This document shows, in pieces, positions 1-24,000 of a stretch of DNA of 24,000 nucleotides. The DNA comes from an uncultured Methanosarcinales archaeon. GTDB taxonomy: Archaea; Nanobdellota; Nanobdellia; Woesearchaeales; ARS49. The translations under genes were made by a program, and so were the position numbers. The notes beneath the pieces were generated by a model. That model saw only the letters and a list, made by a program, of their open reading frames with translations, had not been told where the DNA came from and made no database searches. The stretch lies in contig CAYGVI010000003.1 of the NCBI GenBank assembly GCA_964353335.1, positions 99,308 through 123,307 on the forward strand, given 5' to 3'. The stretch's first letter is position 1, and each line of letters starts with the position of its first letter.

Positions 1-678
1 TTTGTTGTATTCCTTCAGGACCATTCTTCCTTCTGGCTTTTTTGAACAGTCAAGCTCAAATGTTTCCATTGCGCAGTTCGGCGCGTCTCCGAGGTTAAGG
101 ACTTCTGCCTCGCCAAGGTGCTCGACCAGCGCGCGGACAAGGACATAAGGCACGTGGTGAGTCACGATAAGCCCTCTTTTGCCGCCATAGTCTCGCACCA
201 GCTTGTCAAGGAAGCTGTGGACACGCATTTCAACGTCAGGATAGTTTTCACCGCCCAATAGCCTGTACCAGTATTTGCCGTCGCGCTTCCTGTCAAAGTA
301 TTCATCAGGATATTTTTCCTTTATCATATCTGTCGTGAGTGCGTGCAGCCTTCCAAATTCCTTTTCCCTGAGCCTATTGTCCTTGTAAACCCTCAGGTCA
401 TACCCTATTTTTGACACTATTCCGCCTGCTGTCTGCAGTGTCCTTTGGTATGGCGATGAGAAGCAAAAGTCAAACTTGGGCTGTTTTGCGAGATATTCCC
501 CTGTCTTTTCTGCCTGCCACACCCCAATATCTGTCAGCGCAATGTCAGCGTCGCGTATGTTTCGCAGCCTTTCCAGTGATTGCTTAAGGTCAGCATCAAG
601 AAGGTCAGGGGTTATGTTCTGCTCTGACTGCCCGTGCCTGACAACAACAAGCCTTTTGGGCCACTTCAGCTGCACCAT
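1..678 (-). CDS. Histidine phosphatase superfamily protein (phosphoglycerate-mutase-like); C-terminus runs off the window
   Basis: Absent from the ORF track because there is no stop in the window. My minus-strand translation from ATG (cat 676-678) gives MVQLKWPKRLVVVRHGQSEQN...SSPYQRTLQTA...LIVTHHVPYV... The frame stays open to base 1 (678 = 226 codons). RHGxSExN is the catalytic motif of branch-1 histidine phosphatases, and a second His lies in VTHH. Confidence 0.8.
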   Translation of the reverse strand, partial: MVQLKWPKRLVVVRHGQSEQNITPDLLDADLKQSLERLRNIRDADIALTDIGVWQAEKTGEYLAKQPKFDFCFSSPYQRTLQTAGGIVSKIGYDLRVYKDNRLREKEFGRLHALTTDMIKEKYPDEYFDRKRDGKYWYRLLGGENYPDVEMRVHSFLDKLVRDYGGKRGLIVTHHVPYVLVRALVEHLGEAEVLNLGDAPNCAMETFELDCSKKPEGRMVLKEYNK

Positions 679-700
679 AGAATAAATGCAATTCTGCTGA

Positions 701-1555
701 TTATAAAGCTTCAGGGATTTTCATGTCATACTTCTTGCACTGGCTGCGGATAAACTCAGGCACATTGACTGTCACACCTTCGCCTTTCAGTTCAATTGTG
801 CGCGGCTCCTTGTGCATATCAAGCAGAAGCGCCTGATCTAAGTTCCCTTTCGGCACATTGCTTAAATAAATAGCCAAAACAATTCCCTGCTTGAAATCTT
901 CCAATTTGCTCTCCAATTCAGGCACTATTTTTGCCCCAAGTTCTTTTACTGCAACAAGATAGTCCATGCTTGGATAGTAGGGTATTTCACGCAGGCGCTG
1001 TTTCAGCTGTTCATCAGTTATCTTGCCTTCCTTGCGCTCCTTTTGAACGCGCTGGTATTCCGAAGGCAACATTGCATGGCCAAGATTAAAGTGCGCAGCA
1101 ACATCAAGGTCTCCTGCAATCACTTCAAGGCTTGAGCTCAGAGTGCTTAAATCATGCGCTTCCTCTCCAAAACTCCTGAATGGAAGTTCCCTGTTCAGAT
1201 TGGCAATATGCAGTATGTCGATATCAATCGTCCCGTTCCGCTTTTCCCAGTGTTTCCCGCGCGTACTACTATATTCGTTGTAAAACACATAAGCTGCCGT
1301 TGGGATTCTGAGCAATGGAGGCATTTCTTCATAGACAGGTATTGTTTTTTGCGTTGGAATTCCAAGAGCCATCTGAGTGCGCTGTGCGATCTGTCCTTTT
1401 CCGCCAAAACCTGTGCATCCTTCGTGTGTATCGCGGACTATCCTGACAAGCACCTGCTGTCCGATATTAGCGTCAATAAGCTGTTGAAGAGAATCTGTAT
1501 TCTTTTTAATAAGTTCAATTCGCTTTTCCTGTTCCTCTATAGAATACACTTCCAT
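701..1555 (-). CDS. Hypothetical protein (284 aa from the ATG), no family recognised
   Basis: Long ORF (track 701..1564). The track start at 1564 is GTG. An in-frame ATG at 1555 is preceded by GAGGTG with 6-nt spacing (minus strand gaggtgggggaaATG), so I prefer 1555. It is co-directional with, and 22 nt upstream of, the phosphatase gene. Confidence 0.6.
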   Translation of the reverse strand: MEVYSIEEQEKRIELIKKNTDSLQQLIDANIGQQVLVRIVRDTHEGCTGFGGKGQIAQRTQMALGIPTQKTIPVYEEMPPLLRIPTAAYVFYNEYSSTRGKHWEKRNGTIDIDILHIANLNRELPFRSFGEEAHDLSTLSSSLEVIAGDLDVAAHFNLGHAMLPSEYQRVQKERKEGKITDEQLKQRLREIPYYPSMDYLVAVKELGAKIVPELESKLEDFKQGIVLAIYLSNVPKGNLDQALLLDMHKEPRTIELKGEGVTVNVPEFIRSQCKKYDMKIPEAL

Positions 1556-1634
1556 TTCCCCCACCTCAAAAGCAGTAATAATACTGGTCTTTATAACGAT
1601 TTGTGGGCTGGAATAGAGATAAATCTAAGGGCTG

Positions 1635-1775
1635 ACAAACCCCGGCAGATGCCCTTGCGGACACCTGCGCAGGGAAAAAGAGGTGATTGGTATTATCTTC
1701 TTCTCGCGCGATTGAGGAATGCAAACCCACGCAGGCAGCCGAAGCCACCTGCGCGGGAAAAAGAGGTGATAGATA
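1635..1775. repeat. Imperfect tandem duplication (period about 84 bp) with a conserved 25/26-nt hairpin-forming core
   Basis: Core 1 (1662-1687) is CACCTGCGCAGGGAAAAAGAGGTGAT. Core 2 (1746-1770) is CACCTGCGCGGGAAAAAGAGGTGAT, identical apart from a 1-nt indel. The upstream flanks are also related (caaaccc..gcag..). The CACCT and AGGTG arms are complementary. A T7 run follows at 1791-1797. Confidence 0.75.
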
Positions 1776-1850
1776 TTGATTTGAGTATGATTTTTTTAGC
1801 TCTCTCCCCTTTGACTACCCCCCTTATACACGCTAATGTGTATATTATAG

Positions 1851-1858
1851 TATATAAA
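1851..1858. promoter_or_regulatory. Strong TATA-like element (TATATAAA, within tatattatagtatataaacc) with no start codon at the usual distance
   Basis: This is the best TATA match in the 420-bp intergenic region. No start codon lies 25-28 nt from it on either strand. A perfect hairpin GCTACTA-GGGAG-TAGTAGC sits at 1874-1892. Confidence 0.4.
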
Positions 1859-1984
1859 CCTTTCGGTTTTTATGCTACTAGGGAGTAGTAGCACAGTTAC
1901 GGAGCAGAGCGCCCTATTTGCTCGCCCATAACGCCTCCTAACCCCCTATAAGCTTATTAATGGGCTTTCTACTATTTAAATATT

Positions 1985-2491
1985 ATGCACAAGAAGGATT
2001 GCATCTGCAAAAAGCCCGCAAGGGTGTTTTTCACTCATTTAAGCCCCCTTTGCAGGGAATGTTTTGCCCTATTATTAAGGAGAAGGGCAAGAAAAGCCAT
2101 CCAAGACTATGGATGGCTCAAGCCAAACCAGAGAGTGTTTATCGACGGAGAAAAAGCAGTCTCAATTCTCTTCAAGTCTGCAGTAACCGGCCTTCCCCTC
2201 AAATATGTTTCCAAGAGCAAGACAGAAGTAATTATCGTCGGAAAAACAGCTGATGACGAGGCTGTTGAATTTCTTGAAAATTTATTCGCAGGAAAAAAGC
2301 AAAAAAAGAGCAAATCCCTAAATATTTTCGAGAACATAACTTCAGCAGAGCTTGAAAAATACTGCGAGCTAAAAAAAATAATCCGAAAAAACCGGAAGAA
2401 ATCCGAACTCAGGCAAAAACTTGAAGAACTTGAGCAGCGCTACCCTGGAATTATGTTTGCATTGCAGAAAAGCAGGGAGTCATTCAGCTGA
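1985..2491 (+). CDS. Miniaturised TtuA/NcsA-like (PP-loop ATPase family) protein lacking the PP-loop; probable pseudoenzyme
   Basis: 168 aa. It starts with an N-terminal Zn-ribbon-like CxC..x15..CxxC (DCICKK...LCRECF). RRRARKAIQDY..NQRVFIDGEKAVS follows, where the family has ..vaVSGGKDS. Next come IIVGKTADDEAVEFLENLFAG (compare atGHnlDDeA..lmNll.g) and ELEQRYPG. The order matches my recollection of TtuA/NcsA but with about half the length missing. The stop overlaps the next ATG (TGATG at 2489-2493). Confidence 0.45.
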   Translation: MHKKDCICKKPARVFFTHLSPLCRECFALLLRRRARKAIQDYGWLKPNQRVFIDGEKAVSILFKSAVTGLPLKYVSKSKTEVIIVGKTADDEAVEFLENLFAGKKQKKSKSLNIFENITSAELEKYCELKKIIRKNRKKSELRQKLEELEQRYPGIMFALQKSRESFS

Positions 2492-3315
2492 TGAAACAGG
2501 TTTTTATCGTCGGAGCGCTGCTATTGCTCGCAGCCTGCGCCAGAAACATCCCAATAGAAACAGGCCCTGAAATTGAGGCATACTTCTGCGAGAAAGAGAA
2601 CTGCACAACAATGCTCGCGAACCTGATCAACAACGCAGAAAACGCAAAATGCGCATTATACGACGTTAGCATTCCGGAAATAAGGAATGCTTTGAAAAAT
2701 ATCGAGTGGAAGACAGAAGACGGCAAAAGCCCATTAATGCACAACAAATTCTGCATAATTAACAAGAGCGTTGTCTGGACAGGCTCCTGGAACCCGACAA
2801 AAACAACAAGGGCAAACAATGCAGTAATAATACACTCACCAAGCCTTGCGAGAAATTATCTTGACGAATATGACGAGCTTCCTGGCGGCAGAAGGCACGT
2901 CATCCACCCTAAAGTCTCATACAACAACATAATCATAGAGAATTATTTCTGCCCAGAAGACAGGTGCAAGGAACATGTTCTGGAGCAGTTGCAGCCTGCC
3001 AAAAAGGAAATTGTGTTCATGCTCGCAGACCTGACTGACGAGGATATAATCAAGCAGTTGCAAAGGACAGACATCAAAGTAGAAGGAATAATTGACAAGT
3101 CTGAAAAAGACGCCCAAAAAGCGCTTCCTTTTGCAAAAACAGGAAACATCCACAGCAAGGTCTTTATTATTGACGCAAACACAGTCATAACAGGCTCTTA
3201 CAACCCGACAAGAAACGGCAATGAATACAACGACGAAAACATCTTAATTATCCACGACTACGCAACAGCAAAGAAGTTTTTGGACGAATACCGCACCCTT
3301 GCCGGAGTTCAGTAG
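2491..3315 (+). CDS. Phospholipase D superfamily (Nuc/endonuclease-like) protein with two HKD motifs and a signal peptide plus lipobox
   Basis: The N-terminus MKQVFIVGALLLLAAC carries the lipobox LAAC. HKD motif 1 is HNKFCIINKSVVWTGSWNPT (His codon 2740-2742). HKD motif 2 is HSKVFIIDANTVITGSYNPT (His codon 3151-3153). It is translationally coupled to the upstream gene. Confidence 0.85.
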   Translation: MKQVFIVGALLLLAACARNIPIETGPEIEAYFCEKENCTTMLANLINNAENAKCALYDVSIPEIRNALKNIEWKTEDGKSPLMHNKFCIINKSVVWTGSWNPTKTTRANNAVIIHSPSLARNYLDEYDELPGGRRHVIHPKVSYNNIIIENYFCPEDRCKEHVLEQLQPAKKEIVFMLADLTDEDIIKQLQRTDIKVEGIIDKSEKDAQKALPFAKTGNIHSKVFIIDANTVITGSYNPTRNGNEYNDENILIIHDYATAKKFLDEYRTLAGVQ

Positions 3316-3325
3316 CTTTATAAAG
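3316..3325 (+). promoter_or_regulatory. TATA box (CTTTATAAAG) for a leaderless transcript starting at ATG 3346
   Basis: The palindromic TATA is centred at 3320.5. ATG 3346 lies 25.5 nt downstream, the same spacing seen at several other genes in this window. Confidence 0.55.
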
Positions 3326-3345
3326 CCCTCGACGGTATGTGTTCT

Positions 3346-4446
3346 ATGACAAATCTGTTCGCAGTTAAGATTACGTATGAGGGAAAGCCCTGCATTTTCT
3401 GCGTTGCTGACTCTCAGGCAACAAACTCTTCTAACGGCACAAAGCACAGCGAGCAGAAACTGGTTCAGCGCGGGCATAACCTGATTATGGACACAGGCCA
3501 TGCAGGCATTGCTTATGAGGTATATGAAAAACTTCTCGGAAAAGACGGCACTGCGCCTGAAATCACAGAGCTTATCCTGAAGCTCACAGAGGATTATGCA
3601 AAGCGTTATAATGGAAACATAAGAATGCACTCCGGATTTCTCGTTGCTGGAAAGGACAAGGACGGTGTGGGAATGTATTCAGTATCTGCAATTAACCATG
3701 AGAAGTCTGTCAGGGGAATATCCCCAATACCGCAGATGTATTCAGACGGAGTGGGCGGCTATCATGTAAGGCCCGCGTTCAACCGCGATATGGAAATGGG
3801 GTATACAAAGTATCCTGAAACGCCCCTTGAGGCAATGTTCATGTGCTTCAAGGCAGGGATGAAGGCCAATGATGACCTTGGTGTGGACAGCAAGCTGCAG
3901 TATGGATTTGTTTCAGGCGACACATCAAGGCTGCTTATGCCTGTGGGAATAAATCCTGTTTCTTTCGAGGATGTCAACATATACCACACAAACATTACAG
4001 GAGTCAAATTCGAACTGACAAAGGAGAATTGTTCAAAACTTGCCGAGGCATACACTCCAGAATTCAGGACTGAAGAGGCATTTTATCATGCTTTGGAAAC
4101 AATGATGCACAGGCTTGATTCAATCGATGTCAGGTGCAACAGGCTGAACACAGAGCTTAAAACAGGAAAAGCACTGGCAGCAGAAACCAAGAAAAAGCAG
4201 GATGAGCTTAACCCGTGGGATCATGCGGTTCTTGATTACAAAATCAATCTGGAAAAGCTACAGGAGGCAAAAGCGCGCGTCCAGCCTTTTGTCGACGCAT
4301 TCATGAAAGGCGGGCTTGACAATATTGTTCCTGTTGTCAGGGAATTTGACAAGCAGCAGGAAAAAGAATACGCAAATGCTTTGTCTTCGCTGGAAGCCCA
4401 AAGGTCAAGAGAAAGAGGAGACCCACCGGACGAACCACCTATCTAA
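3346..4446 (+). CDS. Divergent Ntn-hydrolase of the proteasome-beta/HslV type with a C-terminal coiled-coil extension of about 140 aa
   Basis: From ATG 3346 the protein begins M-TNLFAVKITYEGKPCIFCVADSQAT..SEQKLV..IMDTGHAGIAYEVYEKLL...FLVAGKDKDGVGMYSV...YSDGVGG. This parallels HslV as I recall it: TTIVSV..VVIAGDGQAT..VKKV..AGFAGGTADAF...GSGG. Thr follows the initiator Met directly. The C-terminal third is heptad-like and charged (KKKQDELN...KLQEAKARVQ...QQEKEYANALSSLEAQRSRE). The track start 3337 is 3 codons upstream. Confidence 0.55.
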   Translation: MTNLFAVKITYEGKPCIFCVADSQATNSSNGTKHSEQKLVQRGHNLIMDTGHAGIAYEVYEKLLGKDGTAPEITELILKLTEDYAKRYNGNIRMHSGFLVAGKDKDGVGMYSVSAINHEKSVRGISPIPQMYSDGVGGYHVRPAFNRDMEMGYTKYPETPLEAMFMCFKAGMKANDDLGVDSKLQYGFVSGDTSRLLMPVGINPVSFEDVNIYHTNITGVKFELTKENCSKLAEAYTPEFRTEEAFYHALETMMHRLDSIDVRCNRLNTELKTGKALAAETKKKQDELNPWDHAVLDYKINLEKLQEAKARVQPFVDAFMKGGLDNIVPVVREFDKQQEKEYANALSSLEAQRSRERGDPPDEPPI

Positions 4447-4911
4447 TCACTTTATCAGCTGATGCTTTCTAAGAAGTTCTTTCAGTCTTTCAAATTCAGA
4501 GCCTGACTTGAACTCGCTCATCTTCTCAGGCGGCAATTGCTTAATCACATAAAGCGCGATTTTTGCGATTTCCTTCATATCCTGCATATTCTCGTCCTTG
4601 ACAAGCATCTGCTGGACTTCCTCTGCAGGCACATTTGCAGGCGCTTTTTCGCCCTTGCCCACAAGCCCAAGAGACTCAAGAATCCTTGTCAAAGCCCCTT
4701 TCTTCTCAAAAATATCTTCCTCGCCAGGCATTGTTTCAGGAATTTCTGCAGGGCTTCCCTCCTCATACTTCTGCACTTCCGGAGGTAGTTCTGGTTCTGG
4801 CATTTTTTTCTTCCTCTTGAACGCGCCGAATATGTCAGGGAATTTAATTCTTGCCCTGCGGCGCTGGGAAATGTACTGCTCTAGTTCTTTCTCAAATTCT
4901 CCCCTTGTCAT
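4447..4911 (-). CDS. Hypothetical acidic/charged protein (154 aa)
   Basis: ORF with an ATG start (cat 4909-4911). It is convergent with the previous gene and there is no gap between them. No recognisable motif. Confidence 0.5.
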   Translation of the reverse strand: MTRGEFEKELEQYISQRRRARIKFPDIFGAFKRKKKMPEPELPPEVQKYEEGSPAEIPETMPGEEDIFEKKGALTRILESLGLVGKGEKAPANVPAEEVQQMLVKDENMQDMKEIAKIALYVIKQLPPEKMSEFKSGSEFERLKELLRKHQLIK

Positions 4912-4917
4912 CCCTCT

Positions 4918-5008
4918 GCGTGCTTGACGCTTCTGGTTTATTAATGTGTCGGAAACACCGACGTGTTTCCGAGCACGCTCAAGAACCCCTAGCGTCGGTG
5001 GTTCTTGA
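4918..5008. promoter_or_regulatory. Cluster of nested inverted repeats (candidate structured leader RNA or operator sites)
   Basis: TCGGAAACAC (4949-4958) and GTGTTTCCGA (4963-4972) form a perfect 10-bp stem with a 4-nt loop. tCAAGAACC (4979-4987) and GGTTCTTGa (5000-5008) form a 9-bp stem with a 12-nt loop. GCGTGCT (4918-4924) pairs with AGCACGC (4972-4978), enclosing hairpin 1. CACCGACG (4956-4963) is complementary to CGTCGGTG (4993-5000), which links the two loops. Confidence 0.6.
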
Positions 5009-5114
5009 CGTTTTGGCTAATCACCGTTTATATACTTCTATGTATTATAAACAGAATATCACCTTATCTAAGATATATATCCAAATAGCCATAAAACCAG
5101 CTCTGCGGATTAAA

Positions 5115-5122
5115 TTTATAAA
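5115..5122 (+). promoter_or_regulatory. TATA box (TTTATAAA) for the leaderless small membrane protein gene
   Basis: Centre 5118.5, with ATG 5145 lying 26.5 nt downstream. Confidence 0.55.
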
Positions 5123-5144
5123 CATCCTGCAGTTAACCAAGAAT

Positions 5145-5414
5145 ATGAACATACTGCTTACAGGCGCGCTTATAGGCGGATTGGGCGGTTTGCTGAGGTC
5201 AATCATAGGGCTTGGCAAATCATTGGCTGCAAAGCGAAGAATCCGCTGGCCTTATTTCTTCATAACAGTGCTCCTCGCAGTGATTATAGGATTAATCCTC
5301 GGCGCACTGACAAGCGTGAGCAGGCCGATTGCTTTCCTTGCAGGCTATGGAGGAACTGACATTCTTGAAGGCATTGGCAAGGTCATAAAGATTATTCCGG
5401 TGGAAATAAAGTGA
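5145..5414 (+). CDS. Small hydrophobic membrane protein (89 aa, 2-3 predicted TM segments)
   Basis: This is an internal ATG of track ORF 4851..5414. The product is MNILLTGALIGGLGGLLRSIIGLGK...YFFITVLLAVIIGLILGAL...IAFLAGYGG. The upstream part of the track ORF crosses the hairpin region and the promoter. The stop overlaps the next gene's GTG start (GTGA at 5411-5414). Confidence 0.6.
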   Translation: MNILLTGALIGGLGGLLRSIIGLGKSLAAKRRIRWPYFFITVLLAVIIGLILGALTSVSRPIAFLAGYGGTDILEGIGKVIKIIPVEIK

Positions 5415-5968
5415 AGCGGGCAATAATTGTCCACGGCTGGTCAGACAACCCTGAAGGCTCGTGGTTTCCCTGGCTGAAAAGAAAGCTGGAAGAAAAAGGC
5501 ATGAAAGTTGAAGTGCCAGCAATGCCTGACACAGACATTCCAAAAATTGACGCCTGGGTAAAAAAGCTGGAAGAAACAATTGGAAAGCCTGACAGGGACA
5601 CTTTTCTCATCGGACACAGCATTGGCTGCCAGGCAATAATGCGCTATTTGGAAAAAACAAATGCAAAAGTGGGCGGTATCTTGTTTGTTGCAGGCTGGTT
5701 CACGCTAAAAGACCTTGGAAACGATGAAAAAATCATAGCAAAGCCCTGGCTGGAAACAAAGATAGACACTGACAAAGTAAAAACAAACAGGATAATTGCA
5801 ATTTTCTGCGACGATGACCCTTATGTGCCAATAACAGACGCAGAAACATTCAAAAATCGCCTCAATGCTGAAACAATCACAGTCACAGGCAAAGGCCACT
5901 TCTCAGGCGAAGACGGAGTCACAGAACTTCCAGAAGCATTGGAAGCAATCCTAACCCTCAGTCGCTGA
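5411..5968 (+). CDS. Alpha/beta serine hydrolase of the RBBP9/YdeN type
   Basis: 185 aa. IIVHGW is followed by the nucleophile elbow GHSIG (GxSxG), then DDDPYVP (Asp) and GKGHF (His), in the order typical of this small hydrolase family. GTG start coupled to the upstream ORF. Confidence 0.8.
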   Translation: MKRAIIVHGWSDNPEGSWFPWLKRKLEEKGMKVEVPAMPDTDIPKIDAWVKKLEETIGKPDRDTFLIGHSIGCQAIMRYLEKTNAKVGGILFVAGWFTLKDLGNDEKIIAKPWLETKIDTDKVKTNRIIAIFCDDDPYVPITDAETFKNRLNAETITVTGKGHFSGEDGVTELPEALEAILTLSR

Positions 5969-6179
5969 ACAAATCCTCAAATTCTTTTATCTTGCGCCTT
6001 GCCTTCCCTGCGTATATCGCCTCGAGCCAGTGCTGTTTGTCTTTCTTGCTGGCTTTTCTCCAGACGTGCTGTGCAAGAATAAATCTGGCCAAAGCAGAAA
6101 CAGCAATTTCTTTTTTCTTGGCTTCTTTCTTAAGCGCGTTAAGAATTTCAGGCGGCAATGAAGTGTAAAGTCTTGCCAT
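5958..6179 (-). CDS. Ribbon-helix-helix (CopG/MetJ-like) DNA-binding protein
   Basis: 73 aa. MARLYTSLPPEILNALKKEAKKKEIAVSALARFIL fits a beta-strand, helix, helix RHH pattern. The ATG at 6179 lies 2 nt after the stop of the upstream lipoprotein gene. The 3' end overlaps the convergent hydrolase gene by 11 nt. Confidence 0.65.
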   Translation of the reverse strand: MARLYTSLPPEILNALKKEAKKKEIAVSALARFILAQHVWRKASKKDKQHWLEAIYAGKARRKIKEFEDLFSD

Positions 6180-6181
6180 TT

Positions 6182-7048
6182 TCAGTAAATCGGCTTGTAG
6201 AATGCCTCATTCGGCGAAATCTGGTCCCTTGAACGGTGGATGACATCCTCTGGCCTGACGCGGTTTATCACAAGGTTGTCGAAAGCATACATCTCAAGCG
6301 GGCCCTTTACAACGCGTATCGGAAGTCCTGCATCAGGGAAGAAGAACATCTCAATTCCGTCCTTAAACACAACGCGCGTTGTTTCCACGCTGTTCAGGAA
6401 ATATTTCCCGTGCTCCTCGTCTCCGACAGCAAGGCGCAGGTATTCTGCCAGCCAGTCATCAGGCATCTTTATCACAAATTCATCATATGAAAGGTTGAAT
6501 GCCTTGTCCATCAGCTTCAGGCTGTCGCATTCCCTTCTGACTTCATCGCTAAACCCGAAGCAGTATCCTGTTGCTGTCTTGTCAGTGCGGTCAAAAATAA
6601 GCTCGTCAACAAAAATCTCAGAATACTTGACTTCAGAAAGGACAATATTGCGCTTGTTAATCGCGGTTCTTGGCAGATATCTGATTTTGTCGCCGCGCAC
6701 ATAGAACGTGCCCTTTGAAGTCTTGAACTGGTAAGAGTCAATTGTTTTGTAAGTATTCATCATGTCGCCGACAACTGTTGTCTTGTTTCGCTGTGGAAGC
6801 GGCTCTGGATGCGTAATTGCCTCAACAATCCTCTCTTCTTCTGCCTTGATTACCTTCTCTTTTACACCGTCATCAAACGCCTGCTGTCTTTCAACCTGCA
6901 CCTGCCCCCTGTCAACAACAACCTGCTCAGAAGGTGCTGCAACAACAGGCTCTGTAACTGTCTCATTTGGCACTGCCGGCGCCTGCTCCTTGGGCGCGCC
7001 GCAGGCTACAAGCATCAAAAGAACAAACAATGCAAGCAGTTTCCTCAT
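6182..7048 (-). CDS. Secreted lipoprotein (paralogue B) with an acidic Pro/Val/Glu linker and a conserved C-terminal domain
   Basis: The track start 7054 is TTG. ATG 7048 gives MRKLLALFVLLMLVAC (lipobox LVAC). A TATA (rc taatataata, 7071-7080) is centred 27.5 nt upstream of 7048. The C-terminal domain is alignable with the upstream gene's product. Confidence 0.75.
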   Translation of the reverse strand: MRKLLALFVLLMLVACGAPKEQAPAVPNETVTEPVVAAPSEQVVVDRGQVQVERQQAFDDGVKEKVIKAEEERIVEAITHPEPLPQRNKTTVVGDMMNTYKTIDSYQFKTSKGTFYVRGDKIRYLPRTAINKRNIVLSEVKYSEIFVDELIFDRTDKTATGYCFGFSDEVRRECDSLKLMDKAFNLSYDEFVIKMPDDWLAEYLRLAVGDEEHGKYFLNSVETTRVVFKDGIEMFFFPDAGLPIRVVKGPLEMYAFDNLVINRVRPEDVIHRSRDQISPNEAFYKPIY

Positions 7049-7083
7049 ATACAATCAACACTCTCTCTCCTATTATATTAATT

Positions 7084-7887
7084 TTACTCAGGAACCATCT
7101 TCTGGCCGAATCCAAGCGAGTTCTTTGACAGGCGCTCGTACTTGTACTCAATGCCGTTGTCAACAACTGCGAGAGGCAGGCCAATGGTTGGGTCAATGTA
7201 AACATCAACAATTCTGGTCTGGCTCTGGTGCTTCAAATGCACTGTATCGCGGTCAGATACGAGCTTGGGGGCGTCAGCAACAGTCATGTAAAGGTTCTGG
7301 TAATCAACAAGCCAGTCTTCTGGCAGCTGAATCTTGACCTGAACATATGGCATTGCAAACTTCGTGCCAAGCGCGTTCTGCTGTAAACACTGCCTCTTTA
7401 TGTTGTCATCGCGGCCCTCGCACACTCCGACTGCAGTGCGGTTCTCAAGGTCAAGGTAAATCGTGTCAATGAAAGGCGCGTGGTACATGTTCTCCAGGAC
7501 CCTGAAGGGTATTATCTTTGCCCTCTTTCCCTCAACAAACCACTGGTCTCCCTTGTAATTGAACTTGTAATTCTTTGCCTCCTTCCTGAAAATCACCTGA
7601 TACTTGGTGATGCTTGGAGGCGCTTCTGGCTGCCTCTCAAAGAATGATTTTTCTGACTCATTTTCCTCAACAGACGGCACAACAGGAGGCTGAGCAACAG
7701 CAGGAGCTGTCACTTTTTCCTCAGGAGGATGCTCAACAACAATATTAGGATTTGCAGCAGGCTGGGGCGCCGGAACAGCAGGCGCAGCCGGCTCAGAAGG
7801 CGTGACAGGCACGTCCTCAATAACAACCGGCTTGCAAGCCACAAGAACAATAACCGCCAATATTGCTATAATTAGTCCCCAACGCAT
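7084..7887 (-). CDS. Secreted lipoprotein (paralogue A) with a Pro/Ala/Val-rich linker
   Basis: The internal ATG 7887 gives MRWGLIIAILAVIVLVAC (lipobox LVAC). The longer track ORF (to 7947) would overlap the Nudix gene and cross the shared TATA box. It shares motifs with 6182..7048: D(R/L)..(K/R)TA.G.C.G..D...R.C and (MP/LP)(D/E)DWL..Y and P..GLP..VV. Confidence 0.75.
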   Translation of the reverse strand: MRWGLIIAILAVIVLVACKPVVIEDVPVTPSEPAAPAVPAPQPAANPNIVVEHPPEEKVTAPAVAQPPVVPSVEENESEKSFFERQPEAPPSITKYQVIFRKEAKNYKFNYKGDQWFVEGKRAKIIPFRVLENMYHAPFIDTIYLDLENRTAVGVCEGRDDNIKRQCLQQNALGTKFAMPYVQVKIQLPEDWLVDYQNLYMTVADAPKLVSDRDTVHLKHQSQTRIVDVYIDPTIGLPLAVVDNGIEYKYERLSKNSLGFGQKMVPE

Positions 7888-7908
7888 GCGTTTTGGCAGT
7901 AAGGCAGG

Positions 7909-7918
7909 ATTTATAAAT
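7909..7918. promoter_or_regulatory. Palindromic TATA box (ATTTATAAAT) serving divergent leaderless genes
   Basis: The centre at 7913.5 is exactly 26.5 nt from ATG 7887 (minus strand) and 26.5 nt from ATG 7940 (plus strand). Confidence 0.6.
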
Positions 7919-7939
7919 CTACGCATCTCCTCGCACGCC

Positions 7940-8374
7940 ATGCCCAAGGAGGAGAAAAGCGCAGGAGTTGTAATATTCAGGCGCGAGGGAAAGGAAATCC
8001 TCTACCTGCTTTTGTTCAAGAAGTACAAGACAGAATACTGGGACCTTGCAAAAGGCCACATTGAGAAGGGCGAGGCCCCTGTTGAGACAGCAAAAAGGGA
8101 GGCAATGGAAGAGACAGGCATCACAACCCTCAAATTCATTTCCGGCTTTGAGGAAAAACTCAGCTGGCTGTACAAACTCGAAGGAAAGCTTATCAGCAAG
8201 ACAGTGACTTATTACCTTGCTGAAACGCAGGCAAAAGAGGCAAAAATCTCATCAGAACACCTGAAATCAGGCTGGTTCACGCTTGAAGAAGCAGAAAAGG
8301 TATTAAAGCACAAAGATGCAAAGGAGCTTTTGAGGAAAGCGCAGAAATTCCTTGACAAAGATGAAAAACTCTGA
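7940..8374 (+). CDS. Nudix hydrolase
   Basis: The internal ATG 7940 of track ORF 7802..8374 gives MPKEEKSAGVVIF... The Nudix box GHIEKGEAPVETAKREAMEETGI matches Gx5Ex7REUxEExGU (about 8054-8122). Confidence 0.9.
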   Translation: MPKEEKSAGVVIFRREGKEILYLLLFKKYKTEYWDLAKGHIEKGEAPVETAKREAMEETGITTLKFISGFEEKLSWLYKLEGKLISKTVTYYLAETQAKEAKISSEHLKSGWFTLEEAEKVLKHKDAKELLRKAQKFLDKDEKL

Positions 8375-10076
8375 AATCGCTGACATTTTCTTTGAAATGG
8401 CTGACCTGCTGGACATGCAGGGAGTGCAGTGGAAGCCCCGCGCTTACAGGAACGCGGCAAGGGCAGTTGATTCTAGCGGCGATATTGAGATAATCCTGAA
8501 AAAAGGCGGAAAAAAAGCCCTGATGGAAATCCAGGGAGTGGGCGAAGCATTGGCTGACAAGATAATAGAGTATGTTCAGACAGGAAAAATAAAGGAATAC
8601 GAGCGCCTGACAGGAAAACTGCCAGAAGGAGTGCACGCAATGATGCACATAATGGGCGTTGGTCCGAAAAAAGCCTGGCGCCTGTACAAGGAGCTCGGCA
8701 TCAAGGGCGTTGACCAGCTTGAAAAGGCGTGCAAAAAAGGAAAACTAAGAACTCACAAGGGCTTTGGCGCGAAAACAGAGGAAGACATACTCAAAGGCAT
8801 AGCAACACTGAGAACAGGTCAGGAAAGAATCCTCCTCGGAAGGGCATGGGTTATCAGCCAGGAAATAATTAACCGCCTAAAAAAGCTGAAGCAAATCAGT
8901 GCAATAGAACCAGCTGGCTCATTAAGGAGAATGCAGGAAACAATCGGAGACATAGACATCCTTGTTATCTCGTCAAATCCTGAAATCGTAATGAACACAT
9001 TCACCACAATGCCAGATGTTGTCCGCGTGCTTGCAAAAGGGCAGACAAAGAGCTCTGTCCAGTTGAAAGAGGGCGTTAGCGCAGATGTCCGCGTGCTTGA
9101 GCCAAAGAGCTTTGGAGCTGCACTGCAATACTTTACAGGAAACAAGGAGCATAATATTGCTGTGCGCCAGATTGCAATAAAGAAAGGCTTGAAGCTCAGC
9201 GAGTATGGCTTGTTCAGGAAAAACAAGCAGATAGCAGGAAAAACAGAGGAAGAAGTTTACAAAAAGCTCGGCCTTGAATGGATTCCTCCTGAATTAAGGC
9301 AGAATGCAGGCGAAATAGAAGCTGCAAAAAACAAAAGCCTTCCCAAGCTTGTCAGCTATGACTCAATCAGGGGAGATTTGCACATGCATACAGGTTATAG
9401 CGACGGTGTAAACACCCCTGAGGAAATGATTCAGGCAGCGATAAAGATGGGCTATGAGTACGTTGCAATCACAGACCACAGCAAAAGCGAGCACATTGCC
9501 CACGGAATGGAGGAAAAGCGGCTCGCAAAGTACATCGCGGAAATAAACAAGCTGAAAAACAAGTATGCAGATAAAATTGCAGTGCTTTGCGGCTCAGAAG
9601 TCAACATTATGAATGACGGCTCGCTTGATTATGCCAAAAAAATCCTCAACCAGCTTGACTGGGTTGTGGGCTCAGTGCATTCAGGATTCAAAACACCAAA
9701 AGATGTTATGACCAAGCGCATCATCACTGCGATTGAAAGCGGAAACATGAATGTGCTTGCCCATCCGACAGGCAGGCTAATAGGCATAAGAAACCCCTAT
9801 GAAGTCGACATCAATAAGGTAATCAAAACTGCCAAGGAAAACAATGTTGCCTTGGAAATAAACGCATTCCCAGCAAGGCTTGACCTGAAAGACACGCACA
9901 TAAGAATGGCTGTTGAGGCAGGCGCAAAGCTCTGCATTGGCACTGATTCGCACAACACAAACCATCTTCCCCTGATGAAGTTCGGCATTGCACAGGCAAG
10001 GCGGGGCTGGGCAGGGGAAAAAGACATAATTAACACTTTGCCGTGGAAGAAGTTAGAAAAGTATATAAGGCGATAA
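8361..10076 (+). CDS. polX: Family X DNA polymerase with a C-terminal PHP phosphoesterase domain
   Basis: The N-terminal part is helix-hairpin-helix-like (IQGVGEALADKI, IMGVGPKKAWRLY). The Pol-beta nucleotidyltransferase motif is GSLRRMQETIGDIDILV. PHP motifs are HMHTGYSDG, ITDHS and GTDSH. ATG 8361 is preferred over the TTG at 8352. It overlaps the Nudix gene by 14 nt. Confidence 0.9.
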   Translation: MKNSEIADIFFEMADLLDMQGVQWKPRAYRNAARAVDSSGDIEIILKKGGKKALMEIQGVGEALADKIIEYVQTGKIKEYERLTGKLPEGVHAMMHIMGVGPKKAWRLYKELGIKGVDQLEKACKKGKLRTHKGFGAKTEEDILKGIATLRTGQERILLGRAWVISQEIINRLKKLKQISAIEPAGSLRRMQETIGDIDILVISSNPEIVMNTFTTMPDVVRVLAKGQTKSSVQLKEGVSADVRVLEPKSFGAALQYFTGNKEHNIAVRQIAIKKGLKLSEYGLFRKNKQIAGKTEEEVYKKLGLEWIPPELRQNAGEIEAAKNKSLPKLVSYDSIRGDLHMHTGYSDGVNTPEEMIQAAIKMGYEYVAITDHSKSEHIAHGMEEKRLAKYIAEINKLKNKYADKIAVLCGSEVNIMNDGSLDYAKKILNQLDWVVGSVHSGFKTPKDVMTKRIITAIESGNMNVLAHPTGRLIGIRNPYEVDINKVIKTAKENNVALEINAFPARLDLKDTHIRMAVEAGAKLCIGTDSHNTNHLPLMKFGIAQARRGWAGEKDIINTLPWKKLEKYIRR

Positions 10077-10092
10077 ACAAAGAGGATAAAAA

Positions 10093-10365
10093 ATGACCTT
10101 CAAAGAAGTTCTAAAGCAAAAAGTGCCTGCGCATTTGCAGCAGACTCCTGAATTCCCGATAATCATGAAAATGATTCAGGGCGAAAAAATAACAGGCGCT
10201 GAAAGCCTGAGGCACTGGCTTAATGTCGAGATGCAAAAGTGCAAAAACGACCTCAAGGAGTTTGACCAGGCAGGCTCAACAATGAACCGCAAGCGCGTGC
10301 GCTGCGCAGACAAAATGCAGCTCCTTAACCTCGTCCAGGACAAGATTTTACCTTACGTGAAATAA
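10093..10365 (+). CDS. Hypothetical small protein (90 aa)
   Basis: ATG preceded by GAGGAT 7 nt upstream. The stop overlaps the next ATG (TAATG at 10363-10367), which suggests operon membership. No motif recognised. Confidence 0.55.
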   Translation: MTFKEVLKQKVPAHLQQTPEFPIIMKMIQGEKITGAESLRHWLNVEMQKCKNDLKEFDQAGSTMNRKRVRCADKMQLLNLVQDKILPYVK

Positions 10366-10706
10366 TGATTAAGAACATCACCAAAGACAAAATTCTCGCG
10401 CAAAACTGCAATATTTGCAGGAATTTTCTCACAAGAGGGCTTGGATTGATGTTCAGGAAGAAAATGACACCGACAGTCCTTGCCTTCAGAAAGCAAAACA
10501 CAGCTGCAATCCACACTTATTTTGTAAAACACTACCTTGACATCCTCTTCCTGAATGACCAGTGGGAAGTCATAGACCTCATAGAAGGCCTGCAGCCAAA
10601 GAACTTCTACACCCCAAAGCATAAGGCGATGTTTGTCGTCGAGCTGCCAGAAGGCGCAATAGCAAAATCAAAGACTTCAGTAGGCGATGTGATAAACTTT
10701 AAATAG
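10365..10706 (+). CDS. DUF192 family protein
   Basis: 113 aa. GLMFRKK...IHTYFVKHYLDILFLNDQWEVIDL...P.....AMFVVELPEG...VGDVI follows the pattern I recall for DUF192 (GLM.r....gMlF....MknT.ipLDi.f.d..g.V..i..l.P......yvlE...G). Confidence 0.7.
   Translation: MIKNITKDKILAQNCNICRNFLTRGLGLMFRKKMTPTVLAFRKQNTAAIHTYFVKHYLDILFLNDQWEVIDLIEGLQPKNFYTPKHKAMFVVELPEGAIAKSKTSVGDVINFK
10698..10705 (+). promoter_or_regulatory. TATA box (TTTAAATA) for the tRNA-Trp gene, embedded in the last codons of the DUF192 gene
   Basis: Centre 10701.5, which is 30.5 nt upstream of the mature tRNA 5' end at 10732. Confidence 0.5.
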
Positions 10707-10731
10707 GGCACAAGAAGTTATTCTCAATAAC

Positions 10732-10806
10732 GGGAGTGTAGTATAACTTGGCTTAGTATAGGGGCCTCCAGAGCCTCGGATCGGGGTTCAAATCCCTGCA
10801 CTCCCA
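10732..10806 (+). tRNA. tRNA-Trp (anticodon CCA), intron-less, 3' CCA not encoded
   Basis: Hand-folded cloverleaf. Acceptor GGGAGTG pairs with CACTCCC (7 Watson-Crick pairs). D stem GTAT/GTAT has 2 WC and 2 GU pairs, with D loop AACTTGGCTTA. Anticodon stem GGGGC/GCCTC has loop CTCCAGA (CCA at 10768-10770). The variable loop is 4 nt. T stem CGGGG/CCCTG has loop TTCAAAT. The discriminator is A. Confidence 0.9.
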
Positions 10807-10807
10807 C

Positions 10808-11464
10808 TTATTTTTTAATGACTTCTGTTAAGCACCCATTCAAGTTTTTTACAATCTGTGCCAGATGACGTTTCTTTTTAGGATGCTTAAAACCGATAAA
10901 TTGGGCGTAATTAGCAATGGAATCCCTATAAATGGTAAGATGATACGAAAAGAATTGCCTGCATTTGTAAGGCCCGCGTAGGTTCGAGTTAATCCCGAAT
11001 TCACCCAATACCTTTTGAACCTGTTTAAGCCCTTTTTCATTGACCATATTGAGCACAATCCTTTTTTGCGGCACAGAAACATGCGCTTCATCGTCGAAAA
11101 AAGCCTGAAGCCACGCAGTTCTTACTTCACTGCTTGCAGAAATGACTTCTTCTGGAATAAACCATGTGAAAGACTTTAATGCCCCTAATCTTGTAACCAT
11201 TTCATAAATCCATTTAGAAGAAACTTCGTATTCATATTTCTTCTTTGGCACCACTTTTCTGTCAAATTCTTTTTTGACGTCATCAGTAAATTGTTTAATC
11301 AAAGCAGGCTCGGTATTTACGTATCGCACATACCATCTTGTTTGGGTTTTCTTCTTTCTTGGATGTGAAATCAGCTCTTTCTCAGACCGCCTTTGCTGGT
11401 AAACACAAGAATAACCGTCACCAGCAATATGCGCCACAATCCTTGCAAGCTCAGGGCTTATCAT
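10808..11464 (-). CDS. Free-standing double-motif LAGLIDADG-family homing endonuclease-like protein
   Basis: Motif 1 is LARIVAHIAGDGYS and motif 2 is AWLQAFFDDEAHVS, both keeping acidic residues at the catalytic positions. The C-terminal half is basic. The track start 11467 is TTG. ATG 11464 lies 25.5 nt from a TATA (rc of ctttataa, 11486-11493). The stop codon is 1 nt from the tRNA 3' end. Sampled GC is about 32% against about 50% in the flanks. Confidence 0.85.
   Translation of the reverse strand: MISPELARIVAHIAGDGYSCVYQQRRSEKELISHPRKKKTQTRWYVRYVNTEPALIKQFTDDVKKEFDRKVVPKKKYEYEVSSKWIYEMVTRLGALKSFTWFIPEEVISASSEVRTAWLQAFFDDEAHVSVPQKRIVLNMVNEKGLKQVQKVLGEFGINSNLRGPYKCRQFFSYHLTIYRDSIANYAQFIGFKHPKKKRHLAQIVKNLNGCLTEVIKK
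10811..10816 (+). terminator. Oligo-T tract downstream of the tRNA (archaeal-type terminator)
   Basis: TTTTTT starts 5 nt after the tRNA 3' end. The same bases encode the C-terminal Lys-Lys of the convergent LAGLIDADG gene. Confidence 0.5.
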
Positions 11465-11560
11465 CAAATTCCAAGAAATCTCCTGCTTTATAACCCGTGC
11501 GCGACCGTGTCCAGTGACCAGTGTGTTTTATCGACGAGAAAATGTCGGAAAGTTTACGGT

Positions 11561-14032
11561 TCACTCAAGCCCGATCAGCTTCTTTGCCTGCTTTCTGAAG
11601 AATATCAATGCAAGCACGATAAGAATCAATATTGAGTATCCAAGCACTCGTCCTGCGTTTCTCTTCCACCAGGTTGGAATCCTGTCTGGCTCAACAACAA
11701 GCTCAACAGGGTTGCTCCTGACTATTCCGCCTTTGCCGTCTTCTGCTGTGAACACAACGCGCTCTGTTCCATACCAGCCGTAATGCGGTGTAAGAATTGC
11801 GTTGCTGCCTGAGAACATTACCTCAACATTGCTTGCCTGAGTCGAACTAAATGTCAAAACGTCATTGTCAGGGTCCTTGAAATACTGGCCCAAATCAAGA
11901 GTTTGCTGTGTGTCCTGCTTCCATATCTGCGCAGGGATTCCGATTGTAGGAGTCCTGTTGACCTGCACTATAATCGCGATTGAAATAAGCGCTATCAACG
12001 CAACAATGATGAATATCGTGGGCAAAACCCATCTGCCAAGCCTGCTTTCCTTCTGCGCTTTCTTGCCTGGCTTTCCGACTATTGCGAATTCGCCGAGGTT
12101 CTCTGCATCTGCAACAAAGTAAACATACTTGTCATCTGTGCTGACAGGCTCTGCGACTATGCTGTTCCACCTGTCTGTGCCAAGGTGGTAAAGCCTTACT
12201 GAGCTTGGCGCAACATTGTGCCTGAGCATCCAGGATTTCCTGACCTTGAACCTTACGCGCACATCAGAAACCATGTCTTTTTCAACATTGGCGTCAACCA
12301 CAAATGTCTGGTAGACGCAGTCTGAATATGGCGGCACAGTTGGCTTGCAGCGCTTTGCTGTCATAACCAGCTTCTCGACGACAGTGTTGAGCTTGAATGT
12401 GACTTCAGCAAGCCCTTTCTTCCACTTGGTCTCAAAGTGCAATACCTTGTTGGCAAGTGCAAGCTTCCAGCGCCTGTGCGCAAACTTGTTCCTTCTTATG
12501 CGGTGCAAAATAAGTATGATAAACAGTACAATTATTCCAGCGATGACCGTCTTAGCGCTGAGCAGCTCGCTGTAAGTCAATCCCAGTGCGATAACAGCCA
12601 AAACAATGAGCAGCAAAACAAACTTCAAAAGCCTCTTTGCAGGTATCCTGAATCCCTTTACAACTTCATCCTTTGATATGACGAGGTTTTCCCTGCGAAG
12701 CTGCTTTTCGTAGTCCTTCTGCGCCCTCTGCCTTTCTTTTTCAATTTCCTTCTGGCGCCTTTCCTCTTCCTTTGCCTCTTCCTCTTCCTCGCGCTTCTTC
12801 TGCTCTGCAAGCGCTTTCTTCTCGTCTTCGCGGGCTTTCTTCTTTGCTTCCTTCTCAATCCTGCGCTGTTCCTTCAAGCGCGCCCTTTCAGCCCTTCTTT
12901 CTGCCCTTCTTGCCTTTGACTCAGGCGAATTATAGCTCTTTATGCCCATTACGACAAGAACCAAAAGGACAATGAGCACGATTATTGCGAGGATTGTGTA
13001 AATAAGGTATTCTGCGAACAATTTGTCAGCGAAAGTCGGGTTCTTCAAAACAATGGTCAATTCCTTGGTGTATTCCTTTCCTGTTGCCTCAACTATTGCT
13101 GTAAGCACGAGCGGATAGCTTCCCTGCGGAGTTGTTTCTGTCGGCTGGATGACAAGCTTTACGTTTTCGCTGTCGCGCGCTGCAATCGTGACCTGCTCAG
13201 GCTGGACTGTGATAAATGTGGCTCCTTCAAGGCGCAAAAGGTAAGTTGTGCTCCTGTCGCCTGTGTTGACAATCTCAAGCTGTGCTTCCTGTGGCTCGAC
13301 AACAGCGCGTATCTTGTTGACGCCTGTTGCAATCTCAGGAATGTCTGAATCATTTATGTGCAAATACATCTCTATTTCTGCTGCAATTTTGCTTTTCTCA
13401 GTTGAAACGCGCAATACAGGAGTGAAGTCGCCTGACAATGTGCAGTCCTGTGAATGCACTGTGATTGTGATTTGCGCGTTTTCGCGCGGCTCAAGTGTGA
13501 GTGTTTCGTCGCTAATCGCGGTTTCCTGAGGCGAACCGATGACGTTCAATTTGTATGTCTCTGCGAAATCAGCAGGGTTTGAAAGCGTAAAGTGAAAGTC
13601 TGCAGGCTCGCAGGGCATAATTCCCTTTGAAAACACTACAGGGGTAAGCAAAAGGTTGTTTGGAGTCTGGACAATTATTTCCTGCGAGAGCATAAGCTCA
13701 AGCTCATTTGTGAGTATTGATACATCAAGCACCTCATCCTCTGCGTCGCACGGGATGCTGATAAATTCCTGCACAATCTGGCTCTGGCCAGGGTTAAGCG
13801 CGAATGATTCAGGCGAGAAAGTAACCCATTCCTTTGCATTTCCCTCTGCCACAAGCTCATAAACGCTTGGAACGTCGCCTGAGTTGGCGACAGTTATCTG
13901 CCCCTCTGCAGGGCTGCATGCGAATGTGAGAATCCTTCCTGTCCCTGCTGCTGTGAAATCCTCTGCTGCAAGAACTGAAGATATTACAAGCAGGAAAACC
14001 GCGAACCATGTCCAAACGTTTCTGCTTGTCAT
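11561..14032 (-). CDS. Large mosaic multipass cell-surface protein (823 aa)
   Basis: ATG 14032 gives MTSRNVWTWFAVFLLVISSVLAAEDF (signal peptide). Three repeats follow with the pattern ..NxGD....Y.L......(W)(V/I)T..P....L.P......V.. (CARDB/COG1470-like). Next come a TM segment, about 100 aa of KE-rich helix and a TM hairpin. A segment then matches the PGF-pre-PGF pattern (VRFKVRKSWMLRHNVAPSSVRLYHLGTDRWNSIVAEPVSTDDKYVYFVADAENLGEFAIVG). After another TM comes YFKDPDNDVLTFS...VVFTAEDGKGG (cadherin/Ig-like), then a final TM. The track start 14074 is GTG. Confidence 0.8.
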   Translation of the reverse strand: MTSRNVWTWFAVFLLVISSVLAAEDFTAAGTGRILTFACSPAEGQITVANSGDVPSVYELVAEGNAKEWVTFSPESFALNPGQSQIVQEFISIPCDAEDEVLDVSILTNELELMLSQEIIVQTPNNLLLTPVVFSKGIMPCEPADFHFTLSNPADFAETYKLNVIGSPQETAISDETLTLEPRENAQITITVHSQDCTLSGDFTPVLRVSTEKSKIAAEIEMYLHINDSDIPEIATGVNKIRAVVEPQEAQLEIVNTGDRSTTYLLRLEGATFITVQPEQVTIAARDSENVKLVIQPTETTPQGSYPLVLTAIVEATGKEYTKELTIVLKNPTFADKLFAEYLIYTILAIIVLIVLLVLVVMGIKSYNSPESKARRAERRAERARLKEQRRIEKEAKKKAREDEKKALAEQKKREEEEEAKEEERRQKEIEKERQRAQKDYEKQLRRENLVISKDEVVKGFRIPAKRLLKFVLLLIVLAVIALGLTYSELLSAKTVIAGIIVLFIILILHRIRRNKFAHRRWKLALANKVLHFETKWKKGLAEVTFKLNTVVEKLVMTAKRCKPTVPPYSDCVYQTFVVDANVEKDMVSDVRVRFKVRKSWMLRHNVAPSSVRLYHLGTDRWNSIVAEPVSTDDKYVYFVADAENLGEFAIVGKPGKKAQKESRLGRWVLPTIFIIVALIALISIAIIVQVNRTPTIGIPAQIWKQDTQQTLDLGQYFKDPDNDVLTFSSTQASNVEVMFSGSNAILTPHYGWYGTERVVFTAEDGKGGIVRSNPVELVVEPDRIPTWWKRNAGRVLGYSILILIVLALIFFRKQAKKLIGLE

Positions 14033-14100
14033 TTTGTCTGCTCCGGGTGTGCCATGTGGTTCAGCGCAGGGCACAGGAGAAAAAATGAAAACTCACAAGC

Positions 14101-15375
14101 TTAGTAATAAGCCTGCGGTTGCTGATCTTGCTGTGGCTGTGCCTCTTCTCCCTCGTCACCCTTCAGGCGGCTGAATCCGATAACCAGCCCGAGTATAACA
14201 AGCAAAACCACGAGCACGATAAGGCCCCACTCGAGGACTGACCTTGCTGCGCTCTTGCCGCCCTTTGCGACATTTGCTGTCAGCTGGATGTTCTCAAGTG
14301 ATTGTCCGTTTGTGCTTATGGCTGCAGTCACAACCTGTGCTCCGACAGGCGCATCGCTTCCTGCTGTGACAAAGACATAGACAGTTTCTGTCTTGCCTGC
14401 GTCAAGCACGAGTGTGCTGGTCGGAGTTATCTTGACTGTTGCCCAATCGCCTGCCTCAACAGCTACGGTGTAGGACTTGCTTGTCCTTCCGGAGTTTGTG
14501 ATTGTAAGCGGGAAAACCGCAGTGCCGCCCTGTGCGACGTTTTCAAGCTGGCTTCCAACCGATATGGTTGTCTTTGCCTTTGCTGTAGTGGCTGCTGAGC
14601 CGTCTTCGCAGGTGTCGTCCGCAAGGACTTCCATCTGCTTGACAGCGCGCTCCTTCTTGAATCCGTCGTCGTATGAGACTTCAACCTCGACGTCATAGAC
14701 GCCTGGCTTTGCGCACTTTGGTATCCTCAAATAGAGCTCCTCAGTCTCCTTTTCCTCGTCGTTGTTCGGGACTTCATCAATGTAGTCCGAAGCTGTTACG
14801 CCGAGCTGGGGGATGCTTGCTGTAACCTTGACATCAGTTTCGTCCTTTTCTCCCAGGTTCCTGACACGGATTACTCCGAGCAAGGCGCTTCCTGCCTTGA
14901 TTTTTGTGTCCGGGTTGAATGAGATGTCACGGATCATCATTCCGTGGCGCGGGACGTCAATCTTGATGTTGTAATTCTGGACGAGTTCCTCTGCGTTGCG
15001 GTCTGAGAATATCAGGCGCAGCTTGTAGGAGTCCTCTTCAAAGAATGTGTGTACTGGTATTGTGAGTGTCTTGCGGTATGTGACATTTGCGTCTGCGTCA
15101 AAAGTGCTTGTTGAGTCTGATGCAGGCATAATGTCGCTGTGCTCATCGCCGCTGAAGAACGCCTGGATTTCCATGTCGTTGACGTCCTGAGAAGGCGTGA
15201 AAACAACCTTGACTTCTATCTTGTCGCCGCGGAGGACGTCCAAGAGGTTTGATGCGTCTGCGCGCATCTCAATGTCATCAACTTTGACCTGCTCAACTGT
15301 TATTGGCAGTGCAAATGCTGTGGTTGCCAGTGCTATTGCGAGCACAAGCATCAATGCGATTTTGAGTGGATTCAT
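14101..15375 (-). CDS. S-layer-like / CARDB-type surface protein with a C-terminal TM anchor
   Basis: ATG 15375 gives MNPLKIALMLVLAIALATTAFA (signal peptide); the track start 15381 is TTG. It has beta-rich repeats with CARDB-like signatures (IRVRNLGEKDETDVKVTASIP; FPLTITNSGRTSKSYTVAVEAGDWATVKITP). The C-terminus is LIVLVVLLVILGLVIGF plus an acidic/Gln-rich tail. It has its own TATA (15431-15438), a GGGGGT SD and a T-rich tract after the stop. Confidence 0.8.
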   Translation of the reverse strand: MNPLKIALMLVLAIALATTAFALPITVEQVKVDDIEMRADASNLLDVLRGDKIEVKVVFTPSQDVNDMEIQAFFSGDEHSDIMPASDSTSTFDADANVTYRKTLTIPVHTFFEEDSYKLRLIFSDRNAEELVQNYNIKIDVPRHGMMIRDISFNPDTKIKAGSALLGVIRVRNLGEKDETDVKVTASIPQLGVTASDYIDEVPNNDEEKETEELYLRIPKCAKPGVYDVEVEVSYDDGFKKERAVKQMEVLADDTCEDGSAATTAKAKTTISVGSQLENVAQGGTAVFPLTITNSGRTSKSYTVAVEAGDWATVKITPTSTLVLDAGKTETVYVFVTAGSDAPVGAQVVTAAISTNGQSLENIQLTANVAKGGKSAARSVLEWGLIVLVVLLVILGLVIGFSRLKGDEGEEAQPQQDQQPQAYY

Positions 15376-15430
15376 CTTCAATATACCCCCATTGTTTTTG
15401 TGGTTCCTGATGATTTGGAAGTTCAGCCCG

Positions 15431-15438
15431 TTTATAAA
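15431..15438 (-). promoter_or_regulatory. TATA box (TTTATAAA) plus leader with GGGGGT Shine-Dalgarno for the S-layer-like gene
   Basis: The TATA centre at 15434.5 is about 59 nt upstream of ATG 15375. The SD GGGGGT (rc of 15385-15390) lies 9 nt before the ATG. Confidence 0.5.
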
Positions 15439-15482
15439 GGTTTCGCTTTTTTACCTATTCTGCAGTAGTGAAACACTATCAT

Positions 15483-16280
15483 CTACTGATAGTCAATTAC
15501 CTCGATTTCACGGTGCACTATGCGCTGTGCGTCCTCGTTGTAAACCTGCAGCCTTACCGAATAGGTTCCCTCACCCATTTCCTCAGGCAGGTCAAGCAGG
15601 ACTGTGCTTGTGACTTTCTCGCCTGCGTCAACATCCATCGGGCCTATTGTTGCCCTGACAGAGATGTCCGGTATCATTATGATGACTTTTGTGTTGTCAA
15701 GGTCGTGCGTTCCCTTGTTCTGAAAGGTTATGCGCAGCGCCACCTGGTCGCCAGGCAGCTCCTCGTACGGGTTGTGAAGGAAAATATTGTGTATGAAAAT
15801 CTGGAGTGACTCATCGCTTTTAGGCGAAGGTGATGGTGAAGGTGTTGGCACCGGAACAGGGCAAGTGCCTGTCTGTTCGCATGAAACAGGAGGAATTACC
15901 GGAGGCCATTCAGGAAGCTCTGGCTGTTCGTCAGGCCCCTGAGGGTTTCCAGGAATGTCTCCGCCAATTGGCCCGAAATCGTCGTCAAAAGGATCCCAGA
16001 TGCCGTCGCCGGATACGCTGTCGTCCTGCCCGCCTGGGCCTGTATTTTCAGGAACAAAGCCTGTGTCCTGGTCAGGGGTAAATCCGCCGTTCACATCGTT
16101 TGTAAAGCCGATGCTGTTGTCGTTTGTAAAGCCGGAATCGTCCATCGGGTCTATTCCGAAATCAAAATCAGGGGTGAACCCGCCGTCAAACATTTCTGCT
16201 GTTGCGAGAAATGGCACTGCGATTACAACAAGCGCTGCAAGCGCGCTGAACATTGCCGTATTCCATTGTCTCGCGTTCAT
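15483..16280 (-). CDS. Secreted acidic protein: GF(T/V)(P/N)(D/E) repeats, Pro-rich linker, C-terminal CARDB-like beta-sandwich
   Basis: Signal/anchor FSALAALVVIAVPFLATA. The repeats are GGFTPD, SGFTND, IGFTND, GGFTPD and TGFVPE. A linker PVPVPTPSPSPSPK follows. The C-terminus is ALRITFQNKGTHDLDNTKVIIMIPD...GTYSVRLQVYNED. Confidence 0.75.
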   Translation of the reverse strand: MNARQWNTAMFSALAALVVIAVPFLATAEMFDGGFTPDFDFGIDPMDDSGFTNDNSIGFTNDVNGGFTPDQDTGFVPENTGPGGQDDSVSGDGIWDPFDDDFGPIGGDIPGNPQGPDEQPELPEWPPVIPPVSCEQTGTCPVPVPTPSPSPSPKSDESLQIFIHNIFLHNPYEELPGDQVALRITFQNKGTHDLDNTKVIIMIPDISVRATIGPMDVDAGEKVTSTVLLDLPEEMGEGTYSVRLQVYNEDAQRIVHREIEVIDYQ

Positions 16281-16317
16281 TTTCAGGTCCTATAATAATA
16301 TTGTAAAATGAAAAAAA

Positions 16318-17079
16318 TTATTTTTCAACTGCCTTAGCGTAGACAGGGGTCTTTGCAATAACAAGCCTTACTGCAGCCGGCATTTCCTTGAAGTAAACGC
16401 CCTGCTTGTAATCATTGCCTTGCTTGCCCGCATAGCTCTGGTGGTTCTCCTTTGTGAAAGACTCACCGCAGCGTACGTCGACAAAGTCGCCTGCGCCAAG
16501 CATCCTGCCGATATCGTCGGTGCTGCGCAGTATCTTGAATCCGCGCTGCTTGACGTCTTCTGCGCTGATTACTTTCTCAGGCATCCTTTCATACTGCTGT
16601 GCTGAGTTTGCAACAAGCTCAAGAACGTCACGCTGGCTGAAGTATTTGTGCTTTCCTGCCTTTGAATTCAGGTCAGTTGCAAGAGCCTTTGTGTTGACGT
16701 TTGTGATGAGCTCGCGGCCCTTGCTTGCAGTGCCGCTCTTCTCATCCCTGCGCAGGTTGAGGCAGACATAAACATTGCCTTCTCCCTTGTTAAGGCCGTA
16801 ATGCACTATTTCCTGCATGCGTGACCTTGCCTTTTCAACGTCCTTTTCGTGGCCCTTGATGTCAGTGCCCTTGTAGTCTGTAAGCTGGATTGTGTACTTG
16901 GCTGCCTGCCTGAGCTCTTCGAATCCAAGCTGGACATTGCCGAATTTTTCAACGTCAGCAAGCAGTGACTCGAGGGTGCTGGCGGTGTTTTGCTGTGGGA
17001 CTACGCATCCTGCAGCTGCCGCAACTCCGAGAGCTCCAATTGTCTTGAGAAAATCACGTCTTGTTGGTATATGTTGCAT
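16318..17079 (-). CDS. Tat-signal lipoprotein of unknown function
   Basis: The N-terminus is MQHIPTRRDFLKTIGALGVAAAAGC. TRRDFLK is a perfect twin-arginine consensus (S/T-R-R-x-F-L-K), followed by an h-region and the lipobox AAGC. The SD GGGGGT lies 6 nt before the ATG. The mature domain is not recognised. Confidence 0.75.
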   Translation of the reverse strand: MQHIPTRRDFLKTIGALGVAAAAGCVVPQQNTASTLESLLADVEKFGNVQLGFEELRQAAKYTIQLTDYKGTDIKGHEKDVEKARSRMQEIVHYGLNKGEGNVYVCLNLRRDEKSGTASKGRELITNVNTKALATDLNSKAGKHKYFSQRDVLELVANSAQQYERMPEKVISAEDVKQRGFKILRSTDDIGRMLGAGDFVDVRCGESFTKENHQSYAGKQGNDYKQGVYFKEMPAAVRLVIAKTPVYAKAVEK

Positions 17080-17170
17080 TTTATTACCCCCTGTGTTAAA
17101 TACTGTTGGTTTGACACTACTATTGAGTGGGTATTTTTAAAGCTTCGGGTTTATGGGCGGGTTAAGAACA

Positions 17171-19150
17171 TTACTTGCCGTAAATAACTATTCCCGGAGT
17201 AACTATCCATTCGGTTTTGTCGCCGTGAAGCACTGCGCCGTCAACCTTGAAGTCTATCTTGACATCCTTGGTGTTCAGAAGGCGTACTCCTGCACCGACT
17301 TGCCCGCCGAAGCGTGTTTCGTCATCTTTTGTGCCTGTGAACTCGCTGTCAAGCCTTTGAACAAGTCCAAGAGCCTCAATATATCCCCTTGTTCCTGCAG
17401 CGTCAAAGTGCCAGCGGACTCCTGCGTCGCCGTAAATGTTGTTTTGCGAGAGGAATTCCCCGAGTTTTTCATTAAGTGTTGACATTCCTGCCTCGACTGA
17501 GAAGCTGTCGTTAAGCATAAGCCTTCCCTGCAGCTGTGTCATGAGCTTTGTGAAGTCGCCAGTGTATTCGTCTCCTGCATCGCCTTTCACATCGCCCTTG
17601 AGCCCTGCTGCCTGGAATATCACGAAGTTGTGCCTGTTTGCAACACCAACATCGTCATCATCAATAGGTGCCTGCGTGAGGCCTAATTTCAGGTAGCCTC
17701 CAAATCCCTTGTTTCCAAATGTGTAATTGCTTCCGTTTTCAGGCTTGATTGCGAAGTCCCTGTTTTCAGCCATTACTCCGCCCTCAAGGAATCCGTAGAA
17801 TCCCTTGCTCAGGACAGGATAAGTGTGAAGCCCAAGCTGGACGCGTTCTCCGTATCCTGCAATGTCTCCTTCGTCAAACTTCTGCACCTGGTCAAATCCA
17901 TTCAAGTACAGGTCAAGCCCTGTGGCTTTGCCCAGCTCAAGTATTCCCTTGGCTGATGCGCTCACTCCTGTAGTATCATTGTCAAAGATTCCCTTTACAT
18001 ACAGTATTCCCTTAAGCGAAGGGTCTTCTCCGGTGATTATCGGCTTGTAATCAGCAGATGCAGGCGCTGCCTGTTGCGCAGGTGCCGGTGAAGTCATTCC
18101 CTTTAATGCCCTGTAAGCTTCAGTAGGTTCTGGCTGTGTGTAAACTATTGTGTTCTCCCTTGCCTTTGCTTCTGCTGCTTTTCTTTCAGCTTCCTTTCTC
18201 TGCCTGTCTGCTTCAGCTGCCTTTCTTTGCTTTTCTGCTTCTGCGAGCTTCTGCTTTTCTGCTTCAACTGCATTTCTTGCGGCATCTACTTCAGCTGCCT
18301 TTCTTTCAGCAGCTACTTTCCTTGCTGCTTCACGCAGGCTCTCCAGGTTTGCTTCAGTCTCCTGATTTTCCTTTGCTTGAGTGTAAGCTTCTGAAGCTCT
18401 GTCCTGTGATGGCCTTTGCCCTGCATAAGGCGCTGGGCCTGTCTGCGGAGCAGTTGGCTTTTCAGCGACAGGAGGCACTTCAGGACCTTTTGTCTGCTGC
18501 TGAGTTTTGTCAGCAAGTGATCTTGAGTCAGGAACTTTTACTGGCGTAGTTGTAACCGGCACAGGCTTAATGTTTTCCTGCGTTACAACATCTGGGTTTT
18601 TCGGCAAACTTCTATAGAAAAGATTGTATCCTGCCCATAATACCGGAGCAAGTGCCAAAGCAGCGATAGCCGCAATGTAAACAGTGCGAACTCTTCCAGC
18701 TGCCCTGCTTGGAACTGTGTGGAAATAGTCTCCTATCCTGCTGAGCAATCCTTTCTTTTCAGTGCTGCCAAGCATTCCTGCATAACTTACAGGATTTGTG
18801 TGGACAACTTCTGTAGGCTGTGCTTCAACAACAGCTTCGATACTTTCAGGTTTTGCAAGGCTGTCTGCAAGCGTTGTATAAACATTTTGTGCGCGGCTCC
18901 TGAGGTTTTCATAGTCAACCTTTGCGCGCTTTTCCTTGGACATCTTGATGACATTGTCGTAAAGCTTTACAGCAGAAACAAGGTCGTCATACTTTGCATT
19001 CTTTCCGTTTGCGCGGTGCTCGAGAATTTGGAGTTTGTTTTCAGTGTTGTAGCTGAGTATTCCCAAATCTTTGATTTCAAGATTGCTATCTGCTGCCTGT
19101 TTTATCTCGTCTTTAGAAAAGTTATGCCGTTGAAATTGGTAGTTTTCCAT
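17171..19150 (-). CDS. Membrane-anchored protein with TolA-like layout and a porin-like C-terminal domain
   Basis: 659 aa. A cytoplasmic N-domain of about 150 aa is followed by a TM (VYIAAIAALALAPVLWAGYNLFY, about aa 155-178). Next are a Pro-rich segment (aa 180-250) and a KAAE/AEKQ helix (aa 262-332). The last roughly 290 aa contain at least 12 segments of alternating hydrophobic/polar residues (e.g. DVKIDFKVDGAVLH, IYGDAGVRWHFD, RFGGQVGAGVRLL, EWIVTPGIVIYGK). TATA at 19196-19203; SD AGGGGT 8 nt before the ATG. Confidence 0.75.
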   Translation of the reverse strand: MENYQFQRHNFSKDEIKQAADSNLEIKDLGILSYNTENKLQILEHRANGKNAKYDDLVSAVKLYDNVIKMSKEKRAKVDYENLRSRAQNVYTTLADSLAKPESIEAVVEAQPTEVVHTNPVSYAGMLGSTEKKGLLSRIGDYFHTVPSRAAGRVRTVYIAAIAALALAPVLWAGYNLFYRSLPKNPDVVTQENIKPVPVTTTPVKVPDSRSLADKTQQQTKGPEVPPVAEKPTAPQTGPAPYAGQRPSQDRASEAYTQAKENQETEANLESLREAARKVAAERKAAEVDAARNAVEAEKQKLAEAEKQRKAAEADRQRKEAERKAAEAKARENTIVYTQPEPTEAYRALKGMTSPAPAQQAAPASADYKPIITGEDPSLKGILYVKGIFDNDTTGVSASAKGILELGKATGLDLYLNGFDQVQKFDEGDIAGYGERVQLGLHTYPVLSKGFYGFLEGGVMAENRDFAIKPENGSNYTFGNKGFGGYLKLGLTQAPIDDDDVGVANRHNFVIFQAAGLKGDVKGDAGDEYTGDFTKLMTQLQGRLMLNDSFSVEAGMSTLNEKLGEFLSQNNIYGDAGVRWHFDAAGTRGYIEALGLVQRLDSEFTGTKDDETRFGGQVGAGVRLLNTKDVKIDFKVDGAVLHGDKTEWIVTPGIVIYGK

Positions 19151-19251
19151 GTCAGGTTACCCCTATTATTAGTTGGCAGGGAATATCGCCGGCTGTTTAT
19201 AAATCTTCGTATTTATCACTACTTTACAGGAGTAAAGCATTTGTTCGCAAT

Positions 19252-19259
19252 CTTTTTAA
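19252..19259 (+). promoter_or_regulatory. Weak TATA-like box (CTTTTTAA) for the leaderless geranylgeranyl reductase gene
   Basis: Centre 19255.5, with ATG 19282 lying 26.5 nt downstream. Confidence 0.4.
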
Positions 19260-19281
19260 CACAGCGCCAGCTCGCAAGCCC

Positions 19282-20367
19282 ATGCGCGTCGCTATCGTCG
19301 GGGCAGGACCGTCAGGAAGCTATGTAGGCTTCCTCCTTTCAAAAGCCGGTCACGATGTCACAATCTATGAAGACCACGAAAAAATAGGCGAGCCAATAGC
19401 GTGCACAGGCATCGTGACAAAAGCGCTTTTCGACCTTGTTGAATACAGCAAAGACTACATTATCAACGAGCTTGACGGCGTTGACATAATCGGGCCAAAA
19501 GGTGAAAAGCTCCGAATCCCGCTGAAAGAATACGTGCTTTGCAGGAAAAAGTTTGACAATTATCTTGCAAACAAAGCAGGAAATGCAGGTGCAAAAATAC
19601 TGCTCAGCCACAGGTACACCGGAAGGGAATGCAACACCCTAATTTTCAGGCATAACGGACAAATAGTCAAAAAAGAAACAGACATTCTCATCGGCGCAGA
19701 CGGTCCTTTAAGCAAAGTTGCAGAAACTTCAGGGCTTGGTAAAAACAAAAACTTTTACGTCGGCCAGCAGGCGACAATCAAGGCAAAATACGACCAGAAA
19801 ATATTCACAGTCTGGTTCGGCAGCATTGCCCCTGGATTTTTCGCGTGGAGCGTGCCTGAAAATTCAGAGTACTCGCGCATTGGCGTCGCGACAACAAAAG
19901 ACAAGAACTGCGCACAATGCTTCCAGAGACTGATGAAAATGTCAAAAGGAAAAATCACAGCAAGGCAGGCAGCACCAATCCCGTTGTACAACCATAAAAG
20001 AAAAGTGCAGAACAACAGCACTTTCCTTGTCGGAGACGCAGCCGGATTTGTAAAAGACACAACAGGTGGTGGAATCATCACAGGAATGCTCTCAAGCAAA
20101 GCCCTTGCTGAAAGCATAATCCGCAAAACAAGCTACGAAAAGAACCTCAAGAAGCTGAGAAAAGAGCTTTGGCTTCACAGCAAGCTCAGGAGGATGCTTA
20201 ACAGATTCTCAGACAATGATTACAGAAGGCTTATCAGGCTGATGTCAAACCAGAAAGTCAGGCGTATATTATATAGCCATCCGAGGGAGTATCCTTCAAG
20301 ATTCCTTCTGAAGCTCCTGCTCGCAGAGCCGCGGCTCATTTATTTCGCAAAGCACGCGTTTGCATAA
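19282..20367 (+). CDS. Geranylgeranyl reductase family FAD-dependent oxidoreductase
   Basis: The N-terminal dinucleotide fold is VAIVGAGPSGSYVGFLLSKAGHDVTIYE. Family motifs are LIGADGPLSKVA and FLVGDAAGFVKDTTGGGIITGM. Confidence 0.9.
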   Translation: MRVAIVGAGPSGSYVGFLLSKAGHDVTIYEDHEKIGEPIACTGIVTKALFDLVEYSKDYIINELDGVDIIGPKGEKLRIPLKEYVLCRKKFDNYLANKAGNAGAKILLSHRYTGRECNTLIFRHNGQIVKKETDILIGADGPLSKVAETSGLGKNKNFYVGQQATIKAKYDQKIFTVWFGSIAPGFFAWSVPENSEYSRIGVATTKDKNCAQCFQRLMKMSKGKITARQAAPIPLYNHKRKVQNNSTFLVGDAAGFVKDTTGGGIITGMLSSKALAESIIRKTSYEKNLKKLRKELWLHSKLRRMLNRFSDNDYRRLIRLMSNQKVRRILYSHPREYPSRFLLKLLLAEPRLIYFAKHAFA

Positions 20368-20421
20368 TCCCGCGAAAGCTTTTTAAGCAAACCACATAAA
20401 CAGCGGGCACAGGGGGATTGC

Positions 20422-23400
20422 ATGCCTGAAGACGACGAACTTTCAGTTGATTTTGGAAAAGTTGGCGACTGGTTCAAGAGAAAAAAGAAGCCCGAAGCAG
20501 AGCCAACGCCAGAACACCAGCCTTCATTGCTCGCTGACAAGCACGCAGCAGTTCCACACGAGCAGCCAAAAGAGCATTCTGAAGCAAAGCACACTGAAAA
20601 AGATGATGAAATCAGCATTGACTTTTCAAAAATAAAGTCCTGGTTCACAAAAAAGGAGCATTCAGGAAAAGATGAAGGCAAAGAAGACCTCGGATTTGAT
20701 TTCAGCAAGCCGTGGGCATGGATAAAAGCCCACCCCGTCCTGATAATACTCGCAGTCCTCCTGATAATGCAGTTCGTTCCAAACAGGATTGATATTGGCG
20801 GCAAGGACTGGTACATGCCCTGGGGCGGGGTAAGCATGCGCCTAAGGAGCGAAAGCCTGCCAATGACAGACGGCTGGGCAGCGAACCATGTCACAACCCT
20901 GCTCAAGAACCAGCTGGTTGATGCGATTAACAAGCAGTATCCCAACCTTCCTGACGAAAGAAAGCAAAAGCTTGTGAATGATGAATGGGACAAGGTATAC
21001 AAGGAGCAGAAAGCCCAGATTGACCCGCAAATAACTGCTGTCAACCAGCAGATAAAGGAGTTCTGGATGTATGAAGCAGACGGCGTGAAATACACTTACA
21101 TGCCTGACATTGACCCTTACACATACCTAAGATATGCCAGAAACCTGCTTGAGAAAGGCACTTATGCTGACGAAGTGAGGGATGGCACATTAATCGACAA
21201 CCACATGGCCGCGCCCTTGGGTGGCGGGGTAAGCCGCGAGCTGCAGCCATACACTCTCGCAGTGCAGTACAAGATACTGCACATCTTCAGCCCGAAGATT
21301 GACCTTATGCAGGCAGCTTGTTATTTCCCCATAATATTCATCCTGCTCTCGCTGATTCCTGCGTTCTTCATCGGCAGGCGCTTTGCAGGAATGTCAGGCG
21401 GAATCATAACTGCAACAATGGTGGCAATACTGCCTTCAATTATTGTCAGGACAGGCTGGGGCCACGCAGACACTGACGCTTACAACATTTTCTTCCCGCT
21501 CCTGTTGACCTGGCTTTACACGCTGATGATTGATGCAGATGACACCAAAAAGATTATTGGATTGGGCGCATTGTCAGGGCTTGTCACAGGAATTTACGCA
21601 TTTGCCTGGCCTGGCGGCTGGTGGTATGTATTTGACTTCATACTCGCTGCATTCGGAATACTGGTCATAAGCGAAATCGCAAGAAATATCAAGCACAGAC
21701 AGAAGCTGATTGAAATAATAAAGAAGCGCGCAATCCTGTTAATCACTTACCTGGCAGTTTCAGGAATATTTGTAAGCCTGTTTAGAAGCACCACTGAGTT
21801 TTTCAATGCCCCAATGGCGCCATTGGGATTCACAATCATCAAGGCAGCTGCGCATGTAAGCCTCTGGCCAAATGTTTACACAACTGTCGCAGAGCTTAAT
21901 CCCACAGACCTTAACGGCGTTATCGGCTCTGTCGGAGGGTGGCTGTTCTTCTGGATTGCAGTTGCAGGAATGGCAATGCTCCTGATAAAGCGCTCAAACA
22001 ATGAGTGGAAGTTTGACCTCAAGTATGCACCCTTGTTTGTGCTCTGGTTCATCGCAACAATTTACGCGAGCCTTAAGGGAGTGCGTTTCACATTGCTTAT
22101 GGCTCCTGCATTCACAGTCGTGTTCGGAATTGCCATTGGCAGGATTTACAACTGGCTGGTCAGAATCAGCATAAAAGATTTGCACTTGAATGAAATAGTG
22201 GCTCATGCATTGATAATTGTAATGGTGGTGCTGATGCTTTCAGGCCAGGCAAAAAGCGCCTATAACTCCTCAGGAAGCGACATTCCGATAATGAATGACG
22301 CCTGGTGGAGCACACTCACTGCGATAAAGGCAGACTCAAAGCCTGACGCGATAATCAACTCATGGTGGGACTTTGGCCACCACTTCAAGTATATCGCAGA
22401 CCGCGCGGTCACATTTGACGGCGCATCACAAAACACGCCAATGGCGCACTGGATTGGAAGGACTCTGGCAACTAACAATGAAACAGAGGCAGTGGGCATT
22501 TTGAGGATGCTTGACTGCGGCTCCTACTCCGCATTCGATGTGATTAATGCCCAGTTCAATGACCCTGTAAAATCAGTCAATCTTCTCCGCGAAATTATCG
22601 TGGTTGACCGCAAGTCAGCGCTTGCAATACTCGCAAAGGAAGGGGTTAATGAGCAGGAACAGTTATTGAAACTCACACACTGCGACCCGCCAGAAGACTA
22701 CTTCATAGCATCAGGAGACATGATTGGAAAGTCAGGCGTCTGGAGCCACTTTGGCTTCTGGGACTTTGAAAAAGCAAAGCTGTGGACGATTCTGAAGAAC
22801 CAGCCAGAGGAAACCGCAGTGCAGTCAATGATGAACGAGTGGAACTACACCCGCGAACAGGCAGAGCAGGCTTACTTGGATGTGCAGGCATTGGGCAGTG
22901 AAGGCGATGCGAATGCATGGATTTCACCATGGCTTGGCATACTTGGCGAGGCTGTTGACTGCTCAACCCAGAACGACCTGATTGGATGCGGAAATGGTTT
23001 CGTAATCAACACGTCCAACAATGACGCGCGCATCAATACAGGCCAGGGGGTTGGCAAGCCAAAGGTCGTCGTCCAGCTGACAGAAAAAGGCGGATTCTCT
23101 GAAATCAAGTTTAATGACTCAAATACCGCGGTTGGAGTGCTTCTCTATCCGACAGGGCCAGGCGCTTACAAGGCGGTGTTAGGCTCTCCAGAGCTTTTGA
23201 CAAGCATATTTGCCCGCCTTTACTTCCTTGAAGGCCACGGCTTGCAGCACTTCACTGCGTTCAGCCAGCAGAGGGAATTAACAGGCGGCGGAATTTACAC
23301 TTACAAGGTCAACTGGGCAGGCAATGCAACCAAAGTTTTCAGCGGCTTTGAAGCCCTGAAGGCTGCGAAAGAAGCGAACACAACAGAGAAGAAAGTTGAA

Positions 23401-23748
23401 AAGGGCGCAAAGGAAGGCGACACAGTGAGCGTTTACTACATCGGCTCATTGCTTGACGGCAATGTGTTTGACAGCAGCATAAAGGACTGGAAGAAAAAAG
23501 GCATTGCTGCAAATTCCTCATTTGACGACAACGAACTCACAGGGCCATTGTCATTCAAGATAGGCGCAGGACAGGTTATTGAGGGCTTTGATGCAGCAGT
23601 TAGGGGAATGGACATTGGCGACGAGCAGATTGTGCAGATTCCGCCAAAGGCAGCATACGGCCTTGACCCCAAAGCCCACGCCCTCGGCAACCAGACCCTG
23701 AGATTCAAGATTAAGATGGTCCGCATAGATCCCGCCTCAGCCAATTAA
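20422..23748 (+). CDS. aglB: Archaeal oligosaccharyltransferase AglB (STT3 family) fused to a C-terminal FKBP-type peptidyl-prolyl isomerase domain
   Basis: 1108 aa. The multi-TM N-terminal half has an acidic loop motif (GHADTDAYNIFF). The WWDxG catalytic motif is INSWWDFGH (22363-22380). The last 117 aa (23395-23745) read KEGDTVSVYYIGSLLDGNVFDSS...LSFKIGAGQVIEGFDAAVRGMDIGDEQIVQIPPKAAYG...LRFKIKMVRI, a full FKBP signature. The frame is uninterrupted throughout. Confidence 0.9.
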   Translation: MPEDDELSVDFGKVGDWFKRKKKPEAEPTPEHQPSLLADKHAAVPHEQPKEHSEAKHTEKDDEISIDFSKIKSWFTKKEHSGKDEGKEDLGFDFSKPWAWIKAHPVLIILAVLLIMQFVPNRIDIGGKDWYMPWGGVSMRLRSESLPMTDGWAANHVTTLLKNQLVDAINKQYPNLPDERKQKLVNDEWDKVYKEQKAQIDPQITAVNQQIKEFWMYEADGVKYTYMPDIDPYTYLRYARNLLEKGTYADEVRDGTLIDNHMAAPLGGGVSRELQPYTLAVQYKILHIFSPKIDLMQAACYFPIIFILLSLIPAFFIGRRFAGMSGGIITATMVAILPSIIVRTGWGHADTDAYNIFFPLLLTWLYTLMIDADDTKKIIGLGALSGLVTGIYAFAWPGGWWYVFDFILAAFGILVISEIARNIKHRQKLIEIIKKRAILLITYLAVSGIFVSLFRSTTEFFNAPMAPLGFTIIKAAAHVSLWPNVYTTVAELNPTDLNGVIGSVGGWLFFWIAVAGMAMLLIKRSNNEWKFDLKYAPLFVLWFIATIYASLKGVRFTLLMAPAFTVVFGIAIGRIYNWLVRISIKDLHLNEIVAHALIIVMVVLMLSGQAKSAYNSSGSDIPIMNDAWWSTLTAIKADSKPDAIINSWWDFGHHFKYIADRAVTFDGASQNTPMAHWIGRTLATNNETEAVGILRMLDCGSYSAFDVINAQFNDPVKSVNLLREIIVVDRKSALAILAKEGVNEQEQLLKLTHCDPPEDYFIASGDMIGKSGVWSHFGFWDFEKAKLWTILKNQPEETAVQSMMNEWNYTREQAEQAYLDVQALGSEGDANAWISPWLGILGEAVDCSTQNDLIGCGNGFVINTSNNDARINTGQGVGKPKVVVQLTEKGGFSEIKFNDSNTAVGVLLYPTGPGAYKAVLGSPELLTSIFARLYFLEGHGLQHFTAFSQQRELTGGGIYTYKVNWAGNATKVFSGFEALKAAKEANTTEKKVEKGAKEGDTVSVYYIGSLLDGNVFDSSIKDWKKKGIAANSSFDDNELTGPLSFKIGAGQVIEGFDAAVRGMDIGDEQIVQIPPKAAYGLDPKAHALGNQTLRFKIKMVRIDPASAN

Positions 23749-23800
23749 TGAGATTTCTTATCCATAACCTTAATAAACCAATTGTGGCTCATTTCCGTCT

Positions 23801-24000
23801 ATGGGGAATAAGGTTTTTATCGTGATTGCAGCGTATAATGAGCAGAATTCTGTACCCCAAGTCATCAAGGAACTTCACAAGGCAGGATACAAGGATATTG
23901 TGGTTGTTGATGACGGCAGCAAGGACAAGACTTTCGATGCGGCATTGGATGCAGGCGCAACAGTCCTTCAGCACGTCGTGAACCGCGGACAGGGGGCTGC
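23801..24000 (+). CDS. Family 2 glycosyltransferase (dolichyl-phosphate sugar synthase-like), N-terminal fragment
   Basis: My translation is MGNKVFIVIAAYNEQNSVPQVIKELHKAGYKDIVVVDDGSKDKTFDAALDAGATVLQHVVNRGQGA. It carries the GT2 hallmarks (AYNE, VVDDGSxDxT, NrGqGaA). A TATA (TTAATAAA, 23770-23777) is centred 27.5 nt upstream. The frame runs off the window. Confidence 0.85.
   Translation, partial: MGNKVFIVIAAYNEQNSVPQVIKELHKAGYKDIVVVDDGSKDKTFDAALDAGATVLQHVVNRGQGA

Follow-up and report, generated by a model that had tools for sequence, protein, structure and literature searches.

The five minus-strand genes at positions 11561–19150 of the window (the whole stretch of DNA analysed, 24,000 nucleotides) are a real cell-envelope block, kept across the Woesearchaeota, a group of DPANN archaea. 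The organism is itself a Woesearchaeote (Nanoarchaeia): AglB, a geranylgeranyl reductase gene and TATA-like boxes mark the window as archaeal, and homologues of one of the five products carry the name Ca. Woesearchaeota. As originally predicted, the run is co-directional and each of the five open reading frames encodes a product with a signal peptide or transmembrane segments. The explanation that we favour, and consider rather probable, is that this is a core cell-envelope locus of the Woesearchaeal lineage with a constant wall part and a variable outward part, and that one product, g5, reaches into a second lipid layer as a tethered channel. The swapping of its outward-facing part among near-identical strains makes g5 a candidate for cell contact. 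The genes are referred to below as g5 to g1 in the direction of transcription. Coordinates are those of the window, and all features of the block itself are on the minus strand.

Gene order and the putative wall proteins

The order barrel protein (g5), lipoprotein (g4), acidic FG-repeat Ig protein (g3), S-layer-like protein (g2) and multipass protein (g1) was found again in 11 related contigs (L001–L011), which argues that the clustering exceeds chance. Synteny, on which the idea of a module depends, extends from near-identical strains to contigs whose g2 is only 46% identical, and g2 with g1 forms a wider core still found at 38% identity. None of the five members could be assigned to an unrelated, well-known function, in agreement with the original prediction. 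Between the window and L006 or L009, identity falls from 73–76% for g2, the best-conserved gene of the block, through 52–63% for g1 and 48–50% for g3 to 28–37% for the barrel protein, and is undetectable for the slot lipoprotein. The barrel, lipoprotein and g3 genes co-occur as a trio, all being present in L010 and all absent from L012.

The S-layer-like protein g2 (14101–15375) has a signal peptide, Ig-like domains and a C-terminal transmembrane anchor. Its start was taken from the gene calls of relatives as the ATG at 15375, giving 424 residues; the open reading frame as listed spans 14101–15381. Against NF033506, 'putative S-layer protein', g2 scores 86.5 bits, short of the cut-off of 110 (E = 1.6e-24), with the match covering model positions 251–616 of 627. 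This family (PACE-CTERM-PROT, from Pace- and Woesearchaeota) resembles g2 in its signal peptide and C-terminal anchor, but model positions 1–250 have no counterpart in g2, and the S-layer role of the family members is itself putative. At least 233 homologues of g2 were found, named as Ca. Woesearchaeota, and one of these (38% identical) is called 'putative S-layer protein'. This wide occurrence in Woesearchaeota, like the strong conservation of g2 within the block, gives indirect evidence that it may be an abundant, lattice-forming wall protein. The multipass membrane protein g1 (11561–14032) combines a signal peptide and five more hydrophobic segments with extracellular Ig-like, PGF-pre-PGF and Big_9 domains found with Pfam and NCBIfam models (PGF_pre_PGF, 57 bits against a cut-off of 28). 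Relatives' gene calls again place its start, at the ATG at 14032 (823 residues; open reading frame as listed, 11561–14074), and it follows g2 as a single open reading frame of 785–839 residues in L006, L010 and L011 and of 716 residues in L012.

The secreted protein g3 (15483–16280, 265 residues) has a signal peptide and ends in an Ig-like NPCBM_assoc domain (26.9 against a cut-off of 24.4), while CARDB remains under its own cut-off. It is strongly acidic, with 17% Asp and Glu against 3.8% Lys and Arg, and contains GF repeats. Homologues with 35–80% identity stand at the corresponding place in L001, L002, L004, L006, L009, L010 and L011. Its acidic D/F/G repeat region, about residues 29–93 (16002–16196), is hypervariable, repeat unit and copy number differing in every strain. 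The C-terminal Ig domain of g3, together with g2 and g1, would make up the constant part of the locus, which most likely builds and anchors a protein wall.

Replacement of the outward-facing parts between strains

When aligned with L004 by blastn, the window is 94.7% identical over 8333–15995 and 92% identical from 18643 onwards, with short islands only over 15996–18642. This hypervariable segment, which comprises the g3 repeats, the lipoprotein slot and the g5 ectodomain, is replaced between strains whose flanks are 92–98% identical. Its breakpoints sit within genes: the left one lies inside the g3 repeats, at 16020 in L001 and 15995 in L004, and g5 is swapped in the ectodomain only. The g5 protein of L004 is 85.5% identical to that of the window in the N-terminal domain and 42% in the barrel; the same L004 barrel is 90% identical to that of L002, whose N-terminal domain shares only about 51–57% identity with the L004 and window versions. 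At the level of aligned sequence, these comparisons show that barrel alleles (42% identical) travel between lineages and that recombination swaps the variable part between strains as cassettes. A separate candidate, the target of a diversity-generating retroelement, is improbable on the open reading frames of the window, none of which has a reverse transcriptase domain; the divergence, moreover, takes in entire domains (42% identity) and does not consist of adenine-specific changes.

In the window the slot is filled by g4 (16318–17079, 253 residues), predicted from its signal and lipobox to be a Tat-exported lipoprotein. The Tat signal, with the motif TRRDFLK, scores above both curated cut-offs (PF10518, 23.2 against 22.7; TIGR01409, 27.5 against 16.7), and the hydrophobic region ends in a lipobox-like cysteine (GVAAAAGC, followed by VVP). 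A g4 homologue is present in L002 (64% identity), and unrelated Sec or Tat lipoproteins take its place in L001, L004–L009 and L011, the slot proteins of relatives carrying lipoboxes of the forms LSAGC, LAGC, LGAC, LGGC and LGC. Leucine-rich repeat (LRR) cassettes occupy the slot in L001 and L004, and the slot genes have a mosaic make-up, with pieces in common. Ahead of the slot lies a conserved 40-bp leader/promoter island (17111–17152) containing the TATA-like sequence CTTTAAAAATA, which is 100% identical in L001 and 97.6% identical in L004 although the open reading frames downstream there are not homologues of g4.

Barrel and surface-lipoprotein gene pairs such as TbpA/TbpB and SusC/SusD serve nutrient capture. 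The g5 and slot lipoprotein genes are likewise adjacent, fast-evolving and exchanged by recombination, but the g5 barrel lacks a TonB-dependent plug and does not have 22 strands, and its pairing with the lipoprotein is loose. The window and L001 share a barrel that is 97–100% identical, yet their lipoproteins are unrelated, so a strict pairing of barrel and lipoprotein is unsupported.

Flexible genomic islands for cell-surface proteins in free-living microbes show a sharp loss of identity confined to exposed-protein genes between near-identical genomes, and in other microbes such islands have been attributed to phage pressure. Segment 15996–18642 resembles them in losing identity sharply and only in genes for exposed proteins, and differs in being small (2.6 kb), set within a deeply conserved gene order and bounded by breakpoints inside genes. 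It is possible, if not what we expect, that the variable part is no more than the surface most exposed on the cell and owes its diversity to escape from archaeal viruses for which it is the receptor, with the barrel contributing to wall porosity or solute uptake and having no role towards a host. The replacement of whole ectodomains between near-identical strains and the allele classes common to several lineages fit such a history, as do the conserved flanks and promoter island, which would serve as anchors for homologous recombination. However, PHROG and PADLOC searches of the window gave no noteworthy match and thus no viral link, LRR proteins are typically binding modules rather than passive targets, and a porin-type barrel in an archaeon would be left unexplained. 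Escape from viruses is in any case compatible with the explanation favoured here rather than exclusive of it.

A predicted helix-anchored, stalked beta-barrel

The g5 gene (17171–19150, 659 residues) belongs to a family of 28 representatives among 1.84 billion proteins, of which a full-text literature search, within the coverage of one library, found no published description. Its N-terminal domain (residues 1–155; 18686–19150) is predicted to be cytoplasmic, as a signal peptide is lacking and the residues ahead of the transmembrane helix are basic. This domain (MENYRF...) is kept in many family members, is 85–99% identical among close strains and has no match in Pfam or the PDB. A Kyte-Doolittle scan places a single transmembrane helix at residues 156–175 (18626–18685). 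There follows a linker of 202 residues (176–377; 18020–18625; 18% Ala, 11% Glu, 10% Pro and 9% Lys), which includes a stretch of about 70 residues rich in Ala, Glu, Lys and Arg as well as Pro-rich stretches, so that an extended stalk is present between anchor and barrel; judged from composition only, segments of it may be helical. The stalk is 35–73% identical between strains and contains 27-bp tandem repeats at 18185–18318. In its single N-terminal transmembrane anchor and the Pro-rich and Ala/Glu/Lys-rich extension that follows, g5 resembles the spacers of TolA and TonB, a likeness that is compositional only: TIGR02794, the TolA model, reaches 25.9 bits where 59.45 would be needed and matches the low-complexity linker alone, the C-terminal domain of TolA or TonB is absent from g5, and neither TolQR nor ExbBD genes lie nearby.

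For the C-terminal domain (residues 378–659; 17174–18019), AlphaFold2 run on the last 280 residues with a 22-sequence alignment returned 14 strands of 13–20 residues (pLDDT 91.5, pTM 0.85), and the domain is confidently predicted as a closed barrel of antiparallel strands, even in number. Foldseek searches with this model found OmpG, CymA and FadL as the top matches (E 1e-8 to 1e-7, TM 0.5–0.59, identity 8–11%); there were 207 matches below 1e-3, and the best 50 of the 207 are all outer-membrane barrels, one of them a deposited model. What had been noticed as a beta-barrel-like head can on these grounds be described as a high-confidence predicted 14-stranded porin-type barrel. Sequence profiles point the same way. 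The Pfam model OMP_b-brl (PF13505) gives 24.9–25.7 bits for g5, under its gathering cut-off of 28.7, and matches 6 of the 22 family members (E ≤ 0.01), the best at 5.5e-8; by our own arithmetic this corresponds to about 34 bits, so some members of the family probably pass the threshold. DUF481 and OprF matches also occur in the family, and its sequence matches in the PDB are to an invasin barrel and OmpX alone and are not significant (E 0.15–0.17). The helix-stalk-barrel layout is common to most family members, and this anatomy is predicted with confidence.

The predicted closed meander barrel of about 280 residues and 14 long antiparallel strands is like those of OmpG, CymA, FadL and TodX, the 14-stranded monomeric outer-membrane channels of Gram-negative bacteria. 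Unlike them, g5 is archaeal and carries a cytoplasmic domain, a transmembrane helix and a 200-residue stalk in place of a signal peptide. It has neither the hatch of FadL nor the plug of CymA and, compared with bacterial porins, no long external loops and a basic tail instead of an aromatic residue at the C-terminus. No cleavable N-terminal signal peptide lies directly ahead of the barrel in g5; the distant homologue in L010 is a barrel with a plain cleavable-type signal peptide only, which suggests that the barrel is exported as such. The bacterial aromatic-ending beta-signal is absent from the C-termini of the family, which end in ...[YWF][FLG]G and then 1–5 basic residues (IVIYGK, LYFGGKKK, VYLGGSRRKR). 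The two strand faces have mean Kyte-Doolittle values of 0.6 and -0.9, calculated over whole strands with inside and outside unseparated, and the hydrophobic face is moderate, too little to establish a belt exposed to lipid. The connections at both ends of the barrel are short and no more variable than the strands, in contrast to the exposed loops of bacterial porins, and the barrel contains 15.6% Gly and no Cys.

A possible second lipid layer

Under the explanation that we favour, the outward part of the locus would consist of the g5 ectodomain, the next lipoprotein (together with an LRR protein in some strains) and the acidic repeats of g3. The cytoplasmic domain and transmembrane helix of g5 would hold it to the cell's own membrane, and the stalk of about 200 residues would project the OmpG/FadL-like barrel outward. 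The barrel would insert into a second lipid layer beyond that membrane, most likely that of a partner cell, and there may form a tethered channel for the uptake of metabolites or lipids, with recognition of the partner provided by the neighbouring variable lipoprotein or LRR protein. We count the basic C-terminal tail, the moderate hydrophobic face, the short barrel-end connections and the loose lipoprotein pairing against this mechanism, and also that archaea are not known to have a beta-barrel insertase. Monomeric 14-stranded barrels such as OmpG readily refold. Attachment to, or exchange with, a host, which the original prediction had raised, is still something that we infer; it is better grounded than before, since the outward parts are exactly those swapped and LRR cassettes occur in the slot, though viral escape would leave the same traces. 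A more specific proposal, that the stalked porin is inserted in the partner membrane as a lipid or metabolite conduit whose specificity is set by the swapped barrel, lipoprotein and LRR cassettes, must be regarded as speculative and is rather unlikely.

Archaea are usually described without porin-type beta-barrels, and little is understood of the means by which DPANN archaea make contact with other cells and exploit them. If the proposal is correct, no beta-barrel membrane channel would have been shown in Archaea before g5, which would also offer a molecular handle on how DPANN archaea tap their hosts. The candidates that the locus supplies are few, conserved and clonable: a barrel, a lipoprotein, an LRR protein and three putative wall proteins. 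Its alleles form a natural series for the study of specificity. The question that it poses is whether Woesearchaeota have a second lipid layer of their own or reach into that of a partner.

An outer membrane of the lineage's own, which we think unlikely, would make g5 both tether and porin, with the helix in the inner membrane, the stalk crossing between and the barrel in the outer membrane, and its neighbour an outer-membrane lipoprotein. The FKBP domain carried by the neighbouring AglB, which is extracytoplasmic, is in keeping with this; the outer-membrane proteins of bacteria are chaperoned in the periplasm by FKBP and parvulin isomerases. The L010 homologue, a plain secreted barrel beside a lipoprotein, matches the arrangement in diderm bacteria. 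Double membranes have been reported in some archaea, among them the ARMAN cells of the DPANN group, and every one of these archaea interacts with other organisms (PMC4243693). There is also a parallel in the tether-porins OmpM of diderm Firmicutes (PMC10628300) and SlpA of Deinococcus (PMC9388160), which are described as uniting an anchor to the inner envelope layer, a stalk and an outer-layer barrel in one chain; g5 joins an anchor, an extended stalk and a predicted barrel in the same order, and would share their dual logic of tether and channel. It is anchored, however, by a helix in the cytoplasmic membrane rather than by a peptidoglycan-bound SLH domain (g5 has no SLH match in Pfam or NCBIfam), its barrel is 14-stranded, and the protein is hypervariable between strains. 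Moreover, a 2026 preprint states that Ignicoccus alone is known at present to possess both an inner and an outer membrane. That no insertase of the Omp85/BamA type is known in archaea weighs against an outer membrane too, and within the DNA covered a single barrel family was seen, a tiny one of 28 representatives. Nor would one expect a porin-tether with a housekeeping role to differ by 58% where the flanks of the strains are 92–98% identical.

Less likely again is a barrel that never spans a bilayer, the head of g5 being soluble or embedded in the S-layer on its stalk and working as a FadL-like shuttle for lipids or other hydrophobic ligands, or as a wall pore. The moderate hydrophobic face and short connections would suit such a protein, the best structural matches include FadL, which carries hydrophobic molecules, and the conserved divergent neighbour is a lipid-modifying gene. 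The lumen of a monomeric 14-stranded barrel, however, is too wide for a packed soluble core, the best 50 of the 207 structural matches are all membrane barrels, and the sequence matches are to outer-membrane families only.

Transcription and neighbouring genes

A TATA-like box, TTTATAAA, was found in the divergent intergenic region between g5 and the adjoining geranylgeranyl reductase family gene (19196–19203) and again upstream of g2 (15431–15438), neither being assigned to a strand. The TATA-like box ahead of g4 and the T7 and T6 oligo-T tracts after the stop codons of g4 and g2 add to a picture that favours several transcription units. The gaps within the block are 91, 37, 101 and 26–68 bp. 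This suggests that the five genes are not one tight operon and are read as several transcripts. That they are adjacent merely through the inertia of gene order in the lineage, and form no functional unit, is very improbable: separate putative promoters and oligo-T tracts would fit, as would synteny that covers the whole AglB-to-PolX neighbourhood and is thus not specific to the five genes, but the order persists even as sequences fall to 28–50% identity and neighbours change (in L010, and in L006, L008 and L011), all the products are extracytoplasmic, and the barrel-lipoprotein-g3 trio is present or missing together.

The geranylgeranyl reductase family gene (GGR; 19282–20367, plus strand; TIGR02032, 177 bits against a cut-off of 158.8) stands beside the barrel gene, divergently, in L001–L009 and L011, and is absent from L010. 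Next to it on the plus strand is AglB (STT3) fused at its C-terminus to an FKBP prolyl isomerase (20422–23748; STT3 1.4e-29, FKBP_C 2e-19), a fusion also present in L006 and L008–L011; additional genes separate AglB from GGR in L006, L008 and L011. Of the neighbours named in the original prediction, GGR and AglB-FKBP are thereby confirmed, and the GT2 gene, which begins at about 23801, has just its first 66 or so codons inside the window; the neighbourhood of all three is conserved in relatives. The block is tied to AglB only by position, N-glycosylation sequons being scarce in its products (none in g3 or g4, one in g2, two in g1 and five in g5). The GGGGGT/AGGGGT leader, thought to be shared by members of the block, does precede g2, g4 and g5. 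A similar leader, GGGGGA, precedes AglB as well. The motif is an ordinary Shine-Dalgarno-like one, complementary, as we infer, to the archaeal anti-Shine-Dalgarno sequence with one G-U wobble; it is therefore no signature of a module and says nothing on co-regulation.

Gene content and conservation of the envelope locus

Five consecutive, co-directional reading frames occupy the minus strand at 11561-19150, and an export or membrane signal is present in all five products, as the original prediction had it. The first to be transcribed, g5 (17171-19150, minus strand; 659 aa), lacks a signal peptide and carries a single hydrophobic helix at residues 156-175 with basic residues ahead of it, a linker of 202 residues in which Ala, Glu, Pro and Lys abound, and a glycine-rich, cysteine-free C-terminal domain. 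It is followed by g4 (16318-17079, minus strand; 253 aa), whose twin-arginine signal scores above the curated cut-offs of both Pfam and NCBIfam and has a lipobox-like AAAGC downstream, and by g3 (15483-16280, minus strand; 265 aa), with a signal peptide, acidic D/F/G repeats and, at its C-terminus, an Ig-like NPCBM_assoc domain. The S-layer-like protein g2 (14101-15381, minus strand) combines Ig-like domains with a signal peptide and a TM anchor at the C-terminus, and reaches 86.5 bits against NCBIfam NF033506 ('putative S-layer protein'), under the cut-off of 110. The last gene, g1 (11561-14074, minus strand), encodes a signal peptide and five further hydrophobic segments, between which lie three Ig-like domains, a Lys/Glu-rich segment, a PGF-pre-PGF domain (57 bits against a cut-off of 28) and a Big_9 domain. 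The true starts of g2 and g1, judged from how these genes are called in relatives, are at ATG 15375 and ATG 14032. Beyond g5, on the side away from g4, the predicted neighbours are indeed present: in order, a divergent geranylgeranyl reductase family gene (GGR), an AglB-FKBP fusion and, from ~23801, the beginning of a GT2 gene. PDB sequence searches with g1, g2, g4 and the N-domain of g5 gave no informative match. TolA homology of the g5 stalk was rejected, the score being under cut-off and the match restricted to low-complexity sequence, as was a defence system or viral origin (no PADLOC match; the sole PHROG match weak and of low complexity).

Absence of synteny had been named beforehand as grounds for refutation; the opposite was found, with gene order kept in close and distant contigs. 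Among close strains, L001 reads GGR, g5, LRR gene, lipoprotein, g3, g2, g1, DUF192, PolX, and L004 reads AglB, GGR, g5, LRR gene, lipoprotein, g3, g2, g1, LAGLIDADG, PolX, while L003 holds g5, g4 and g3 with GGR. In every one of L005-L009 and L011, GGR is divergent from the barrel-protein gene, which is followed, contig permitting, by a 220-280-residue lipoprotein, a g3 homologue, g2 and g1; the far side has AglB-FKBP and GT2, with DUF2304 too where the locus reaches, and GT9 and sugar-nucleotide genes lie beyond the GT2 side in L006, L008 and L009. In L010, on the 875-kb contig Ga0247727_10000001 and with g2 46% identical, we found AglB-FKBP, a barrel gene, a lipoprotein, a g3 with GDFGG repeats, g2 and a 785-residue g1; the barrel protein (338 residues) has only a signal peptide and matches the family HMM at E 3e-11 in a local search, with a faint Pfam OMP_b-brl match. 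The locus in L012 (g2 38% identical) consists of GGR, g2 and a g1-like gene only. Thus g2-g1 is a wide core, which in a large subclade has the barrel, lipoprotein and g3 genes added as a trio. The g2 homologues number more than 230 and, where named by source, belong to Candidatus Woesearchaeota, Nanoarchaeota or DPANN archaea. Along with AglB, GGR and TATA boxes of archaeal type, they assign the window to a Woesearchaeote (DPANN). By computation this is a conserved Woesearchaeal envelope locus.

Conservation between the window and L006/L009 is uneven along the locus: identity is 73-76% for g2, 70-80% for GGR, 61-71% for AglB, 52-63% for g1, 48-50% for g3 and 28-37% for the g5 barrel, and none is detectable for the lipoprotein in the variable position after g5 (the slot, filled by g4 in the window).

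A predicted porin-type barrel on a stalk

An exhaustive HMMER search with the g5 C-terminal domain recovered 28 representatives among 1.84 billion clusters, none of them a typical bacterial protein, and across GTDB species, with one genome searched for each, a single locus turned up (L004, on a 96.9-kb contig). Full-text literature searching found no description of the family. An AlphaFold2 model built with three sequences (pLDDT 61.7; weak Foldseek matches) was superseded by one built with 22 family members (pLDDT 91.5, pTM 0.85), in which 14 antiparallel strands of 13-20 residues each are joined by short connections. Foldseek returned 207 PDB matches below 1e-3; top among those listed were the 14-stranded outer-membrane channels OmpG (E 1.2e-8, TM 0.56-0.59), CymA and FadL, followed by autotransporter barrels, OprD-family (Occ) channels and trimeric porins (MOMP, OmpC). 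The sequence evidence agrees weakly: 6 of the 22 members match Pfam OMP_b-brl (best 5.5e-8), one matches DUF481 and one OprF, and searching PDB sequences with the family profile gave only the invasin barrel and OmpX, not significantly (E ~0.15). The 'beta-barrel-like head' of the original prediction has thereby become a predicted 14-stranded porin-type barrel. That fold class is well supported as a prediction; the claim does not extend to membership of a bacterial family or to membrane residence. Bacterial outer-membrane proteins have a signal peptide, a terminal aromatic residue and long loops, whereas g5 has a helix anchor and stalk, its family a basic C-terminal tail, and its barrel no long loops of that kind.

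Entropy per region was 1.98 for the far-side connections, 2.21 for the near-side connections and 2.02 for the strands, and so revealed no extra variability of the far-side loops. The barrel alignments A2 and A3 have no conserved stretch of 7-10 columns, and a word-indexed profile search with A2 gave no matches. The best-conserved motifs of the barrel domain (17174-18019) are FGN, KLGLT, D-x-D-F-G-V-G, which sits in the one long loop, and G-D-x-T-G-D. Since these are acidic or glycine-rich and not hydrophobic strands, they suggest a conserved ion-binding or constriction site. In many distant family members (P0007, P0009-P0012, P0014, P0023, P0025, P0026) a lipobox-like L-S-C-G-K/N follows an internal hydrophobic helix 170-390 residues from the N-terminus, a lipoprotein-type signal behind a large N-domain, whereas g5 of the window has no cysteines.

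Cassette exchange among strains

The window and L004 are 94.7% identical in DNA over 8333-15995 and 92% over 18643-24000, and between these, at 15996-18642, only three islands of ~40-100 bp each align. Against L001 the break falls at 16020-17163. The left breakpoint lies inside g3, where the acidic repeats meet the Ig domain, and the right breakpoint against L004 lies inside g5, immediately past the TM helix. Domain-wise comparison resolved two barrel allele classes, 42% identical: class A in the window, L001 and L003, and class B in L002, L004 and the family protein P0004. In L004, g5 joins an N-domain that is 85.5% identical to the window's to a barrel that matches the L002 barrel at 90% identity, and L002 itself is divergent in the N-domain (51-57% identical to L004 and the window) and in GGR (79% identical to the window), so barrel alleles have been transferred across lineages. 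On this computational evidence, recombinational cassette exchange is confined to extracytoplasmic parts. A diversity-generating retroelement was rejected: there is no reverse transcriptase among the window's ORFs and the divergence pattern is wrong.

In the window and L003 the slot is taken by a Tat lipoprotein; in L001 and L004 it has a TM/coiled-coil/LRR protein together with a Sec lipoprotein, only 28% alike between the two strains; and in L002 it has a coiled-coil N-part fused to a lipoprotein C-domain, together with a g4 homologue. The idea that g4 diverged from the other slot-lipoprotein family was rejected: the hhalign alignment covered the signal peptide only (probability 58%, 23 columns), and the mature domains are therefore treated as unrelated. 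A 40-bp promoter/leader island (17111-17152) is retained ahead of the slot whatever gene comes next. A 43-bp piece of the g5 linker (18097-18139, encoding YTQPEPTEAYRAL) is 88% identical to L001 3195-3237, the 3′ end of the LRR gene that is present in L001 and absent from the window; it is likely a trace left when recombination took out or swapped the LRR cassette.

In the acidic part of g3 (16002-16196), each strain has its own repeat unit and copy number (homologues in L001, L004, L006 and L009-L011). The repeats are built on Phe-Gly cores such as DFGG, GFSD, DIDFGGYS x6 and GDFGGFDAGAFSG; they form a disordered, FG-rich, strongly acidic segment.

Transcription and the link to glycosylation

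A GGGGGT/AGGGGT leader precedes g2, g4 and g5. As a ribosome-binding motif specific to the module it was rejected, since the motif also occurs upstream of AglB (GGGGGA); it is what would be expected from archaeal anti-Shine-Dalgarno pairing with one G-U wobble, and would mark leadered mRNAs and not a module. From g5 to g1 successive genes are spaced by 91, 37, ~101 and 26-68 bp. Canonical TTTATAAA boxes stand upstream of g5 (19196) and g2 (15431), a TATA-like box stands upstream of g4, and both g4 and g2 have a T-tract after the stop codon. Given the separate TATA-type boxes and T-tracts, one operon for all five genes is not supported, and these features together indicate that the genes probably form several transcription units. 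N-glycosylation sequons number 0 in g3, 0 in g4, 1 in g2, 2 in g1 and 5 in g5; set beside these low counts, the tie of the five genes to AglB is one of position only.

Proposed role of the locus

Computation gives g5 as a predicted porin-type barrel on a membrane-anchored stalk. We propose that g2, g1 and the Ig domain of g3 would build and anchor the wall, and that g5 and the slot proteins would form the contact face of the cell. The barrel would be inserted in a lipid layer outside the membrane of the cell itself, with a partner cell's membrane as the most likely site. We favour this because the cell would be harmed by a wide barrel in its own energised membrane, because the stalk (by estimate ~70 helical and ~90 Pro-rich residues, or tens of nanometres) could reach across the wall, because the slot also houses LRR binding modules, and because diversification is limited to external parts. 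Dedicated intercellular conduits exist in known DPANN systems, although they are of different make and of host origin (bioRxiv 10.1101/2024.05.20.594898).

Three main rivals have to be weighed against insertion in a partner. The lipid layer beyond the membrane may be the cell's own outer membrane, with g5 as an OmpM-like tether-porin; such proteins have precedents (PMC10628300, PMC9388160), and double-membrane archaea are on record (reviewed in PMC4243693). Diversification of the external parts may instead be driven by viruses, not hosts. Finally, the barrel may stay out of any bilayer altogether.

Known kinds already include envelope gene clusters, S-layer-like proteins, Tat lipoproteins and hypervariable surface islands. 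What is new is a confidently predicted family of OmpG/FadL-like barrels confined to Woesearchaeota, the fusion of the barrel to a helix anchor and stalk, and the cassette-like exchange of barrels inside a deeply conserved locus.

Neighbouring genes

AglB (STT3; 20422-23748) carries an extracytoplasmic C-terminal FKBP prolyl isomerase fusion throughout the lineage (window, L006, L008-L011), and in L012 (1-335) parvulin-type rotamase domains are fused in its place. The FKBP part scores 53.9 against the NCBIfam BamJ model, under the cut-off of 100. By analogy, putative wall-side prolyl isomerases adjoining a barrel gene recall FkpA and SurA. Beyond AglB and GT2, the stretches L006 1-4850, L008 1-2900 and L009 1-5150 contain DUF2304, GT9 (heptosyltransferase-family), SIS-domain, CTP_transf_like and PfkB kinase genes. 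This set resembles one for making and transferring ADP-heptose, an unusual trait in archaea, and its target may be the wall glycan.

At the other end of the locus, a free-standing LAGLIDADG endonuclease gene (ORF 10808-11467, minus strand; region 10808-11560) abuts the 3′ end of tRNA-Trp (10732-10807). It is a presence/absence polymorphism: 11 bp replace 10816-11560 in L001, L004 has a 98% identical copy, and L006 is without the gene. To the left of PolX, in window 1-8300, Pfam matches are lacking for most ORFs (701-1564, 1154-1888, 1985-2491, 3337-4446, 4447-4911, 4851-5414, 6182-7054 and 7084-7947), which are set between PLD-like, serine hydrolase and NUDIX genes; the PLDc, Ser_hydrolase, NUDIX and PolX neighbours are found again in L010 and in L011 (548-kb contig CDIYFY010000003.1). 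Shortly downstream of the envelope block, the Woesearchaeal contig L010 encodes a cyclodipeptide synthase (CDPS) at 14933-15526.

Follow-up and report, generated by a model that had tools for sequence, protein, structure and literature searches.

A predicted 14-stranded outer-membrane-type β-barrel in a signal-anchored protein of a DPANN archaeon

Gene layout of the locus and its protein

The window (the entire 24,000-nucleotide stretch of DNA that was analysed) carries on its minus strand an ORF that encodes a protein of 659 aa; the original prediction had placed it at 17171–19150, exactly where it lies, and it is a real gene, with full-length homologues (P0001–P0003). The features of the locus are as follows, with the basis for each in brackets.

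11561–16280, minus strand: three secreted or anchored Ig/NEW3-like surface proteins of 265, 426, and 837 aa (Pfam NPCBM_assoc, FixG_C, and Ig-like)
15995–18643, no strand: hypervariable recombining island (blastn of the window against loci L003, L002, and L004; protein identities; chimeric L003 protein)
16318–17079, minus strand: TAT-signal lipoprotein (RRDFLK...AAAGC) of 253 aa, downstream of the barrel gene (TAT_signal matches; lipobox read from the translation)
17171–19150, minus strand: whole ORF, 659 aa, ATG start, encoding a signal-anchored protein with a predicted C-terminal OMP-type β-barrel (ORF list; full-length homologues)
17177–18019, minus strand: predicted 14-stranded antiparallel β-barrel, aa 378–658 (AlphaFold2, Foldseek, OMP_b-brl, belt statistics)
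18020–18151, minus strand: second linker, Pro/Ala-rich, aa 334–377, running into the barrel (composition)
18152–18370, minus strand: E/K/R/A-rich, presumed helical stalk, aa 261–333, 75% EKRA and no Pro (composition)
18371–18616, minus strand: Pro-rich extracytoplasmic linker, aa 179–260, 17% Pro (composition)
18617–18685, minus strand: single TM helix or signal anchor, N-in, aa 156–178 (hydropathy scan and flanking Arg)
18686–19150, minus strand: N-terminal cytoplasmic domain, aa 1–155 (alignment of homologues)
19159–19164, minus strand: putative RBS AGGGGT, 8 nt upstream of the ATG (read from the sequence)
19196–19203, minus strand: putative archaeal promoter TTTATAAA, ~50 nt upstream of the ATG (read from the sequence)
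19282–20367, plus strand: geranylgeranyl reductase (GGR), archaeal lipid saturation, divergent to the barrel gene (TIGR02032, 177 bits; PDB 3oz2, E 4.7e-20)
20422–23748, plus strand: AglB/STT3 oligosaccharyltransferase with a C-terminal FKBP domain, a conserved flank (Pfam STT3, 1.4e-29; FKBP_C, 2e-19)

The layout that had been proposed for the protein is borne out, in that a cytoplasmic N-terminal domain is followed by one TM helix, a Pro-rich and then an E/K/R/A-rich linker, and a C-terminal all-β domain. Conservation of the N-terminal domain begins at Met1 in the alignment of homologues (MENYxF..H..S; KMSK.KRAKV.Y..L..RA); inspection of aa 1–155 revealed no signal peptide, and the domain has no Pfam, NCBIfam, or PDB sequence match. 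In the hydropathy scan, aa 156–178 (TVYIAAIAALALAPVLWAGYNLF) form the only strongly hydrophobic segment of the 659-aa protein, and the three Arg directly before this segment fit an N-in/C-out orientation of the helix. The E/K/R/A-rich segment measures 73 residues, in keeping with the roughly 70-residue tether originally described, and between the barrel and the stop codon there is a single Lys. The putative promoter and RBS sit in a 131-bp divergent intergenic region common to the barrel gene and GGR.

The protein had also been likened to bacterial TolA and TonB: in each, an N-terminal TM anchor leads into a long segment, rich in Pro or in Lys/Ala/Glu, that spans the envelope. The likeness stands for layout and composition but not for homology: TIGR02794 scores 25.9 bits against a cut-off of 59.45 (E 5e-6, aa 192–333), a compositional match of which the E/K/R/A-rich stretch is the source; PRK09510 scores 8.7 against a cut-off of 213; and Pfam identifies no TolA_III or TonB_C domain in the window protein. 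Unlike TolA and TonB, the window protein has a 155-aa cytoplasmic domain, and its C-terminal domain is itself a predicted barrel rather than a barrel-binding domain. TolQ/TolR and ExbB/ExbD had no match among the window ORFs scanned (Pfam/NCBIfam) or in the annotations of the syntenic loci. Matches to Tle3, TraG, and DnaX were rejected, all of them falling on one low-complexity stretch.

Predicted fold and surface of the C-terminal domain

The exported C-terminal domain is confidently predicted to be an outer-membrane-type β-barrel. The original prediction had named a structure model and a comparison with OMP profiles as checks, and the model came out in its favor. AlphaFold2, run on the C-terminal 290 aa with a 24-sequence alignment, predicts a meander of 14 long antiparallel strands (pLDDT 93.1, pTM 0.86), with all five models at pLDDT 92–93; the same meander is obtained from 3 sequences only (pLDDT 68). 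A dozen or more segments of 9–14 residues had been described; the model has 14 strands, and these are 13–21 residues long. All five segments quoted as examples map onto predicted strands (S13, S10, S12, S6, and S14), and the C-terminal range given earlier (17174–18049) agrees with the predicted barrel.

Foldseek returned 220 PDB matches at E <= 1e-3, and the best 50 of these 220 are dominated by bacterial OM barrels, with no soluble barrel or sandwich among them. The top match is OmpG (2iwv, E 5.9e-9, TM 0.57/0.59); FadL and CymA are the other leading matches, all three being 14-stranded and aligned over the whole domain (TM 0.55–0.59, E 6e-9 to 2e-7). Named matches among viral structures are likewise OMP-type. 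Like these monomeric bacterial OM channels, the window barrel has 14 antiparallel strands in the model and no oligomerization domain, with the termini and tightest turns on one side and strand extensions on the opposite side. It differs from them in having only 8–12% sequence identity and no sequence-level PDB match, in loops that are all short (the longest, on the terminus side, has 16 residues with a DDDD motif), in ending, as a family, in Lys or a basic tail rather than an aromatic residue, and in its attachment to a stalk and inner-membrane anchor within an archaeon-encoded protein; relative to FadL, it also lacks the N-terminal hatch. In the Foldseek alignments no PDB OMP exceeds 14% identity, and searching PDB sequences with the family profiles yielded no significant match (best, invasin, E 0.12). 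EspP and NalP are weaker structural neighbors only (Foldseek TM 0.41–0.47), and a type V autotransporter was rejected on the basis of no autotransporter Pfam match, 14 rather than 12 strands, and a cytoplasmic N-terminus.

OMP-type families are the only profile families that match the barrel. Pfam OMP_b-brl (PF13505) matches the window protein at 24.9–25.7 bits (E 1.5e-5 to 2.7e-5), just under its 28.7-bit gathering score and across only about 150 of the 280 barrel residues, and it matches 8 of the 24 family members at E <= 0.1 (best 5.5e-8); PF13505 models small barrels of 8–10 strands, whereas the window barrel is 14-stranded. DUF481, OprF, BBP2_2, and MipA give weaker matches in the family. 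Pfam itself describes the matched families as outer-membrane β-barrels or porins, and the scores range from sub-threshold to threshold.

The "strict" hydrophobic/polar alternation claimed for the window protein is overstated for the single sequence (mean period-2 hydrophobic moment z = 2.8–3.1 above shuffles) but strong across the family: alternate residues form a clean non-polar run (at least 85% non-polar, at most 5% charged) in 11 of the 14 strands, compared with 2.0 ± 1.25 in within-strand shuffles, and none of 500 shuffles reached 11 clean strands. S11, which is ambiguous, and S7 (14% charged) lack a clean belt. Transmembrane OMP-type barrels have a lipid-facing non-polar belt ~9–10 residues high and a polar lumen, and sequence and DSSP agree with this pattern: in 11 of the 14 strands the putative belt is no more than one residue away from the strand end on the terminus side (p about 1e-4). 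With 31% charged residues, the polar face is the more conserved of the two (entropy 1.83 vs 2.21 bits); conserved polar residues occupy the face opposite the belt as well as the far-side strand extensions, and 7–11-residue extensions on that side (S3–S6) hold the most conserved residues. These patterns suggest that one face forms a lipid-type non-polar belt and that the polar, Gly-rich conserved face would line a water-filled lumen. The modeled 14-strand meander, the Foldseek matches to OM barrels, the OMP profiles, and the conserved belt all argue for the OMP-type barrel originally proposed rather than a soluble sandwich. At the chain end, none of the 24 members has the C-terminal aromatic residue (F, W, or Y) of the BAM/SAM β-signal; 21 of 24 have a Lys/Arg tail, and 11 of 24 have GxxHxH in the last strand, a motif absent from the window protein.

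Family, conserved neighborhood, and cassette exchange

The family is rare: an exhaustive profile search of 1.84 billion representative proteins listed 28 matches, none of them a recognizably bacterial relative, and about 26 clusters make up the family. Two of the 28 (P0027 and P0028) were rejected as members, being giant proteins matched on several short stretches only; P0028 was scanned and is an Ig-repeat adhesin. A full-length alignment scan of metagenomes added two further loci. There is one barrel gene copy per locus, with no paralogue in the neighborhood. A viral origin was rejected, as no relative was found on IMG/VR contigs.

Sequence inspection identified three export routes in the family: the window protein has its signal anchor, other members have an internal hydrophobic segment that closes with a lipobox-like Cys, and short relatives begin with a simple signal peptide. 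The barrel is predicted to be exported across the inner membrane in the whole family. The linker ranges from 29 to 199 aa and differs in composition: among the relatives examined, only the close relatives P0001 and P0002, plus P0006, have one that is comparably E/K/R/A-rich, and P0003 and P0004 have Pro-rich linkers in place of the E/K/R/A stalk. The stalk is a variable linker and not a family feature, and the stretch between anchor and barrel is free to vary.

The GGR is closest to the Thermoplasma enzyme (PDB 3oz2 is a digeranylgeranylglycerophospholipid reductase), and the STT3 region matches eukaryotic STT3A better than PglB. The TAT lipoprotein has no Pfam or PDB relatives beyond TAT_signal. 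The Ig-like surface proteins, the order of which is kept in L002, L003, L006, L009, and L010, complete a conserved envelope cluster: AglB-FKBP and GGR, then divergently the barrel gene, the lipoprotein gene, and the genes for Ig-like surface proteins. Eleven loci share this gene order, with barrel identities as low as about 27%, on Nanoarchaeia-type contigs that have GGR as the neighbor and, where the flank reaches, AglB; GGR adjoins the barrel gene in all 10 loci with an upstream flank long enough to score. A syntenic GTDB MAG is labeled Candidatus Nanoarchaeia. We regard the family as archaeal and vertically inherited with the conserved envelope gene cluster. Recent HGT was rejected on the basis that the GC content of the barrel gene is the same as that of its flanks and that the exhaustive profile search found no close bacterial relative. 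ADP-heptose-like and GT9 genes adjoin AglB in L003, L009, and L011, and L008 ends after GT9, SIS, and a truncated CTP_transf gene. No Omp85-like gene was found within the ~10–20-kb flanks of the examined loci.

We consider it very probable, taking all parts of the claim together, that the window encodes an N-in type-II protein of a DPANN archaeon (Nanoarchaeia), the C-terminal 280 residues of which form an always-exported 14-stranded OMP-type barrel with a non-polar belt and a polar face, belonging to a family that resides in an envelope cluster and tolerates a free linker.

Everything past the TM helix, together with the adjoining lipoprotein gene, is a recombining hypervariable cassette in strains that are otherwise 92–95% identical. 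In the blastn comparison of the window with L003, the flanks are 92–95% identical in DNA and 15995–18643 is essentially without similarity, the sole match inside the island being 104 nt at 77% identity. The island runs from the linker and barrel through the lipoprotein gene into the N-terminal part of the 265-aa protein, with one recombination breakpoint at about 18643, inside the TM helix. The L003 protein is chimeric, with an N-terminal domain 83% identical to the window type and a barrel 90% identical to the P0003/P0004 type. The 253-aa lipoprotein is 64% identical in L001 and has other genes in its place in L002–L004; across L001–L004 the slot is occupied by LRR proteins and differing lipoproteins.

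Candidate destinations of the barrel

OMP-type transmembrane β-barrels, which are folded by Omp85 insertases, are regarded as characteristic of bacterial outer membranes and of bacterium-derived organelles. Archaea are not known to have Omp85 insertases or other machinery for β-barrel insertion, and no β-barrel OMP is known from the few reported double-membraned archaea. In the literature searched for diderm archaea, DPANN, Woesearchaeota, and Nanoarchaeia, we found no earlier account of an OMP-type barrel; a brief mention of a possible PopA relative in Altiarchaeales was the sole hint.

That nearly identical strains swap this exposed module wholesale suggests a function at a second membrane or in contact with another cell, and the cassette-like exchange makes the locus a likely specificity determinant. 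We tentatively favor a barrel placed in a bilayer other than the cell's own cytoplasmic membrane, most likely the membrane of a partner or host at a contact site, with the linker and barrel and the adjoining lipoprotein/LRR genes behaving as exchangeable specificity cassettes. The molecular means that DPANN symbionts use to grip or breach their hosts have been called poorly understood (PMC11329633). Inserted into such a second membrane, the barrel would serve as a ~1-nm channel, an anchor, or both; a stalk of ~200 residues, Pro-rich and charged, would tie it to the symbiont membrane, and the N-terminal domain would couple it to the cytoplasm. Insertion would need to be BAM-independent, i.e., self-insertion, a process that the barrel's very short loops opposite the termini would ease. 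If true, a host-planted barrel would be the long-sought conduit of DPANN–host exchange. Several observations run against host insertion: the conserved strand extensions of S3–S6 would have to traverse the foreign bilayer, a pore in the energized membrane of the host would be toxic unless gated, and the bacterial C-terminal aromatic signature is absent.

It is possible, though doubtful, that the second bilayer is the cell's own outer membrane, i.e., that this Nanoarchaeia clade is diderm and that the protein combines porin and tether, its stalk and its TM helix or lipid anchor joining the two membranes. The protein would then be a functional analogue of OmpM/SlpA (SLH domain, coiled-coil stalk, and C-terminal porin barrel), the OM tether of diderm Terrabacteria, and OmpM joins tethering and diffusion in the same anchor–stalk–barrel arrangement (PMC10628300). 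The analogy would be one of function: an inner-layer N-terminal anchor, an extended stalk, and a C-terminal barrel in an outer bilayer, possibly a channel. It does not extend to homology, which was not detected; the window protein and 10 relatives have no SLH domain, its anchor is a TM helix in the cytoplasmic membrane (with a lipobox Cys in relatives), its predicted barrel has 14 strands rather than the 16 of OmpM or the much larger barrel of SlpA, there is no sign of trimerization, and the 73-residue E/K/R/A segment before the barrel, compared with the OmpM-type stalk by composition, is not conserved across the family. A diderm cell is also consistent with the bacterial-OMP-like topology (termini and belt facing the cell, strand extensions outward), with a single-copy gene in a conserved envelope-biogenesis cluster, with anchor-free, signal-peptide-only relatives that need some membrane as destination, and with the ADP-heptose-like/GT9 genes beside AglB, which would decorate an archaeal outer envelope. 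Diderm archaea have been reported, including the DPANN Altiarchaeum (PMC8871954), and double-membrane archaea would need integral OM proteins (2014 review, PMC4243693). However, the surface proteins of the cluster have C-terminal TM anchors that suit a cytoplasmic membrane and surface layer, the short flanks examined hold a single barrel family and no Omp85-like gene, a tether of 29–199 residues that is missing in some members is odd for a fixed inter-membrane spacer, and it would be unusual for strains that are ~93% identical to exchange an entire housekeeping porin.

The pore protein of Ignicoccus hospitalis is reportedly small and α-helical, not a β-barrel; it has no sequence or fold relation to the window protein, and Ignicoccus is a crenarchaeon. 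Reported from a second, outer membrane (Burghardt et al. 2007, cited in PMC4243693), it nevertheless shows pore formers to be present in archaeal outer membranes.

A soluble or surface-layer module on a stalk is unlikely. Such a module would bind a partner, carry a lipid or ligand, or form an oligomer subunit, with its non-polar stripe buried against partners such as the co-varying lipoprotein. The variable lipoprotein and LRR genes alongside could be such partners, no OMP insertion pathway is known in archaea, the terminal aromatic β-signal is missing, amphipathicity is modest in the single sequence, and the likeness to the FadL family (channels for hydrophobic compounds) also fits lipid handling beside GGR. 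However, an unplugged barrel of 14 strands is unable to bury a hydrophobic core, the non-polar ring lies at one end across 11–13 strands, as in membrane barrels, and greater conservation of the polar than the hydrophobic face is the reverse of what soluble proteins exhibit; the named structural neighbors in the best 50 of the 220 Foldseek matches are all integral OMPs.

A mis-binned contig or recent HGT of a bacterial OMP, or a barrel in the cell's own cytoplasmic membrane, is very improbable: OMP_b-brl is a bacterial family and the taxonomic label rests on the MAG classification of one syntenic contig, but in each of 11 independent assemblies, on contigs as long as 488 kb, the gene is flanked by archaeal-type GGR/AglB and by other conserved genes, its GC content, its low identity to PDB OMPs, the lack of a recognizably bacterial relative among the 28 listed matches, and its absence from viral contigs (IMG/VR) all speak against a foreign source, and an open barrel inserted in cis would short-circuit the cell's own membrane.

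The broader proposition that a Nanoarchaeia lineage natively makes and inserts an OMP-type barrel without Omp85, in its boldest form as a diderm with a porin-tether and alternatively with the barrel planted in a host membrane, is one to which we give a low probability. If the diderm form is true, OMP-type barrels and outer membranes are not exclusively a bacterial invention. A vertically inherited archaeal barrel family joined to an anchor in the cytoplasmic membrane would offer a handle on a hidden archaeal outer membrane or on the machinery with which DPANN breach or grip their hosts, and a test case supplied by nature for how barrels could enter ether-lipid membranes without BAM; it also bears on whether barrels had a single bacterial origin or are older or convergent. 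Cassette exchange at the barrel locus is traceable in population genomic data without cultivation. Replacement of the whole barrel is also consistent with a phage-receptor or own-surface role.

The barrel domain and its family

The gene exists as the original prediction described it: an open reading frame on the reverse strand at 17171-19150, with an ATG start, encoding 659 aa. TATA-like (TTTATAAA) and Shine-Dalgarno-like elements, read from the sequence, lie 5' of it and are putative signals only. Inspection of the sequence revealed no signal peptide at the N-terminus; the sole strongly hydrophobic stretch, directly preceded by SRAAGRVRT, would fit an N-in signal anchor. Composition and hydropathy bear out the proposed layout of a single transmembrane (TM) helix, Pro-rich and charged segments, and an all-beta C-terminal region:

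aa 156-178, hydrophobic stretch (TM helix)
aa 179-260, Pro-rich segment (17% Pro by composition)
aa 261-333, charged segment of 73 residues (75% Glu/Lys/Arg/Ala by composition, no Pro)
aa 334-377, second Pro/Ala-rich segment, after which comes the all-beta region

One relevant Pfam family was matched by the protein, OMP_b-brl (PF13505; E 2.7e-5), at 24.9 bits and thus slightly below the gathering score of 28.7 bits. A word-indexed search gave three homologues; P0003, a homologue with 38% identity over the whole length, has no charged helix. An exhaustive HMM search with a C-terminal domain profile against 1.84 billion cluster representatives yielded 28 proteins at E <= 1e-3 (24 of them at <= 1e-10), and the family is rare but real. 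The two best matches outside the family were rejected as members: both are giant proteins aligned at several short stretches, and of the two, P0028 was scanned and proved to be an Ig-repeat adhesin.

Among 24 aligned C-terminal domains, eight match OMP_b-brl (best E 5.5e-8), and single members each touch DUF481, OprF, BBP2_2, and MipA; by Pfam's own descriptions OprF, BBP2_2, and OMP_b-brl are membrane or porin barrel families. AF2 modeling from a 3-sequence alignment produced a beta-meander (pLDDT 68, pTM 0.62), and modeling from the 24-sequence alignment produced 14 long antiparallel strands with short connections (pLDDT 93.1, five models 92.1-93.1; pTM 0.86). This domain had 220 Foldseek matches in the PDB at E <= 1e-3, the best being OmpG (2iwv; E 5.9e-9, TM 0.57/0.59), then FadL and CymA, each a 14-stranded outer-membrane channel with 8-12% identity to the domain. 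There was no soluble fold among the top PDB matches, and the named matches in a viral structure library were OMP-type proteins. The modeled topology is that of bacterial OMPs. All five peptides originally quoted as barrel segments lie on strands of the model, which run for 13-21 residues rather than the 9-14 first proposed. The hydrophobic/polar alternation exceeds chance (mean period-2 moment z = 2.8-3.1 against 1000 shuffles, single sequence), but it is moderate, and "strict" was an overstatement.

A non-polar belt was assessed on the DSSP strands of the model and the family alignment, not on 3D coordinates, with a belt run defined as five alternate residues (a nine-residue span) that are >= 85% non-polar and <= 5% charged across the family. 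Such a run is present in 11 of the 14 strands, compared with 2.0 +/- 1.25 when columns were shuffled within strands (11 reached in 0/500 shuffles). The opposite face is Gly-rich and 31% charged, and it is the more conserved of the two (column entropy 1.83 vs 2.21 bits; difference reached in 1/500 shuffles), as in membrane barrels and contrary to what soluble proteins show. The distance from the belt to the terminus-near strand end is at most one residue in 11/14 strands and at most two in 13/14 (chance ~1e-4); on the far side, strand extensions of 3-11 residues would therefore protrude. Those of S3-S6 (predicted strands; 7-11 residues) bear the most conserved motifs: G63, R67, E93, R95, and F109-G110-N111 (domain numbering). 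Together, the 14-strand model, the OMP-type structural neighbors, and the belt support the proposed outer-membrane-type barrel and not a soluble fold with a buried core.

Across the family the barrel stays constant, and the region preceding it varies. The subclade of the window protein has an N-terminal domain and an uncleaved TM helix; in many other members an N-terminal domain of 170-320 aa leads into a hydrophobic segment whose end is a lipobox-like L[LSG][SG]C, followed by GK; and short members (330-430 aa) start with an ordinary signal peptide, which in some includes a lipobox. The internal lipobox-like site, located at the end of the hydrophobic segment 170-320 residues from the N-terminus, was observed in homologues P0007, P0009-P0012, P0014, P0023, P0025, P0026, and P0030, and not in the window protein. 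If it were processed like a lipoprotein signal, a large cytoplasmic pro-domain would be freed, an unusual arrangement. Linkers are Pro-rich or charged and span 29-199 residues; among the relatives examined, a comparably E/K/R/A-rich linker occurs only in close relatives of the window protein and in P0006. Given this variation, the supposed "TolA-like stalk" is a lineage-specific spacer; its match to TIGR02794 is compositional and reaches 25.9 bits against a cut-off of 59.45. The final residues form a Lys/Arg tail in 21/24 members and end in an aromatic residue in 0/24, and thus the classical BAM-type C-terminal signature is lacking. GxxHxH occurs in the last strand of 11/24 members, the window protein not among them.

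Archaeal origin and exchange between strains

The genes for geranylgeranyl reductase (GGR) and the oligosaccharyltransferase AglB/STT3 flank the barrel gene. The best solved relative of GGR is a Thermoplasma digeranylgeranylglycerophospholipid reductase (3oz2; E 4.7e-20), and the STT3 part of the AglB-FKBP protein beyond it matches eukaryotic STT3A (E 1.7e-11) better than bacterial PglB (E 5.5e-5). Synteny was compared across 11 loci (the window and the related loci L001-L004 and L006-L011): GGR lies upstream in ten (the window and nine others), the upstream flank of L006 being too short to judge. Where flanks reach, the order is AglB-FKBP and GGR, then divergently the barrel gene (one copy per locus), one or two small genes, genes for three Ig/NEW3-like surface proteins (about 260, 420, and 830 aa), and, further on, PolX; it is kept even where barrel identity to that of the window is only about 27-30%. 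A syntenic GTDB species-representative contig bears the label "Candidatus Nanoarchaeia archaeon", and NCBI and Logan list the identical protein on a contig of 487,933 bp. No relative was found on viral contigs. Contamination or recent transfer is opposed by the synteny, by a GC content resembling that of the flanks, and by the lack of a recognizably bacterial relative among the matches listed from the search of 1.84 billion representatives. On the basis of archaeal context, synteny, and these further checks, we conclude that the family has been inherited vertically in a clade of Nanoarchaeia and reflects neither contamination nor recent transfer.

Close relatives differ sharply at the barrel gene and downstream of it:

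Identity of the window to L003
DNA, 8333-15995 and 18643-24000: 92-95% (blastn)
DNA, 15995-18643: essentially no similarity, bar one 104-nt match at 77%
GGR, protein: 98%
AglB, protein: 91%
426-aa surface protein: 96%
837-aa surface protein: 98%
PolX, protein: 92%
Barrel protein, N-terminal domain: 83%
Barrel protein, barrel: 40%

The right-hand breakpoint falls within the TM helix. The L003 barrel shares 90% identity with those of P0003 and P0004, two proteins with N-terminal domains only 47-54% identical to that of L003; the genome with P0003 (L001) is more distant overall (GGR 79% identical to that of the window, partial ORF). The L003 gene, with a window-like N-terminus and a P0003/P0004-like barrel, is therefore chimeric, its extracytoplasmic module having been exchanged. 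In L002 and L004, DNA identity is 92-97% outside a divergent region at 16020-17163, within which about 90-125 nt near 16200-16300 still match at 79-84%. Closely related strains thus differ by reassortment of the barrel protein's exposed parts and of the adjoining lipoprotein and LRR genes, as would be expected of surface specificity or arms-race determinants (host recognition, virus receptors), unlike housekeeping components.

Exchange affects the linker and barrel, the lipoprotein gene downstream, and the N-terminal repeats of a 265-aa NEW3-like protein. The latter two are, in the window:

16318-17079 (-), lipoprotein with a twin-arginine signal (TRRDFLK) and, after it, a lipobox (AAAGC)
15483-16280 (-), 265-aa secreted protein with acidic Gly/Phe-rich repeats (GGF / DxxGF) and, ahead of a NEW3/CARDB-like domain, a Pro-rich stretch containing Cys

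On the strength of its two motifs, the former is a predicted TAT-exported lipoprotein. It matches no family or structure, is 64% identical in L001, and is absent from L002-L004: L002 and L004 have an LRR protein and a different small protein in its place, and the L003 counterpart is a Sec-type lipoprotein with the lipobox LAGC. In the 265-aa protein the repeat half varies by strain and the domain half is conserved. A TM and coiled-coil protein, which the window does not have, is encoded between the barrel and lipoprotein genes in L002 (2235-3242), L003 (11926-13017), and L001 (2752-3852); it carries C-terminal leucine-rich repeats in L002 and L003, and could be a partner-binding module belonging to this cassette.

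Membrane placement

For the window protein, the strong prediction is an exported, anchored OMP-type barrel of 14 strands in a DPANN archaeon, its non-polar ring resembling a belt and its polar lumen conserved. The barrel would reside in a bilayer, probably a second one, since the cell would be harmed by an open barrel in its own energized membrane and since some relatives lack an anchor. We tentatively favor the membrane of a partner or host cell at a contact site, because the cassette is hypervariable, its neighbors include LRR proteins, the tether is long and flexible, and cultivated DPANN are symbiotic; the molecular basis of DPANN host contact is still unknown (PMC11329633). The main rival, which we regard as rather unlikely, is an outer membrane of the clade's own, with the protein as a porin-tether comparable to OmpM (PMC10628300). 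Its support comes from the bacterial-type topology, the location of the gene within a conserved envelope cluster, the adjoining ADP-heptose/GT9 genes of related loci, and reports of diderm archaea (PMC8871954; PMC4243693). Either membrane placement would need Omp85-independent insertion, which very short far-side loops would ease; the conserved charged far-side strand extensions make it somewhat less likely that a foreign membrane is crossed spontaneously. A protein-embedded, non-membrane barrel is improbable, being disfavored by both the belt geometry and the conservation pattern.

Full-text searches of the literature turned up no account of OMP-type beta-barrels in DPANN, Nanoarchaeia, or Woesearchaeota, nor any of outer-membrane proteins in diderm archaea; the sole hint was a one-line remark on a possible PopA relative in Altiarchaeales. 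The fold is already known; what appears to be new is a native, syntenic archaeal OMP-type family fused to a cytoplasmic-membrane anchor and subject to cassette-like exchange.

Other genes of the locus

AglB/STT3 (20422-23748, +) carries a C-terminal FKBP-type peptidyl-prolyl isomerase domain (aa 995-1099), a fusion kept in L008, L009, and L011, where Pfam shows both domains. Beside AglB in L003 (924-4230), and also upstream of it in L008, L009, and L011 (beyond window position 24000), is a cluster encoding SIS (GmhA-like), PfkB kinase and cytidylyltransferase-like (HldE-like), two GT9 heptosyltransferase-like, GT2, and DUF2304 proteins; the L008 sequence ends before the PfkB gene. By its gene content, this would be an ADP-heptose-type glycan pathway in an archaeal envelope locus. 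Pathways of this kind are known above all from the LPS cores of bacteria.

A free-standing LAGLIDADG endonuclease ORF (10808-11467, -) directly follows tRNA-Trp (10732-10807). It is present in L003, and L002 lacks exactly 10816-11560; the ORF therefore looks like a mobile insertion. A similar ORF adjoins a tRNA in L010.

Follow-up and report, generated by a model that had tools for sequence, protein, structure and literature searches.

The window analysed here is a stretch of 24,000 nucleotides from the genome of a DPANN Woesearchaeota (1.1 Mb, 97.9% complete). On its forward strand, positions 20422..23748 were translated as a single frame of 1108 amino acids plus stop, encoding an AglB/STT3 oligosaccharyltransferase (OST) with a C-terminal FKBP domain. 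Upstream on the same strand (19282..20367) lies a gene for an FAD-dependent geranylgeranyl-reductase-like protein, with Pfam matches to FAD_binding_3 and, weakly, GGR_cat; its product is possibly a polyprenol/dolichol reductase, a link to dolichol that we infer. Downstream (23801..24000, forward strand), a gene extending past the window encodes a 230-residue protein (L005:2963-3655), which from its sequence pattern we take to be a GT2-like glycosyltransferase; a small membrane protein gene follows it. No conserved partner gene was seen beside aglB in the 21 loci inspected. The FKBP-fused AglB gene gave the only STT3 match in the whole 97.9%-complete genome, and its product would be the cell's single N-oligosaccharyltransferase.

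The OST part was identified by Pfam STT3 (PF02516; aa 223-603, E 1.4e-29, 104 bits against a cut-off of 24.5) and STT3-PglB_core (PF21436; aa 645-696, 23.8 bits against a cut-off of 23). An AlphaFold2 model of the full protein (mean pLDDT 90.8, pTM 0.82) has the GT-C fold, followed by a C-terminal mixed alpha/beta domain of the external type, and was matched by Foldseek to PglB (6gxc, 5ogl and 3rce; E 2e-21, TMt 0.66-0.68), to STT3A/B and yeast Stt3 (E 1e-15 to 1e-13), and to AfAglB (E 1e-13). The membrane (GT-C) domain (aa 101-611; 20722..22254, forward strand), assigned from the STT3 match, the hydrophobic segments and the Foldseek matches to PglB, includes a long external loop, EL1 (aa 120-298). 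It is preceded by an N-terminal extension of about 100 residues (20422..20721, forward strand), which according to model and composition is charged (17 K/R, 24 D/E) and predicted to be disordered (pLDDT below 50 at aa 1-83), carries three D-F-x-K...W-F/I motifs, and is presumably cytoplasmic. Similar motifs were also observed in the AglBs of relatives that lack an FKBP domain.

Conservation of the catalytic motifs, all on the forward strand, was read from 118 homologues. The first acidic motif, D229-I-D231 in EL1 (21106..21114), has I230 and D231 invariant and D229 conserved in at least 90%; in the second, D350-T-D352 (21469..21477), both aspartates are invariant, as are T487, T488, V489, A490 and E491 in and next to the TIXE-like motif T488-V-A-E491 in EL5 (21883..21894). 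These three motifs occur in the expected order and were equated by position with the canonical ones, namely the metal- and acceptor-binding acidic motifs of EL1 and EL2 and the TIXE/SVSE-type glutamate of EL5. The WWDFG motif (aa 648-652; 22363..22377), at the start of the external domain, is invariant at W648, W649, D650 and G652, as is S647 just before it. Further downstream, the region D766-M-I-G-K770-S-G-V-W774 (22717..22743; D766, K770, V773 and W774 invariant) can be aligned with the register M(1)-x-x-K(4)-x-x-x-W(8) of a DK/MI hybrid; by its position it is a candidate for the AglB DK motif. Through the DK or MI motif, these enzymes recognise the Ser/Thr at position +2 of a sequon. Taken together, the OST motifs of the fused AglB appear intact. 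The C-terminal globular domain (aa 612-973; 22255..23340, forward strand), assigned as extracytoplasmic from the model and the Foldseek matches, contains four invariant cysteines (C699, C754, C847 and C856), and sister AglBs without a prolyl isomerase (PPIase) domain terminate at its end, at a ...Y-x-W-K-V-D-W motif.

In the protein studied here, the frame continues into a linker of 27 residues (aa 974-1000; 23341..23421, forward strand), predicted from model and alignment to consist of a helix (974-991) and coil, with a pLDDT of 74-81. The linker is rich in K, E, A and T and variable in length (gaps in 92-114 of the 118 homologues at aa 985-991), and it is less conserved than the domains on either side: against four relatives its dN/dS is higher than theirs and its identity lower, at 45-56% in three of the four. 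It leads into an FKBP-type PPIase domain (aa 1001-1103; 23422..23730, forward strand), identified by Pfam, alignment and model, with FKBP_C (PF00254) matching aa 995-1099 (E 2e-19, 70.1 bits against a cut-off of 21.1) over profile positions 4-93 of 94. The initial annotation had placed a complete FKBP domain at 23395-23748, corresponding to aa 992-1108 plus stop, and had described a frame unbroken from the WWDFG region onwards; the single 1108-residue frame with its three Pfam domains bears out both statements, and the peptide strings quoted there are found in the translation. In the model, this part has a pLDDT of about 95 and shows the FKBP fold, in which a beta-sheet (strands at 1001-1010, 1015-1018, 1043-1046, 1068-1073 and 1093-1103) curls around a short helix (1054-1060), and Foldseek matched it to FKBP13 (4nnr, 2pbc; TMt 0.8) and to FKBP25 and FKBP12 (TMt 0.7-0.76).

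Using Y26, F36, D37, V55, I56, W59, Y82, H87 and F99 of FKBP12 as pocket reference, the equivalents are Y1006, F1016, D1017, V1052, I1053, F1056, Y1079, H1086 and F1095. Eight of these nine positions are 90-100% conserved in the 118 sequences: the FKBP12 residue is retained at Y26 and at Y82 and F99 in all 118, at D37 in 117, at F36 in 115, at H87 in 114 and at I56 in 106, and W59 is replaced by phenylalanine in 110 (F1056 here), as in the archaeal MtFKBP17 (PDB 1ix5). The ninth position, V1052, varies between V, L, M and I. The pocket is intact, and we expect the domain to be an active PPIase. Against the closest relative, dN/dS was 0.046 for the FKBP part and 0.091 for the membrane part, with similarly low values in three further relatives; purifying selection on the FKBP part is at least as strong as on the catalytic part.

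The archaeal cytoplasmic FKBPs (MtFKBP17, 1IX5; MjFKBP26, 3PRB; SlyD-like) have two features in common with the fused domain, a 'bulge' inserted behind the F-D-S-S strand and the replacement of W59 by phenylalanine, and are its likely evolutionary source. They differ from it in possessing an IF/flap chaperone insert: the FKBP26_IF profile had no match in the fused domain, in which the stretch between Y1079-G1080 of the A-Y-G turn and the last strand, where an IF insert would lie, is just 13 residues long, whereas it matched the genome's own cytoplasmic FKBP (L002). The fused domain is accordingly classed, by its sequence, as FKBP-type and outside the SlyD/FKBP26-type chaperones, and the absence of the insert points to an isomerase or peptide-binding function rather than to that of a holdase.

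Among homologues in the databases (NCBI, JGI, ENA and Logan assemblies), the best 120, which across aa 640-1108 are 41-90% identical to the fused protein, all contain STT3 as well as FKBP_C by Pfam (PF02516 and PF00254), and in a 93%-identical relative (L006) the frame is intact across the AglB/FKBP junction, with mostly synonymous differences; the chimeric join that had been considered at this position is thereby excluded. In a survey of 401 species genomes of the phylum, the AglB-FKBP fusion was present in at least 35, always with the identical domain order. The point that we consider new is that other, sister Woesearchaeales carry a parvulin or a cyclophilin at the very C-terminal position of AglB that FKBP occupies here. 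Parvulin (Pfam E 1e-26 to 6e-29) was found there in about 24 of the 401 sampled species, and with a parvulin-bearing AglB as query most of the 120 best matches combined STT3 with Rotamase, about two dozen being without Rotamase. Cyclophilin was found at the same position in two AglBs (L032 and L033; E 3e-48 and 3e-44).

The fused PPIase is dispensable in evolution: in the AglB tree, AglBs without a PPIase branch from among those with FKBP or parvulin, also within the family to which this archaeon belongs. When 21 loci (L011-L031) were scanned by phmmer with queries of the FKBP, parvulin and cyclophilin types, no separate PPIase gene was found beside aglB in the 17 of them whose aglB is PPIase-less. 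For a DsbA/thioredoxin domain at the AglB C-terminus, 301 genomes of the order were searched with Thioredoxin_4. Among 150 of the 375 matches, most were frames of about 250 residues, and the two long frames inspected (L036, 1032 aa; L037, 771 aa) are not AglBs, so that such a fusion was not confirmed among them.

The initial annotation had named, as one possible refutation, database evidence of a fusion both common and characterised. The first half applies, as the fusion is common in databases, under automatic names only; for the second, we found no description or characterisation of an AglB/STT3-PPIase fusion in the searchable literature. A glycoproteomics paper on AOA mentions aglB and no isomerase (PMC12153357).

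The initial annotation had further assigned the FKBP domain to the outside of the cell. This placement is supported by the conserved topology of STT3/PglB/AglB, in which FKBP would trail the external globular domain, by the structure matches, and by two further features. The first, which is indirect evidence, concerns sequons: the nine N-x-S/T sequons of the protein, N986 and N1031 in linker and FKBP among them, all lie beyond aa 611, and across the 118 homologues sequons in linker and FKBP are 3.6-fold more frequent than expected from composition, an excess that becomes 2.7-fold when the generic FKBP N-x-T is left out. The sequon N1090-x-T1092 was itself rejected as evidence of glycosylation, N-x-T-L-x-F being a generic FKBP motif that is also present in cytosolic plant and human FKBPs. 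The second feature is the conserved cysteines of the globular domain. From topology, sequon enrichment and cysteines combined, we infer that the FKBP domain is extracytoplasmic.

Among known systems, the closest are the single-subunit AglB/PglB/STT3 enzymes (GT66; C. lari PglB, 3RCE/5OGL/6GXC; A. fulgidus AglB-L, 3WAK/5GMY/7E9S), which have the same Pfam domains, fold, and WWDxG, acidic and TIXE-like motifs, and probably an equivalent DK/MI-type motif; the fused protein adds to these the linker, the FKBP domain and the disordered N-terminal extension. To our knowledge, none of the solved or studied enzymes has a PPIase. In function, the nearest parallels are Ost3/Ost6 and human FKBP11. Ost3/Ost6 (TUSC3/MagT1), the lumenal thioredoxin-like oxidoreductase subunits of the eukaryotic OST, probably tune the folding of substrates in favour of sequon use. 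They too place a folding-related catalytic domain at the OST on the non-cytoplasmic side, a functional analogy only, as they are separate subunits, have disulfides and not prolyl bonds as their targets, and have no homology to FKBP. The bacterial parvulin lipoprotein PrsA of Bacillus and the periplasmic or surface FKBPs FkpA and Mip are likewise PPIases that act on exported proteins outside the cytoplasmic membrane and are anchored against loss, in their case through a lipid or in the form of soluble dimers in the periplasm that bear chaperone arms; we know of none that is coupled to a glycosyltransferase. The only structurally studied FKBP at an OST is human FKBP11 at the Sec61/OST-A translocon (PDB 9N9J), the pocket of which is buried by CCDC134, for which an adaptor role has been proposed and the knockout of which shows no glycosylation defect (PMC12804085). 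FKBP11 resembles the AglB-FKBP arrangement in placing an FKBP fold on the lumenal (topologically external) side beside STT3, and differs from it in being a separate, membrane-anchored protein that is recruited via the ribosome and is unfused to STT3; there is no indication that the arrangement shares descent.

As to function, we consider it reasonably probable that the tethered FKBP aids the folding of newly glycosylated surface proteins, coupled to AglB. Surface proteins would exit the Sec channel unfolded, and AglB would glycosylate their sequons while the chain is still flexible. On its linker of about 27 residues, tied to the end of the external globular domain, FKBP would stay close to the acceptor site, a few nanometres away at most, bind Xaa-Pro segments of the same chains and catalyse their cis/trans isomerisation, which would accelerate slow-folding steps of the freshly glycosylated proteins. 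This would take place in a compartment devoid of ATP, where a soluble enzyme would be lost by diffusion. FKBP may also detain the chain at AglB for so long that more of its sequons are occupied. It would act on the glycosylation substrates, and the hypothesis of a built-in folding helper, put forward in the initial annotation, is strongly reinforced by the parvulins and cyclophilins at the same position in sister lineages. With relatives bearing either of two other, unrelated kinds of PPIase at the same spot, the data suggest a physical coupling between the glycosylation of surface proteins and their folding, and the convergence of three unrelated folds argues that the isomerase property itself is under selection at the AglB C-terminus.

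A bolder reading, speculative and rather unlikely in our estimate, makes prolyl isomerisation a mechanistic part of N-glycosylation in these archaea. The PPIase would set the cis/trans state of sequon-flanking prolines, or hold proline segments unfolded for AglB, and the OST would be a modular 'glyco-foldase' in which the PPIase directly controls sequon occupancy, a solution reached independently with FKBP, parvulin and cyclophilin and foreshadowing the accessory subunits by which the eukaryotic OST is linked to folding.

Alternatively, FKBP could be a non-catalytic binding module, the pocket of which docks a partner such as an S-layer protein, an envelope factor or a loop of AglB itself, and thereby recruits or regulates the OST. 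Pocket conservation would suit ligand binding as well as catalysis, and the buried pocket and proposed adaptor role of FKBP11 provide a precedent (PMC12804085). We regard this as unlikely, since FKBP, parvulin and cyclophilin, being structurally unrelated, share prolyl-directed catalysis and binding and no common docking surface, so that a specific partner interface is improbable as the conserved property; the lack of a conserved partner gene in the inspected aglB loci also speaks against it. Less probable still is that the PPIase helps only AglB's own external domain to fold or to cycle between conformations, for instance by way of prolines located in EL5 or in the globular domain, without acting on substrates. 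The covalent joining of FKBP to AglB and several invariant AglB prolines (P265, P483, P622 and P757) would fit such a role in cis, but close AglB relatives with the same prolines work without a PPIase, and a permanently tethered catalyst for one folding event would be unusual. A cytoplasmic FKBP, requiring an inverted topology or an overlooked extra membrane pass, is highly improbable, as there are no hydrophobic segments beyond aa 611, every solved structure of PglB, AglB or STT3 has on the outside the globular domain that FKBP trails, and the sequon enrichment and invariant cysteines fit the outside. An artefact of assembly or gene calling, through a chimeric junction or through a stop or frameshift overlooked between two genes, is effectively refuted: more than 118 assemblies, independent of one another, show the architecture at identities of 37-95%, and four congeneric genomes retain the frame with mostly synonymous differences.

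N-glycosylation and folding are rivals for the same unfolded chain, a rivalry that eukaryotes manage via accessory OST subunits and ER chaperones. We know of nothing comparable in archaea, where AglB is regarded as a stand-alone enzyme. A lineage-wide AglB-PPIase fusion, re-invented with three unrelated folds, is genetic evidence that the two processes are coupled at the archaeal surface. As a single polypeptide with a removable domain and a mutable pocket, it would also offer a simple system for a direct test of whether a foldase beside the OST alters how fully sequons are occupied or how glycoproteins fold. Finally, these results have a bearing on how envelope proteins may mature in genome-reduced DPANN cells, which have few chaperones and no periplasm, and whose surface mediates contact with the host.

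The AglB-FKBP gene is a single open frame of 1108 codons on the plus strand (20422-23748), in which Pfam detected STT3 (PF02516, aa 223-603, E = 1.4e-29), the STT3/PglB/AglB core domain (aa 645-696) and FKBP_C (PF00254, aa 995-1099, E = 2e-19; 70 bits, cut-off 21), all on the plus strand; the NCBIfam matches, which involved several FKBP families besides archaeal STT3 and PglB, were all sub-threshold. The initial annotation had reported an uninterrupted frame from AglB into FKBP and placed the latter at 23395-23748, which is correct as stated; in the protein, this interval is aa 992-1108, followed by the stop codon. With aa 640-1108 as query, 5.8 billion proteins yielded 921 significant matches. 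The combination of STT3 and FKBP_C, for which the initial annotation had proposed a domain-architecture search, was present as PF02516 and PF00254 in all of the best 120. These come from NCBI, JGI, ENA and Logan assemblies, are 41-90% identical to the query and measure mostly 1000-1200 aa. The frame is also intact in four congeneric genomes. In a codon-level comparison with a 93%-identical relative (L006), dN/dS of the FKBP domain was 0.046 (dS 0.55), lower than that of the membrane domain (0.091), the globular domain (0.147) and the linker (0.172); it was likewise low (0.06-0.17) in three more distant relatives. Given the fusion in 120/120 best homologues and four congeners and the low dN/dS, a chimeric join or a missed stop was excluded for practical purposes. 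The AglB-FKBP fusion is real and conserved.

In the features tested, the protein is a GT66 oligosaccharyltransferase (OST). The OST signature residues are invariant or nearly so in an alignment of 118 homologues (A1), comprising D229-I-D231 of the first external loop, D350-T-D352, T488-V-A-E491, S647-W-W-D-F-G652 and, as a putative DK/MI-type motif by position, D766-M-I-G-K770-S-G-V-W774. An AlphaFold2 model calculated from A1 had a mean pLDDT of 90.8 and a pTM of 0.82, with disorder confined to the first 80-90 residues. Foldseek matched it to PglB (E = 2e-21, TMt 0.66-0.68), human and yeast STT3 and A. fulgidus AglB, and its C-terminal part to FKBP13, FKBP25 and FKBP12 (TMt 0.7-0.8). In the model, the AglB globular domain has its final strands up to about aa 963; a helix (974-991) and coil of lower confidence (pLDDT 74-81) come next, and then the FKBP fold (aa 1001-1103). 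Both the length and the sequence of the linker vary between homologues, which fits a tether. At the opposite end, a charged, disordered extension (aa 1-100; 20422-20721) contains three copies of the motif acidic-x-(S/I)-(V/I)-D-F-x-K-(V/I)-x-x-W-F; similar motifs occur N-terminally in FKBP-less and parvulin-clade relatives (e.g. P0196, P0209, P0212) and thus predate the fusions to prolyl isomerases (PPIases).

The fused domain was of FKBP-type PPIase character in the features tested. Its best PDB sequence matches were wheat FKBP73 domain 1 and archaeal MtFKBP17 (1ix5), and it shares with the latter the 'bulge' insert after the F-D-S-S strand. Of the equivalents of the FKBP12 pocket, Y1006, Y1079 and F1095 are kept in 118/118 sequences, D1017 in 117, F1016 in 115, H1086 in 114 and I1053 in 106; the W59 position is F1056 in 110/118, as in archaeal FKBPs, and the V1052 position varies between V, L, M and I across the 118. 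Judged by these residues, the FKBP pocket is maintained. In archaeal and SlyD-type FKBPs, chaperone activity derives from the IF/flap insert. The AglB-fused FKBP differs from such SlyD/FKBP26-type chaperones in that this insert is absent, with no FKBP26_IF match in Pfam and only 13 residues from the A-Y-G turn to the last strand.

The C-terminal globular domain of AglB, PglB and STT3 is external in every solved structure. From aa 612 onward, the protein has no hydrophobic segment, and all nine of its N-x-S/T sequons lie after aa 611. Over the 118 homologues, sequon density in linker and FKBP was 3.6-fold that expected from composition (2.7-fold on omitting the generic FKBP N-x-T at 1090), as against 0.18-0.38-fold in the membrane part. 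Four cysteines of the external globular domain (C699, C754, C847, C856; about 22516-22989) are invariant in the 118 homologues, which suggests two disulfides, and the genome contains two DsbA-like (Thioredoxin_4) matches, e.g. G000:C7:10319-10798. As the FKBP is appended to a domain known to be external and no hydrophobic segment follows, it very probably lies outside as well, with the sequons, the cysteines and the DsbA-like proteins as indirect support.

For comparison, 401 species-level genomes were sampled from the phylum and searched with aa 640-1108. Matches were obtained in 345 genomes and extended through the FKBP in at least 35 of the 401, all from one order and mainly from the organism's own family and a few further families. 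Among 16 FKBP-less AglB loci taken for inspection, four, from other Woesearchaeales genomes, encode a C-terminal parvulin PPIase (PpiC/Rotamase) where the FKBP would be (Pfam Rotamase_3/Rotamase, E = 1e-26 to 6e-29): L012:1501-4635, L022:1531-4701 and L023:1456-4458 (plus strand), and L024:2907-6095 (minus strand). The remainder stop right after the globular domain or run into acidic or N/S/T-rich low-complexity tails; in the PPIase-less AglBs of L013, L014, L015 and L019 these tails measure 60-100 aa, are full of sequons and may be stalk-like or glycosylated extensions. With one parvulin-bearing AglB as query, most of the best 120 database matches had STT3 and Rotamase, about two dozen being without Rotamase, and about 24 of the 401 genomes had a parvulin match within either a frame of 900 aa or longer or an AglB frame truncated by its contig. 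Cyclophilin matches in 301 genomes of the order were mostly frames of about 200 aa, and included two AglBs with a C-terminal cyclophilin (Pfam Pro_isomerase), of 1120 aa (L032:3577-6936, minus strand, E = 3e-48) and 1311 aa (L033:821-4753, plus strand, E = 3e-44). The outer end of AglB in this order therefore hosts all three unrelated PPIase superfamilies. A C-terminal cyclophilin is also carried by two PMT-like GT-C transferases (PMT_2, protein O-mannosyltransferase type; L034:3303-5951, minus strand; L035:1596-3998, plus strand), so that PPIase tethering may extend beyond the N-glycosylating enzyme. Among the 150 of 375 Thioredoxin_4 matches listed for the order, no DsbA-type domain fused to AglB was found. 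A 1032-aa frame of another genome (G405; L036:696-3791, minus strand), not an AglB, combines CBM_X2 carbohydrate-binding and DsbA-like thioredoxin domains, an unusual secreted oxidoreductase architecture.

A maximum-likelihood tree of 115 AglB cores, with the PPIase removed and five relatives from other orders as root, contained one mostly-FKBP and one mostly-parvulin clade; as the sampled sequences were best hits, it gives no frequencies. PPIase-less enzymes are nested within both clades, and the FKBP-bearing P0107 sits on the parvulin side. This mixing points clearly to repeated gain, loss and exchange of the PPIase module, and its repeated loss shows that it would be helpful rather than essential.

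The source genome (1.10 Mb, 7 contigs, 97.9% complete; window on contig 3) contains no STT3 match other than AglB-FKBP, and two further FKBP-like genes; judged by how the homologues are named, it belongs to a Woesearchaeota-type DPANN archaeon. L002 (967-1782, minus strand, contig 4; FKBP26_IF E = 1e-16) represents the cell's conventional FKBP; it is cytoplasmic and of the archaeal long type, with the IF chaperone insert and a Lys/Glu/Pro/Ala-rich tail. L003 (883-1860, minus strand; 326 aa, Pfam E = 4e-6), which lies on contig 3 at about 27 kb upstream from the window, combines an N-terminal membrane anchor with a degenerate FKBP domain, in which the Y82 equivalent is apparently lost, and with many sequons, and is presumably a second, separately anchored, external FKBP-like protein. 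Directly upstream of aglB, a geranylgeranyl-reductase-like FAD protein (19282-20367, plus strand) may saturate the dolichol/polyprenol carrier. Downstream follow a gene that we take, from its sequence pattern, to resemble a GT2 glycosyltransferase, and one for a small membrane protein; the gene content of the locus suggests surface glycosylation.

Binding and isomerisation of Xaa-Pro bonds are common to FKBP, parvulin and cyclophilin, which share no surface on which one and the same partner could dock. Given this use of three unrelated PPIases, the kept pocket, the purifying selection and the lack of an IF holdase insert, the fused domain is best explained as a working prolyl isomerase. Tethered beside the acceptor site of the sole OST, it would work on chains just exported and glycosylated, either speeding their folding following glycan transfer or keeping them glycosylation-competent and thereby raising occupancy. 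The latter would parallel Ost3/Ost6, thioredoxin-like subunits of eukaryotic OST, for which chain retention raising occupancy has been proposed. Human FKBP11 calls for caution; its pocket is buried in the FKBP11-CCDC134-OST-A structure, where an adaptor role was proposed, and its knockout caused no glycosylation defect (PMC12804085). The interpretation in the initial annotation, an extracytoplasmic PPIase serving as folding helper, is supported, its location and function being inferred.

We know of no studied AglB, PglB or STT3 enzyme with a fused foldase. The initial annotation was aware of no description of the architecture; this holds for the searchable literature, in which we found no AglB/STT3 fused to any PPIase, but public databases already contain such proteins and, where they name them, do so automatically, as 'STT3 domain-containing protein' or 'FKBP-type peptidyl-prolyl cis-trans isomerase [Candidatus Woesearchaeota archaeon]'. 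A glycoproteomics study of ammonia-oxidising archaea discusses aglB and does not mention an isomerase (PMC12153357). AglB-FKBP, apparently unpublished as a fusion, would represent an OST with a built-in accessory foldase, a function predicted from its sequence.
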